Below are positions 1-44,533 of a stretch of DNA of 44,533 bases, in pieces. Numbering within the stretch: position 1 is the stretch's first letter; every line of letters begins with the position of its first letter. The notes below the pieces were generated by a model. It was not told the origin of the DNA and made no database searches. It saw nothing but the letters and a program-made list of their open reading frames with translations. A program made the position numbers and the translations under genes. The stretch is from Paludibacteraceae bacterium. Lineage in GTDB: Bacteria > Bacteroidota > Bacteroidia > Bacteroidales > Paludibacteraceae. The stretch covers positions 1 to 44,533 of the forward strand of contig JAFVHA010000129.1 in the NCBI GenBank assembly GCA_017478035.1, in the 5' to 3' direction.

Positions 1-1
1 A

Positions 2-895
2 CTCATCGCATCGCTGCGCAAGAAAGGAGATGAGTTCAACGATTCCATCAAGATGGGACGTACGCAACTGCAAGACGCCGTGCCTATGACCAGCGGTCAG
101 GAGTTTCATGCGTTCGCCAATAACCTCGAAGAAGAAGTGGCTAACCTCGAGCGGAATATCAAACTGCTCTATGAGATTAACATGGGAGGAACCGCCATTG
201 GCACAGGTCTCAACGCCACAGCCGGTTATGCAGAACTATGTATCCGGAAGATGTGCGAACTGACGGGCGAACCGTTTGAGTTGGCAAGCGACCTGGTAGA
301 AGCCACCCCCGATACGGGTGCTTATGTCAGCTATTCTGCAGCACTGAAACGCTTGGCTGTCAAACTGAGCAAGACATGTAACGACTTGCGTCTGATGGCT
401 TCCGGACCACGATGCGGACTGCATGAAATCAACCTGCCTCCTATGGCTCCGGGCTCATCTATCATGCCAGGAAAAGTGAACCCCGTTATTCCCGAAGTAA
501 CCAATCAGGTTTGCTTCAAAGTGATAGGAAATGACACGGCCGTCACTTTTGCCGCCGAAGCCGGACAGCTCCAACTCAACGTCATGGAACCAATCATTAC
601 CGAGTGTATCTTCGAGTCCATCACCTGGCTAAAGAACGTCATGGCTATCCTGCGCGAGAGATGTATTGACGGCATCACTATCAACCGTGAGCATAACCTC
701 GAAACGGTGAAGCACTCCATAGGCATCGTCACCGCCTTGAACCCTGTGATTGGCTACAAAGCATCGACGAAGATAGCCAAAGAAGCATTGGAAACCGGGA
801 AGAGCGTTTATAACCTCGTGCTCGAACACGGTATTCTCCGCAAAGAACAACTGGACGAACTTCTCAATCCTCAAAACATGCTCGCCGCACACTAA
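2..895 (+). CDS. aspA: aspartate ammonia-lyase, C-terminal part (5' end lies outside the window)
   Basis: Frame is open from nt 2. [14 protein letters not shown] and [12 protein letters not shown] lyase-1 signatures match AspA better than FumC. Confidence 0.9.
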
Positions 896-1000
896 TCAAG
901 CGGTGTAAAATTAAACATTTATCGCCCAGGTGTCGCTCTCGTATTGCTCAGGTATCGCTCTCGTGACGCTCTCGTGAGGGCAAAACAGAACATTTACGGG

Positions 1001-1023
1001 TTAGAGGGTTAGAGGATTAGAGG
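1001..1023. repeat. tandem 8-nt word TTAGAGGN, 3 copies
   Basis: TTAGAGGG TTAGAGGA TTAGAGG read directly. TAG on the + strand and TAA on the - strand. CGCTCTCGT also occurs 3 times at 934-975. Confidence 0.9.
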
Positions 1024-1025
1024 TG

Positions 1026-1055
1026 AAAAAAGGAGGTCGTTGAACCTCCTTTTTC
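1026..1055. terminator. bidirectional rho-independent terminator between convergent genes
   Basis: AAAAAAGGAGGT-cgttga-ACCTCCTTTTT: a GC-rich stem flanked by an A-run and a T-run. Confidence 0.8.
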
Positions 1056-1057
1056 TA

Positions 1058-2344
1058 TTATCTTCTCGTTGCTCCACTGCGGCCACCTCCGCTGGAACCG
1101 CTACTGCGGCCTCCGCCGCCGGAGAATCCTCCTCCGCTACTTCTGGTAGTGCTACCGCCTGAGAAACTGCTGCTGCTACTTCTGCTGCCACCGGAATAGC
1201 TGCTGGTTCCAGAATAACTGCTGCGAGTCGGCGTTGATCCATATGAAGCGGAACTGGTGCTGCGCGAACTGGAAGTACCATAGAACGATGAACTGCGGCT
1301 GGTGCTTGAAGTACTTACGTTGCTGCGACCGGCACTTGAAGTGGCTACATTACTGCGACTGGCGCTAGTAGTAGCGACATTGCTGCGACCGGAAGTCGTG
1401 GTACTTAGACTCGTGCGAGTGGTGCTGGCCGTGTTTACGCTACTGCGCGTTGTCGTTCCTGTACCCGATGCTGCGCGACTCGATGCGGTGTTACGACTGC
1501 CGTATGTACGGCTGGCATTAGCATCTGCTCCACGGGTCGTTACGCCTGCACTACGCGTTACTCCGCTGTTAGTCATGTTCGATGCCTGACGAGTACTTAC
1601 TCTGCTCGAAGTGTTCAACTCACGTACGTTGGTCCGACCCTCGTTACGGGCGCTGAAAGTGCGCTCCGGATGAGCTAATGCATAGTCTACACGCGTTACA
1701 CTCTTGTGCAAGTCATGATAGCCATGGCGTACTTCGCGGCCGGGACGGAACGAACAGCAGTGATGATGGTGATGGTAAGCATAGCAGTGATGCCAGTATC
1801 TATCGTGTGCCCAACAAACGTGAGCGAACCACCAACCCGGGTAGAAACCCCAGTACCAAGGACTATTCCACGCGTACCATGCATCCGACCAGAACCAATC
1901 GTATATTACAGGTCTGTAAACATATACCGGTTCGATGATGTAGTTCGTACCATAAACATACTCGTCCCCTACAACCTGAACGGAAACATTGTTCGCTTCA
2001 TCTTTCTCAACATATATCGAGGCTACATCTTGGTAGATATCCTTCGCCAGGATTGCTTGCAAAACGATCAGACGCTTGTTGCCTTCACCGGTCTCTACAA
2101 CCCGCAGATAATCTACTTGTCCGTCCCCGTTGAGATCGAGGTTACAGAACACACTGTCGGGATTATTCAGCATTGTCTCGAACTCTTCCAGGTTCTTAGC
2201 CTCTGCAAAAAGCTTAGCTACAACCTTCAGATCGAGTCCTTCCGAGATGTCCGAACTGTTGGCGGAAACGGTTACCGTTTCTTCTGCCCATAACGCTGCG
2301 CTCATCAGCATCAGCGTCATCAGAAGTGTAGTTAATTTTTTCAT
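1058..2344 (-). CDS. secreted protein of unknown function: signal peptide, DxDxDG-like loop, Trp/His/Cys-rich block, long Ser/Thr/Arg/Gly tail
   Basis: N-terminal MKKLTTLLMTLMLMSAALWA signal, DLNGDGQVD, WYWGFYPGWW...HHHHHCC, and a low-complexity C-terminal ~190 aa ending GGGRSGATRR. Confidence 0.75.
   Translation of the reverse strand: MKKLTTLLMTLMLMSAALWAEETVTVSANSSDISEGLDLKVVAKLFAEAKNLEEFETMLNNPDSVFCNLDLNGDGQVDYLRVVETGEGNKRLIVLQAILAKDIYQDVASIYVEKDEANNVSVQVVGDEYVYGTNYIIEPVYVYRPVIYDWFWSDAWYAWNSPWYWGFYPGWWFAHVCWAHDRYWHHCYAYHHHHHCCSFRPGREVRHGYHDLHKSVTRVDYALAHPERTFSARNEGRTNVRELNTSSRVSTRQASNMTNSGVTRSAGVTTRGADANASRTYGSRNTASSRAASGTGTTTRSSVNTASTTRTSLSTTTSGRSNVATTSASRSNVATSSAGRSNVSTSSTSRSSSFYGTSSSRSTSSASYGSTPTRSSYSGTSSYSGGSRSSSSSFSGGSTTRSSGGGFSGGGGRSSGSSGGGRSGATRR
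1317..1406 (-). repeat. 3 x 30-nt in-frame tandem repeat inside the CDS
   Basis: Copies at 1317-1346, 1347-1376 and 1377-1406 encode three SNV(A/S)T(T/S)S..R decapeptides. Confidence 0.85.
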
Positions 2345-2372
2345 AATCGTGTTGTTTTAAATGATTAGTATT

Positions 2373-2410
2373 CCTAGATATCTAGATTTCTAGAACTCCA
2401 GACTCCTAGT
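2373..2410. repeat. tandem CTAGA-type 8-nt words
   Basis: cctagata tctagatt tctagaac tccagac tcctagt, in the spacer between the ribBA stop and the next gene start. Confidence 0.85.
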
Positions 2411-2444
2411 TACCCTACTTAATTCAAATATCGTGCCAAACGCC

Positions 2445-3695
2445 CTATACCATCTTCAAATTATGATGCATCTTCTCTTTTTTTGTGCGCATGTAGCGTT
2501 CATTCCATCGGTTGGGTTGAATCTCAATCGGCACATTCTCAACGATTTCGATGCCGTAGCTCTCCAAACCGACCCGTTTGACAGGATTATTGGTCATCAG
2601 ACGCAGTTTGAGTGCTCCCATCTCGCGCAATATCTGCGCGCCAACTCCGTAGTCACGCTCATCGGGTCGAAATCCCAGATGCACATTTGCCTCCACGGTG
2701 TCTTCGCCCTGTTCCTGCAATTTGTACGCGCGTATCTTATTCATCAGTCCGATGCCGCGCCCCTCCTGATTCATATAGACCAGTATACCTCTCCCCTCTT
2801 TCTCAATCATCTGCATGGCTCGGTGAAGTTGTTCGCCGCACTCGCATCGCAACGAGCCAAACAGATCGCCCGTCGCACAACTGGAGTGTACCCGACAAAG
2901 CACAGCTTCGTCTGCCTTCCACTGACCTTTGGTAAGCGCAATATGCTCCAAACCTGTTGCCAAATCGCGGAAAGGTGTCAGTTGGAACTCGCCGTACTGC
3001 GTAGGCAGGAACACGGTCTCGCCACGTTCGATGAGCGCATCATTGAGCGGCTTATCCGCGCTCATTTCATCATTAAGCTCGCTCTGCGGGCGTTCATTAA
3101 GCCTATAGGCAATGAGATCCTTGATGGTAATGATTTTGAGGTCAAATTCGCGAGCGACATCCTGTAGTTGCGGCATCCGCGCCATTGTGCCGTCTTCGTT
3201 CATTATCTCTATCAACGCAGCCGCAGGAGTAAGCCCGGCCAGTCGGCACAAATCGACCGCCGCCTCCGTATGTCCGGCGCGCTGTAACACCCCTCGGGAC
3301 TTGGCGTAAAGCGGATTGATATGTCCGGGTCGACCGAAATCATCCGGCTTGGAAGCGGTATCTGCCAAGGCACGTATGGTCGCCGCGCGGTCATGCGCCG
3401 ACACTCCGGTTGTACACCCCGGCAGATAATCCACCGTCACAGTGAAGGGGGTGCCTAACATCGAGGTGTTCTGCTGCACCTGATGCACCAACCCCAACTC
3501 CGCGCAACGCTCTTCCGTGATAGGCGCACAAAGAACACCACGTCCGTGCTGCAGCATGAAATTCACCTTTTCCGGCGTGATCTTCTCCGCCGCAATGATG
3601 AAATCTCCTTCGTTCTCGCGGTCCTCGTCATCTACCACAATCACAAACTTTCCCGCCCGGAAATCCTCTAATGCCTCTTCTATTGTATGTATCAT
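2445..3695 (-). CDS. ribBA: bifunctional 3,4-dihydroxy-2-butanone-4-phosphate synthase / GTP cyclohydrolase II
   Basis: [14 protein letters not shown] (RibB) in the N-terminal half; CxCGxQL cyclohydrolase II region in the C-terminal half. Confidence 0.95.
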
Positions 3696-3704
3696 TGCAA
3701 TAAC

Positions 3705-5204
3705 TTAACGGTTTAACAATTTATATTTCTTCCATAGAGACCCTTTGAGCTCATGAATACGTTCCATCACCTTTTTCCAACGCATCACCCACACCTCCGG
3801 ATTAAAGAGAGGAGAGTCGGTCGCGGCTTTGTAACTGAGGAACATTCCAATGGGCAGCAGCACGAATGAACTGAGCCACATACCGGCCCAACAGGGCCAT
3901 AGCGCCTCGCGGGCCATCTTATAGCCCGTGTTGTCGATGATATAATAGATGATGAACATCACTACCGATATCACCACCGGTGCTCCCAAACCGCCTTTGC
4001 GGATGATGGCTCCCAACGGCGCACCGATGAAGAAGAAGATAAGACAGGCGAAAGCCAAGGTGAACTTACGGTACATCTCTATCTGGTGCTTACGGATGTA
4101 ACGCTCGGCATCGTCTAACATCAGCGAGTTATACTCTATCTGGTCTCCGTACGCACGCGCGGACTCTTCCGCCAACGCATACACCTGGTTTTTCTTGGCC
4201 GGACTCAGATGCGCCCATAGCGAATCAATGTTATACATCTGCCTCTCCTCCTGCAAGACCTGATCCGGAAGGACTGCCACACGTCCGCTCTCCCGACCAA
4301 AATAACGGTCATTGATCAAACGGTTGCTTTGCTCCAGACTCCGGTCGTGAGCCACTACGCGCATCGAGTCTATCGACTCTTTCAACTGCGCCACATTCTT
4401 ACTCACATGCTGGTCCTGCAGCACCGACTCGTCATAGCGGCTGAAATCGGTCGCAAAATCAATCAATATACGCTTGTGAGAAAAGGTCTCGCGACGATAT
4501 GGAATATTTTTGGACGTACCCGTCGAACGTTGCTGCTGCTGATCCAGGTTCTCAAACGACTCGCCGTGAGACAGGTCCAATATCAAATAGCGTTTATCCG
4601 CGCTCGCCGCCAGACGACCGGTATCCGCCACCATCACTTTTGCGTTTTCAAATCCGTTCGAGTAGTCGTAAATCATCATATCCAACAACTCTCCGCTGCG
4701 AGTCTTCGAACGAACGAAAATATGATGACCTCTTATCTCATCGTAAAACTCACCTACGGGAATCTCCAACTCCGGACTCTTCTGACGCAGCGAGAAAATC
4801 AACGCCCATAACTTCATCTGGGATTTCGGCAGCACATTATTGCTGAAAAAGAAAGCACCAATACTCAGCATAGCCACCATGAACGCCAATGGGCGTAATA
4901 TCCGGAATAAGGATATTCCGGCCGCTTTCATCGCCGTCAACTCGAATTTCTCCGCCAAGTTACCGAACGATATTAGAGAACTGAGCAAAATAGCCAGAGG
5001 AAGAGCTAAAGGAACCACCGACGCTGTCGCATAAATGAAAAACTCCGCTAGCACACTAATCTCAATTCCTTTACCCACCAGGTCGTTCACGTGCATCCAC
5101 ATGAACTGCATGAGCAAGATGAAGATGGCAATAAAGAATGTAGCGAAAAACAGCCCCAGAAAATTCCGGAGCAGGTAAATATCTATTTTCTTTATTACTC
5201 TCAA
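3705..5204 (-). CDS. LptF/LptG-family (YjgP/YjgQ) permease
   Basis: N-terminus [14 protein letters not shown] is typical of the family; multiple TM segments. The only in-frame start is TTG at 5204. Confidence 0.8.
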
Positions 5205-5224
5205 CTCTACACTCAGGTTCTCAA

Positions 5225-5707
5225 CTATCCTTTGAGGTTCTCACTCACAAAGATTAGCGGTAAAAGGTCAGCAGCGGACTCAAATACCCAGGTTCCGTCT
5301 TCTCCGTACAGCAGCACCTCCATCTTACCTCCGTAACGATGCTCGGTCTCCACCATCACCTGACGGCACGCACCGCAAGGTGAACCGGGCTCTTTCGTAA
5401 AATGGCCATCTGTATAGCATGCTATTGCCAAATGCGTAACCGGCTGCTCCGGGAACTGCGCACCGGCTGCGAACAATGCAGTCCGTTCTGCGCAAAGACC
5501 ACTTGGATATGCCGCATTCTCCTGATTAGCGCCGCGAACAATTGTACCGTTTTCCAGTTTGGCAGCAGCACCCACGTGGAAGCCGCTATACGGACAATAA
5601 CTGTTCGACGTTTGTTCCTTTGCGATAGCCACCAACTCACGTTGCTCGGCCGTCAACTCGTTCCATTGGTAGGAACGCATTTTCGTGGTGAGATTAAACT
5701 CTTTCAT
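5225..5707 (-). CDS. cdd: cytidine deaminase
   Basis: CAERTALF and PCGACRQVM zinc-binding motifs. Confidence 0.9.
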   Translation of the reverse strand: MKEFNLTTKMRSYQWNELTAEQRELVAIAKEQTSNSYCPYSGFHVGAAAKLENGTIVRGANQENAAYPSGLCAERTALFAAGAQFPEQPVTHLAIACYTDGHFTKEPGSPCGACRQVMVETEHRYGGKMEVLLYGEDGTWVFESAADLLPLIFVSENLKG

Positions 5708-5764
5708 ATGATTTGTAGGTTAAATAATTTACTAAAATTATTTGGTAGGCATATAAACCGGCTG

Positions 5765-5795
5765 CAAAGTTACTGCTTTTTTTTGACATATGCAA
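5765..5795 (-). promoter_or_regulatory. Bacteroides-type promoter for cdd
   Basis: Minus strand reads CTTGCATATGTCAAAAAAAAGCAGTAACTTTG: -33 (C)TTG, 20-nt spacer, -7 TAACTTTG. Confidence 0.75.
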
Positions 5796-5963
5796 GCGCG
5801 CGCGCGTTTTTCCTTAAATAATATACATATTTTGGTCAATTTTTCTTCCAATGAGCACATGACCATAATTGTTTCATTCGCTGCACTATACCTCCAAAAC
5901 TCGCGCCATGAAGGACGTTTCTTAGGGCAAATTGCAATTTTTTTACATTTTTTTGCCAAAATA

Positions 5964-5995
5964 TTTGCGTATATAAAAAAAAAGCAGTACTTTTG
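5964..5995 (+). promoter_or_regulatory. Bacteroides-type promoter for tRNA-Glu
   Basis: TTTG-N20-TACTTTTG followed by GCAGCCG, about 25 nt upstream of the tRNA. Confidence 0.75.
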
Positions 5996-6022
5996 CAGCC
6001 GGTTTCGTCCAAAGAACCATAG

Positions 6023-6095
6023 GGTGCTATCGTCTAGTGGCCTAGGACAACGGCCTCTCACGCCGTAAACCCCGGTTCGAGTCCGGGTAGCACTA
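6023..6095 (+). tRNA. tRNA-Glu (anticodon CTC)
   Basis: Hand-folded cloverleaf: acceptor GGTGCTA/TAGCACT (G1-U72 wobble), D arm GTCT/GGAC, anticodon arm ACGGC-CTCTCAC-GCCGT, T arm CCCGG-TTCGAGT-CCGGG. CCA is not encoded. Confidence 0.85.
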
Positions 6096-6100
6096 CTGAA

Positions 6101-6127
6101 AAGGAGCTGAAGAAGTTCCTTTTTTTT
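6101..6127 (+). terminator. rho-independent terminator after the tRNA
   Basis: AAGGAGCT-gaaga-AGTTCCTT (one G-U pair) followed by a T-run. Confidence 0.75.
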
Positions 6128-6232
6128 GTAGTCTGAAACTCTAACGGGGGAAGTCTTAGCATAAAGGTCAACGATTCTTATAGTCACAAAAAAACCTAAA
6201 TTCAAAAAAAAATAAGAAAAAATGCTATAAGA

Positions 6233-6264
6233 TTTGCATATGTGAATTTTTTTTTGTAATTTTG
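6233..6264 (+). promoter_or_regulatory. Bacteroides-type promoter
   Basis: TTTGCATATG...N20...TAATTTTG, 32 nt upstream of the ATG at 6296. Confidence 0.7.
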
Positions 6265-6295
6265 CGCCTTGAATTGAGTTGACACATCTATACGT

Positions 6296-7198
6296 ATGAA
6301 TAAGCGCGCGTACATTCTATTGATTTTAGGGGTTTTACTCCTTATTTCTCCGTTAGCAAAAGCTGCTTATCGAGACCGGTATCGTGTAGTTTGGACGAAG
6401 AATCCGAGTAACAAGACCGGTCTATATACCACGAAGAACTATTTTGTATCGCATGGTGTAGGTTTGAATGTAAGCGCGATGTACTATTTCGGCGATGTAG
6501 ATAACGAGGGTGTGGCATTCAATGGAGGTTTCAACATGCACAACCTCAGTCTCGGCGGTGGTTTCAGTTTCTTCTACAATCTGCCTGCGGGCAATCATTG
6601 CAACCTGCGTTTCACGTTGATGGGTGGTACGCTGCGAGGCAATAATGAGTTGAAATTCAATAGTCTGGCTCTTCCGCGTGATGACTACCGTAAGTTCCAC
6701 GCTATCCTTATTCAACCTGCGTTCGGCGTTCAGTATTATCCGTTCTCGAATGCCGGATTCTATCTGTACGGCGGTGTAGCTATCTCGGCGAGCATCATCG
6801 ACAACTATGAGTTCTACTATTATCCTCACGCTTCGACAGAGCGCCGCTTGCTGAAAGGCAACACGTACGGAATTTTGCCGATGATCCAATTGGCTCTCGG
6901 CTATAGTTTCAAGTTAACACCGTCATGGTCGCTAAGTCTCGAGTTGATGATACAAGAGGGTGTTATTGATACCCACTACATGAATTTGGACGCATGGCCT
7001 TTGGCCAAATCGCAGAACAGCGATAATATCGAATTAGGTAACAGCTTCGGCAAATGGACGGACCGCTACGGCAAGGAGCATATCCACTGGAATGACGGTT
7101 GGTTCCAGTTCGGTATTACGATCACCTACCATTGGCGTAACTGTGAACACTGCCGCATCCTGGATAATTACGATAATATCCGGGCAAGAAGACGTTAA
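6296..7198 (+). CDS. putative outer-membrane beta-barrel protein
   Basis: Signal peptide, then alternating aromatic/Gly beta-strand-like segments. No specific family recognised. Confidence 0.55.
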   Translation: MNKRAYILLILGVLLLISPLAKAAYRDRYRVVWTKNPSNKTGLYTTKNYFVSHGVGLNVSAMYYFGDVDNEGVAFNGGFNMHNLSLGGGFSFFYNLPAGNHCNLRFTLMGGTLRGNNELKFNSLALPRDDYRKFHAILIQPAFGVQYYPFSNAGFYLYGGVAISASIIDNYEFYYYPHASTERRLLKGNTYGILPMIQLALGYSFKLTPSWSLSLELMIQEGVIDTHYMNLDAWPLAKSQNSDNIELGNSFGKWTDRYGKEHIHWNDGWFQFGITITYHWRNCEHCRILDNYDNIRARRR

Positions 7199-7851
7199 TT
7201 TTTCGGTCCGCGTTTCTTCGGGAGCACCGTTCCCGTTTCCGCACACTCGATCATGTTTTCCAATATGACGCCAAAGCGCCATTCGATGGCGTTGTGCCAG
7301 GTCTTATCGGAGATGAAAGCCGAGAGCACACGTCCGAAGACAAGACGGAACTCATAATGTATGCGTGTCTGAGTGTCAGAAATTGGTTCTAATACCATAA
7401 CCATGTCCCCGCCTTCCAATATCGAACCGCTATAGGTCGCCTTCAGATGCGCTGTCAGCGGATAGGAGGCGTTCACCGGCCTCGTGAGCATGTATTTCGT
7501 ACCCAGATGCTGGTCCTTCCACCAGCGTACTCCAAGCACATAGATATCCACAGCCACGTCACCTGTCTTGAGTTTGGGATCATACACACGGTCCTTATAG
7601 CGCAACTGGATAGCATCCCTACTCTCTTTGGTCTTCGGTTCAGACGGTTCTTCGGCTAATCCCAAATATGCCCATTCGAACAAGGAGTCAGGGCATGCTT
7701 GAAACTGTCGACAGAAACGATTGGTAACAGTCAACATTTGCTTCAAAGGGGCATTACAGACCGTATCGATAATTACTTCGCGTCGCTGTGGGCGCGCAAA
7801 AACACTGAGACTAACCGTCATCAGCATTAGAAACACAAGTGTTTTTCTCAT
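7195..7851 (-). CDS. secreted hypothetical protein (possibly SRPBCC/START-like fold)
   Basis: Signal peptide MRKTLVFLMLMTVSLSVFA. Coding-like ORF; its start overlaps the stop of the upstream gene by 4 nt. Confidence 0.5.
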   Translation of the reverse strand: MRKTLVFLMLMTVSLSVFARPQRREVIIDTVCNAPLKQMLTVTNRFCRQFQACPDSLFEWAYLGLAEEPSEPKTKESRDAIQLRYKDRVYDPKLKTGDVAVDIYVLGVRWWKDQHLGTKYMLTRPVNASYPLTAHLKATYSGSILEGGDMVMVLEPISDTQTRIHYEFRLVFGRVLSAFISDKTWHNAIEWRFGVILENMIECAETGTVLPKKRGPKN

Positions 7852-8153
7852 ACTTCGTAATCCAAACAGGTACGTAGTTCGGTATTCGGTCTGACGATGC
7901 CGTTGGCAACGGCCACATGCGCCGGGTGTACGGCGTAGCCTTTGAGTGCCTCGGCTGACTCTAACGTGGAGTCCAACATGATATCGGCATTACTGCTCTC
8001 CAGCCTACCGTCCACTTGTACATGGATATCCAATAAACCGGGCACTTGGCCTTTGAGTCCCTCCAGACCCTGCTTGATAGCGAGTGCTTTCTCGCGTTTC
8101 TCCTGCTCGCTTAACTCCGAGCGAAGTTTCCATAAAATAATGTGCTTGACCAT
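7848..8153 (-). CDS. Dabb-family stress-responsive A/B-barrel protein
   Basis: MVKHIILWKL start and about 100 aa length, typical of the Dabb domain. Confidence 0.7.
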   Translation of the reverse strand: MVKHIILWKLRSELSEQEKREKALAIKQGLEGLKGQVPGLLDIHVQVDGRLESSNADIMLDSTLESAEALKGYAVHPAHVAVANGIVRPNTELRTCLDYEV

Positions 8154-8158
8154 ATGTA

Positions 8159-8194
8159 GATTTATGATTTCAAATTGATGATTTATGATTTAAG
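8159..8194. repeat. tandem TGATT[TG]A-type words
   Basis: GATTTATGATTTCAAATTGATGATTTATGATTTAAG. Spans the ubiE stop and its last 3 codons. Confidence 0.9.
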
Positions 8195-8872
8195 GGCCGT
8201 ATAGACCGTGGCTATTCCAAAGGTAAGAGGAGTGAATTGTTCCGTACTAAAACCGGCTTCACGCATATGCTGCAGAAACTGCTCGCCCCAACAAAAAGAT
8301 TTCACGCTCTTATTGAGGTACGTGTACGCTGTCTTGTCCCGGCTCACGACACGCCCGATGAACGGCAACACGCGCGTAAAATATATATCGTAACACGCGC
8401 GCACGGGAGGATTGGAGGGATAAGAGAATTCCAGTATCGTCACTTGCCCTCCGGGCTTGAGCACGCGGTACATCTCACGCAGTCCTTCGTCCAGATTTTG
8501 GAAGTTCCGACACCCGAAAGCACAAGTCACAGCATCGAAGGTATTATCCTCAAACGACATCTGTTGCGCATTTCCGAAGACGAAATCCACTCCTTTCAAT
8601 CCCAATCGTTCCACTTTCTCCTTCCCTATCGCCATCATCTGTCGGGACAAATCCAAACCGGTCACTTGTTCCGCCTTACCACACTGCAGCATCTCGATTG
8701 CCAGATCGGCAGTACCGATTGCAACGTCCAACACATGTCGGACAGACGGCATCTTCGCTACCGTCTTCTTGCGCCAGCGACGGTCTATATTCAGCGACAG
8801 ACCATGATTCAAGCCGTCGTAAGTACCCGCAATACGGTCAAATAATTGTCCGATATGTTGCTTTTCTTCCAT
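8183..8872 (-). CDS. ubiE: demethylmenaquinone / ubiquinone C-methyltransferase
   Basis: FDRIAGTYDGLN and VLDVAIGTADLA SAM-methyltransferase motifs. Start set at ATG 8872 because the -7 box at 8883-8890 lies inside the longer ORF. Confidence 0.85.
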   Translation of the reverse strand: MEEKQHIGQLFDRIAGTYDGLNHGLSLNIDRRWRKKTVAKMPSVRHVLDVAIGTADLAIEMLQCGKAEQVTGLDLSRQMMAIGKEKVERLGLKGVDFVFGNAQQMSFEDNTFDAVTCAFGCRNFQNLDEGLREMYRVLKPGGQVTILEFSYPSNPPVRACYDIYFTRVLPFIGRVVSRDKTAYTYLNKSVKSFCWGEQFLQHMREAGFSTEQFTPLTFGIATVYTALKS

Positions 8873-8882
8873 AAATCGGCTA

Positions 8883-8930
8883 CAAAAGTACAAAATTTAT
8901 TGCATATGTGCAAATTTTTTTGTACCTTTG
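8883..8930. promoter_or_regulatory. back-to-back divergent promoters (ubiE on -, groES on +)
   Basis: - strand: TTTG (8911-8914) N20 TACTTTTG (8883-8890). + strand: ATTG (8899-8902) N20 TACCTTTG (8923-8930). Both -33 boxes lie in TTGCATATGTGCAAA. Confidence 0.75.
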
Positions 8931-9040
8931 TCGCAAAATCTGCCAAAATGGCAGAATTAATGCCTTTGGCATAAGGTTTGATTATTGACAATCGGACAAG
9001 CAAAAATTTGGAAATCATTAATATATTTAATTTAAATATC

Positions 9041-9316
9041 ATGAGTAAGATTCAACCCTTAGCAGACCGCGTGCTGGTTAAGCCCGCAGCTGCAGAAGAA
9101 AAGACTGTCGGAGGTATTATCATTCCTGACAGTGCCAAAGAGAAACCGCTACGCGGCGAAGTGCTCGCCGCAGGCGAAGGAACCAAAGACGAAGCAATGG
9201 TGCTCAAAGCCGGAGATCATGTGCTCTACGGTAAGTATGCCGGAACGGAACTCGAGCTTGACGGTGAGAAGTTCCTTATTATGCGTCAGAGCGACGTGCT
9301 GGCTATAATCAAATAA
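9041..9316 (+). CDS. groES: co-chaperonin GroES
   Basis: [15 protein letters not shown]...GGIIIPD. Start taken at the internal ATG 9041. Confidence 0.95.
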
Positions 9317-9317
9317 T

Positions 9318-10982
<1,665 letters not shown>

Positions 10983-11016
10983 AAAAAAAATGGCACCGCA
11001 TGGTGCCATTTTTTAT
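10983..11016. terminator. bidirectional rho-independent terminator (groEL / GNAT gene)
   Basis: A-run, then ATGGCACC-gcat-GGTGCCAT, then a T-run. Confidence 0.85.
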
Positions 11017-11029
11017 GGGTGATTGTTCA

Positions 11030-11530
11030 TTAGCGATTAGTGATTTTAAGCCAAAGGATGGCATCGGACTCTAATGTCCAGCCGGACAAGACAGAAGAAG
11101 GAGTATAGCCTGCATTGCGATAAAGCGCGGTGCAGGCTGTATTGTTGGTAGCGATAACGGCGTACAACACACGTAGTTGCAAGAAGCCGAAAGCATATTG
11201 TTCCAGTTGTTCCAAAGCCTCGCGTCCTACCCCTTGACCGCGATATTCCGGCGCTATATACATTCCTATAGCCGCGCGTCTGTTGCGAGGGTCGAAATCA
11301 AAGAGATCGATACAACCCAATGTCAGACCTTCCTTCGGCCTGACAGACTCTATAATCAAGCGTAACTGGCCGTCTTTATAGATATCACCGGTGGTGGATC
11401 CGATATAATCGCGCAAGTCCTGCCGGGAAAGCGGATTATGGTTCGCTCCATCAGACCATGCCGAAGCATCGTTCTCCCATTGGTAGAGAAACGGCACATC
11501 GGAAGGCTCTATCTTACGCAGGCGTAACAT
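11030..11530 (-). CDS. GNAT-family N-acetyltransferase
   Basis: RGQGVG acetyl-CoA binding motif; about 166 aa. Confidence 0.8.
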   Translation of the reverse strand: MLRLRKIEPSDVPFLYQWENDASAWSDGANHNPLSRQDLRDYIGSTTGDIYKDGQLRLIIESVRPKEGLTLGCIDLFDFDPRNRRAAIGMYIAPEYRGQGVGREALEQLEQYAFGFLQLRVLYAVIATNNTACTALYRNAGYTPSSVLSGWTLESDAILWLKITNR

Positions 11531-11553
11531 GGAACAATTTAAAATTTATAACT

Positions 11554-11976
11554 TTAGCCGAAGAGTTTAGCCAAGAATCCTTTTTTCTTGGGTTGCAGGT
11601 TTTCCATGTTTCCTTGCGGAGCCGGTTCATACGGATGACCGGTGTGAATCATGTTATAGATGACCCCCCAGTCAGGCAGTCCTCCCAAATTACGGTCATC
11701 AATCCAAAGGTCCGCCACCAGTTTTCGGGCGGTACCATGCTCCGGTTCTTCCTCCGGATAATTCGAGTTTACCGCATAAAACTCCAGGCCTCTGGACTTG
11801 CAGTAATCCAAAGCCTCTTGCAGCAATTCCCCTTCGCGTACCGTCCAAAGAATAATCTGGTGATGGTCCTCCTCCTGCAGTTTCTTCAGAGTTTGGATAG
11901 CAAAAGGAATGGGTTTGCCAATCTTCGGGTACTCGTGGGTTACGATGGTTCCGTCAAAATCACAAGCAATTATCAT
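11554..11976 (-). CDS. HAD-superfamily-like small hydrolase
   Basis: N-terminal DFDGT (DxDxT) motif. Specific function not recognised. Confidence 0.5.
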   Translation of the reverse strand: MIIACDFDGTIVTHEYPKIGKPIPFAIQTLKKLQEEDHHQIILWTVREGELLQEALDYCKSRGLEFYAVNSNYPEEEPEHGTARKLVADLWIDDRNLGGLPDWGVIYNMIHTGHPYEPAPQGNMENLQPKKKGFLAKLFG

Positions 11977-11983
11977 AAGTTAT

Positions 11984-12018
11984 CAGTATTCAGTATTCAG
12001 TATTCAGTAATCAGTTAA
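11984..12018. repeat. tandem 7-nt word CAGTATT, 3 copies plus 2 variants
   Basis: CAGTATT CAGTATT CAGTATT CAGTAAT CAGTTAA. On the - strand TGA recurs every 7 nt. Confidence 0.95.
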
Positions 12019-12446
12019 TACGTCGGCACATTGGGGTCGTCGGGTGTCATCTCTTTCTCCATTTTACCGAGTGTCGGTTTTGAGAAATACCAGGCTATAG
12101 CTGCGATAGCCGCCACCCAAAGCATCGAGCGATATCCTCCCATCCCGTAAAAGGCGATGATACCGAGCGGCATCGTATTGCTAACCAACAAGATACGCGC
12201 GCCGGCACATTTGAAGTAGGCCTTTTCGGTCTGTGGTTTGAAAAACTTAACCAGATACAAGCCTACAGGTATCGTAATCAGCGCATCAAAAATAAGGATA
12301 TACTGCAATACCACGCCAAGCGTTGATTGTGGGTCAAGCAGCTCGTATAGTTCTTTCGAGAACGCATAGTACATCGCGGTCAGCACGATGAGCGCAATGA
12401 CCATTTGCCCATAATAAATCCAATTAAGTTTTCTTACTGTTTCCAT
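12015..12446 (-). CDS. small integral membrane protein
   Basis: Four hydrophobic segments. No family recognised. Confidence 0.5.
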   Translation of the reverse strand: METVRKLNWIYYGQMVIALIVLTAMYYAFSKELYELLDPQSTLGVVLQYILIFDALITIPVGLYLVKFFKPQTEKAYFKCAGARILLVSNTMPLGIIAFYGMGGYRSMLWVAAIAAIAWYFSKPTLGKMEKEMTPDDPNVPTY

Positions 12447-12459
12447 ACGTATTGAGTAT

Positions 12460-13074
12460 TTATACTTTAAACTCTGTTCTATTCACAATGGATCGCCCGA
12501 GAGTTATCTCGTCGGTGTATTCGAGTTGGTTACCTACGGCAATGCCCCGTGCAATCTGAGATATCCGCAGCTCCACACCGGCATTCTGTATTCTTCTATA
12601 GATATAGAAGTTCGTGGTGTCGCCTTCCATGGTGGTGGGGAGCGCCAGAATGACTTCCTGCACATCTCCTTTTGATATGCGCTCGATAAGGGAGTCAATT
12701 TCGATATCTTTGGGACCGATACCGTCCATCGGCGAGATGATCCCTCCGAGCACATGGTACACGCCGTTGTACTGCCCCGTATTCTCGATGGACATCACGT
12801 CCTGAATATTCTCCACCACACATATCGTGGCATGGTCGCGACGTGAGGACGAACAAATAGGACACAGTTCGGAATCGGATATATTATGACATTCGCGACA
12901 ATAAACGACCTCTTTTTTGAGTCTTGAGAACGCACCGGCAAAGGCTTCCACTTCTGCGTCCGACTGGCGCAAAAGATGCAGCACAAGGCGCAAAGCTGTT
13001 CTGCGTCCTACGCCCGGCAGGGAAGCCATCTGGTTTACCGCCTGTTCCAATACTATGCTCGGATACTCCGACAT
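12460..13074 (-). CDS. recR: recombination protein RecR
   Basis: LPGVG helix-hairpin-helix, CxxC...CxxC zinc finger and a Toprim region. Confidence 0.95.
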
Positions 13075-13075
13075 C

Positions 13076-13105
13076 TCTCAACTTTAAACTTTCAACTTTT
13101 TTTAG
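13076..13105. repeat. tandem CTTT[ACT]AA-type words
   Basis: CTCTCAACTTTAAACTTTCAACTTTTTTTA. This is the reverse complement of the TTGAAAG/TTTAGAG family. Confidence 0.8.
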
Positions 13106-14528
13106 ACCATTTGGCAGGAATCATACGGTATGGATAACGTTCGCGGATATTCATAGCATTCGGACAGTCGATGCGGTGAATACGAATGCCTTTGAGTACG
13201 GAGACGAAGGCAAAAATAGGATCACCCGGCTGCGGATTGCAACACTTGGAGAGGTTATAATCGACATTCTTGACGTTCATATCCACCTCGATAGCCAATC
13301 CTTTGAGTTCGGATTTGTCCACGTACTCCGTGTGCTCACGCGGTCCCATCGCCTCTTCCGGTTCCTGAAGCACGTCACGAAGACGCTGAATCGTCTCCTT
13401 TCCGGTTGCGACAGCCTGATACATGTCGGACACCGCCTTATAGCCGAGACGGATGGCCATCTTGGTGATATCTCCCTCGGTGTAGTCAATCTTCCAATTC
13501 TTGAACTTGCGTTCAATAATCTCTTTTCCTTCCGACGCCTGTTTGTATTCGATCTCTTTGAGCGCCTGACGAATCTTACTCTTCGCCTTGGAGGACGCCA
13601 CAAAATTGAGCCAGTCGGCATTCGGGTGCTGGTTCGGTGAGGTCATTATCGACACCTGATCTCCGTTCTCGAGTTTCTGACGGATAGAGACATTCTGGTT
13701 TCGGATGGTGCCACCCACGCAATGCGCACCGACATCGCTGTGTATCGAATAGGCAAAATCGAGCACGGTCGCACCTTCGGGCAAACGTCTCAAGTCACCG
13801 GTCGGTGTGAATACATATACGTCTCCGCGCTCTTTGTTGACGATCTCTCCTTTCACCCCTTTGTACGCCCAGTGCGCCGCTACGCCCTGTTCCGCCACCT
13901 CGTCCATACGCTTGGTACGGATCTGCACCTCCACCCATCTTTTCTCGGGTCCGAGCACCGTGGTATGGAGCGATTCGTAGCCGTTCTCTTTAGGTACGGA
14001 CAACCAGTCGCGAAGGCGCTTCGGGTTAGGCGTAAACACGTCGGTAATCAACGAATATACCTGCCAGCAGTCGGATTTCTCTCTCTCGGGAGGCGAATCC
14101 AGGATAATACGGATAGCAAACAGGTCGTAAATCTTATCCACGTCACAGTGCTGTGCCTGCATCTTATGATAGATGGAGTGAATGGATTTCGGACGCCCTT
14201 TGATGGTAAAGGAAAAGCCTTCTGCTTTGAGTTTTGCCTCGAGCGGCGCAATGAAAGATGCGATATATGCCTCGCGCTCGGCTTTCTTGGCATTCAACGC
14301 ATGAGCAATATACTTATACGTGTCGTAATCGAGGAACTTCAGCGCCAGGTCCTCCATCTCCGTTTTTATCTGGTATAAACCGAGACGGTGCGCCATAGGC
14401 GCATGTAAATTCTGCGTCTCGCGAGCGATGTGTCTACGGCGTTCCGAATCCCCCTCAGCGTCCAACTGACGCAGTAATTCCAGACGCTCATTCAGTATCG
14501 AAAAGAGGACCTTATTGCTGTCTTCCAT
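13092..14528 (-). CDS. RelA/SpoT-homolog (p)ppGpp synthetase, shortened at both ends
   Basis: Synthetase motifs (GRPKSIHSIYHKM, ESLHTTV, EVQIRT), a TGS region and a CCNPQPGDPI...HRIDCPN Cys-rich region. Start set at ATG 14528; the GTG at 14552 lies in the -7 box. Confidence 0.85.
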   Translation of the reverse strand: MEDSNKVLFSILNERLELLRQLDAEGDSERRRHIARETQNLHAPMAHRLGLYQIKTEMEDLALKFLDYDTYKYIAHALNAKKAEREAYIASFIAPLEAKLKAEGFSFTIKGRPKSIHSIYHKMQAQHCDVDKIYDLFAIRIILDSPPEREKSDCWQVYSLITDVFTPNPKRLRDWLSVPKENGYESLHTTVLGPEKRWVEVQIRTKRMDEVAEQGVAAHWAYKGVKGEIVNKERGDVYVFTPTGDLRRLPEGATVLDFAYSIHSDVGAHCVGGTIRNQNVSIRQKLENGDQVSIMTSPNQHPNADWLNFVASSKAKSKIRQALKEIEYKQASEGKEIIERKFKNWKIDYTEGDITKMAIRLGYKAVSDMYQAVATGKETIQRLRDVLQEPEEAMGPREHTEYVDKSELKGLAIEVDMNVKNVDYNLSKCCNPQPGDPIFAFVSVLKGIRIHRIDCPNAMNIRERYPYRMIPAKWSKKS

Positions 14529-14551
14529 TGAGTCTCTATTAAAAAACGGCA

Positions 14552-14599
14552 CAAAGATACAAAAAAATTTGCATATATCAAAATATTTTTGTAATTTTG
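14552..14599. promoter_or_regulatory. back-to-back divergent promoters
   Basis: - strand -7 TATCTTTG (14552-14559). + strand TTTG (14568-14571) N20 TAATTTTG (14592-14599). Shared TTTGCATATATCAAA core. Confidence 0.7.
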
Positions 14600-14638
14600 C
14601 AGCGTAATTTGTGCAAACATATAAAAATCAGCAATAAT

Positions 14639-15403
14639 ATGAAAGCAACAAGAACTTTTGTGGTATGTGCTTTAGCCGTCGCAGCAGTAGTAATGGTCAT
14701 CTTCTGCGTACAGAGTGTTACCACGCCGATCAAGTTTGAAGAGACGCGTGCTCAACGCGAGATTTCAGTAATCAAAAATCTGGTAGATTTGCGTACAGCC
14801 GAGGTGGAGTACCACCATCAGAACGGTAGTTTTACCGCCAGTTACGACACGCTTCTTACCTTCCTCAAGACCGCTCCGAAGAAAGAGGTGATGAAAGAGG
14901 GAAGTCTGACCGACAAGCAGTTAGAGGCCGGTTTAACAGAGCCGAAAGCTATTAAGATTTTGAATGCAGCCAAGAAGAAAGCGCTGAGCAACAAGAAACT
15001 GAGCTTTGAGGACAACGATGCGCTTTACGCTTATATCTGGGCGAATGACGCAGACGTAAAGAAAAACGGTCTGGAGGGTTTCCGCCGTGATACGATTGAG
15101 TTGAACATGCTTCAGGCATTGTACAAAGGCGAGTATGACGAGACCACTATTGACCGCATCGCAGAGATTCCTTTCAGCGAGGGTCTGCGCTTCGAGTTGG
15201 AGGTCAATAACGACTACAAGACCAGTCAGGGTATCCGTGTACCGCTGTTCGAGGCACGCGCTCCGTTTGCCAGCTATCTGGGCGACCTCAACGCACAGGA
15301 ATTGGTTAACCTCATCGACCGCGAAGAGAAACTCGAGCACTATGCCGGTCTGAAAGTAGGTGACGTCTTTGCACCGAACAACAACGCCGGTAACTGGGAG
15401 TAA
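14639..15403 (+). CDS. membrane-anchored hypothetical protein
   Basis: N-terminal TM segment (FVVCALAVAAVVMVIFCV) and a charged soluble domain. Start at ATG 14639, downstream of the promoter. Confidence 0.55.
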   Translation: MKATRTFVVCALAVAAVVMVIFCVQSVTTPIKFEETRAQREISVIKNLVDLRTAEVEYHHQNGSFTASYDTLLTFLKTAPKKEVMKEGSLTDKQLEAGLTEPKAIKILNAAKKKALSNKKLSFEDNDALYAYIWANDADVKKNGLEGFRRDTIELNMLQALYKGEYDETTIDRIAEIPFSEGLRFELEVNNDYKTSQGIRVPLFEARAPFASYLGDLNAQELVNLIDREEKLEHYAGLKVGDVFAPNNNAGNWE

Positions 15404-15933
15404 TGCGGATAATAAGCGGCATATATGGGGGGCGGCGATTGTCGCCCCCTAAAAATATAACTGCGAGGCCGACAACCGACTTCGCGAAAGAGAGTCTGTT
15501 CAATCTGCTCAACAACCGAATGGATTTTGAAGGGATTGATGTACTGGATCTCTTTGCCGGTACCGGAGGTATCGGTATCGAGTGCGTGAGTCGCGGAGCA
15601 CGGGAAGTGACGGCGGTGGAGATTGCCCATGTGCAGCAAAATTGGATTATCAGTTGCTGCAAACAGCTCGGCATCCGCAATCTGAGCGTGATACGGGGCG
15701 ATGCGTTCAAGTTCCTCAGTGCCTGCCGGATGAAGTATGATCTGATCTTCGCCGACCCGCCTTATGCCTTGGAACAGTTGCCTGTTCTGCCGGATCTTAT
15801 TTTAGAGAAAGAGATACTCAAAGAAGGCGGATGGCTGGTTATCGAGCATGGCAAGGATACGAATTTCACAGCTCATCTGCGGCATGTGGAGACGCGTACC
15901 TACGGAAGTGTACATTTCAGTTTCTTCCAATAA
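15403..15933 (+). CDS. rsmD: 16S rRNA (guanine966-N2)-methyltransferase
   Basis: RPTTD, DLFAGTGG and FADPPY motifs. TAATG overlap with the upstream gene. Confidence 0.9.
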   Translation: MRIISGIYGGRRLSPPKNITARPTTDFAKESLFNLLNNRMDFEGIDVLDLFAGTGGIGIECVSRGAREVTAVEIAHVQQNWIISCCKQLGIRNLSVIRGDAFKFLSACRMKYDLIFADPPYALEQLPVLPDLILEKEILKEGGWLVIEHGKDTNFTAHLRHVETRTYGSVHFSFFQ

Positions 15934-15957
15934 AAAAGAGGCAAGTCGCCTCTTTTT
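15932..15957 (+). terminator. rho-independent terminator
   Basis: AAAAAGAGGC-aagt-CGCCTCTTTTT. Confidence 0.8.
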
Positions 15958-15963
15958 ATTTTT

Positions 15964-16008
15964 CTAGATCTCTAGATTTCTAGTATTCTAAATCTCTAGA
16001 TAGATCTC
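15964..16008. repeat. tandem 8-nt word CTAGATNT, about 5 copies
   Basis: ctagatct ctagattt ctagtatt ctaaatct ctagatag. Covers the manA stop and its last 6 codons. Confidence 0.9.
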
Positions 16009-16995
16009 CAATAGTTGACAACGGTCTTTGGGTGTGATGACGATGTCGTTGAGCATGGCGGGTATCAGTACCGCCTCGCCGGTTTGCATGGTTACGGTGT
16101 TGTCCTCCGTTTCGGCATCCAATGCCATGATCGAACAGGCCCCTTCTATACACATGTATGCCACGAAAGAGTCCAGGGGTGCATAATCGCGCTGGATAGC
16201 ACGTGTGGGACATAACAGATTCGCTGTGAAATACGGAGACTGCTGCAGGTTTACAGCACCGTCTTTGCGTGCCTCGGGATGCGTCACAGGGGCAAGCGAT
16301 GTATCCGAAGCGGCATGCGAATAATTCATCACTTGGAGCGCTTTCTCCAAATGTAGAGGACGCATCTTTCCGTCGTTGCCGACACGGTTATAATCGTATA
16401 GACGGTACGTGATATCGGAGTTCTCCTGTATCTCCGCCACGATGGTATTCCTCCGCATGGCGTGTACCGTTCCGGACGGTATATAGGCCACATCGCCCGC
16501 GCGTACCTTATATTCGCGCATGTAACGCGCGAGAGTGCCAGACTGAATGGCCTCTTTGATACGCGCCTCGTCCATCGGTTCGTTCCAACCCAAATAGATA
16601 GCCGCCTCTTCGGCAGAAGGCATCACGTACCACATCTCGGTCTTGCCCAGCGAGTCCTCGTTCTCCAAGGCATAGTCATCGTCCGGATGAACCTGAATAG
16701 ACAGGTCATCTGTCGCATCAATGAATTTCAGCAAGAGGGGAAAATGATTTCCGAAGACATCATACACACCCGTGCCTACCAGTTCGTCCATATAGACCTC
16801 CAACAAGTCCTGCAGCGTGTCGCCGGCGTGAGAGCCGTTGATGACCTCGGTCGGATACTTATCCACATCGGAAAGCACCCATGCCTCGCCGACGTTCTCA
16901 TAGTCAGCGGGCACATGGCTGTACCACTTCGCGATGGTCTGTCCTCCCCAAATCTTATGGAAGAGTTGCGCCTTGAATTTGAAAGGGTAAAGCAT
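15988..16995 (-). CDS. manA: class I mannose-6-phosphate isomerase
   Basis: MLYPFKF...KIWGG start and a cupin core with LSIQVHPDD. Confidence 0.85.
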   Translation of the reverse strand: MLYPFKFKAQLFHKIWGGQTIAKWYSHVPADYENVGEAWVLSDVDKYPTEVINGSHAGDTLQDLLEVYMDELVGTGVYDVFGNHFPLLLKFIDATDDLSIQVHPDDDYALENEDSLGKTEMWYVMPSAEEAAIYLGWNEPMDEARIKEAIQSGTLARYMREYKVRAGDVAYIPSGTVHAMRRNTIVAEIQENSDITYRLYDYNRVGNDGKMRPLHLEKALQVMNYSHAASDTSLAPVTHPEARKDGAVNLQQSPYFTANLLCPTRAIQRDYAPLDSFVAYMCIEGACSIMALDAETEDNTVTMQTGEAVLIPAMLNDIVITPKDRCQLLEIYLEI

Positions 16996-17001
16996 AAACC
17001 T

Positions 17002-17038
17002 TTGATTTATGATTGATGATTTATGATTTACAATTTAC
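17002..17038. repeat. tandem TGATT[TG]A words
   Basis: TTGATTTATGATTGATGATTTATGATTTACAATTTAC. TGA (+ strand) and TAA (- strand) occur in all three frames; counted by hand. Confidence 0.95.
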
Positions 17039-18056
17039 GGATGTGCTTTTCCCATTCCCAAGCGGAAGCGAGGACGTCACGGATAGGCGTATCCGCTTTC
17101 CAACCCAACACTTTGTTCGCTTTCTGCGGAGCCGCCCATACTTGTTCGATATCTCCTTCGCGTCGTCCGACAATGGTATAAGGAATCTTGATGCCGGTAG
17201 CGGCTTCGAACTCGTTGATGAGCGTGAGTACGCTGAGTCCTGTACCTGTTCCAAGGTTGAAGACCTCCACCTGCTCACGATCTTTGGCATGGAGCATACG
17301 CTCGATGGCTTTGACGTGCGCTTTGGCGAGGTCCACTACATAGATATAATCGCGGATACACGAACCATCGGGTGTGTTATAATCGTTTCCGAACACTTTC
17401 AGTTCGGGCCGAAGGCCGGCAGCCGTCTGCGTGATGAACGGCAAGAGGTTCTGAGGTACGCCGTTCGGCAGTTCGCCGATGGCTGCGGAGGGATGAGCGC
17501 CGATAGGATTGAAATAACGCAGGATGGTGGCATGCAGTCCTTTGTCAGCGTGCGCCTCGTCGCAGATGATCTCTTCGTTAATCTGCTTGGTGTTTCCGTA
17601 GGGCGAGAGAGCCTTCTGGATAGGTGCGGTCTCATCCACCGGCAGATGATTCTCATCCGGCTGTCCGTACACGGTGCAGGACGAGGAGAAGACGAGGTTG
17701 GGCACCTGATGCAGCCGCATCACTTCCAGCAAGGTAATAAGGCTGCCAATATTATTGCGATAGTAGAGCAACGGTTTCTCGACGGACTCGCCGACCGCTT
17801 TGCTGGCAGCAAAATGAATAGCACCGACGATATCCGGGTACTGGCGGAAAACGCTGTCGAGGTCCACGAAATTGGCACAGTCGATATTCGCGAAGTCCGG
17901 TTTCTTGCCTGTGATGGCTTCGATGCCGTCCAGGACGTCAATAGACGAGTTGCTCAAGTTATCCACGATGGTGACATCGTAGCCCTGTTGCATCAGCTCC
18001 ACGGCTGTATGCGAGCCTATGTATCCGGTTCCTCCGGTAACGAGGATTCTAGACAT
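17028..18056 (-). CDS. galE: UDP-glucose 4-epimerase
   Basis: VTGGTGYIGSH Rossmann motif and YGNTK catalytic motif. Confidence 0.95.
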   Translation of the reverse strand: MSRILVTGGTGYIGSHTAVELMQQGYDVTIVDNLSNSSIDVLDGIEAITGKKPDFANIDCANFVDLDSVFRQYPDIVGAIHFAASKAVGESVEKPLLYYRNNIGSLITLLEVMRLHQVPNLVFSSSCTVYGQPDENHLPVDETAPIQKALSPYGNTKQINEEIICDEAHADKGLHATILRYFNPIGAHPSAAIGELPNGVPQNLLPFITQTAAGLRPELKVFGNDYNTPDGSCIRDYIYVVDLAKAHVKAIERMLHAKDREQVEVFNLGTGTGLSVLTLINEFEAATGIKIPYTIVGRREGDIEQVWAAPQKANKVLGWKADTPIRDVLASAWEWEKHIRKL

Positions 18057-18095
18057 TGATGATTGATGATTTATGATTTATAATTTGTGATTTAG
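18057..18095. repeat. tandem TGATT[TG]A words
   Basis: TGATGATTGATGATTTATGATTTATAATTTGTGATTTAG. Confidence 0.9.
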
Positions 18096-18991
18096 AATAA
18101 TTTGGCGGGATAATCGCCTTTGGCGATGAGTTGATTGATTTTCATGACCACTTGCGGACGGTCTTCTGCATAGGTAACGCCGAACCATTTGGACGGAGTA
18201 TCCAGCACTTTGCATGTTGCTTTGCCGGCGGCAATCAGGTCATTGACCAGCGTCGGGATATAAAACTCGGATTTGAGTTCCTGTCCGTGCGCGAGGATGA
18301 ATGCTTTGAAGGCCTCTTCGGAGTATTGGAAATACTCGGGTGTGAAGCCCCACATGTTCATGGAAACGGGTGTGTTCGGAGCAAGCGGCGTGTCTTTGCC
18401 GTCTTCAGTGAAGACGATCTGTCCGTCTTTCTCCTCGATCTTCGTACGCTCCACCACGTCGGTGAGCAGTCCGTCAGCGTCGGTGGTACAAACGCCACGA
18501 CTAACGGCACCGTTCTCGCTGAGCGTGTTGCATACGCGGTAACCGACCATGCAGTAACGGCCTTGTGTTCCTTCCACCGAGCGCAGATAATCCGCCAGCA
18601 CTTGGAAAGACTCCTTGCCGTAGAAATCATCGGCATTGATGACGGCGAACGGTTCCTTGATCAGATCTTTGCCCATCAGTACGGCGTGGTTAGTGCCCCA
18701 TGGTTTGGCACGTTCGGGATTAAAAGTGCATCCTTCGGGCACTTTGTCAATAGCCTGGAAGCATACTTCGCACGGTACTTTGTGCGCATATTTGGACAGC
18801 ACTTTGTCACGGAAATCGGCTTCGAAATCCTTGCGGATGACAAACACGATCTTCCCGAAGCCGGCACGCAGGGCATCAAAGACGCTATAGTCCATGATGG
18901 TCTCGCCATTGGGACCCAGACCGTCTAATTGTTTCAATCCTCCGTAACGGCTTCCCATACCTGCCGCCAAGATAAATAATGTAGGTTGCAT
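18092..18991 (-). CDS. sugar-phosphate nucleotidyltransferase-family protein
   Basis: LAAGMGSRYGG nucleotide-binding loop at the N-terminus. Start at ATG 18991; the longer ORF overlaps the upstream gene. Confidence 0.75.
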   Translation of the reverse strand: MQPTLFILAAGMGSRYGGLKQLDGLGPNGETIMDYSVFDALRAGFGKIVFVIRKDFEADFRDKVLSKYAHKVPCEVCFQAIDKVPEGCTFNPERAKPWGTNHAVLMGKDLIKEPFAVINADDFYGKESFQVLADYLRSVEGTQGRYCMVGYRVCNTLSENGAVSRGVCTTDADGLLTDVVERTKIEEKDGQIVFTEDGKDTPLAPNTPVSMNMWGFTPEYFQYSEEAFKAFILAHGQELKSEFYIPTLVNDLIAAGKATCKVLDTPSKWFGVTYAEDRPQVVMKINQLIAKGDYPAKLF

Positions 18992-18992
18992 A

Positions 18993-19031
18993 TTATTATG
19001 ATTTTTGATTGCAAATTGATGATTGATGATT
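18993..19031. repeat. tandem TGATT-type words
   Basis: ATTATTATGATTTTTGATTGCAAATTGATGATTGATGATTC. Confidence 0.85.
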
Positions 19032-20138
19032 CTATTCATTGACGATGATGGTTTTACCGTCTTTTTTCTTATGCTTGAACCAAAGGCCATACACCTCGGA
19101 GCAGTTACCGGCGGTGATGAACGCTTTGATTTTGTTGTTACGTATAAACGCCATGAGGGACGAGAACTCGTCCTGGGTGAGCAGTACTTGGATCTCCAGA
19201 TGTTCCTCTCCGCTGTACCCGCCTTGAATCTTATAGATCGAACATCCGCGTACGAGGTCGTCCACAATGTACTTACGTATCCGGTCGGGTTCTGCGGATA
19301 CGATGCAGACACGTTTGCGTTTGTTGAGTGATGCAGTGAAATAATCGATGGCCAGGCCGTTGATCCATGTACCGATGATGCCGATGACCACCATGCGGAA
19401 GTCATTGATCAGGAAGGAAGTGCAGCATATGATGACACCTCCGATGGCCACGGACGAACCGATATCGAAATGCAGGTACTTATTGACTATCTTACCTAAG
19501 ATATCGAGTCCTCCTGTGGAAGCATTGATGCGGAAGAGAACCGCCTGGCATATACTGAGCAAGAGGACGAAACAGATGAGGTCGAACCACACGTCTCCCG
19601 TACCGAGCGAACCGGACATCACGCTGTCACGTACGCGCTCCATTACTTCACCGGAACGGCTGAGGATGTACGGATTGCCATGAGCGTCCAGGACAGTCTG
19701 ACCGGCCTGCAGTTGGGTGAGTATCTCCGGCGCGTCGATGACCTTGTGGGTGAAGTTATAATAGGGATAGATACGGTCCCACATTTGCGTCAAAGGACCC
19801 AATATCATCGCCGTATAGACTGTTTTGGCGCCGAACTCATTACCGATCAGGATGAACGCCATCAAGAGCAGGAAGGCGTTGATGCCCATCACCCAGTAGG
19901 AGAACGTGTCTGCCGTGCCGCCCACGAGCGTATTCAACACGATAGAAAGACCGGATATCGAGCCTACGATGAGGTGACTCGGAATGAGGAAGTAATAGAC
20001 GGCAATGGCTCCGACGCTCAAACCCAGCGTCATCATCACCAGTTCGCGCCAGAACTTAAGGGTGCCAAGGGCTTGATAGAAAGAGAGGAACAAGTCTCTC
20101 CAATGTGCCCAAGTGATATATTGTTTTAAGTGTTCCAT
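19032..20138 (-). CDS. YitT-family membrane protein (DUF2179 C-terminal domain)
   Basis: Multi-TM N-terminal part and a soluble C-terminal domain. Start at ATG 20138, below the lysC stop. Confidence 0.7.
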   Translation of the reverse strand: MEHLKQYITWAHWRDLFLSFYQALGTLKFWRELVMMTLGLSVGAIAVYYFLIPSHLIVGSISGLSIVLNTLVGGTADTFSYWVMGINAFLLLMAFILIGNEFGAKTVYTAMILGPLTQMWDRIYPYYNFTHKVIDAPEILTQLQAGQTVLDAHGNPYILSRSGEVMERVRDSVMSGSLGTGDVWFDLICFVLLLSICQAVLFRINASTGGLDILGKIVNKYLHFDIGSSVAIGGVIICCTSFLINDFRMVVIGIIGTWINGLAIDYFTASLNKRKRVCIVSAEPDRIRKYIVDDLVRGCSIYKIQGGYSGEEHLEIQVLLTQDEFSSLMAFIRNNKIKAFITAGNCSEVYGLWFKHKKKDGKTIIVNE

Positions 20139-20150
20139 TAAATGGATTCC

Positions 20151-20182
20151 GGATTTATGATTTAAGATTTTTGATTTATGCA
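20151..20182. repeat. tandem GATTTA-type words
   Basis: GGATTTATGATTTAAGATTTTTGATTTATGCA. Confidence 0.85.
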
Positions 20183-21420
20183 TTGTCTTTGACCACAAGT
20201 CGTGCGGTGCGGCGGGTGGTCTGACTAAGCATGATGGTTCGTCCGGCCTTGGCGCGATCGATGATCTCAGGCGTTGTGCCGCGGATCGTAAGCAGCGACA
20301 GACCGTCGTTATAGGTCACATTGAAATGCACCTGGAGGGCTTCCAAGGCTGCCGGTACAAAACGCGTGTTATCCACACAGACGGAGATAGTGACGGCAGA
20401 GGACTGGATAAGCGACACTTTGAGTCGGTTGCGCTGAATGATATCGAAGATCTCACTCAGGCTCTCCTCGAGCACAAAGGCGAAGTCCTTTGCCCGCATG
20501 GTGATCAGTATCTGGTTCTTGCGCCAAATATATACCGGCACGTCAATCGGTCCAATCCCGTCTGCCGCGATACGTGAGCCGGCGGCGGTGGGGTTTCCGA
20601 AAGGTTTGACGAACAGCGGTATCTGTTTGTTCTCGAGCGGCCGTATGGTCTTCGGGTGGATGACCTGCGCACCGGAGTAACTCAGTTCGACGGCATCCTG
20701 ATAACGGAGCGAGGGGATGAGTACGGTGTCGGGTTCGATACGCGGGTCGGCATTGAGGATGCCCGGCACATCTTTCCATATCGTGACGGATTCAGCGTCC
20801 AGATAATTAGCGAGCAGCGCGGCCGTGTAATCGGAGCCTTCGCGTCCGAGTGTAGTACGTTTGCCGTCAGCGGTACCTCCTATGAATCCCTGCGCCACGA
20901 CGACGGACGGCCGGTTGGGCCTCTCCCACCCTGCGCGAATCACTTCACGACTGACGGCATCATCCACGCGTGCTTCGCGCCACGTCTCATCCGTGCGCAG
21001 CAGTTTGGGCATGTTCCACCATTCGACGGAAAGGCCTTGTTTGAGCAGATAGACGGCGATGATCTGAGTGGAGAGCAGTTCGCCCATTGAAACGACCTGA
21101 TCGTAGTTCTCGTCGTAAGGCAGCGTCGGGTCATAGGGAATCTCTCCCTGCAGACGGATATCAACTCCGGGTTGCAGGCCGAGTTCCTTCATGATCGCCA
21201 CGTGATAATCGAAGATATCCACCCATTGGGTGAGGGCTTTGTCTTCCTGTCCGGCGGCGCAGTAATCAACCACCCGCTCAAGGGCGTTGGTAGTCTTGCC
21301 CATGGCAGAGACGACGACCATCAGATCGTCTGAACCGGCCATGCGGACGATTCGCTCCAAGTTACGGACACCTTGCGCGTCCTTCACCGAGGCTCCACCG
21401 AATTTGAAAACTTTAGCCAT
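20176..21420 (-). CDS. lysC: aspartate kinase
   Basis: KFGGASV start motif, VVSAMGKTT, and a C-terminal ACT-like region. Confidence 0.9.
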   Translation of the reverse strand: MAKVFKFGGASVKDAQGVRNLERIVRMAGSDDLMVVVSAMGKTTNALERVVDYCAAGQEDKALTQWVDIFDYHVAIMKELGLQPGVDIRLQGEIPYDPTLPYDENYDQVVSMGELLSTQIIAVYLLKQGLSVEWWNMPKLLRTDETWREARVDDAVSREVIRAGWERPNRPSVVVAQGFIGGTADGKRTTLGREGSDYTAALLANYLDAESVTIWKDVPGILNADPRIEPDTVLIPSLRYQDAVELSYSGAQVIHPKTIRPLENKQIPLFVKPFGNPTAAGSRIAADGIGPIDVPVYIWRKNQILITMRAKDFAFVLEESLSEIFDIIQRNRLKVSLIQSSAVTISVCVDNTRFVPAALEALQVHFNVTYNDGLSLLTIRGTTPEIIDRAKAGRTIMLSQTTRRTARLVVKDNA

Positions 21421-21454
21421 TAGCCTTTTGCCATTAGCCCTTAGCCTTTAGAGG
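21411..21454. repeat. tandem TTAGCC-type 7-nt words
   Basis: CTTTAGCCATTAGCCTTTTGCCATTAGCCCTTAGCCTTTAGAGG. Includes the lysC start codon region (ATGGCTAAAG on the - strand) and the ribH stop. Confidence 0.9.
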
Positions 21455-21924
21455 TTCGCCATGCGGATGGCGGTATAAGCGCCTTCGATACCTTTGTTAC
21501 CGAGTTTGCCGCCACAACGATCGAGTGCCTGCTGTTTGTTGAGGACAGTGAGTACGGAGAAGATGACCGGCACTTTGCCTTGTGTATTCAGCGCCGCAAC
21601 CCCTTGCGTCACAGACTGGCAGACGTAATCGAAATGAGGAGTATCCCCTTGTATGACGCAGCCGATAACGATGACGGCGTTCACGCGTTCTTCTTTCATG
21701 ATACGCGCGGCTCCGTACGTCAGTTCGACGGCACCGGGCACATGCAGCACGCTGATGTTATCCTGCGCTACGCCATGTTTGACGAAGGTGTCGATGGCTC
21801 CTTGCGCCATAGCGTAGGTGATCTCGCTGTTCCAATCCGCCACTATAATTGCGTAGCGCTGACGTTCGAGAACATCAGCGCTTGGCAATTGATTCGCATC
21901 GTATTTCGATAGATCTGTTGTCAT
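21448..21924 (-). CDS. ribH: 6,7-dimethyl-8-ribityllumazine synthase
   Basis: Typical length; VPGAVEL and GVIQGDTPHFDYV-like motifs. Confidence 0.93.
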   Translation of the reverse strand: MTTDLSKYDANQLPSADVLERQRYAIIVADWNSEITYAMAQGAIDTFVKHGVAQDNISVLHVPGAVELTYGAARIMKEERVNAVIVIGCVIQGDTPHFDYVCQSVTQGVAALNTQGKVPVIFSVLTVLNKQQALDRCGGKLGNKGIEGAYTAIRMANL

Positions 21925-21930
21925 TGGTCG

Positions 21931-22617
21931 TTAGTCGTTAGCGACCGCGATATATTTGTCAATGTCTTGTGCTTCGGCAGAAGAAGGATAATTGTCCTTA
22001 ATAGCCTGGAAAGCCTTGAGAGCTTTGCCGTTACGTCCTTCGTGCAGATAGACGATACCGAGTTTCTTGAGGCTCATCGGAGCGATGATCTCATTTCCGG
22101 ACTCAGCAGCAGCTTCGAAAGCCTTGGTAGCTTTGCCGTACTCTTGAAGTTCCACATAGGCATCACCGAGCAGCTGGCGTGCTGCGGGATCGATGTTCAG
22201 GTCGTCTGCCTCGAAACGTTTGAGGTACTTGGCAGCATCCTCAAACTCACCTTTCTCAAAATAGCAGATACCGGCGTAGAGGGCAGCGAGCTTACCTTGC
22301 TGATAATGCTTGTACTCATCTGCGATTGCTTCGAAACCGAGGCACTCGGCGTCGTCACCGTTCAGCGCTTTCTCATAATCGCCCGCCATGAAATAAACGA
22401 CCGCTTTCGCGTTCTCGTTACTTGCCTCGAGGGCTTTGGGTTTGATGACGTACTGATTGATGGCGATGATGCCCATTACGACTACGGCGATTCCGCAAAC
22501 GATCCAGCTGATGAGGTTCGCATTGTCTTCAATCCATTGACCTGCGCCGGTGAGCGCTTCATTCACTTCTTGCAATTGTTCGTCCTGTTTAACGAACTGT
22601 TCTTTCTTTTTTGCCAT
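21931..22617 (-). CDS. membrane-anchored TPR-repeat protein
   Basis: One TM segment (WIVCGIAVVVMGIIAI), then TPR-like AxxYxxxGxY repeats. Start at ATG 22617, downstream of the promoter. Confidence 0.65.
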   Translation of the reverse strand: MAKKKEQFVKQDEQLQEVNEALTGAGQWIEDNANLISWIVCGIAVVVMGIIAINQYVIKPKALEASNENAKAVVYFMAGDYEKALNGDDAECLGFEAIADEYKHYQQGKLAALYAGICYFEKGEFEDAAKYLKRFEADDLNIDPAARQLLGDAYVELQEYGKATKAFEAAAESGNEIIAPMSLKKLGIVYLHEGRNGKALKAFQAIKDNYPSSAEAQDIDKYIAVAND

Positions 22618-22658
22618 TGTTTGTATTAATAATTTATATGAATTTTCAAAATCGGGCA

Positions 22659-22690
22659 CAAAGGTACTACTTTTTTTTGATATATGCAAG
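22659..22690 (-). promoter_or_regulatory. Bacteroides-type promoter heading a 7-gene co-directional array
   Basis: - strand: CTTG N20 TACCTTTG with an A8 spacer cassette. Confidence 0.7.
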
Positions 22691-22705
22691 AAAAAGTAAA
22701 ACTTT

Positions 22706-22774
22706 TTTAGTTTAGAGTTTAGAGTTTAGAGTTGAAAGAAGTTGAAAGAAGTTGAAAGTTTAGAGTTGAGAGAT
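22706..22774. repeat. compound tandem array: TTTAGAG x3, TTGAAAGAAG x2.7, then TTTAGAG TTGAGAG
   Basis: Read directly; periods of 7 and 10 nt. Confidence 0.95.
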
Positions 22775-22806
22775 AAAAAAGGAAGCCTTACGTTAGTAAG
22801 ACTCCC
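22775..22806 (-). terminator. rho-independent terminator on the minus strand
   Basis: GGAGTCTTAC-taac-GTAAGGCTTCC (one bulge) followed by a T6 run on the - strand. Lies about 200 nt downstream of the 23002 stop. Confidence 0.65.
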
Positions 22807-22907
22807 TATTCCAATTGCATGCAAAAATGCTTAAAATGCAACAAATTGTATATATATACTATGTATATATATAGTAGAAGGCACTATTTTGTCATTTTTG
22901 GGCATTC

Positions 22908-23000
22908 ATCCTTGGGTGATCCTTGGGTGATTGTTGGGTGGTCTTTTGGTTTTCCTCCGTAGTTGCCCCGTAAATGCTCCGTAAATGCTCCGTAATTACT
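22908..23000. repeat. two 11-nt tandem word arrays
   Basis: CCTTGGGTGAT x2 plus a variant (22908-22943). CCGTAAATGCT x2 plus CCGTAATTACT (22968-23000). Confidence 0.9.
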
Positions 23001-23001
23001 G

Positions 23002-24963
23002 TTACTTCACATCCTTCACGAGGCGGACGGAGAATCCATTATACCTGTGATCTTCTTTTATTCCAGCCGCCCATCCACGTCCTTCAGCTCTGATCCCCCA
23101 CATGAAAACATTACAGTGGTAATTGACAAAATCTCCTACTTGGCTTACGATTCCAGTCGATGAATGATATATACCTGTCGTATCCATATAGTGGACTACA
23201 AGATGATCGGCAACTTCTCGGTCACGGAATCCTGCTGCTGGAAGGAATATGGCCCCCTCCTTTTCCATCAGCCTCCATTGCTGGTTCATATAATAATTTT
23301 TTGCACCAGGTGAAAACTCAACCCCATCAGGCGTTACCCACGTATCAGGAAGGAAGACGTATCCATTAACAGGATCCAATGATTCGGATGGTTTAATAGT
23401 TGCCGTCCCTCTAAGTTTGTTGGCATTCTCTCTCTCTGCGTAAAGATACTGCCACTCGTCCTTAGTAAGCGTACGCCATTCATTGGCAAAACCGCTATTA
23501 CCGATGGGATTTACCCCCCAGTCGACAAAGGGAGCGAAATCTTCGTCTTTATAGCTCTCCATCAGGGGTTTATAACCGGTTCCCCAACAGAACAAGTCTA
23601 TCCATCCGTCATAATCTTCCTCTATGTCTTCATTGATCTTGCCCCGATACTCGTATTGTCTGTCGGCAAAACGCCAGCTCTTCGAACGCGGATGATACCA
23701 GAGGTTACCGGGTGAGAAATACACTTTCTTAGTGGGGCTGACCGAGAAATAAGGTTCCCTGTTATCCGCACGATGGATAGGAAGTTCCTGCTTTGCCCCA
23801 TCAACAGAGCTATAGATAGTGATTAAACCGTTCTTTTCTTCGCCTCCCTCCGGTGCGGGTGCGACACTCACTACCATCGTCGCATCTCCGTCACCCTTGG
23901 TCGTTGAAATGGTAAAGAAATCGCCACCGGTTACCCTTGCCTTCCATTCATAACTACTATAAATTTCCACAGTAAAATCGCCTCCTGTTTTCGGAGCAAA
24001 AATACTCGCGGGGTAGACAGACAGGTCGGCGTCCCATTTACGTTCGCGACTTACGTACACGGGCAATTGAACGGGTCTGTAGGAGTCGGAACGTACTTCC
24101 ATCACAGTAAGCACGGTTGCTATTGAAGTTTTTGATGTCGATGGAAGCACTGTGATGTTGAAGGAGCCGTTTCCGGTCTTTTCATTATTGTCGCTAAGCG
24201 TCACCCAATAGGCGTCCCACGGCTTGGTGACCATCCATTTGGCGTCAGTTGTTACATTCACAGTAAAAGAGCCTCCCTCGGCCGGGGCTTCCATATTTTG
24301 CGGATCCACGGTCATCGATGTTGCGTCAGAGGCGCTACGGGTGATCGTCACCGTCTGCTTCTCGACGCCGGTACCCTCCATCGGGGTAACAGTGATGGTA
24401 GCTACGGTCTCTTCAGGCATGGTAGCCGGATCCACATTTACCGTGATGATCGCATTGTTGCGTTTGACTGCCTCACCGTCAATCTTAGCCCAAGTGACGT
24501 TGCTCGCTATCTGCCATTTGATATTACTCTCCACCTGGACGATATAAACACCTCCGTCTTTCGGAGTCTTAATCTCGGTATCACTGGCAATTATCAGACG
24601 TGCCGGGTCTTTCGCCAAGCGTTTGACAGGCACTTCCACCGTCCGGTCACCGGACTTGAACACAATCTTGCTGTTCGCCTCCGTACTGGTCTTGTCTGCT
24701 GCAATCTTCACACTAATCTCCACTGTGCCGGCGTTCCCCGAAGCGGGATTGATTTTGACCCAGCTGTCCGCACAACTCGCCGTCCATGCCTCCGGTGCGG
24801 TGAGAGAAAGCGTGTAATCTGCGCCGATACTCGGACTGATAATGCTGTTAGGCGTAACAGCCAAATTGATCACTTCCTGCTCAGGCTCTGCGTCCTTTGC
24901 TCCTTTCTTACAGCCCACAAAGACAAGGGGCAGTAACAACGAAAGAATAAAAAATCTCTTCAT
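23002..24963 (-). CDS. surface lipoprotein with tandem BACON-like domains and a DUF1566/Fib_succ-like C-terminal domain
   Basis: Lipobox LVFVGC; 4-5 repeats of about 90 aa with W..W....G.G.F...V; C-terminus ends GFSVRLVKD. Confidence 0.75.
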   Translation of the reverse strand: MKRFFILSLLLPLVFVGCKKGAKDAEPEQEVINLAVTPNSIISPSIGADYTLSLTAPEAWTASCADSWVKINPASGNAGTVEISVKIAADKTSTEANSKIVFKSGDRTVEVPVKRLAKDPARLIIASDTEIKTPKDGGVYIVQVESNIKWQIASNVTWAKIDGEAVKRNNAIITVNVDPATMPEETVATITVTPMEGTGVEKQTVTITRSASDATSMTVDPQNMEAPAEGGSFTVNVTTDAKWMVTKPWDAYWVTLSDNNEKTGNGSFNITVLPSTSKTSIATVLTVMEVRSDSYRPVQLPVYVSRERKWDADLSVYPASIFAPKTGGDFTVEIYSSYEWKARVTGGDFFTISTTKGDGDATMVVSVAPAPEGGEEKNGLITIYSSVDGAKQELPIHRADNREPYFSVSPTKKVYFSPGNLWYHPRSKSWRFADRQYEYRGKINEDIEEDYDGWIDLFCWGTGYKPLMESYKDEDFAPFVDWGVNPIGNSGFANEWRTLTKDEWQYLYAERENANKLRGTATIKPSESLDPVNGYVFLPDTWVTPDGVEFSPGAKNYYMNQQWRLMEKEGAIFLPAAGFRDREVADHLVVHYMDTTGIYHSSTGIVSQVGDFVNYHCNVFMWGIRAEGRGWAAGIKEDHRYNGFSVRLVKDVK

Positions 24964-25010
24964 ATAATGTAATGTATTAATGATCTGAAAATATGTTTTA
25001 AAATCGGCTG

Positions 25011-25042
25011 CAAAGATACAACAAAAATTTCACATATGCAAG
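25011..25042 (-). promoter_or_regulatory. Bacteroides-type promoter for the lipoprotein gene
   Basis: - strand: CTTGCATATGTG...N20...TATCTTTGCAGCCG. Confidence 0.7.
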
Positions 25043-25078
25043 AAAAAAAACTTTTTTTTAGGAAAAATCGCACACGTG

Positions 25079-25110
25079 TTTGCGTATATCAAAAAAAAGC
25101 AGTAAATTTG
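25079..25110 (+). promoter_or_regulatory. Bacteroides-type promoter for lepA
   Basis: TTTGCGTATATCAAAAAAAAGCAGTAAATTTGCAGCCG. Confidence 0.75.
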
Positions 25111-25141
25111 CAGCCGAATTAATTTGGATAAATAGGACTCA

Positions 25142-26917
25142 ATGGACAAGATACGTAATTTTTGTATTATCGCTCATATCGATCACGGGAAGAGCACATT
25201 GGCCGATCGGATGTTGGAGTTGACGGGTACGGTGGATGTTCGGCAAATGGAAAACCAGGTGCTGGACGACATGGAGCTGGAGAAAGAACGGGGCATCACG
25301 ATTAAGAGCCATGCTATTCAGATGCAGCACAAAGGCTACACCCTCAACCTGATTGATACTCCGGGGCACGTGGACTTCAGTTACGAGGTGAGCCGGAGTA
25401 TTGCGGCATGTGAAGGTGCGGTACTTGTCGTCGATGCGACGCAGGGCGTGCAGGCGCAGACCATCTCCAACCTCTACATGGCTATCGAACATGACCTCGA
25501 GATCATTCCCGTCATCAACAAATGTGACATGCCCAACGCCATGCCCGAGCGCGTGGAGGACGAGATAATAGAGCTGTTAGGCTGTAAGCGCGAGGAGATA
25601 TTACGTTGTTCCGCCAAGACCGGAGAAGGCGTACCCGAGATCTTAGACGCCATCGTCGAGCGTATTCCCGCGCCCAAAGGAGACCCGAACGCGCCGCTCC
25701 AATGTCTCGTCTTTGATAGTGTATTCAACTCCTTCCGCGGCATCATCGCCTATTTCAAAGTGGTTAACGGTACGATGAAGACCGGCGACCAAGTGCGCTT
25801 TGTCAATACAGGCAAAGAGTACGACGCCGACGAGATAGGAATCCTCAAACTTGAGATGTCTCCGCGTAAGGAGATCTCTGCAGGTAACGTGGGATATATC
25901 ATCTCCGGTATCAAGACCTCGACCGAAGTCAAAGTCGGTGATACCATCACCCATGTGGCGCGGCCGTGCGACAAAGCGATTGCCGGTTTCGAAGAAGCCA
26001 AACCGATGGTCTTCGCGGGCGTGTATCCGATAGAGAGTGAGGATTACGAAGACCTGCGCGCTTCGTTGGAGAAACTGCAACTGAATGATGCCTCCCTCAC
26101 TTTCCAGCCGGAGAGTTCGATGGCGTTGGGTTTCGGTTTCCGTTGCGGGTTCTTAGGCTTGCTTCACATGGAGATCATCCAGGAGCGTCTGGATCGCGAG
26201 TTCGACATGGACGTGATTACGACGGTGCCGAACGTGAGTTACAACGTCTATACGAAAGACGGCGGAATGGTCGAGGTACATAACCCCGCCGGCATGCCGG
26301 ACTTGACGGAGATAGACCGTATCGAGGAGCCGTATATCCGCGCGTCCGTCATCACCACCGCCGACTATATCGGTCCGATCATGACGCTTTGTCTCGGCAA
26401 ACGCGGCGAGCTCGTCAAGCAGGAGTATATATCCGGCAACCGGATGGAGCTGCTGTTCGACATGCCGTTAGGCGAGATCGTGATTGATTTCTACGACAAA
26501 CTCAAATCCATCTCCAAAGGCTACGCGTCGTTCGATTGGCATATGAACGGATTCAGACCGTCTAATCTAGTGAAGCTGGATATTCTGCTGAACGGCGAGC
26601 AGGTCGATGCGCTTTCTACCCTCACCCATAGGGACAATGCCGTCGATTTCGGTCGTCGCATGTGCGAGAAACTCAAAGAGTTGTTGCCTCGTCAGCAGTT
26701 CGATATTGCGATACAAGCGGCGATAGGCGCGAAGATCATCGCCCGCGAGACGGTGAAGCAGGTACGTAAGGACGTGCTGGCGAAATGCTACGGAGGAGAC
26801 GTGAGCCGCAAACGCAAACTGCTCGAGAAGCAGAAACGAGGGAAGAAACGCATGAAGCAGATCGGCAATGTGGAAGTGCCTCAAAAAGCTTTTTTAGCCG
26901 TGCTAAAGTTGGATTGA
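25142..26917 (+). CDS. lepA: translation elongation factor 4
   Basis: [12 protein letters not shown]1 motif, DTPGH, NKCD, and the LepA-specific C-terminal [12 protein letters not shown]. Confidence 0.97.
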
Positions 26918-26936
26918 GGTCAGACCTGGTTCTGTT

Positions 26937-27758
26937 TTATGCTTTCAATATATGCTTGCTTTCCACATTCTCCAACACAGTCATTTGTTGGATCGCTATT
27001 TGGTTGAGTTTCTGGAGGCGTTCTCCTTGTGGTAAGCCTTCATTGATGAATACTGCATTCAGGTTCTCCATATTACTCAGACAAATCAACTGGTTAATCG
27101 TCGCGTAGTCGCGTATATTACCTTTATCCTCTGGATGCGCATCACGCCATTCTTTAGCGGTCATTCCAAACAACGCCACATTGAGCACATCAGCTTCATT
27201 AGCATAAATGAGTGAACGATGGTAAGGGTCAATCTCCTGCGGGATAAGGTGCTCTTTTATCGCGTCTGTATGTATATGGTAGTTGATTTTTGCCAACTCG
27301 CGTTTCGCCGACCATCCGAGTGCCTTTTGTTCCTCCTCTTTGAGGCGTTGGAACTCCTTAATCAAATAGAGTTCAAACTCAACTGACACCCAACTGGCAA
27401 ACTTAAAAGCTATATCGCGCTGCGCATATGTACCGCCATTATTCCCACTCTTAGAAATAATGCCTATAGCTCCTGTTAATTCAATCCAACGTGACGGGCT
27501 AAGGGTGAAAGCATTACTACCAGCCTCACGCAAAAGGGGATCGAATTCGACCCCTTTGAAAAGAGGATTATTTAATGCTTCCCACATGCCAAGATACTCA
27601 ATCGTATTTTTGAGTCGCATCCAGTTTTTGACTACATCTTTTGGTTCTATGGCATTCTTCTGCCTTGCAATATCCGTAATACAGATATAGTCCCATCCGT
27701 TCTGCGAAAACGAACGGATAGTTGTGTCCTTGACGATTATTTCTTTTTGCTTTGCCAT
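26937..27758 (-). CDS. KilA-N domain-containing protein
   Basis: The N-terminal pattern DYICITDIAR...NWMRLKNTIEYLGMWE...NNP matches my memory of KilA-N proteins from Bacteroidales. No partner gene nearby. Confidence 0.65.
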   Translation of the reverse strand: MAKQKEIIVKDTTIRSFSQNGWDYICITDIARQKNAIEPKDVVKNWMRLKNTIEYLGMWEALNNPLFKGVEFDPLLREAGSNAFTLSPSRWIELTGAIGIISKSGNNGGTYAQRDIAFKFASWVSVEFELYLIKEFQRLKEEEQKALGWSAKRELAKINYHIHTDAIKEHLIPQEIDPYHRSLIYANEADVLNVALFGMTAKEWRDAHPEDKGNIRDYATINQLICLSNMENLNAVFINEGLPQGERLQKLNQIAIQQMTVLENVESKHILKA

Positions 27759-27844
27759 CTTCTATCTATCTTTTCACCGCTTTTTTACGCTGTCGGTGTC
27801 AGCGGAATTACGATGCGATTATTGTTCCGCACGCAATTTGCATG

Positions 27845-27876
27845 CAAAGGTATAACTTTTTTTTGAATTATGCAAA
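27845..27876 (-). promoter_or_regulatory. Bacteroides-type promoter for the KilA-N gene
   Basis: - strand: TTTG N20 TACCTTTG with an A8 spacer. Confidence 0.65.
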
Positions 27877-28107
27877 TAAATCTCTCTTTTTTTCTCTATA
27901 CTACCTCAAAAACTCATCGTAGCCGCGAGGAAAACTATCAAAAGAACCAATCTCCCCGGCAGAAATGAAACTCTGCGGCCTTTGCGTATGCCAACCGCGA
28001 GTTAGCCAAACTCCGCTCTTTTGTTTCTTTTCTTTTTCTTTTTCTTTCTCCAGGGATGTCTGAAATAGGCAAGAAATAGAGGAATTTTGTGGAAAAATAA
28101 TCTTTCA

Positions 28108-28139
28108 TTTGCTCATTTCAAAAAAAAGTAGTACCTTTG
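28108..28139 (+). promoter_or_regulatory. Bacteroides-type promoter
   Basis: TTTG N20 TACCTTTG. A 5' UTR hairpin ACTCGC-tttta-GCGAGT lies at 28141-28157. Confidence 0.7.
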
Positions 28140-28180
28140 CACTCGCTTTTAGCGAGTTTAAATTAATTAAATAAAGTACT

Positions 28181-29527
28181 ATGGAACAATTTGTACATTC
28201 GGCATGGTCGCTGATTCCGTTCGGACTCATGCTTCTGATGATTGCTATCGGTCCGCTGGTAGCAGAACACTGGTGGGAGAAGAACACCAACAAACTCATT
28301 GTTTCCCTCTTCCTCGGTGTACCGGTAGCGGTATGCCTGATTATGGGCGGAATGATGCACGAGTTGGAGCACCAGATCTTCTTCGACTACGTGCCGTTCA
28401 TCATCCTTCTGCTGGCGCTGTTTGTCATCACCGGCGGTATTCATTTCTCGGGTGACCTGAAAGCCAAGCCTTGGGTCAACACCGGTTTCTTGGGCTTGGG
28501 CTGGATATTAGCCTCTATCATGGGTACGACGGGAGCCGCAATGCTCCTCATCCGTCCGCTCATCGAGACCAACAAACAGCGTGAATACAAGGTTCACACC
28601 ATCCTTTTCTTCATCGCTCTGGTAGCCAACTGCGGCGGTCTACTGACCCCGCTGGGAGACCCACCCTTGTTCATGCTCTTCCTCCGCGGCGCACATTTCT
28701 CCTGGTTTATGCACTTGGCACCTGAATGGGCCGTAACAGGAATTATCCTGCTTGCTATTTACTACGCTTTGGATAGCTATTACTACAAGAAAGAGCACTG
28801 GACTTCCCTTTCTGCCGATGCACGTGAGGCTACCCCGCTGGTAATGAAAGGTACTATCAATTTCGTATATCTGTTAGGCGTAGTGCTGGCAGTGGCTTTT
28901 GTGAACGAAGGAACCATCAAGCAGATGGGTGAAGCAGACGCTCCGCTGTGGCTCAAATACCTGCGTGAGATAGTGCTGCTCTCGCTCACAGGTCTCTCGC
29001 TCTACACGACCAAGAAAGAGGTGCGTTATGACGACAACAAGTTCAGCTGGACTCCGATAGTAGAGGTTGCTGTTCTGTTCCTCGGAATCTTCACGACGAT
29101 GACCCCTGCCCTCGCCTATCTGAAGGCGCACGCAGCCGACCTCGGTTTCACCCACGCATGGCAGTTCTATTACTCGACCGGTGCGCTCTCTGCGTTCCTC
29201 GATAACACGCCGACAGCGGTTGCATTCCACGGTGTAGCTTCCGGTCTGCCGGAATCGCTTGCTGCCGCTCAAGCCGGTGTCGTAACAGGCATGTTCGAAG
29301 GTACGCCTTTCGTAGCCGGTATTCCGGAGATACTGCTCAAAGCCATCTCCATCGCGGCTGTGATGTTCGGCTCACTGACCTATATCGGCAACGGACCTAA
29401 CTTCATGGTGAAAGCTATCGCAGAGGAAAGCGGAATCAAGATGCCATCGTTCTTCGGATATATGATTAAGTTCAGCTTGATCATCCTCCTGCCGGTTTAC
29501 ATCATTGTTCAACTGCTTTTCATCTAA
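28181..29527 (+). CDS. ArsB/NhaD/CitMHS-superfamily ion transporter (putative Na+/H+ antiporter)
   Basis: About 11-12 TM segments and a general resemblance to the family. Substrate not inferable. Confidence 0.65.
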   Translation: MEQFVHSAWSLIPFGLMLLMIAIGPLVAEHWWEKNTNKLIVSLFLGVPVAVCLIMGGMMHELEHQIFFDYVPFIILLLALFVITGGIHFSGDLKAKPWVNTGFLGLGWILASIMGTTGAAMLLIRPLIETNKQREYKVHTILFFIALVANCGGLLTPLGDPPLFMLFLRGAHFSWFMHLAPEWAVTGIILLAIYYALDSYYYKKEHWTSLSADAREATPLVMKGTINFVYLLGVVLAVAFVNEGTIKQMGEADAPLWLKYLREIVLLSLTGLSLYTTKKEVRYDDNKFSWTPIVEVAVLFLGIFTTMTPALAYLKAHAADLGFTHAWQFYYSTGALSAFLDNTPTAVAFHGVASGLPESLAAAQAGVVTGMFEGTPFVAGIPEILLKAISIAAVMFGSLTYIGNGPNFMVKAIAEESGIKMPSFFGYMIKFSLIILLPVYIIVQLLFI

Positions 29528-30180
29528 TGACATTTGTTGATAATATTATCGCGTGGTACTCGGCGCATATGAACTATGCGTCGATTACTGCGCTGATGGC
29601 GGTAGAGAGTTCGTTCATTCCCTTCCCGAGCGAAGTGGTCATTCCTCCCGCCGCGTTTGTGGCGGGTCAACCGGAGAGTGTGCTATGCGCCACGGGCAAC
29701 TATACGGTGGACGTATTGATCATCGTGCTTTTCGGAACGTTGGGAGCGATGATCGGCGCCATCATCAACTACGGCCTGTCCGTATGGCTCGGACGACTCA
29801 TCATCTATAAGTTCGCGGACAGCAAAGTGGGGCATATGTGCCTGTTGTCGAGCGAGAAATTGGAGAAAGCGGAGGCCTATTTCCGCGAGAAAGGTAACGT
29901 ATCCACGTTTATTGGTCGTTTCATCCCCGGCATACGCCAGTTGATTTCCATTCCAGCGGGTCTGAGCCGCATGCATTTCGGTGCCTTCCTATGGTGGACG
30001 TTCCTCGGGGCGTTTATATGGAACTGTATTCTTGCCGCACTGGGTTACGTAGCCGCCGGACAAATGGACCGTATCAAAGAATACAGCCACGAACTAAGCG
30101 TGGCTATACTCGTGCTATTCGGTTTGGTAGTCGTTTACTTCGTCGTAAAACGGTTTGTCTTTAAGAAAGCCAAGAGTTGA
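29527..30180 (+). CDS. DedA-family membrane protein
   Basis: VESSFIPFPSEVV and FIGRFIPGIR motifs. Confidence 0.85.
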   Translation: MTFVDNIIAWYSAHMNYASITALMAVESSFIPFPSEVVIPPAAFVAGQPESVLCATGNYTVDVLIIVLFGTLGAMIGAIINYGLSVWLGRLIIYKFADSKVGHMCLLSSEKLEKAEAYFREKGNVSTFIGRFIPGIRQLISIPAGLSRMHFGAFLWWTFLGAFIWNCILAALGYVAAGQMDRIKEYSHELSVAILVLFGLVVVYFVVKRFVFKKAKS

Positions 30181-30199
30181 GATTTGAGAGATGAAAGAG

Positions 30200-31147
30200 T
30201 TAAGCCTTCAGCCATTCGCTGAGGGCTTTTCTTTTGTCAATCAGTTCGGCGATAAGGCAGCCTCCTATCCATCCCATCAGGAAGAAGAGGAACACAAACA
30301 GTTTGCGCCCGTGCAAGGGCTTGGGGTCCACAGCGAAATGGTTCTCGAGCGTGACAGGCGCAGTAGCCAGTTGCAAGCGATAATCCCAGCGCTGTAGGTG
30401 AGCCTGCTGCTCGTAGATATCCTTAAGGAAGAGCTGTATCTCGCGGTCGCCGTAGAAATTGACACCGTTCCCGTTGTACGCCATCGGTTTGGCCGGCGAG
30501 GCGGGATAGAAATAATAGCAACTGGTAAGGCTGTCGAGTTTGAGGGCCTGGGCATGGTTGAACGCCACTTCCGCCCGCAGGTTACGGAGATAGGACACAT
30601 AGGCCTGCTGCATAGCCGGATTCGCATTGAGGGTGACCATGAGAGCGTGCTCGATCTCGGGCAACAAGTGCATGTCGCGCGTCTTGATGCGGAACTGCAG
30701 ACAAAGGCGGTCCTGCATCTGAACGTTCGTCGTATCCGTAGGCTGGATCTTACGCTTGAAATCAATGAAATCCGCCGTCTCGTCATGCAGACAGTCGATG
30801 ACGCGGAAGGAGTCAAAACGGCGTGCCACCTTGCCGACAAACGGCGTGATCGGCGCTTCCGGCGGTAACATCAGCCCCGAGCGCAAAGGTGTATAGGCCT
30901 GCTCGAACTGCTGGATAGTAGGTCCGTTGAGCAATGCCACAGCGTTCACTTTGAACGTACGGTTCTCCAGACGGGTATAGTATAAAGCCGCCGCCACCGC
31001 GAGGAGGGTGAGGGTGAGCACGATCCACCAGTATTTATACGTCAGGCGGATCATCCGCTCTATCACGCGCCAAACGGCCAGACAACAACGACCTATCGCT
31101 CGGCCACATGCGGCGCAGAGGTCAAAGAAATTCATTTCGTGAGCCAT
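30200..31147 (-). CDS. bitopic membrane protein, TM - large loop - TM (polysaccharide co-polymerase-like topology)
   Basis: TM segments near residues 40-60 and 290-310. Last gene of the fts unit. No family recognised. Confidence 0.5.
   Translation of the reverse strand: MAHEMNFFDLCAACGRAIGRCCLAVWRVIERMIRLTYKYWWIVLTLTLLAVAAALYYTRLENRTFKVNAVALLNGPTIQQFEQAYTPLRSGLMLPPEAPITPFVGKVARRFDSFRVIDCLHDETADFIDFKRKIQPTDTTNVQMQDRLCLQFRIKTRDMHLLPEIEHALMVTLNANPAMQQAYVSYLRNLRAEVAFNHAQALKLDSLTSCYYFYPASPAKPMAYNGNGVNFYGDREIQLFLKDIYEQQAHLQRWDYRLQLATAPVTLENHFAVDPKPLHGRKLFVFLFFLMGWIGGCLIAELIDKRKALSEWLKA
30202..30235 (+). terminator. rho-independent terminator of the transporter-dedA unit, embedded in the 3' end of the convergent CDS
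   Basis: AAGCCTTCAGC-cattc-GCTGAGGGCTT followed by TTCTTTT. Confidence 0.65.
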
Positions 31148-31148
31148 A

Positions 31149-31188
31149 AAAAGTATTCAGTGTTCAGTTTTCAGTATTCAGTTATTTT
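31149..31188. repeat. tandem 7-nt word TTCAGT[AGT]
   Basis: AAAAGTATTCAGTGTTCAGTTTTCAGTATTCAGTTATTTT. On the - strand TGA recurs every 7 nt. Confidence 0.9.
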
Positions 31189-32423
31189 CTTCTAATCCAT
31201 CCGAAGGGTCGGTGTTCCTCTTTCTCGGGTTCCTTCGTTTCGTCTTCAACGGTGATAACTACCTCCTCGGCAGACGTGGAAGCCGCCCGTTCGCGGGGTT
31301 GCTGCGGTTGCTCCAAGCCTTCGGCGAAAAGGGTCTCGCTCAGGTCGATGAGTTGTGCTTTCTCGTCCTCCATCGGCTTGGTGGTCTGCGGCGGGTAATT
31401 GGCATCGATGGCCTCCGCAATCGTCTTCTTGCCTTCCTCTTCTTCCTCGGAGGGCAGTCCGTCCACCTTGTATCCGGTAGCGATGACGGTTACGCGCACT
31501 TCTTCACCTAATGACTCGTCGATCGATGCTCCCCATTGTACCTCGATATCGTCGCCCACCTCCTGTACGAAATCATTGATCTGGTCGATCTCTTCCATGA
31601 CGATGGCATGCTCCGTGGAGCAATAGAACTGCAGCAGGATACGCTCGGCACCATGCACATCGTTGGTGTTGACGAGCGGAGAGTTGAGGGCATCGTTGAT
31701 GGCGTTGGTGATACGTTTTTCCCCTTTCGCACGGCCGATATTCATGATCGCCACCCCACCCTTACGGAGCGTATTGCGCACGTCGGCGAAGTCGGTGTTG
31801 ATATATCCGGGCACGGTGATGATCTCCGAGATAGCGCGGGCTGCGTTCGCCACCACGTCATCGGACTTGCTGAACGCATTGAGCAGGTTCAGCTCCGGGT
31901 ATATCTGTTTGAGTTTCTCGTTATTGATGATGAGCAGCGCGTCCACATGCTTCGCCAGACGGGCGACACCGGTCATCGCTTTCTCTATCTTTTTCTTTCC
32001 TTCAAAAGCAAAGGGTATGGTCACGATACCTACGGTAAGAATCCCCATCTCCTGCGCCACTTCCGCCACGATGGACGATGCGCCGGTTCCTGTACCGCCA
32101 CCCATTCCGGCGGTGATGAACAACATCTGGGTACCGTCATTGAGCGCCTCGCGGATATGGTCACGACTCTCCTCCGCGTACTGACGTGCGGTCTCGGGAT
32201 CACCACCGGCACCCAAGCCCGGTCCTAACTGCAACTTGCTCGGCACAGAGGATTTGATGAGCACCTGCCGATCGGTGTTACAAACGAGGAAAGAGACGTC
32301 TTTGAGTCCCTGACGATGCATGTAATTGACGGCATTGCAACCACCGCCACCTACGCCTATCACTTTGATAATACTGTCTTCCGTTAATCCTTCTAACGGC
32401 AATGTCAATAATTCTTCGTCCAT
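31182..32423 (-). CDS. ftsZ: cell division protein FtsZ
   Basis: GVGGGGCNAV and GMGGGTGTGA tubulin signature. Confidence 0.97.
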   Translation of the reverse strand: MDEELLTLPLEGLTEDSIIKVIGVGGGGCNAVNYMHRQGLKDVSFLVCNTDRQVLIKSSVPSKLQLGPGLGAGGDPETARQYAEESRDHIREALNDGTQMLFITAGMGGGTGTGASSIVAEVAQEMGILTVGIVTIPFAFEGKKKIEKAMTGVARLAKHVDALLIINNEKLKQIYPELNLLNAFSKSDDVVANAARAISEIITVPGYINTDFADVRNTLRKGGVAIMNIGRAKGEKRITNAINDALNSPLVNTNDVHGAERILLQFYCSTEHAIVMEEIDQINDFVQEVGDDIEVQWGASIDESLGEEVRVTVIATGYKVDGLPSEEEEEGKKTIAEAIDANYPPQTTKPMEDEKAQLIDLSETLFAEGLEQPQQPRERAASTSAEEVVITVEDETKEPEKEEHRPFGWIRRK

Positions 32424-32424
32424 A

Positions 32425-33708
32425 TTATTGTTGATCTATAAACATATCCAATGTGGTTTCCCGGAAGCGGTCCAGGAAGCCGGGTTTCTGCACCAATTGA
32501 TTCTTATGACTATCGCGATAGTCCTGTCCGAGGAGGATGGTGCCTACCAGAGAGGTGTATTGCGGCGAGAGGTATTTCTCTTCCGTATCGCGGTGAAGCA
32601 GCAGGTTATGCGCGCCGTACTGCACATGTACGCGGGTGAGGCTCTGGATGTAATCCGCCAAGCCTTGCAGCATACTGCCGCCGCCGGTGATATAGAGGGT
32701 GGTGATACGGTCGTCCACTTTCTGAATCTCCTCCATCAGGGGCGAGAGAATCTCCTGCAGTTTGATTTCGATGGCCTCCGCCAGTTCGGTGGATGAGATA
32801 ATCATATCTCCGCCTATCTCGGGCGCCGCCGGAACACGCATCCGGACGTTCTTGGTCACGAAAGCCGGCGCGGCACATCCGTATTTGCATTTGAGCACCT
32901 CGGCGGTATTAAAACTCATGCCTTGCTGCTCCAACATACGCGTGATATGATATCCGCCCTTCGGCACCACTTTGTTAAGCAAGTACTGCCCGCCTTTATA
33001 GACGGTGAGGCTGGTGGTCTGTGCGCCGAAATCGAGTACGGCACAACCGTTCATCAACACATGGTTGCCGTCACAAGTAGCAAAAGTGGACAAGAGACAT
33101 TCCGGACGCACGAAAGCGTGCTCAATGCTACGCGCAGCCTGAGAGAACGATTTCTGCAGTTGGGTATCGAGTGCCTTGCGGCCGTAGAAAGCGATATAAT
33201 GTGCTTCCACGAGTGCGGCGCGTTGCTCGGGAGAAGGCATCTCATCCTGCTCCACCCCGTCCAGTTTGAAGAAACTCGGCACGAGACCCAAGACCGCCAC
33301 CTCGGGGTTGCGAAGTTCGATCTTCTCTTTGCATTCGCGCTCCATCTCATCCAGCAGTTCCTGACTGATCTCTTTGCGCCTTGCCTGGTCGCGTTTCGAA
33401 TGGACGGCCACTATCTGCATGGACTGTCCACCGACGCAGACAAAAGCCGTAGGCAGTTCGTCTATGCCGATACGGTTCGCCAGCAGTTTGAGCACTTCGG
33501 CGATGACATAACCGGCGTTACTCGACTGCGTGATGATACCTTGCTCGACACAAATGTTTCCCAATTTCTGTGGACGTTCTTCCACCCCGAGAATCTGAAA
33601 CAGATCGGGTGCCATCCGCCGTGCCGCCAATGCGCGGACACTACCGCTTCCCAGGTCCAATGCCACTAATGGGAGCGAGTCGGCTGTTTGTGGTTGTTTT
33701 CTTGCCAT
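32425..33708 (-). CDS. ftsA: cell division protein FtsA
   Basis: Actin-like ATPase (LDLGSG, DFGAQTT, ITGGGS) immediately upstream of ftsZ. Confidence 0.93.
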   Translation of the reverse strand: MARKQPQTADSLPLVALDLGSGSVRALAARRMAPDLFQILGVEERPQKLGNICVEQGIITQSSNAGYVIAEVLKLLANRIGIDELPTAFVCVGGQSMQIVAVHSKRDQARRKEISQELLDEMERECKEKIELRNPEVAVLGLVPSFFKLDGVEQDEMPSPEQRAALVEAHYIAFYGRKALDTQLQKSFSQAARSIEHAFVRPECLLSTFATCDGNHVLMNGCAVLDFGAQTTSLTVYKGGQYLLNKVVPKGGYHITRMLEQQGMSFNTAEVLKCKYGCAAPAFVTKNVRMRVPAAPEIGGDMIISSTELAEAIEIKLQEILSPLMEEIQKVDDRITTLYITGGGSMLQGLADYIQSLTRVHVQYGAHNLLLHRDTEEKYLSPQYTSLVGTILLGQDYRDSHKNQLVQKPGFLDRFRETTLDMFIDQQ

Positions 33709-33726
33709 TGTTGTAAAGGTTTTAGG

Positions 33727-34479
33727 TTATAAGTTGGGGTTTCGCCCGATGACCTGTCCGTGAAAACGGAGGTCCAGTTCGGTATAATGTTTGTCTTTGA
33801 TCGCCTGGGCGCTGTTCTCCATGAATAGCTGCAGTTTGGCCAGTTTACGTTCGTATCCTTTGACGGTTCCGAGGACGATGCAGGGCGTATTCTCTCCGCG
33901 CAGATGGATATGAATCATGGCCGGTGAGAGTACCTGTATATAGCGTATCCGTTTCTGCCAATAGGGTTCGTCTTGCAGCCACAAGGCAAAGTCCGCCAGC
34001 GGTCCTGAAGCCATATGAATGCCCACCGTTCCGCGAACCATCAGCACACTGTCTTTCACCGCCGCACGAACCGGCATCACGCGTCGGTCGCGATCAATGA
34101 AATAGGTCTCGGCGCCCGTCTGCACGCGCAACAAAGGAACGCGTTGCGTGATTCGGATTCGCACCTCATTACGGGGCGTGAGATAACACTCGGCCGTCCG
34201 GACCATCGGATGATTCGTGATCGTCCGCTCCATACGGGAGAGGGATATATTATCCAAGTTCTTACCCACCGGGTAAATATCTTCGGCTTTCAGCAGTTGG
34301 GTCAGTTCGTTCTCGGTGAGGTACATACGCTCGTTCCGGTCCTCAATGATATACCGCATCGAAGTGCACGGCACGGAAGACGGCGTCATCCGAAAGCCCC
34401 ATACCACCGCGGTGACGAGCAGCGAGCCCATGATCACGATGCCTATCGTTTTCCATACTATGTTAGCGGTATGACTCAT
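33727..34479 (-). CDS. ftsQ: cell division protein FtsQ
   Basis: N-terminal TM segment plus a POTRA-like region. Sits between murC and ftsA. Confidence 0.8.
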   Translation of the reverse strand: MSHTANIVWKTIGIVIMGSLLVTAVVWGFRMTPSSVPCTSMRYIIEDRNERMYLTENELTQLLKAEDIYPVGKNLDNISLSRMERTITNHPMVRTAECYLTPRNEVRIRITQRVPLLRVQTGAETYFIDRDRRVMPVRAAVKDSVLMVRGTVGIHMASGPLADFALWLQDEPYWQKRIRYIQVLSPAMIHIHLRGENTPCIVLGTVKGYERKLAKLQLFMENSAQAIKDKHYTELDLRFHGQVIGRNPNL

Positions 34480-35858
34480 GACAAAGCGTTGGTTATATCG
34501 GGTACAAGACGGTCAATATCTCCGGCTCCGACCGTCAGTATGACAACCGGTTCCTTACTTTGTGCGGCGCGCTCCTGGAGGTATTGCACCAGGTCTTTTT
34601 TCTCCATCACCCGTCCTCCAAGCATCTCACTGGTCACGCCCGGAATCGGTTTCTCGCGCGCCGGATAGATAGGCAGCAGGACGCACTCGTCGAGCGTGCC
34701 CAACACCGTTTTGAAACCCTCCGCGAAATCACGCGTACGGGTGTACAGATGGGGTTGGAAGACTCCTATCAGACGACGTTCCGGGAACAGTTTACGAATC
34801 GAGCGAATGGCCGTTTCTATCTCCTGCGGATGGTGCGCATAATCATCGATATACGCCACTTTTGGTGTGTTTACGTGGATGTTAAACCGGCGCCAGACAC
34901 CTTTGAAAGTGGAGAGTTGAGCGTTGAGAGTTGAAAGGTCTGCGCCTACCACATACGCCACGGCAAGCGCGGCTACCGCGTTTTCTATATTCACCCATAC
35001 GGGTACACCCAGTTGCAGGTTCTGTATCGTCCCGCTCGGCGTATGGAAATCGAAGTATATCTGTCCTTCTTTCACACGGATGTTATCCGCGTAGAAATCG
35101 GGCAGTCCATTGTCTGTTGTCCCTTGCCCATTGTCCATTACACCATAGGTGTACAGCTTCACGCCCGACTGCAAACGGGGCTTCAGTTCGATTCCGTGTT
35201 TCATGACCAGCGCACCGGTGATAAGACTCGTATAATGCGCAAAAGCATCCCGATACGCCTCCGGCGTGCCGTATATATCCAGATGGTCCGCATCGACGGC
35301 CGTCACCACGGAGATGAACGGCGTCAGATGATGGAACGAACGGTCATACTCATCCGCCTCCACTACCACGTACTCGCTCTCCGGCGCAATCAGCACGTTC
35401 GTATGATAATTCATACTGATACCGCCCAGGAAAGCGTTCACGGGATGTAACAGGTGGGCAATCATCGTACTGGTGGTCGTCTTGCCATGCGTGCCCGCCA
35501 CGCACAACGCTTTCTTCTGCCGCGTCACCAGACCCAAGACCTCTGCGCGCTTGCGGATGTCATAGCCCTGTTCACGCAGGTAGGTATAGAGACGGCTGTC
35601 GTCCGGCACGGCAGGCGTACGGACCACCAATGTATTGGTGGGATTGATGATGGATGATGGATGATTGATGATTTCGGGGTCGTCCTCATACGTAACGGCA
35701 ATCCCTTCGGCTTCCAACTCACGGGTCAGGTCTGACGGCGTGCGGTCATACCCCGCCACCGAATATCCGTCATGATGAAAATAACGAGCCAAGGCACTCA
35801 TACCTATGCCGCCGATACCTAAAAAAAAGATATTTCGTATGTCCTCCTGAGGAATCAT
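34476..35858 (-). CDS. murC: UDP-N-acetylmuramate--L-alanine ligase
   Basis: GIGGIGMSALA and GTHGKTTT motifs. Start at ATG 35858, downstream of the promoter. Confidence 0.95.
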   Translation of the reverse strand: MIPQEDIRNIFFLGIGGIGMSALARYFHHDGYSVAGYDRTPSDLTRELEAEGIAVTYEDDPEIINHPSSIINPTNTLVVRTPAVPDDSRLYTYLREQGYDIRKRAEVLGLVTRQKKALCVAGTHGKTTTSTMIAHLLHPVNAFLGGISMNYHTNVLIAPESEYVVVEADEYDRSFHHLTPFISVVTAVDADHLDIYGTPEAYRDAFAHYTSLITGALVMKHGIELKPRLQSGVKLYTYGVMDNGQGTTDNGLPDFYADNIRVKEGQIYFDFHTPSGTIQNLQLGVPVWVNIENAVAALAVAYVVGADLSTLNAQLSTFKGVWRRFNIHVNTPKVAYIDDYAHHPQEIETAIRSIRKLFPERRLIGVFQPHLYTRTRDFAEGFKTVLGTLDECVLLPIYPAREKPIPGVTSEMLGGRVMEKKDLVQYLQERAAQSKEPVVILTVGAGDIDRLVPDITNALS

Positions 35859-35883
35859 GAAACGCTTTCTTGCAAATCGGCTG

Positions 35884-35931
35884 CAAAGATACGAAAAAAT
35901 TTGCATATGTGCAAGAATTTTTGTAATTTTG
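35884..35931. promoter_or_regulatory. back-to-back divergent promoters (murC on -, queH on +)
   Basis: - strand: CTTG (35912-35915) N20 TATCTTTG (35884-35891). + strand: TTTG (35900-35903) N20 TAATTTTG (35924-35931). Core is TTTGCATATGTGCAAG. Confidence 0.75.
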
Positions 35932-35962
35932 CGGCGGTTTTTTAGAACAGCATTGATCAGAT

Positions 35963-36601
35963 ATGTCCAAACAATCCGCCATCATTGTCCCCGAAGGATG
36001 TGAAACCGTCCTGCTGCATGCCTGCTGCGCGCCCTGCTCAAGTGCCATAGTCGAATGGATGTTAGCGCATGGCATCACGCCGGTTATATACTATTTCAAT
36101 CCGAATATTTACCCGTTTGAAGAGTACGAGAAACGCAAGAACGAGTCCAAACGTCATGCGGAGAGTCTGGGTATTCAGTGGATTGACGATGACTATGCGC
36201 ATGAAATATGGCTGCACAGCGTACGTGGTCTGGAGAACGAACCGGAGAGGGGCAAGCGGTGCGAGGAGTGTTTCTATCACCGGCTGTTTGCCACGGCGCG
36301 CAAGGCGCAGGAAATGGATATCCCGTTTTTTGCCACTACCCTCGCCTCGTCCCGATGGAAGAACTTGGAGCAGATCAACGCGGCGGGACTCAAAGCGGAA
36401 GAGATGGTGAACCGTTATCCGGCGGACAGTGTGGTGCGCGAACCAGTGCATTTCTGGGCGCAGAACTGGAGAAAGGACGGATTACAGGAACGAAGAAATC
36501 AAATCCTCAAAGAATATGACTTTTACAATCAGACGTATTGCGGCTGCGAGTTTAGTATGCGTGGCGCTATGCGCGAAGACGTTTGCCCTGCCTCATTATG
36601 A
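35963..36601 (+). CDS. queH: epoxyqueuosine reductase QueH (DUF208)
   Basis: LHACCAPC, KRCEECF and YCGCEFS cysteine motifs. Confidence 0.88.
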   Translation: MSKQSAIIVPEGCETVLLHACCAPCSSAIVEWMLAHGITPVIYYFNPNIYPFEEYEKRKNESKRHAESLGIQWIDDDYAHEIWLHSVRGLENEPERGKRCEECFYHRLFATARKAQEMDIPFFATTLASSRWKNLEQINAAGLKAEEMVNRYPADSVVREPVHFWAQNWRKDGLQERRNQILKEYDFYNQTYCGCEFSMRGAMREDVCPASL

Positions 36602-37832
36602 GTTGGCATACCGGCTGAGCGGTGCGGGCGGGATGATGATGCCGGACGGTAAAGTGGACCAATGGATTCAGAGGCCTACCTTGGGAGCGCAGTTTGCGGT
36701 CGAGTTCCTTCCTACCGGAAGATGGCATTGTCTGCAGCAGTGGAACAACGCTTCCATCGGCGTCGGTGTGAGTTATCTGAACCTGGGGAACGACAAGATA
36801 TTAGGCTCTGCTTTTGCTGCTTACGGATACATGAACCAACCGTTCTATAACGGCAATCATTTCCGTATCGGCGTTCGTCCGAGTGTGGGTCTGGCGGCAG
36901 TGACGAAGACCTATTCCAACACGCTTCCCAAAGAATACAAGCCATACTCTATTGCACAAGGACCGGACAAGAAACTGGTGGCCAACTGGTCCATCGGTTC
37001 CATCCTGAACGCCTACCTGGCGATGGAACTGTATATGGATTTTCCGATCAAAGACGGATGGGAGATCACCCTTGCCGGAGGATGGCATCATATCAGTAAC
37101 GGCTCTTTCATGCACCCGAATGCGGGATATAATATCTTCGGAGGAGAACTGGGCGTCCGTTATCATCCGCTGAAAGATGATTATCAGACTCCCGAACCGG
37201 ATGTGCCAAAGAAATTGTACGACGGTGTAGATAAGAAATGGGCGGTGGAGATCAGTGCCACGGGCGGCGCCAAGCAGAATTACTACAAGGATAACATCAA
37301 CGGTCAGCGTTTCTTCGGCGTAGCAACTCTCAAAGCCGCCGCTTACTGGGTGCCGGTAAGTATCTTCCGAATCGGTGGCGGTATCGATGCTTTCTATGAC
37401 GGCTATTACGCCTGTGTGAACAACGAGTATGCCGTTACTAATCCCGACGCTCCGGTGACCTATTTCGGCAAGACATACCTCAAAGAAAGCAAGGTGGAGA
37501 ACTGTTTCCGCGTAGGTATCAGTATTCAGCCGGAGTTCATCATCGGTCATCTGACCGCCGGTATCCATGTGGGATTCTATGTGTTCGACCCTGTGAAGAA
37601 CTTAGAGCCGTATAACAAAGCAAAAGCGGCCGACGAGGCCGGCAATCCGCTGAAACGCGGCGTTTTCTACGGATATGATTTCTCGAAAGCCAGCAACTAC
37701 CAGGACGGTTGGTGTTACATGCAGTTTGTGATGAAATATCACGTATTGGATAACCTGTTCGTGCAGTTAGGTTTGAAGACGCACGGCGTCCGTGCCGAGT
37801 TCATTGATGCCGGTATCGGCGTGGCTTTCTGA
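36516..37832 (+). CDS. acyloxyacyl hydrolase (PagL-like lipid A deacylase family)
   Basis: Signal peptide at the ATG 36516 start, HHISNG catalytic-type motif, beta-barrel-like composition. Overlaps queH by 86 nt. Confidence 0.75.
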   Translation: MTFTIRRIAAASLVCVALCAKTFALPHYELAYRLSGAGGMMMPDGKVDQWIQRPTLGAQFAVEFLPTGRWHCLQQWNNASIGVGVSYLNLGNDKILGSAFAAYGYMNQPFYNGNHFRIGVRPSVGLAAVTKTYSNTLPKEYKPYSIAQGPDKKLVANWSIGSILNAYLAMELYMDFPIKDGWEITLAGGWHHISNGSFMHPNAGYNIFGGELGVRYHPLKDDYQTPEPDVPKKLYDGVDKKWAVEISATGGAKQNYYKDNINGQRFFGVATLKAAAYWVPVSIFRIGGGIDAFYDGYYACVNNEYAVTNPDAPVTYFGKTYLKESKVENCFRVGISIQPEFIIGHLTAGIHVGFYVFDPVKNLEPYNKAKAADEAGNPLKRGVFYGYDFSKASNYQDGWCYMQFVMKYHVLDNLFVQLGLKTHGVRAEFIDAGIGVAF

Positions 37833-39062
37833 TTAATTATTCAGCAACTGATCTTCGATCAGATACACCTGTTCGATAGGTACGCCGTGATCGACGAGTG
37901 CCCGCCTGTCCGGACGGAAGAGGGCGAAGAATTCCTTGGGTCCCTTGCACATCTGCCGTGCCTGACGATAGTATTCGAAAGCCATCATCCGGTCACCTTG
38001 CAGTAACATACAATGGGCGTAATTGATATAGTCTTTCGGCGACTCGCTGCCTTGGCGCAGCTGGTGCAGCAACCAAGCCGAAGCGGCATCGATATGCTTC
38101 CATATCAGGTCCATCCGGCCGATAGAGAGGTACACGACTGCAATCTGCGCCTCACGCTCCGGCGACTCCCGGATGATGGAATCGTACACCCAGGTCTCCG
38201 GCAGCATCTGGATCAAACCGTCCATATATTCCTGCTCGGAGGACGGAATCCAAGCCATCACGCCTTCTATACTCTGCCGGTCCCCGGTGGTCAGTTCCAG
38301 CAGGTCCTGCAGTTCTTCCGGCAGGTCCTCCACTTTGAGATCACCCGACGCGATATGGTCTCTCCAGTTGGATTTAGAGGAACGGACGAGTGCACATAAG
38401 GTCTGGAAAGCCTGCTCTACGTCGTCACCCATTTCATCCACCGCCATCACAAAAGCCTCTTGCAGCTTCGGGAAGAAATCGATACGCACATCATTATGTG
38501 CGAGCAGGATAAGCACATTTGCCAGGCACTGCTCTGCAACCACCTCATTCTCGCAGTTAATGCCTTCGATGAGCGTAAGAAGAAGCGATTCGTTGAAACA
38601 CTCGCGTATGTTTTTCGCCAACGCAGCGACCGCCATCAATGCGATGGAGGCCCTGTTGGCGTCGGAAAGCACATCCTTCAACCATTCTATATCTTCGTCC
38701 CGGAACTGCAGACAGGAAGAGAAATAACGGATGACAGACTGGGGATTATCCGGATTGAAACCGTGCAGCCTGGGAGACAGTCCGCGATACAGGCGCAAGG
38801 AAGCATAGGAAGCATCGACCAGACGGTACATATCGCCCGTCAAGGCGTCCAAAGTCTCTTCGCGATGCGGATCATCGGAGGTCAGCCATTCATTGAAAAG
38901 AGCATCGTACCGGCTGCGGATATCGTTGAACGCCTGCTCGTAAGGGTTATTTTCCCCTAACTCGTTGAGCCATGCGCGCACGACTACCAGCGCGTGAGAG
39001 ATCATCCGCTCCCCCAACGCCCGTTCAATAGTCAATATCTGATCATCCAGAGTCTGAGCCAA
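37833..39062 (-). CDS. hypothetical alpha-helical protein (TPR-like C-terminus)
   Basis: Long coding-like ORF co-directional with the GT2 gene. The only start at the ORF head is TTG; the next ATG is 19 codons further in. Confidence 0.55.
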   Translation of the reverse strand: MAQTLDDQILTIERALGERMISHALVVVRAWLNELGENNPYEQAFNDIRSRYDALFNEWLTSDDPHREETLDALTGDMYRLVDASYASLRLYRGLSPRLHGFNPDNPQSVIRYFSSCLQFRDEDIEWLKDVLSDANRASIALMAVAALAKNIRECFNESLLLTLIEGINCENEVVAEQCLANVLILLAHNDVRIDFFPKLQEAFVMAVDEMGDDVEQAFQTLCALVRSSKSNWRDHIASGDLKVEDLPEELQDLLELTTGDRQSIEGVMAWIPSSEQEYMDGLIQMLPETWVYDSIIRESPEREAQIAVVYLSIGRMDLIWKHIDAASAWLLHQLRQGSESPKDYINYAHCMLLQGDRMMAFEYYRQARQMCKGPKEFFALFRPDRRALVDHGVPIEQVYLIEDQLLNN

Positions 39063-39075
39063 AATAATTTACAAT

Positions 39076-40041
39076 TTACAGTTCCTCTTTAATGAGGTAA
39101 TCGTTTCGGGACGGAGAATTGCGGATGATAAGTTCGGCGAGGAAGCCGGCCAGGAATAGCATGCAGCCGAGAATCATCATCAGGATGGCAATATGGAAAT
39201 AAGGGTTGACGCCCACCAGCATCGCCGGCACGCCGTGCGAAAGGGCATAAAGCTTCATGCTGCCCACTACAATGACGGCCACGAAACCGATGAAGAACAT
39301 CAGACTGCCCACGAGGCCGAAGAAATGCATCGGTTGTTTGCCAAACTTATTGAGGAACCATATCGTCATGAGGTCCAGATAACCGTTCACGAAACGGTTA
39401 ATACCGAACTTGGAAGTACCGAACTCGCGTTTACGGTGCTGCACCACTTTCTCGCCGATCTTCGTGAATCCGGCGTTCTTGGCGAGGTACGGGATATAAC
39501 GGTGCATCTCGCTGAAGACCTCGATATTCTTCACCACCTCGTTGCGATACGCCTTCAGACCGCAGTTCATGTCATGCAACTGGATGCCGGTGACGCGGCG
39601 TGCGGTGGCGTTGAACAACTTGGACGGGATATTCTTCGTCAGTTTGTTGTCAAACCGTTTCTGTTTCCATCCGCTCACGAGGTCGAATCCGTCCTCTTTG
39701 ATCATTCGGTAGAGTTCGGGTATCTCGTCCGGACTGTCCTGAAGGTCGGCATCCATCGTGATTACCACGTCTCCCTGCGCCGCCTTGAAACCGCAGTACA
39801 GCGCAGCCGACTTGCCGTAGTTCCGACGGAAACAGATACCGCGAACATGCTCGTCCCGTAACCCGTCACCCGTAACCTGTAACCCTCTGATCACGTCCCA
39901 CGACGTGTCAGTTGATCCGTCATTGACAAAAATAACCTCATAGGAGAGCTTATTCTCCTTCATCACGCGTGCGATCCACTCATAGAGTTTCGGCAGCGAC
40001 TCCGCCTCATTATACAGAGGCACTATAACTGATATATCCAT
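39076..40041 (-). CDS. GT2-family polyprenol-phosphate glycosyltransferase (ArnC/GtrB-like)
   Basis: VIVPLYNE, VNDGSTD, NYGKSAAL and DADLQD motifs, plus two C-terminal TM segments. Confidence 0.88.
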   Translation of the reverse strand: MDISVIVPLYNEAESLPKLYEWIARVMKENKLSYEVIFVNDGSTDTSWDVIRGLQVTGDGLRDEHVRGICFRRNYGKSAALYCGFKAAQGDVVITMDADLQDSPDEIPELYRMIKEDGFDLVSGWKQKRFDNKLTKNIPSKLFNATARRVTGIQLHDMNCGLKAYRNEVVKNIEVFSEMHRYIPYLAKNAGFTKIGEKVVQHRKREFGTSKFGINRFVNGYLDLMTIWFLNKFGKQPMHFFGLVGSLMFFIGFVAVIVVGSMKLYALSHGVPAMLVGVNPYFHIAILMMILGCMLFLAGFLAELIIRNSPSRNDYLIKEEL

Positions 40042-40060
40042 AATCAAACCTTTGCGGCTG

Positions 40061-40092
40061 CAAAGGTACTGCTTTTTTTTGACATACGCAAA
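40061..40092 (-). promoter_or_regulatory. Bacteroides-type promoter
   Basis: - strand: TTTGCGTATGTCAAAAAAAAGCAGTACCTTTGCAGCCG. Confidence 0.75.
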
Positions 40093-40139
40093 TAAAATCG
40101 TCTAAAGAGCGTTTTTTGATTGGGAAGAGGGATCGATGG

Positions 40140-41336
40140 TTAGTATAGGAAGCCAACAATCCATAACGGCAGTTTATTGCCATAAGGATAGTCAATATCG
40201 TCCGCCAGTATATATGAGTCAGGCACTCCGGCTATCTGCTTGAAGACCTTACTCGGACCACCTACTTCAAACGTATATTTGCCATCTACTTTGAAATCAC
40301 CTTTCTTCTTCCCATATTCCACTTCGTGTCCTACACATAATTGATTGACGGCGAAAGTCTCGCGCAACGTACCTTCCTTAATAGGATGTGTAGCAAGCGC
40401 ACACAGCATATTTGTATTGTCGATATAGATCTTATCCGGCTTCTGCATCTTCTTGACGTTCAGCAAATCACTATAAAGCAGATTCAACAACCTGGCATCG
40501 TTCAAGAACTTGAGATATGACAAAACAGTTGGCCGCTGCAGCGCGCTTTGTACCGACATCTTGGAAATATCCACTTCGTATGGTTCGCTGGCTGCTAAGA
40601 TATTCATCAGTGCCCGAATCTTCCTTGTATTCTCCAATTCTACCTTGCATATCCGTGGCAACTCTTCCTCTATCACGTACCGCACAACTTTGTTAATCAA
40701 TGCGTAGTACTCCACGGGATTATTCTTGTAATATGGATAATAGCCGTATTTGAGGTATTTATCGAAATAGGCCATCGGCTTGCAGTGCTTGTAGATTTGT
40801 TCGATGAATGAGTGCAAATCCTTGAAGTCCTCTAACGAACAAGTAGGCAAGTCTATTCCTTCGTAGAACTGAAGATATTCCCGAAAACTAAGTCCCGGAA
40901 TGTCATAGTCCATACACCGCCGCGACAAGTCCGCTTCACCTTTTGTAAGCTCCAGCAACGAACTGCCGCTGATGACCACTTTTAGATCCGGATAATAATC
41001 ATTGATCTCCTTAATCTCCCTGCCCCAATTGAGATATTTGTGTATCTCATCCAAGAATAGGTGTTTGCCGCCCATCCGATAGAATTGCTCTGCCAAATCC
41101 AAAATGGAATGATCCACAAAATAATTGGCATCCAATGAACAATACAATGCCGTTTGATCCTTCTTCGCGTAATGATTCCGGATGTACTGCCGTATAATAG
41201 TCGATTTACCGACACCGCGTGCACCGCGGATAGCAATCAACTGCTGATCCCAATTGATTTTAGATGCACATTGCCGCACAATCTTCATTGGCGTCAAGTT
41301 CAATAACTGTGCTTGAAGTTGAAATAACCGTTGCAT
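40140..41336 (-). CDS. AAA+ ATPase with DUF4143-type C-terminal domain
   Basis: Walker A GARGVGKST, Walker B LFLDEIH, about 400 aa. Sampled lines are A+T-richer than neighbouring genes. Confidence 0.75.
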   Translation of the reverse strand: MQRLFQLQAQLLNLTPMKIVRQCASKINWDQQLIAIRGARGVGKSTIIRQYIRNHYAKKDQTALYCSLDANYFVDHSILDLAEQFYRMGGKHLFLDEIHKYLNWGREIKEINDYYPDLKVVISGSSLLELTKGEADLSRRCMDYDIPGLSFREYLQFYEGIDLPTCSLEDFKDLHSFIEQIYKHCKPMAYFDKYLKYGYYPYYKNNPVEYYALINKVVRYVIEEELPRICKVELENTRKIRALMNILAASEPYEVDISKMSVQSALQRPTVLSYLKFLNDARLLNLLYSDLLNVKKMQKPDKIYIDNTNMLCALATHPIKEGTLRETFAVNQLCVGHEVEYGKKKGDFKVDGKYTFEVGGPSKVFKQIAGVPDSYILADDIDYPYGNKLPLWIVGFLY

Positions 41337-41410
41337 ATCCGTCCTTTCGTGTATTGGTAATTATACAAATTTAATCATATTTTGTATAGTCCATTATACA
41401 AAATCAGCTG

Positions 41411-41442
41411 CAAAGGTACTGCTTTTTTTTTATATATGCAAA
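41411..41442 (-). promoter_or_regulatory. Bacteroides-type promoter for the ATPase gene
   Basis: - strand: TTTGCATATATAAAAAAAAAGCAGTACCTTTGCAGCTG. Confidence 0.75.
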
Positions 41443-41454
41443 TAAAAGTAGAAC

Positions 41455-41491
41455 TTTTTTAGTTTAGAGTTGAGAGATGAGAGTTTTGAGA
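41455..41491. repeat. TTTAGAG/TTGAGAG word array
   Basis: TTTTTTAGTTTAGAGTTGAGAGATGAGAGTTTTGAGA. Same family and same flanks as 22706-22774. Confidence 0.85.
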
Positions 41492-41520
41492 TAAAAAAAG
41501 CCTCCCCGAAGGGAGACTTT
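41492..41520 (-). terminator. rho-independent terminator ending the small-ORF island
   Basis: - strand: AAAGTCTCCC-ttcg-GGGAGGCTTTTTTT. Confidence 0.8.
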
Positions 41521-41522
41521 GA

Positions 41523-41562
41523 GCCAATAGCCAATAGCCAATGGCTAATAGCCGCTTTAGCC
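41523..41562. repeat. tandem 7-nt word GCCAATA
   Basis: GCCAATA GCCAATA GCCAATG GCTAATA GCCGCTTTAGCC. Overlaps the stop of the 41557 gene. Confidence 0.9.
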
Positions 41563-41943
41563 TTGTGGATGCGCGGCGTCGTACGTGGCCATCTCGAGGC
41601 TCCACAGGTACTTTTTCATGGTCTTCTTGCCGCCCGGTTGGTCTTTCTGGGCATTGAAGGCAATCTGATCCTGGGTCATCTGCGTCAGGTCCTGTGCACG
41701 GGCCGCTACTGCGGTAGCTACGGCCGTGAAGCGGTTGCGGATATCGCGCTCGTGAGCGGAGATCGGCGTGCTGCGTTTCACTTGCTTGCGCAGGTAAAGA
41801 CGGTTACACTTCGGGTTGGTGGTCGCTGCTACACGATGCGTGCCGAGCAACATCTTTTCACAACTGTGTTGGGGATTCGATCCCGGTTTGCTCAATGCGC
41901 CGGATACGCTGTCTATTCCGGCACTCCATACTACATTTGCCAT
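41557..41943 (-). CDS. small protein, paralog family member 1 (128 aa)
   Basis: Starts MANVVWSAGIDSVSGAL. Shares this N-terminal motif with 42343, 43766 and (weakly) 41997, and an Ala-rich C-terminal segment with 41997. Confidence 0.6.
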   Translation of the reverse strand: MANVVWSAGIDSVSGALSKPGSNPQHSCEKMLLGTHRVAATTNPKCNRLYLRKQVKRSTPISAHERDIRNRFTAVATAVAARAQDLTQMTQDQIAFNAQKDQPGGKKTMKKYLWSLEMATYDAAHPQG

Positions 41944-41989
41944 AATCTTTAATCTCTAAACGTTAAACTTTCAACTGTCAACTCTCACC
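41944..41989. repeat. TAA-bearing 7-nt words
   Basis: AATCTTTAATCTCTAAACGTTAAACTTTCAACTGTCAACTC. TAA recurs at 7-nt steps. Confidence 0.8.
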
Positions 41990-41996
41990 TGCCGAA

Positions 41997-42314
41997 TTAG
42001 TTAAAATTCGGCTTCACGTACTTCTGTGCGACGGTGTACGCGAACAAACTCGTGTACTTCGATTGCGCAGCAAAACCTGCTTCGAGTGTCGCGCGTTCGG
42101 TCGGGTCTGCAAGGGCAGTCTTGGCGGCTTGCGCTGCAGTTTTCAGTGCATTCTGGCACTGTACGTTCTTCGTGTGCTTCGCCTTGCTCGGGTTGATTAA
42201 GTCAACACCTAACTGCTCTTTCTTGCACGGACAGCCTTTGAAATACAGGCTCTCCGACTTGTTGAATTTGCCCCTTACCCGGGCAAACATGCCATGTAAT
42301 GTAATCTTAGCCAT
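41997..42314 (-). CDS. small basic protein, paralog family member 2 (105 aa)
   Basis: Starts MAKITLHGMFARVRGKF. C-terminal A-x-A...DPT...F-AAQ-K segment resembles that of 41557. Confidence 0.55.
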   Translation of the reverse strand: MAKITLHGMFARVRGKFNKSESLYFKGCPCKKEQLGVDLINPSKAKHTKNVQCQNALKTAAQAAKTALADPTERATLEAGFAAQSKYTSLFAYTVAQKYVKPNFN

Positions 42315-42315
42315 T

Positions 42316-42357
42316 GCGTTAATTCATTAATTCGTTAAACGTTCATTCGTTAAACGG
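42316..42357. repeat. TTAATTC / GTTAAACG words
   Basis: GCGTTAATTCATTAATTCGTTAAACGTTCATTCGTTAAACGG. Confidence 0.8.
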
Positions 42358-42606
42358 CAGTTCCAACTGCCCTTTCATCGTGCGTTCGAGGAACGCGAGG
42401 TGCTTCTGACGACCAAAGAGGTCGGCGAAGACGATACGGGTGTGTTGTTCGGCGGCGGTGGGAGTATGACCCGATCGGTCGGGACGGGCTTGAACGATAT
42501 GCATCACGCCGTCTTTGCTTGGATAGCGGCGGATATAGAAAGGGTCTGTTCCCATCAGAATGCCGGTCACGGACTCAATCCCCGGGTCAAACTCTACCTT
42601 TGCCAT
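42343..42606 (-). CDS. small protein, paralog family member 3 (87 aa)
   Basis: Starts MAKVEFDPGIESVTGIL. Confidence 0.55.
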   Translation of the reverse strand: MAKVEFDPGIESVTGILMGTDPFYIRRYPSKDGVMHIVQARPDRSGHTPTAAEQHTRIVFADLFGRQKHLAFLERTMKGQLELPFNE

Positions 42607-42610
42607 AATT

Positions 42611-42660
42611 GGGGTCCTCGAAAATTTTTAATTTTTGGGGAGAGCGAGAGCCTAACGTAG
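42611..42660 (-). other. GGGG/CCCC-clamped hairpin motif, copy A
   Basis: GGGGTCCTCGAAAATTTTTAATTTTTGGGGAGAGCG..CGTAG. 10-bp stem, 42616-42625 paired with 42631-42640. Ends 4 nt from the ATG at 42606. Confidence 0.7.
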
Positions 42661-42694
42661 TGCTATACAAGGGCTGTGCCCGTAGTCGCACGAG

Positions 42695-42859
42695 TTAGAG
42701 CTTGCGCGATGCATCATAACTCTCGATGGTCTTGGTCTGAATCGTGACGGACGTGTCACCGCGTTGGTAAAACTCCGACCGGTTGGTGATGGTGCGTACC
42801 ACATTGCACGAACTCAGTCCCACCCCCGCTATTACAATAATGGTAATCGTTATTACCAT
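42695..42859 (-). CDS. 54-aa putative lipoprotein
   Basis: MVITITIIVIAGVGLSSC has a lipobox. Short start preferred because hairpin copy B and word repeats fill the upstream part of the 111-aa ORF, which starts with TTG. Confidence 0.45.
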   Translation of the reverse strand: MVITITIIVIAGVGLSSCNVVRTITNRSEFYQRGDTSVTIQTKTIESYDASRKL

Positions 42860-42900
42860 GGGGCCCCCGAAAATTTTACATTTTTGGGGAAAGCGTAGGG
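42860..42900 (-). other. GGGG/CCCC-clamped hairpin motif, copy B
   Basis: GGGGCCCCCGAAAATTTTACATTTTTGGGGAAAGCGTAGGG. 10-bp stem, 42865-42874 paired with 42880-42889. Abuts the ATG at 42859. Confidence 0.7.
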
Positions 42901-43037
42901 CAAGGCGAAAGATCCCATGAGCGACGTGGTCGCGAATCGTTCTGAGCCTTAGCCTAAGCGTGGAGATGATGATTTTGATGATTTGTTGCTTGTTCATAAC
43001 TGTTGTGATTTTTTGTTCGACGAGGGACAATATAAAT

Positions 43038-43060
43038 AGTGGGGCGAAAGTTGCCCCACT
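43038..43060 (-). terminator. hairpin, possible terminator after the 43097 gene
   Basis: AGTGGGGC-gaaagtt-GCCCCACT, a perfect 8-bp stem. On the - strand it is followed by ATTTATATT. Confidence 0.5.
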
Positions 43061-43096
43061 TTGCTACAGAAATACGTGTAATTTTTTTTACTTGTT

Positions 43097-43399
43097 TCAA
43101 ATTTGGTCGGAATTTGTCACCTCTAAACGTATCTCTTCACGCGTTGATTGAATGACTTGGAGATAGGCTTCGACTTCTCTTCGAGTTTGACGATTAGGCC
43201 ATAGCCATTGTGTTCGTTTTCCTTGAAGCCATATCCCTGAATGGGGAATGGTAACGCGATAGATGAGTTCAAGCGGTACTTCGTCGAGCGGGAGGTAGAC
43301 TTCCGCCAACTTTTTGTCACCGAAGATATGGTTTGTTTCTATCAGTACGGCATGTACGCCGTAACGTGTCTCTTTCGTTTTAATAAGAGTTAGTAACAT
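43097..43399 (-). CDS. hypothetical protein (100 aa)
   Basis: ATG 43399 is preceded by an A-rich leader. The longer GTG-initiated ORF would read through hairpin copy C. Confidence 0.5.
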   Translation of the reverse strand: MLLTLIKTKETRYGVHAVLIETNHIFGDKKLAEVYLPLDEVPLELIYRVTIPHSGIWLQGKRTQWLWPNRQTRREVEAYLQVIQSTREEIRLEVTNSDQI

Positions 43400-43420
43400 G
43401 TCTTTTATCTTTTCTTTTTT

Positions 43421-43480
43421 AGGGTCCCCGATGTAACTCGTAGAGTTGCAGTGGGGAAAGCGTAGATCAAAACGTAGGCG
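43421..43480 (-). other. GGGG/CCCC-clamped hairpin motif, copy C
   Basis: AGGGTCCCCG-ATGTAACTCGTAGAGTTGCAG-TGGGGAAAGCGTAG. Same flanks as copy B but a different inner stem (TGTAACTC/GAGTTGCA). Confidence 0.65.
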
Positions 43481-43520
43481 TAATCGAGCGGCTGGGCTGC
43501 GAGTCACGCGCAGTTTTAGA

Positions 43521-43706
43521 TCAAGCTATGTCAATAACATAATGCTCACAAATTATTTTTACCAGTTGCCCGGGTAGTTTGTATTTTTTACTTAGTGGAT
43601 ATTTCGCCAACTGCTCTTGCATGTACGGTTCTTCTAACCAGCGGCGGAGAGTCCACCTGCTCACCCCTGCGTAGCGTGCCAATTGGCTTTTGGTCATTGC
43701 TCTCAT
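43521..43706 (-). CDS. small helix-turn-helix protein (DUF4248-like / excisionase-like)
   Basis: TKSQLARYAGVSRWTLRRWL HTH segment, about 61 aa. ATG at 43706 or 43697. Confidence 0.5.
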   Translation of the reverse strand: MRAMTKSQLARYAGVSRWTLRRWLEEPYMQEQLAKYPLSKKYKLPGQLVKIICEHYVIDIA

Positions 43707-43765
43707 AATCAATCTGTACTCAGTATTCTGTATTCTGTCAGTGCAACGATCCTACAACGCGACCA

Positions 43766-43945
43766 TCACGGGACCATCTCCCAAGATTGTCCCGAGGACG
43801 ATACAGGCGGATACCAAGTACGCTTGTAGATTGTTCCCCTCTTGGTTGCAACGATGGTTTCCACATGTCCGTCGGAGAACCGTTTGCGGCTGATGACGCC
43901 CGAGATGGATTTAAACGGTGCGTCTAATGTATAATGAAGTGCCAT
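43766..43945 (-). CDS. 59-aa ORF absent from the ORF track, paralog family member 4
   Basis: Hand translation: MALHYTLDAPFKSISGVISRKRFSDGHVETIVATKRGTIYKRTWYPPVSSSGQSWEMVP. Shares the MA...[GP][IF]xS[VI][ST]Gx[LI] motif. Confidence 0.5.
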   Translation of the reverse strand: MALHYTLDAPFKSISGVISRKRFSDGHVETIVATKRGTIYKRTWYPPVSSSGQSWEMVP

Positions 43946-43957
43946 AATCTTTAAACT

Positions 43958-44281
43958 TTAATCTTTAACATAAATCACTTTGTTGCCGGTGGGGTTTTCC
44001 ATGTGCCAGCCATCATGCGGTTCGGTGGTGCCGTAACGGGCGTAATAGTCGGCGTAGGAAAGGGTTTGGCGGCGTGCCTTTCGCAGGTTCTCTTTGATGG
44101 CGCGTATTGGGTCGTATTGAACGAACTTATCTTCCCGTAATTTAGTACTGATGGTGGTAAAGACCTGACGTTGTTGTTCGGGTGATAACGTCGCCCAATA
44201 ACGTCGTGTTCCTTCCTCCTTCTTTGCACTCGCACCATGGTCATAGAGCATTGCCCATAGGGCATTAAATAAATCTTCCAT
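43958..44281 (-). CDS. hypothetical protein (107 aa from ATG 44281)
   Basis: MEDLFNALWAMLYDHG... First gene of the island within this window. No family recognised. Confidence 0.5.
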   Translation of the reverse strand: MEDLFNALWAMLYDHGASAKKEEGTRRYWATLSPEQQRQVFTTISTKLREDKFVQYDPIRAIKENLRKARRQTLSYADYYARYGTTEPHDGWHMENPTGNKVIYVKD

Positions 44282-44292
44282 AAAATAAAGTT

Positions 44293-44335
44293 GGTGGTGG
44301 TAAGGTAATAGCATTGTATACACTCTACCACCACC
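44293..44335. other. perfect 10-bp inverted repeat
   Basis: GGTGGTGGTA-N23-TACCACCACC, 12 nt upstream of the ATG at 44281. Confidence 0.8.
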
Positions 44336-44467
44336 TTCACCTTTTTTCTTTTATAATTTTCTTTGGTTACTTTCTTTTATCGCTTTCTTTTGCAAGCTGT
44401 GAGGTTATAAGTCCCTCCCTTGGACGTTTATAGCCTTCGCTCTGCGAGCGATATAGTATGTACCCGG

Positions 44468-44529
44468 CTGGAACATTCTTTTGCGGTTGGGGTCCGCAAA
44501 AGCATGAACGGGGGACACCGTGGTTCCAG
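44468..44529. other. nested stem structure at the window edge
   Basis: Outer CTGGAAC (44468-44474) pairs with GTTCCAG (44523-44529). Inner CTTTTGCGG-ttggggt-CCGCAAAAG at 44478-44502. Confidence 0.6.
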
Positions 44530-44533
44530 AGGG

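Follow-up and report, generated by a model that had tools for sequence, protein, structure and literature searches.

The window analysed here, a 44,533-nt stretch of DNA from an uncultured rumen member of the Paludibacteraceae (Bacteroidales), carries on its minus strand the genes TPR-ribH-lysC-yitT-NTase-galE-manA. These read as one operon, because the Bacteroidetes-type promoter motif is confined to long intergenic regions of the window. The short spaces from one gene to the next are mostly small, unstable 7-base tandem runs that start at the upstream stop codon. TRF recovered tandem arrays at every site reported in the first-pass annotation (Table 1), and the hand count of TGA and TAA codons made there for 17002-17038 agrees with the sequence. 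The plus-strand TGA words of TGATT[TG]A type on which that annotation dwelt are nevertheless antisense in the focal range, where genes lie on the minus strand and the words read TAAATCA, TAAAGGC and TAACGAC in the sense direction.

Table 1. Tandem arrays in the window, with the corresponding TRF calls.
Location	Coordinates	Strand	TRF array	Units and surroundings
fumC/hyp428 convergent spacer	933..1023	.	933-975; 998-1023	11-mer (TCGCTCTCGTA, x3.9) and 8-mer (GGGTTAGA, x3.2); adjoin a terminator
ribBA-to-hyp428 spacer	2372..2409	-	2372-2409	8-mer, CTAGA-type
ubiE-to-Dabb spacer	8154..8192	-	8159-8192	AAATCAT/CAATTTG heptamers overlapping last codons and stop of ubiE
groES-to-groEL spacer	9317..9353	+	9322-9348	7-periodic, AAATCTT/AAATTTG/CAATCTT
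hyp143-to-hyp140 spacer	11977..12017	-	11983-12015	(TAACTGAT)(TACTGAA)x3
relA-to-recR spacer	13075..13099	-	13080-13099	(TGAAAGT)(TTAAAGT)(TGAGAG)ATG
rsmD/manA convergent spacer	15963..16001	-	15963-16001	8-mer, TAGAGATY-like, ~4.9 copies; from manA stop (15988-15990) to bidirectional terminator hairpin 15936-15960
galE-to-manA spacer	16996..17037	-	17003-17037	(TAAATTG)(TAAATCA)(TAAATCA)(TCAATCA)(TAAATCA)AAGGTTT-ATG, sense; galE stop (17028-17030) in first unit
NTase-to-galE spacer	18055..18094	-	18055-18094	TAAATCA-type heptamers, from NTase stop (18092-18094) into galE start codon
yitT-to-NTase spacer	18992..19034	-	19015-19031	degenerate AATCATC/AATTTGC/AATCAAA, from yitT stop
lysC-to-yitT spacer	20139..20180	-	20152-20180	(TAAATCA)(AAAATCT)(TAAATCA)(TAAATCC)(GGAATCC), from lysC stop
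ribH-to-lysC spacer	21411..21451	-	21411-21451	(TAAAGGC)(TAAGGGC)(TAATGGC)(AAAAGGC)(TAATGGC); ribH stop in unit 1, lysC ATG in unit 5
TPR-to-ribH junction	21925..21941	-	21927-21941	(TAACGAC)(TAACGAC)(CAATGAC)
TPR operon promoter side	22709..22772	-	22709-22772	heptamers (CTCTAAA/CTCAACT) and decamers (CTTTCAACTT); flanked by terminator hairpin and TPR operon promoter
3' of BACON-domain gene stop (23002-23004)	22908..22995	-	22908-22995	two 11-mer arrays
dedA/hyp315 convergent spacer	30173..30199	.	30173-30194	AGAGTTG/AGATTTG heptamers
ftsZ-to-hyp315 spacer	31148..31184	-	31152-31182	(TAACTGAA)(TACTGAA)(AACTGAA)(CACTGAA)
murC, internal	34903..34934	-		period 7, CTCAACT-type
murC, internal	35105..35139	-		in-frame heptamers, GGACAAT
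murC, internal	35642..35673	-		in-frame stop-free heptamers, ATCATCA/ATCATCC
GT2-to-hyp409 junction	39063..39080	-		(TAAATTG)(TAAATTA)
GT2 glycosyltransferase gene, internal	39855..39885	-		in-frame (TTACGGG)n
3' of hyp128 stop	41461..41553	-	41461-41485; 41522-41553	ATTGGCT x3-4 and CTCAACT-type heptamers, on either side of a terminator, upstream of AAA14 promoter
hyp105-to-hyp128 spacer	41943..41991	-	41943-41991	AGTTGAC/AGTTGAA/AGTTTAA heptamers
hyp87-to-hyp105 spacer	42315..42353	-		8-mers (TGAACGTT)(TAACGAAT)(TAATGAAT)(TAACGCA)
hyp59-to-hyp100b long spacer	43713..43738	-		CAGAATA-type heptamers (plus-strand TRF consensus TCTGTAT)
hyp97-to-hyp59 junction	43945..43968	-	43945-43968	TAAAGTT/TAAAGAT heptamers

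Period and placement of the arrays

The window contains 23 period-7 arrays in 44.5 kb, against 1.08 per shuffle in 200 dinucleotide shuffles confined to 60-nt blocks (TRF throughout). Period-14 arrays number two against 0.23, and arrays of all periods, with overlapping calls removed, 48 against 8.7. Enrichment is mild at periods 8 (4 vs 1.3), 9 (5 vs 1.2) and 11 (4 vs 1.1), and period 10 shows none in the window (1 vs 1.7). Of the word lengths first proposed, the effect mainly concerns 7 nt, with 8 and 11 nt mildly enriched and 10 nt not; contrary to what had been suggested, multiples of three are not avoided in general. Sequence of 80 related species, 1.39 Mb in all, gave 250 period-7 arrays where about 34 were expected from the window's shuffle rate scaled up to that length. 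They comprise 130 distinct words, and therefore no single motif is involved.

Within the window, co-directional spacers (2,220 nt in total) contain 23 arrays and convergent ones (301 nt) contain 4. Divergent spacers, 1,298 nt together, and the 16 promoter-to-ATG segments (693 nt) have none; first genes of operons therefore manage without them. Array starts cluster from -2 to +3 relative to the stop codon, and the triplet at stop+7k is itself a stop in 34.6% of units, compared with 2-11% at other offsets. The periodicity generally ends at the ATG, without reaching into the downstream gene. A exceeds T on the sense strand of 79 arrays, as against 29 with the reverse, and sense-strand ATG in the window stands at 3 against 8.1 expected.

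Arrays also occur inside coding sequence, and 65 period-7 arrays of the related species lie within open frames. Compared with solved MurC structures, the murC array at 35642..35673 is a 7-residue insertion and that at 35105..35139 adds 4 to 9 residues, the number varying with the structure used for alignment; the array at 34903..34934 involves no length difference from homologues.

Turnover among strains and related species

We compared 20 loci from strains with 96.7-99.97% identity to the window. All indels of at least 7 nt fall within arrays (7, 7, 7, 7, 8, 10, 11, 11, 26, 34 nt and others), mostly as one-unit steps, and the remaining indels are of 1-2 nt. Copy number at orthologous junctions thus varies among strains, and these slippage-like unit changes support the earlier attribution of the arrays to replication slippage. 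The ribBA-to-hyp428 array has an 8-nt deletion in five strains, the ftsZ-to-hyp315 array has 7-nt and 8-nt insertions in three, and the hyp143-to-hyp140 array both gains and loses 7 nt. Strains L008 and L015 carry one additional 7-nt unit between NTase and galE and, between yitT and NTase, a perfect (AAATCAT)x8 instead of the degenerate array (+26 nt). Strain L002 lacks one 10-nt unit on the TPR operon promoter side, a region 42 nt longer than the paralogous cassette at 41390-41460. The arrays 3' of the BACON-domain gene show 11-nt indels among strains, the deletion in L002 being 24 or 35 nt according to the alignment. In seven of nine strains the whole 34-nt ribH-to-lysC array is missing, leaving an ATGA overlap between the genes.

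In about 70 related species, a given junction has either a minimal form (TAATG, ATGA) or heptamers of unrelated sequence, which usually keep the register of the stop codon upstream. The ribH/lysC spacer is clearly 7-periodic in 28 of 69 species, with 19 different consensus words; 23 of these 28 also show an in-register second or third stop. Spacers no longer than 6 nt separate TPR/ribH in 40 of 70 species (many a plain TAATGAC overlap), NTase/galE in 31 of 75 and galE/manA in 24 of 71. Many sister species have no array at the orthologous junction, where TAATG or ATGA suffices.

Some units can be traced to the junction itself. The TPR-to-ribH array consists of a TAATGAC-like stop/start-overlap heptamer in triplicate; TAATGGC at ribH/lysC is likewise junction-derived, as is TGAAAGT, from A[TGAAAGT]C in L036.

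Slippage and selection as a probable origin

The arrays are probably long SSRs, heptanucleotide with some 8- and 11-mers, which are driven by slippage and persist where a 7-nt duplication does no harm, chiefly at stop codons. Replication slippage or tandem duplication would make and resize them in a lineage, the rumen Paludibacteraceae, with a presumably high and species-variable propensity for 7-nt duplications. In this tightly packed genome, whose genes typically abut as TAATG, ATGA or TAAnATG, such a duplication would be a frameshift nearly everywhere else, but across a stop codon or stop/start junction it may be tolerated, the first copy still terminating and the last still starting. Because duplications there alone would stay harmless, arrays would arise in the stop codon's register and lengthen into the spacer until they effectively make it up. 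The presence of stop triplets in more than one frame would be an inherited by-product, since the repeated unit includes the stop codon of the upstream gene. Selection would act as a filter, leaving within genes stop-free arrays that keep frame (~21 nt), on the mRNA strand A-rich words poor in extra AUGs, and in promoter and 5'-UTR segments no arrays. The sense A>T bias and AUG scarcity fit the avoidance of AUG near Bacteroidetes starts (PMC6847099). From the turnover of the arrays we infer that they are nearly neutral. An origin by junction duplication can be taken as demonstrated for some arrays only, because periodicity generally stops at the ATG.

The AAATCAT family and the composite AAATCATAAATTTG[AC]AATCAT recur at many non-homologous junctions and species, always in sense orientation in relatives, and four consecutive junctions of the focal operon share the AAATCAT family; a purely local de novo origin predicts none of this. 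Slippage gives no reason why 7 nt should be favoured, with 11 nt in second place, and absence from divergent regions could also point to a role linked with 3' ends.

Other readings and relation to known repeats

It is unlikely that the arrays are Shine-Dalgarno-independent translation-initiation or expression-tuning elements of the type suggested by MacGregor, in which AAATCAT/AAATTTG especially, in sense orientation by starts, would either provide unstructured A-rich leaders or be bound by a ribosomal or RNA-binding protein, the number of copies being the tuning knob. Such a role would suit the orientation of AAATCAT in relatives (sense 10:0), the position of the composite motif, which often runs straight into the ATG, the depletion of sense AUG and the A-rich, structure-free sense strands (predicted MFE 0 for most spacers). 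Bacteroidetes initiation relies on low structure and upstream adenines (PMC6847099), and heptamer repeats near starts affect reporter expression in Nostoc (bioRxiv 10.1101/2022.06.06.494920). However, low structure is fully accounted for by composition (mean z 0.1), the AAATCAT/AAATTTG family is antisense to the genes in groES/groEL, arrays occur at convergent 3' ends, where a start codon is absent, and promoter-to-ATG segments have none. The diversity of words and the many sister species without arrays at orthologous junctions argue in the same direction.

The heptamer arrays are not a purpose-built translation barrier, and we regard as quite improbable that they were selected as frame-independent barriers or fail-safe terminators, their stops cycling through three frames so as to halt ribosomes that read through or shift frame and to reset translation from one cistron to the next. 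Arrays do follow stop codons, convergent 3' ends included, with extra stops placed +7, +14 and +21 from the true one, in its register, and among 78 co-directional arrays of relatives the unit has a stop on the sense strand in 62 and on the antisense in 45. Yet stops are neither enriched nor conserved beyond expectation. In 21 short co-directional spacers, with each gene's own stop codon left out, sense stops number 44 against 42.65 +/- 4.3 expected from composition (P=0.43), and all three frames are closed in 5 of the 21 against 2.4 expected (P=0.06, true stop not counted). In-register stop triplets are conserved at 90.6%, other unit positions at 88.6% (P=0.45), and several junction arrays no longer have the stop in between a third and half of their later units. 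Sister species lack any spacer at the same junctions, and stop-free arrays exist elsewhere (ATTGGCT, CTTTCAACTT, 11-mers and arrays within coding sequence such as murC). The re-initiation role proposed alongside the barrier is not supported either: arrays also lie at convergent 3' ends, where nothing is re-initiated.

Unit-step differences in copy number among strains could also suggest contingency loci, phase-variable SSRs switching particular genes on or off. This is very improbable: arrays occur at nearly every junction, between genes and not in 5' coding regions, and their neighbours are housekeeping genes (manA, galE, lysC, ribH, groEL, ftsZ, recR), not surface or restriction-modification genes. 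Although the spacers are 71% A+T and all data come from metagenome assemblies, chance and assembly artefact are effectively refuted by a period-7 excess of more than 20-fold over local dinucleotide shuffles and by recurrence of the same arrays in assemblies made independently, with different samples and pipelines, while transposon target-site footprints are incompatible with 3-9 copies and no mobile-element genes adjoin the arrays.

Repeats of this kind have been described before, although the first-pass annotation knew of no description. According to the papers citing it (PMC4679880, PMC4692102), Mrázek 2007 found that in many bacteria no long SSRs are more over-represented than heptameric ones, and proposed polymerase slippage as their cause. 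MacGregor 2015 (PMC4679880) reported heptamer direct repeats directly upstream of start codons, without Shine-Dalgarno sequences, in some Bacteroidetes, Paludibacter among them, and remarked on stops in all three frames, for TAACTGA. Our analysis supports the view that arrays fill the spacers between cistrons in long operons, in an organism without Shine-Dalgarno use. The host genome is a dense example of this known but unexplained repeat class, on which Mrázek 2007 (through papers citing it), MacGregor 2015 and Rehm 2015 have already published. What the present case adds is the lineage, the array density and the anchoring at stop codons.

Heptamer arrays in the spacers of a rumen Paludibacteraceae chromosome

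The window comes from the chromosome of an uncultured rumen bacterium in the family Paludibacteraceae (Bacteroidales). Proteins identical to those it encodes are present in about 20 metagenome contigs, 96.7–99.97% identical to the window, and the relatives identified by GalE are nearly all rumen or gut MAGs labelled "Paludibacteraceae bacterium" or "uncultured Bacteroidales". The Bacteroidetes-type promoter motif TTTG-N20-TAnnTTTG occurs at 11 sites in the window, all of them within long intergenic regions, and delimits the transcription units. Since a -7 box lies 5' of the gene for a TPR protein, a terminator hairpin follows manA and the promoter motifs are confined to long intergenic regions, the seven unrelated genes from the TPR gene to manA read as one operon, the short spacers being intercistronic. 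A plasmid megablast with the range spanning this operon was uninformative, its single weak match, to Parabacteroides, lying within a gene; the locus consists of housekeeping DNA of the chromosome. Two cassettes, each about 70 nt long and consisting of a terminator, heptamers and a promoter (22640–22700 and 41390–41460, minus strand), form a near-identical pair in which the copy on the TPR side carries, in the alignment, 42 nt more heptamer and decamer units; from this similarity, promoter cassettes seem to have been duplicated within the genome. An AT-alternating repeat or palindrome (TATATATATAC...GTATATATATAC) occupies 22849–22873, between a BACON-domain gene and the promoter of the TPR operon.

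Tandem arrays were called with Tandem Repeats Finder (TRF), overlapping calls being removed, and compared with 200 dinucleotide shuffles made within 60-nt blocks. The window contains 48 arrays, against 8.7 per shuffled sequence: 23 of period 7 (1.08 in shuffles), two of period 14 (0.23), four to five each of periods 8, 9 and 11 (about 1.2) and one of period 10 (1.7). The feature is far beyond chance and essentially heptameric, with a minor 11-mer component, and reaches a density of about 5.6 period-7 arrays per 10 kb. TRF rows mostly show 2.9–5.7 copies and 70–100% matches, with 0% indels for most, and nearly every co-directional spacer of 12–53 nt, read on the gene strand, is such an array. 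TRF reports an array at every coordinate for which the first-pass annotation had proposed one, and the hand count of TGA and TAA at 17002–17038 made there is correct when checked against the sequence. The accompanying view that the periods are not multiples of 3 fails as a general preference.

An Rfam scan of the whole window gave tRNA-Glu as the sole match, so no known RNA family is involved. The predicted folding energy of the spacers is about 0 but equals that of the shuffles (mean z 0.1); the arrays thus do not belong with structured RNAs, and the idea that the repeats lower RNA structure beyond composition was rejected. Another candidate, arrays as internal promoters carrying Bacteroidetes -7 boxes, found little support: in the short array spacers of the window the sole TAnnTTTG is antisense (9334–9341). 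TAAATTTG was found within arrays of related species.

Coordinates and sense-strand sequences of operon, promoter and repeat features (window positions unless a locus is named)
Feature	Position or sequence	Strand
TPR protein, ribH, lysC, yitT, nucleotidyltransferase (NTase), galE, manA	15964–22774	minus
-7 box upstream of TPR gene	22659–22666	
Terminator hairpin after manA	15936–15960	
Long near-invariant promoter motif TTTGC(A/G)TAT(A/G)T...A/T-run...TAnnTTTG	5964–5995, 6233–6264, 14568–14599, 25079–25110, 28108–28139, 35900–35931	plus
Same promoter motif	41411–41442, 40061–40092, 27845–27876, 14552–14582, 8883–8914	minus
galE-to-manA spacer, sense	(TAAATTG)(TAAATCA)(TAAATCA)(TCAATCA)(TAAATCA)AAGGTTT-ATG	minus
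ribH-to-lysC spacer, sense	(TAAAGGC)(TAAGGGC)(TAATGGC)(AAAAGGC)(TAATGGC)	minus
TPR-to-ribH junction, sense	(TAACGAC)(TAACGAC)(CAATGAC)	minus
murC (34476–35857), stop-free period-7 arrays	35642–35673, 35105–35139, 34903–34934	minus
GT2 gene, (TTACGGG)n period-7 array	39855–39885	
Composite motif AAATCATAAATTTG[AC]AATCAT	8154–8192, 9317–9353, 18992–19031	
Composite motif, L066 (related species)	e.g. 2125, 7869, 9040, 9977, 15014, 16222, 16702	
Composite motif, other related species	L036, L040, L044, L067, L089, L095	

Variation between strains and species and relation to stop codons

Ten strains aligned over 9.6 kb show six gaps (7, 10, 11, 24, 26 and 34 nt), each of them within an array. Across the wider set of 20 strain loci the same holds for all indels of at least 7 nt, which mostly comprise one unit, and the remaining indels are of 1–2 nt. 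Two strain loci (L008 and L015) have a perfect (AAATCAT)x8 in place of the degenerate yitT-to-NTase array, and the ribH-to-lysC array is wholly absent in seven strains, where the two genes overlap as ATGA. Copy-number variation between strains, a check named in the first-pass annotation, was thus found, with unit-length indels confined to arrays, and the slippage origin suggested there is supported by length differences of whole units among close strains. In practice, the arrays shift the annotated start codons of MAG genes and make the annotated lengths differ, as for NTase (299 vs 315 aa), yitT (368 vs 383) and lysC (413 vs 414). Two further strain differences were seen. At 3094–4343 of strain locus L020, ribBA is split into two ORFs by a 1-nt deletion (window 2806); either the gene is a pseudogene there or the assembly is wrong. 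In strain locus L002 (1–4830, vs window 26937–31924), SIR2-like, HerA-like, EcoRI-methylase and GmrSD/HNH genes adjoin lepA, a place taken in the window by KilA-N, CitMHS and DedA genes; the L002 set looks like a strain-variable defence island.

The comparison was extended to 80 loci of related species (1.39 Mb, GalE 78–94% identical), which contain 250 arrays of period 7, 66 of period 14 and 123 of period 11; from the shuffle rate of the window, scaled up, about 34 would be expected for period 7 and as many for period 11. Arrays outside coding sequence number 185, 53 and 101 for these three periods, respectively. The 250 period-7 arrays comprise 130 distinct words, and array density varies from 0 to 7.5 per 10 kb across sister species (loci of at least 15 kb; chi-square 149, 59 d.f., P ~1e-9). 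Spacers no longer than 6 nt (in many cases TAATG, ATGA or TAAnATG) occur between the TPR gene and ribH in 40 of 70 species, between NTase and galE in 31 of 75 and between galE and manA in 24 of 71. The ribH-to-lysC spacer is clearly 7-periodic in 28 of 69 species, with 19 different consensus words (including TAACCCG, TGAAAGG, TAAAGTT, TAATCGA, TAATTGG and CGACTAA), and in 23 of these species another stop lies in register. Judged by such sequence comparisons, the arrays are not conserved elements and have arisen repeatedly and independently in the same place.

For 74 arrays at co-directional junctions of the relatives, starts were counted from the first base of the preceding stop codon and cluster at -2 to +3. 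In 34.6% of the units in the relatives, the triplet located 7k nt after that stop is also a stop codon, whereas the six other offsets give 2–11%. Because the arrays start at the upstream stop and keep this register, the true stop codon belongs to the repeated unit. Periodicity ends on average at the ATG, without continuing into the downstream gene. The TPR-to-ribH junction reads TAATGAC, with stop overlapping start, in many relatives, as against the three-unit array of the window. Similarly, an old junction is visible as a unit in TAATGGC at ribH-to-lysC of the window and in TGAAAGT, from A[TGAAAGT]C, in the related locus L036 and its allies. In some junctions, then, the unit is recognizable as the old stop/start junction, an origin that is not general. 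The stronger proposal, in which every array copies a stop/start junction and periodicity should run on into the downstream gene, fails as a general rule: matching drops sharply from the TG of the ATG onwards, and the proposal holds for particular junctions only.

Within the window, co-directional spacers hold 23 arrays in 2,220 nt and convergent spacers four in 301 nt, whereas the 1,298 nt of divergent spacer have none (about nine expected at the pooled density) and none lies in the 693 nt from sixteen -7 boxes to their start codons. This distribution supports a link between the arrays and 3' ends. At 41337–44533 (1–4068 of strain locus L010) there are eight consecutive small ORFs (59–133 aa) with no Pfam matches and with arrays at most junctions; two of them, hyp100a and hyp100b, are of equal length, and the run may be an accessory or mobile segment.

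Period-7 arrays also occur inside essential coding sequence, as in murC, and in the GT2 gene. Two of the murC arrays coincide with insertions of 7 and 4–9 residues relative to solved MurC structures, which indicates that proteins, too, are remodelled by the heptamer process, 21 nt at a time. Open-frame arrays in the relatives number 94 for period 9, 55 for period 12 and 65 for period 7. The coding sequence of hyp428, a 428-aa protein with no Pfam match, contains in-frame repeats whose period is divisible by three (1166–1224 and 1305–1392, minus strand), namely CTG runs, an 18-mer and a 30-mer in 2.9 copies.

Relationship to known heptamer repeats

The first-pass annotation knew of no description of such spacers, but heptamer repeats have been described previously (PMC4679880, PMC4692102). 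TAACTGA direct repeats are found in marine Beggiatoaceae, cyanobacteria and five Bacteroidetes, including Paludibacter (MacGregor 2015, PMC4679880). [quoted passage not shown] A single word dominates (169 sets in one draft genome), related heptamers being rarely tandem, and the proposals made for it were horizontal spread or a protein that binds it specifically (PMC4679880). Forward, pre-start placement holds for the intercistronic spacers here, but there are at least 130 words, differing at one orthologous junction; none of the 16 promoter-proximal genes is preceded by an array, and convergent 3' ends have them. A search of the window for the tandem TAACTGA word found it absent or marginal, with two near-matches (1 and 2 mismatches) among first units, at 12004–12017 and 31171–31184. 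The leading words are TAAATCA, CTGAATA, AGTTGAG and GGCTAAT.

The GGGAATC and GGGGA(C/T)T heptamers of Xanthomonas and Nostoc are G-rich and G-quadruplex-capable, with one dominant word; they are intergenic, lie nearest to the upstream ORF and vary between relatives (Rehm 2015, PMC4692102), 117 repeat-bearing intergenic regions having been analysed in Xanthomonas (PMC4692102). Our arrays resemble them in lying mostly between co-directional genes and in varying in length among close relatives, but are A/T-rich, G-poor and unstructured. The cyanobacterial STRR of Calothrix and Nostoc, as cited in PMC4692102, are a few fixed heptamers, tandemly amplified in non-coding DNA and dispersed over the genome. 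Tandem heptamers in non-coding DNA are common to both systems as thus described, but the STRR1 word is not tandem here. That word is CCCCAGT, and a search of the window for it alone gave no match to CCCCAGTCCCCAGT with two or fewer mismatches. The archaeal extrachromosomal Borg elements, for which selection for disordered protein regions is claimed, have repeats that, as outlined in PMC9879509, are like ours fast-evolving and independently arising; they lie between genes as well as in frame within genes, and the in-frame ones supply short peptide repeats. In Nostoc, heptamer repeats near starts are reported to affect reporter expression (preprint, bioRxiv 10.1101/2022.06.06.494920).

Heptameric long SSRs are over-represented in many bacteria, more so than any other class of long SSR, mainly in intergenic DNA, and polymerase slippage was proposed as their source; their units are of 5–11 nt, those with a multiple of three nucleotides are tolerated in genes, and their occurrence is patchy across lineages (Mrázek, Guo and Shah 2007, as cited in PMC4679880 and PMC4692102). 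The features reported in those citations recur here: the window arrays are head-to-tail units of 5–11 nt in at least three copies with few or no indels, they are over-represented with period 7 leading in both window and relatives, they vary by whole units between close strains, and units other than 3n lie mostly outside genes, those in genes being 3n or having frame-keeping totals. With these long-SSR features present and the TAACTGA and STRR1 word definitions failing, we regard the window arrays as a very dense case of known heptanucleotide long SSRs. Their density looks well above that of the published single-word cases, as far as those sources allow an indirect comparison. To our knowledge, neither a stop-codon register nor a junction origin figures in the 2007 description. 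What is new is in the detail: the host lineage, the many local words, the stop register, the lack of arrays in 5' leaders of promoter-proximal genes and the birth of spacers from overlapping junctions, seen directly. A full-text literature search found no paper with both "Paludibacteraceae" and "tandem repeat".

Origin of the arrays

The excess of heptamer SSRs in bacteria has been reported since 2007 and is still without explanation. This clade offers an unusually dense, comparative view, with the same operon junction traceable over about 70 species and 20 strains and ranging from gene overlap (ATGA, TAATG) to repeat spacers of 130 nt. It makes testable the origin of intercistronic spacers in compact genomes, the reason why 7 and 11 nt are favoured, and spacer length as a tuner of translational coupling in bacteria without Shine-Dalgarno sequences. 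The arrays are no new kind of element, but the clade is well suited as a natural system for a question that has long awaited an answer.

The best-supported account, which we consider probable, is a mutational process with a selective filter. A lineage-variable propensity for tandem duplication and slippage of 7 nt (and 11 nt) would act genome-wide. In a packed genome, duplications would be tolerated if they span a stop codon or stop/start junction or lie downstream of genes, and survivors in coding sequence would be limited to stop-free, frame-keeping arrays. The arrays would then become the spacers themselves, their multi-frame stops being a legacy of the founding unit. The sense strand shows signs of selective filtering at the level of the mRNA: A exceeds T in 79 junction arrays and T exceeds A in 29, AAATCAT occurs 10 times in sense and never in antisense orientation in the relatives, and ATG is depleted in the spacers of the window (3 vs 8.1 expected, P=0.026) and weakly so in the relatives (42 vs 50). 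Bacteroidetes do not use Shine-Dalgarno sequences, their initiation is tuned by low RNA structure and by adenines upstream, and AUG is under-represented near starts (PMC6847099); A-rich, ATG-poor sense strands agree with this biology.

A second reading, unlikely but the strongest of the alternatives, takes the AAATCAT/AAATTTG family as a lineage-specific, Shine-Dalgarno-independent element for ribosome recruitment or expression tuning, bound by a ribosomal or RNA-binding protein. The sense-oriented family recurs across many unrelated junctions and species, often directly abutting the start codon; its composite motif, whose TAAATTTG core fits TAnnTTTG, the consensus of the Bacteroidetes -7 box, often ends in ...CATAA-ATG and is found in sense orientation at consecutive junctions of one operon. 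This placement and the density differences between sister species lie outside the mutational account, and together with the favoured 7 and 11 nt they keep a functional reading alive. If it were true, copy-number changes between strains would retune relative gene output within operons, and the density differences would reflect gain or loss of the system or of a 7-nt-specific mutator.

The remaining readings are poorly supported. The first-pass annotation had taken the spacers for stop-codon words acting as frame-independent translation barriers, which now appears improbable. In 21 short co-directional spacers, each shuffled and with each gene's own stop excluded, there are 44 sense stop triplets against 42.65 +/- 4.3 in shuffles (P=0.43) and 50 against 41.1 on the antisense strand; all three frames are closed in 5 of the 21, with 2.4 expected (P=0.06). 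Sense stop density is thus at the composition level, the outcome that the annotation itself had named as counting against it. In 31 stop-registered arrays, the stop positions match the unit consensus no better than the other four positions (90.6% vs 88.6%, P=0.45), and stop-free heptamer arrays occur within genes as well. That the arrays are contingency loci, switching genes ON and OFF by phase variation, is more doubtful still: they follow stop codons, the flanking genes are housekeeping genes, and the arrays lie outside promoter and 5' coding regions of surface, virulence or restriction-modification genes. Artefact or chance can practically be dismissed, given 23 period-7 arrays against 1.08 in shuffles.

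Follow-up and report, generated by a model that had tools for sequence, protein, structure and literature searches.

A nine-gene operon of small proteins in a Paludibacteraceae genome: apparently an uncharacterised module from a phage or mobile element

Introduction

The window analysed here, a stretch of 44,533 nucleotides from a Paludibacteraceae bacterium, ends in an island of eight small genes on the minus strand. The initial annotation had seen no promoter in this island and could not assign it to a known system. What kind of unit do these genes form, and where may it come from?

Results

The block of one-directional small ORFs is present, at or close to the coordinates assigned in the initial annotation, which had also named conservation of the ORFs as a point to be checked. 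In comparison with orthologs from other genomes all ORFs have pN well below pS, with dN/dS values of 0.07-0.26; for o7, pN was 0.26 and pS 0.89 from 2 pairs only, and it has no dN/dS figure. We found 3973, 491 (84-92% identity) and 441 homologs of o1, o2 and o3, respectively. These comparisons indicate that the eight ORFs are genuine genes under purifying selection. The source contig continues for 871 nt past the window end, where it holds a ninth gene, o9. The genes and their flanking signals are as follows:

window-equivalent ~45137-45144 (beyond the window), minus strand: operon promoter (Bacteroidetes -7 box)
window-equivalent 44580-44981 (beyond the window), minus strand: o9 (contig extension)
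43958-44281, minus strand: o8, conserved, ~107 aa (homolog alignments)
43766-43945, minus strand: o7, F-family, 59 aa, N-terminal half only (linked via F119)
43521-43706, minus strand: o6, small helix-turn-helix (HTH) protein, 61 aa (sub-threshold matches)
43097-43399, minus strand: o5, conserved, 100 aa, outside known families (homologs, pN/pS)
42695-42859, minus strand: o4, small lipoprotein, lipobox LSSC, mature part ~35 aa (sequence)
42343-42606, minus strand: o3, F-family, F87 subfamily, 87 aa (BLASTP, hhalign, alignment)
41997-42314, minus strand: o2, F-family, F105 subfamily, 105 aa, pI 9.8 (dN/dS 0.07)
41557-41943, minus strand: o1, F-family, F128 subfamily, 128 aa, pI 10.0 (homologs, AF2)
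41497-41520, minus strand: intrinsic terminator at the operon end (10-bp stem, T-run)

That TTTG/TAnnTTTG promoters occur elsewhere in the window and not in the island was borne out, since TTTG-N17-23-TAnnTTTG has 11 matches in the whole window (0.66 expected) and none within 41557-44533. Their absence is, however, not a property of the island. The sequence TAcCTTTG, a Bacteroidetes -7 box, lies within GCAGTACCTTTGCA upstream of o9, ~600 nt past the window end, and this 14-mer is shared with two promoters inside the window. The box is followed by a conserved short leader; its position is conserved in all related copies examined, and an identical box with leader lies 5' of o9 or o8 in six further copies. 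Because the contig extension holds both o9 and this upstream box, the missing promoter is an artefact of the window edge. At the other end the proposed terminator was confirmed, and a similar hairpin with T-run also stands 3' of o1 in many related copies. With o9 and the promoter past the window and the terminator at 41497-41520, the island is therefore most of an operon of nine genes and 3.7 kb (o9-o8-o7-o6-o5-o4-o3-o2-o1), cut off by the end of the window.

The suggestion that the body of a large element lies beyond position 44533 did not hold: complete relatives are self-contained units of ~3.5-6 kb, and similarity to other copies ends at the promoter. Extending the contig, proposed as a way to reach an integrase or att sites, yielded o9 and the promoter. 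No att sites were found, and Pfam domains of integrases, transposases, terminases and capsids were absent within 10 kb on either side in all annotated contexts.

The spacers between the genes hold the following elements:

44346-44533, minus strand: o9-o8 spacer, including a hairpin at 44474-44506 (comparison with copies)
44290-44345, minus strand: conserved hairpin GGTGGTGGTA...TACCACCACC after an A-rich tract, upstream of o8 (comparison with copies)
43400-43520, minus strand: o6-o5 spacer with hairpin element copy A (repeat comparison)
43038-43060, minus strand: G+C-rich hairpin 3' of o5 with a weak T-run (terminator search)
42859-42965, minus strand: hairpin element copy B, core 42859-42895 (repeat comparison)
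42607-42694, minus strand: o4-o3 spacer with hairpin element copy C, core 42610-42646 (repeat comparison)
41523-41553, minus strand: degenerate tandem repeat of a 7-nt unit (GGCTATT, ~3-4 units), separating the stop codon of o1 from the terminator

The recurrent spacer motif, considered as a substitute promoter common to all copies, was ruled out in that role. It is a hairpin element of ~50-100 nt that was inserted three times in the window lineage and is not found in relatives, where the genes at these junctions overlap (o6 and o5) or nearly abut (the o4-o3 spacer has only ~12 nt). Copy B sits in frame in the signal-peptide region of a long o4 ORF, and o4 has two possible readings, of 54 aa from start 42859 and of 100 aa from start 42997. 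The hairpin at 43038-43060 may serve as an internal attenuator or influence RNA stability. The GGTGGTGGTA...TACCACCACC arrangement also occurs in locus L006 and, with altered stem bases, in L009, while the stretch 44346-44533 is a repeat in another genome (L080). Between o1 and the terminator, other copies carry different heptamer repeats.

The initial annotation had proposed that o1, o2, o3 and o7 are paralogs. Of the pairs inside the window, only that of o1 and o3 reaches direct significance, with 11 of 24 identities at the N-terminus in BLASTP (E 1e-4) and an hhalign probability of 87% for their family profiles (E 4e-6, 21 columns); o3 and o2 match weakly (E 8e-4), whereas o1 with o2 and o3 with o7 gave no direct match. 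Across 101 related loci, bridging subfamilies nevertheless join all four into one superfamily under single-linkage BLASTP clustering, with E-values, computed relative to a small local database, of 1.4e-8 (o1-type/o3-type), 8.6e-10 (o3-type/F113), 7e-13 (F113/o2-type), 1.4e-9 (o1-type/F119) and 6e-11 (F119/o7-type). Both proposed motifs, MA..[IF].S.SG.[LI] at the N-terminus and D[LP]T..F.AQ.K at the C-terminus, were reproduced in a single multiple alignment. Moreover, o3 and o1 have a TP..A.E...R..F segment in common, with o3 lacking the C-terminal helices. The N-terminal half of o1 carries conserved His and Cys residues and its C-terminal half is a predicted three-helix bundle (AF2; helices 63-124, pLDDT ~90). 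Two AF2 models of F proteins agree on an uncertain N-terminal part and such a C-terminal bundle, at modest overall confidence (pLDDT 66 and 61). The difficulty of assigning the island to a known system persisted. The F superfamily has no match in Pfam, NCBIfam, PHROG, PDB or Foldseek; its families gave no viral-database match and were not found in INPHARED, PLSDB or IMG/VR. From these searches F appears to be an undescribed family, with four members encoded in the operon, three of them basic (pI 9.8-10.0).

The annotation of o6 as an HTH protein stands in part: a match to HTH_3 exists, but at E 6e-4 it is below the Pfam cutoff, and the PADLOC mad1 match (E 9e-6) is likewise sub-threshold. The protein is a probable regulator of the operon, and its start is most likely ATG 43706, because homologs open with MKAMTK. 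A start of o8 at 44281 is supported by homolog alignments, which open at residue 3. In 8 related loci, o8 forms the C-terminal part of a ~265-aa protein with an N-terminal winged-HTH-like region (HTH_36, E 0.009). Orthologs of o4 resemble the Bacteroidales "smalltalk" lipoproteins, matching the NCBIfam model below threshold (E 1e-4); the window's own o4 does not match it.

In species-representative genomes we found 359 loci of this module, confined to rumen and gut Paludibacteraceae/Bacteroidales. Their core comprises 2-4 F paralogs, a smalltalk-like small lipoprotein, at least one small HTH protein and o8/o9. One MAG holds at least 8 copies and several hold 3-4, frequently at contig ends. The o9..o1 synteny is maintained in at least 7 different chromosomal contexts, while the position of o4 differs between copies. 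Locus L103, from a near-identical strain, shares 99.7% identity with the window starting 1 nt before the o1 ATG and continuing onward; upstream it is unrelated and carries a different module, joined precisely at the start codon of o1. That upstream part has 97.8% identity to L097, whose module lies in another context. An o1 protein with 96% identity was found in a different module. These alignments show that the module is multi-copy and mosaic at gene boundaries. Together with ~66 distinct downstream contexts, this bears out the mobile-element character that had been suspected. No tRNA association was found, none of 18 small whole contigs had a circular form, and no terminal repeats or target-site duplications were defined.

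Other copies carry additional genes for a holin-like protein, a DUF5675 peptidase, an HNH endonuclease and the winged-HTH-o8 fusion; genes of the first three kinds are lacking from the window copy. DUF5675, present in 31 of 101 loci, has homologs that bear transpeptidase or carboxypeptidase annotations in Microviridae and in crAss-like phages. The peptidase is a candidate phage lysin; in a preprint the domain is presented as C82-like and as a lysin candidate. The holin-like protein (2-TM) matches genes in lysis regions of Bacteroides and Porphyromonas phages, which adjoin a gene annotated as spanin. HNH_3 genes and, at some loci, divergent DUF3987 helicase-like genes or RAYT-like HUH genes recur nearby, and the modules frequently have defence genes as neighbours.

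Discussion

Given its many shuffled copies, the F family and the phage-type lysis genes in some copies, the island resembles an uncharacterised module from a phage or mobile element and not an ordinary chromosomal operon. Our preferred reading, which we put at a little under an even chance, is a cryptic module derived from a phage or phage satellite that recombines between its copies. Such an element would have no recombinase of its own and would persist and diversify by homologous recombination from copy to copy and strain to strain. The HTH protein would govern the operon, the lipoprotein, with the holin and peptidase where present, may target the cell envelope, and the F paralogs may cooperate as nucleic-acid-binding or structural partner proteins. 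The intercistronic hairpins could tune how stable different segments of the polycistronic mRNA are relative to one another. We infer the roles of the F proteins, o5, o8 and o9 from composition and context only. Several results speak against this reading: the absence of integrase, transposase, terminase and capsid domains near the annotated copies, of a tRNA association, of circular forms and of matches in viral databases, and the lack of holin, peptidase and HNH genes in the window copy. The occurrence of some chromosomal contexts in different species and conservation at the level of housekeeping proteins fit a domesticated host function equally with a selfish element.

An unlikely alternative is a release system domesticated by the host and built on a holin and a peptidoglycan hydrolase, comparable to type 10 secretion or to bacteriocins with their lysis proteins. 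The envelope would then be opened by the holin-like protein, DUF5675 and the lipoprotein, and the F proteins, for example polymorphic effectors, would be the cargo. The genes for these three envelope-directed proteins directly adjoin F genes in many copies; the F proteins combine a common N-terminal motif with varied C-terminal parts and have no signal peptide; and multiple polymorphic copies are often seen for effector loci. The mature lipoprotein is also near colicin lysis proteins in size. However, the window copy and most window-type copies are without holin or peptidase, F87 and F105 are 83-92% conserved across species, unlike diversifying effectors, a search for immunity-like or toxin-like domains found none, and database and experimental support are absent. 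Slightly less likely is a role in anti-phage defence, for example through abortive infection with triggered lysis, or, conversely, an anti-defence operon under an Aca-like HTH. Modules often lie within or beside defence islands (Type III R-M, AbiEii, SIR2/TIR-nSTAND, Dnd-associated/ApeA-HEPN/WYL), and small ORFs share an operon with a small, mad1-like HTH protein. Next to the operon stands the A+T-richer AAA+/DUF4143 gene (AAA_14, E 6e-28, with the DUF4143 part of the annotation sub-threshold; G+C 0.43 vs ~0.50), and an AAA_14/DUF4143 gene, which matches the PADLOC candidate PDC-S01, repeatedly adjoins or interrupts modules. Yet among the module proteins only the generic HTH matches PADLOC, anti-defence proteins are seldom so conserved, and the argument is one of neighbourhood, in which polysaccharide loci and core genes occur as well.

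A further reading is a regulatory or insulator module heading variable loci such as those for polysaccharides or surface proteins, akin in logic to UpxY/UpxZ at Bacteroides capsule loci or to the DUF3987/DUF4248/HU/smalltalk/amidase clusters. In at least 9 of 90 loci the 10 kb downstream include genes for polysaccharide synthesis, the window's module is followed by a glycosyltransferase gene, and several copies per genome are also typical of capsule loci. Links to smalltalk and DUF3987 point the same way, and in B. thetaiotaomicron the amidase BT0706 and the DUF3987 gene BT0709 are listed near each other. We nonetheless consider this improbable: a strong terminator separates the module from the downstream genes, which have their own promoter, most downstream contexts are unrelated core genes, a NusG-like gene is absent, and o6 gives no match to DUF4248 of Pfam. 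Least credible, with hardly any weight, is an integron-like array of promoterless cassettes with structured recombination sites (CALIN). Small one-directional ORFs without individual promoters, structured repeats in the spacers and the variable position of o4 would suit such an array, but gene order is constant across many genomes, the paralogs are kept as one set, and an integrase is absent from all flanks examined. The spacers, moreover, differ in kind, with heptamer repeats and several hairpins that are unrelated and occur in either orientation, and they are missing from relatives with overlapping or nearly abutting genes.

Among known systems, integron cassette arrays resemble the module in their one-directional small ORFs, single upstream promoter and structured spacers, whereas gene order in the module is constant, and IntI and attC-type sites are absent from it. 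T4-type internal-protein loci encode small proteins with only an N-terminal capsid-targeting sequence in common. The several small F proteins with their short common motif resemble them in logic only, as F homology extends beyond the motif and there is no prohead protease, capsid or sequence similarity. Phage satellites and cryptic prophage remnants (PICI, P4-like) are likewise small, multi-copy and mosaic by exchange, with HTH regulators, nearby defence genes and replication-type neighbours (DUF3987, winged-HTH fusion, HNH); unlike them, the module is without integrase, att sites, capsid-redirection or terminase homologs and viral-database presence. Bacteroidales phage lysis cassettes (holin, endolysin, spanin) are matched by related copies with the 2-TM holin-like protein, DUF5675 peptidase and small lipoproteins. 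The window copy, however, has the lipoprotein alone, and the candidate lysis genes have F, o8/o9 and HTH genes around them but no virion genes nearby. Finally, Bacteroides and Porphyromonas genomes contain clusters of DUF3987, DUF4248, HU-like, "smalltalk protein" and N-acetylmuramoyl-L-alanine amidase genes, for which a literature search found no published function. The module has DUF5675 in place of the amidase and F proteins in place of the HU-like protein, and o6 lacks a Pfam DUF4248 match. Beyond the likeness of the o4 orthologs to smalltalk, both occur in multiple copies and bring together genes for a small lipoprotein, a small HTH protein and a cell-wall hydrolase with a divergent DUF3987 gene.

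Gene content and extent of the island

All eight minus-strand ORFs that the initial annotation described at 41557-44340, from o1 (41557-41943) to o8 (43958-44281), are present in the sequence. In comparison with orthologs from other genomes, we found that non-synonymous differences are far rarer than synonymous ones for every ORF of the island (median dN/dS 0.07-0.26; for o7 two pairs gave the only computable values, pN 0.26 and pS 0.89), and we therefore regard the ORFs as real protein-coding genes. The reservation that they might not be conserved does not hold, since orthologs in other genomes evolve under low dN/dS. Scans of all of them against Pfam, NCBIfam, PHROGs and PADLOC returned nothing except helix-turn-helix (HTH) matches to o6 (43521-43706), all below threshold; Pfam DUF4248 was not among the o6 matches at E values up to 1. 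Rfam scans yielded a tRNA at 6023-6095, terminator-like noise and nothing else. A 160-aa ORF lies antisense to o1 (41470-41952, plus strand); it is most likely spurious, since the conservation pattern suits the minus-strand frame.

The Bacteroidetes promoter pattern TTTG-N17-23-TAnnTTTG occurs 11 times in the window, where 0.66 occurrences are expected. As noted before, it is missing within 41557-44340, but the island is not promoter-less, because a -7 box lies further upstream, past the window end. The window is part of a 76-kb ruminant gut metagenome scaffold, which ends 871 nt beyond it. Extending the contig into these 871 nt revealed a ninth gene on the same strand, o9 (133 aa), and its promoter; no called gene within 10 kb on the source contig matched an integrase in Pfam. 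Upstream of o9 we found ctttttGCAGTACCTTTGCAcc, which holds the perfect -7 box TAcCTTTG within the 14-mer GCAGTACCTTTGCA, and the same 14-mer is part of two promoters in the window. The -33 element is atypical, since the closest upstream TTTG is 24 nt from the box, 1 nt beyond the searched spacing range; in some other copies, as read from their sequences, this element is seemingly missing. In six other copies, o9 or o8 is directly preceded by the same -7 box and, after the box, the same short ccgGaTTTCGAAAg leader. Similarity of the window's own locus to all other copies starts at the o9 promoter (L001:219, L001 including the DNA past 44533), with no match further upstream. At the other end, the terminator was confirmed at 41497-41520. 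Given the -7 box and leader upstream of o9, the island is therefore, as far as sequence can show, a nine-gene operon of 3.7 kb, and its apparent lack of a promoter is an effect of the window edge. We refer to this operon and its copies elsewhere as the module. Right after the -7 box, past the window, a short hairpin is followed by a T-run (caccgtctttcgaaagagaggcggtgctttattttt, L001:273-315), which may represent a leader attenuator or a small RNA.

A superfamily of small proteins

The four-member paralog family proposed earlier (o1, o2, o3 and o7) stands when intermediate sequences are used, but within the window direct similarity is significant for the o1/o3 pair only. These two proteins share 11 of 24 residues at the N-terminus (BLASTP, E 1e-4), and their family profiles align with a probability of 87% (hhalign, E 4e-6). 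Similarity of o3 to o2 is weak, and no significant direct similarity was found between o1 and o2 or between o3 and o7. From 101 related loci we took all plus-strand ORFs near the o1 homolog for clustering, a local database of 1649 ORFs. The four proteins cluster into one superfamily, F, with 267 members (~2.6 per locus), and bridging subfamilies join the four types with BLASTP E values of 1.4e-8 to 7e-13, relative to this small database.

The F alignment begins with an N-terminal motif, MA..[IF].S.SG.[LI], and a probable beta-hairpin. A central segment follows, P-R-S-x-P-S-x2-E-x3-R-x2-F (as a pattern, P-[RS]-x-x-P-[ST]-x-x-[EQ]-x3-[RQ]-x2-F), and the C-terminal part is a helical bundle closing in [FYW]-x2-Q-x-K. 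In the window, the motif takes the form MA-x(5-8)-[IFL]-x-S-x-S/K-G-x-[ILVF] in o1, o3, o7 and, more weakly, o2. The last helices are missing from o3, and o7 consists of the N-terminal half, with the whole C-terminal half missing. In the AF2 models of o1 and o2 the N-terminal part is of low confidence, and the C-terminal part forms a bundle of three helices (pLDDT ~90 in o1). Foldseek searches with these models gave no match with E < 2 in PDB and BFVD, nor did profile searches of PDB sequences with o1, o2, o3 and the superfamily alignments give any match. Three of the four window members are basic (pI 9.8-10.0), and the N-terminal half of o1 contains invariant His and Cys residues. Among 1.8 billion proteins, 341 representatives at 50% identity make up the o1 family; all are small, and no domains were found in them. 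A possible resemblance to DUF6266 is supported neither by Pfam nor by the literature. Metagenomes from ruminants and from the gut contain thousands of F-family proteins, all of them unnamed and none with a Pfam family or any structural relative; in the libraries and literature searched, we found no description of the family or of the module architecture.

Within the first 30 nt of o1-type genes, ATGGCAAAAGTAGAATGGAGTGCCGGTATC is nearly invariant in nucleotides across 82 loci, despite unrelated sequences upstream. Translation initiation may constrain this stretch, or it may serve as a recombination substrate.

Dispersal and mosaicism of the module

In a scan of one genome per species, we found 359 module loci. 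The titles of nearly all of the 80 matches listed name Paludibacteraceae or unclassified Bacteroidales, with rumen or other gut samples as the source; the exceptions are one titled Lachnospiraceae and one Bacteroidia from pig. At least eight copies occur in one MAG and three or four in several others, and many matches start 44-180 nt from a contig end. The copies of the eight-copy MAG are 70-96% identical over o1 only, with unique DNA after each, and ~90 loci have ~66 distinct downstream contexts. The order o9-o8-(F)-HTH-o5-lipoprotein-F87-F105-F128, in which the last three are the o3, o2 and o1 types, recurs in at least seven different chromosomal contexts, including next to FtsK, next to HU/adk/obg, by a SIR2/TIR-nSTAND island and before a 3361-aa protein.

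A near-identical strain from another sample (locus L103) has the same downstream glycosyltransferase, without differences, and matches the window at 99.7% identity onward from 1 nt before the o1 start codon (41943). Upstream of this boundary (L103:1-600) the same chromosomal site holds a different F gene (113 aa), and over this part L103 shares 97.8% identity with a module whose chromosomal context is different. That other module encodes a 96%-identical o1 protein and has SMC-like, Dnd-associated, ApeA-HEPN and WYL genes in an island upstream of it. The modules therefore swap parts at gene boundaries.

At least nine of 90 modules have polysaccharide-synthesis genes (glycosyltransferases, epimerases, DegT) within 10 kb downstream (L017, L033, L036, L040, L041, L055, L068, L069 and others). 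The module is multi-copy and strain-variable; it interrupts the assembly of MAGs and is a marker of variable regions of the genome, among them defence islands and polysaccharide loci.

Spacers between the module genes

The recurrent structured motif noticed in the spacers proved to be a hairpin element of ~50-100 nt with the core CGCTCTCCCCAAAAATTAAAAATTTTCGGGGACCCC.

Positions of the hairpin element
Window module: 42610-42646, 42859-42895 and ~43425-43470
Other loci: L083:7790-7840; upstream of o1 in L091, L094 and L101; reversed in L022, L032 and L037

One copy lies between o6 and o5, where the genes of relatives overlap, and one between o4 and o3, where relatives have ~12 nt. A further insertion is in frame within the signal-peptide region of the small lipoprotein o4 (42860-42997). 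With it the ORF reads MNKQQIIKIIIST, 35 aa, VITITIIVIAGVGLSSC, so that o4 is readable as a 100-aa or a 54-aa lipoprotein precursor. In other genomes the element occurs at differing gene boundaries in either orientation. Judged by this distribution, it behaves like a small mobile insertion of the REP/MITE type; RAYT-like HUH genes are found near some modules. Spacers beside F genes (41523-41553, 41944-41996, 42315-42342 and 43946-43957, and in many loci) are made up of degenerate 7-nt tandem repeats, whose unit varies by copy (GGCTATT, TAATGGC, GTACCAA, ACGAATG, TTTAACA and others); GGCTATT is repeated three to four times after o1. The inverted repeats flanking o1 are low-complexity heptamer words. 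Other spacers contain unrelated hairpins directly before start codons.

Upstream of o8, behind the A-rich tract aaagaaagcgataaaagaaag, lies a hairpin GGTGGTGGTA...TACCACCACC (44290-44345). It is kept in L006 (~7330-7405) and L009 (~8440-8490), and its retention with changed stem bases in L009 suggests a conserved RNA structure.

Gene repertoire of related modules

Module genes compiled over 101 loci, all on one strand
Optional protein of ~330-358 aa
Optional HNH_3 endonuclease
o9 or a related coiled-coil protein
o8, with an N-terminal winged-HTH-like region fused in 8 loci
One F protein, then one of several small HTH-like proteins and, optionally, o5, a conserved protein
Holin-like 2-TM protein and/or small lipoproteins
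Optional DUF5675 peptidase (31 of 101 loci)
Two or three further F proteins

Lysis genes of phage type and neighbours of replication type are present in related copies. For the holin-like protein, matches were obtained to genes in the lysis regions of phages of Bacteroides and Porphyromonas, next to a gene with the annotation spanin. Microviridae and crAss-like phages have homologs of DUF5675, annotated there as transpeptidase or carboxypeptidase, and in a 2026 preprint the domain is placed with C82-like peptidases as a candidate phage lysin. Tested as a lysis lipoprotein or spanin, o4 is a small lipoprotein and has no match in phage records or PHROGs. Its orthologs score 21-22 bits (E 1e-4) against the NCBIfam smalltalk protein NF033879, whose cutoff is 24.7; the window o4 has no such match because of the hairpin-element insertion. 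A DUF3987 helicase-like gene (Pfam E 3e-9) lies divergently upstream in five related loci and was found neither in the window nor in the 871 nt beyond, and five other loci have a RAYT-like HUH protein upstream.

The ATPase gene next to the island was identified as AAA_14, with a sub-threshold DUF4143 match and, as described before, DNA of lower G+C.

Positions of the AAA_14/DUF4143 ATPase gene, which repeatedly adjoins the module
Window: 40140-41336
Other loci: L012-L016, 8316-9617; L010, 7370-8353; L035, 7140-8423

In one lineage this gene is inserted between o5 and o4 in reverse orientation. In the window it is followed by a GT2 gene.

Discussion

We consider it plausible, if short of probable, that the module is derived from a phage or satellite and is now a cryptic unit without recombinase. 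It would persist in this form, the HTH protein would regulate the module, and the lipoprotein, together with holin and peptidase where present, would act on the envelope. The F paralogs may cooperate on nucleic acid or as structural partners.

The earlier impression that integrase and capsid signatures are missing held up in Pfam searches of flanks of up to 10 kb. In annotated contexts, the source contig included, no called gene in the 10 kb flanking each side matched an integrase or transposase in Pfam, and a PHROGs scan revealed no virion or packaging genes. None of INPHARED, PLSDB and IMG/VR contains the F families; F proteins and the lipoprotein had no tblastn match in phage and plasmid collections, and a scan of IMG/VR with three F alignments likewise gave none. 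We found no circular form among small contigs and no repeat at the promoter-side module edge. Integration targeted to tRNA genes was rejected, as the modules have no tRNA association. A microvirus provirus, an idea taken from DUF5675 in Microviridae, was rejected too: the microvirus genomes have capsid, pilot and Rep genes, which are absent here, and have nothing else in common with the module.

Several other functions can be weighed against the same observations. We regard a domesticated holin/peptidase route for the release of F proteins as unlikely. As to RiPP precursors, no domains of modification enzymes or a leader peptidase were found in module or flanks. A role in defence or anti-defence is quite unlikely. 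The adjoining AAA_14/DUF4143 ATPase matches the PADLOC candidate PDC-S01 (E 1e-25), and the island ORFs themselves, leaving aside the HTH protein, are without PADLOC match. That the module regulates neighbouring variable loci seems improbable. An integron-like array of small genes is hardly credible. No match to the IntI-type tyrosine recombinase of integrons was found in Pfam searches within 10 kb of the island and the annotated related loci, and the attC-type palindrome of each cassette is unmatched, as module spacers differ and are missing in relatives, whose genes overlap or nearly abut. The spacers look like REP/MITE-type traffic plus intercistronic RNA structure, unlike attC sites.

More unusual, and in our view doubtful, would be a minimal, self-contained, recombinase-less element or viriform of Bacteroidales, or release of F cargo via holin, peptidase and lipoprotein. 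A viriform would be a 4-6 kb unit with lysis genes and replication-type genes of its own (winged-HTH-o8, HNH, with DUF3987 or HUH as neighbours), in which three to four paralogous, mostly basic F proteins would package or coat nucleic acid. If either were true, the thousands of F proteins in rumen microbiomes would make up a new class of structural or effector proteins. Understanding the module might reveal a new type of minimal mobile element or a protein-release system. It would also explain a recurrent cause of fragmentation in Bacteroidales MAGs and offer a way into the smalltalk/DUF3987/amidase clusters that Bacteroides of the human gut possess.

These uncharacterised clusters combine smalltalk, DUF4248, HU, amidase and DUF3987 genes. 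The sub-cutoff smalltalk scores of o4 orthologs and the DUF3987 and RAYT-like genes upstream of some modules together suggest that the module may be their Paludibacteraceae counterpart. Their DUF4248 HTH protein is unmatched by o6 of the window in Pfam, and no assignment of function to the clusters was found in the literature. Of the parts of a phage lysis cassette, holin and endolysin are absent from the window copy; a holin-like protein is found in many related copies, and the DUF5675 peptidase in some. Phage genomes exchange parts at gene boundaries as the modules do, and the general kind is a familiar one, namely a phage-derived mosaic module in variable genome regions.
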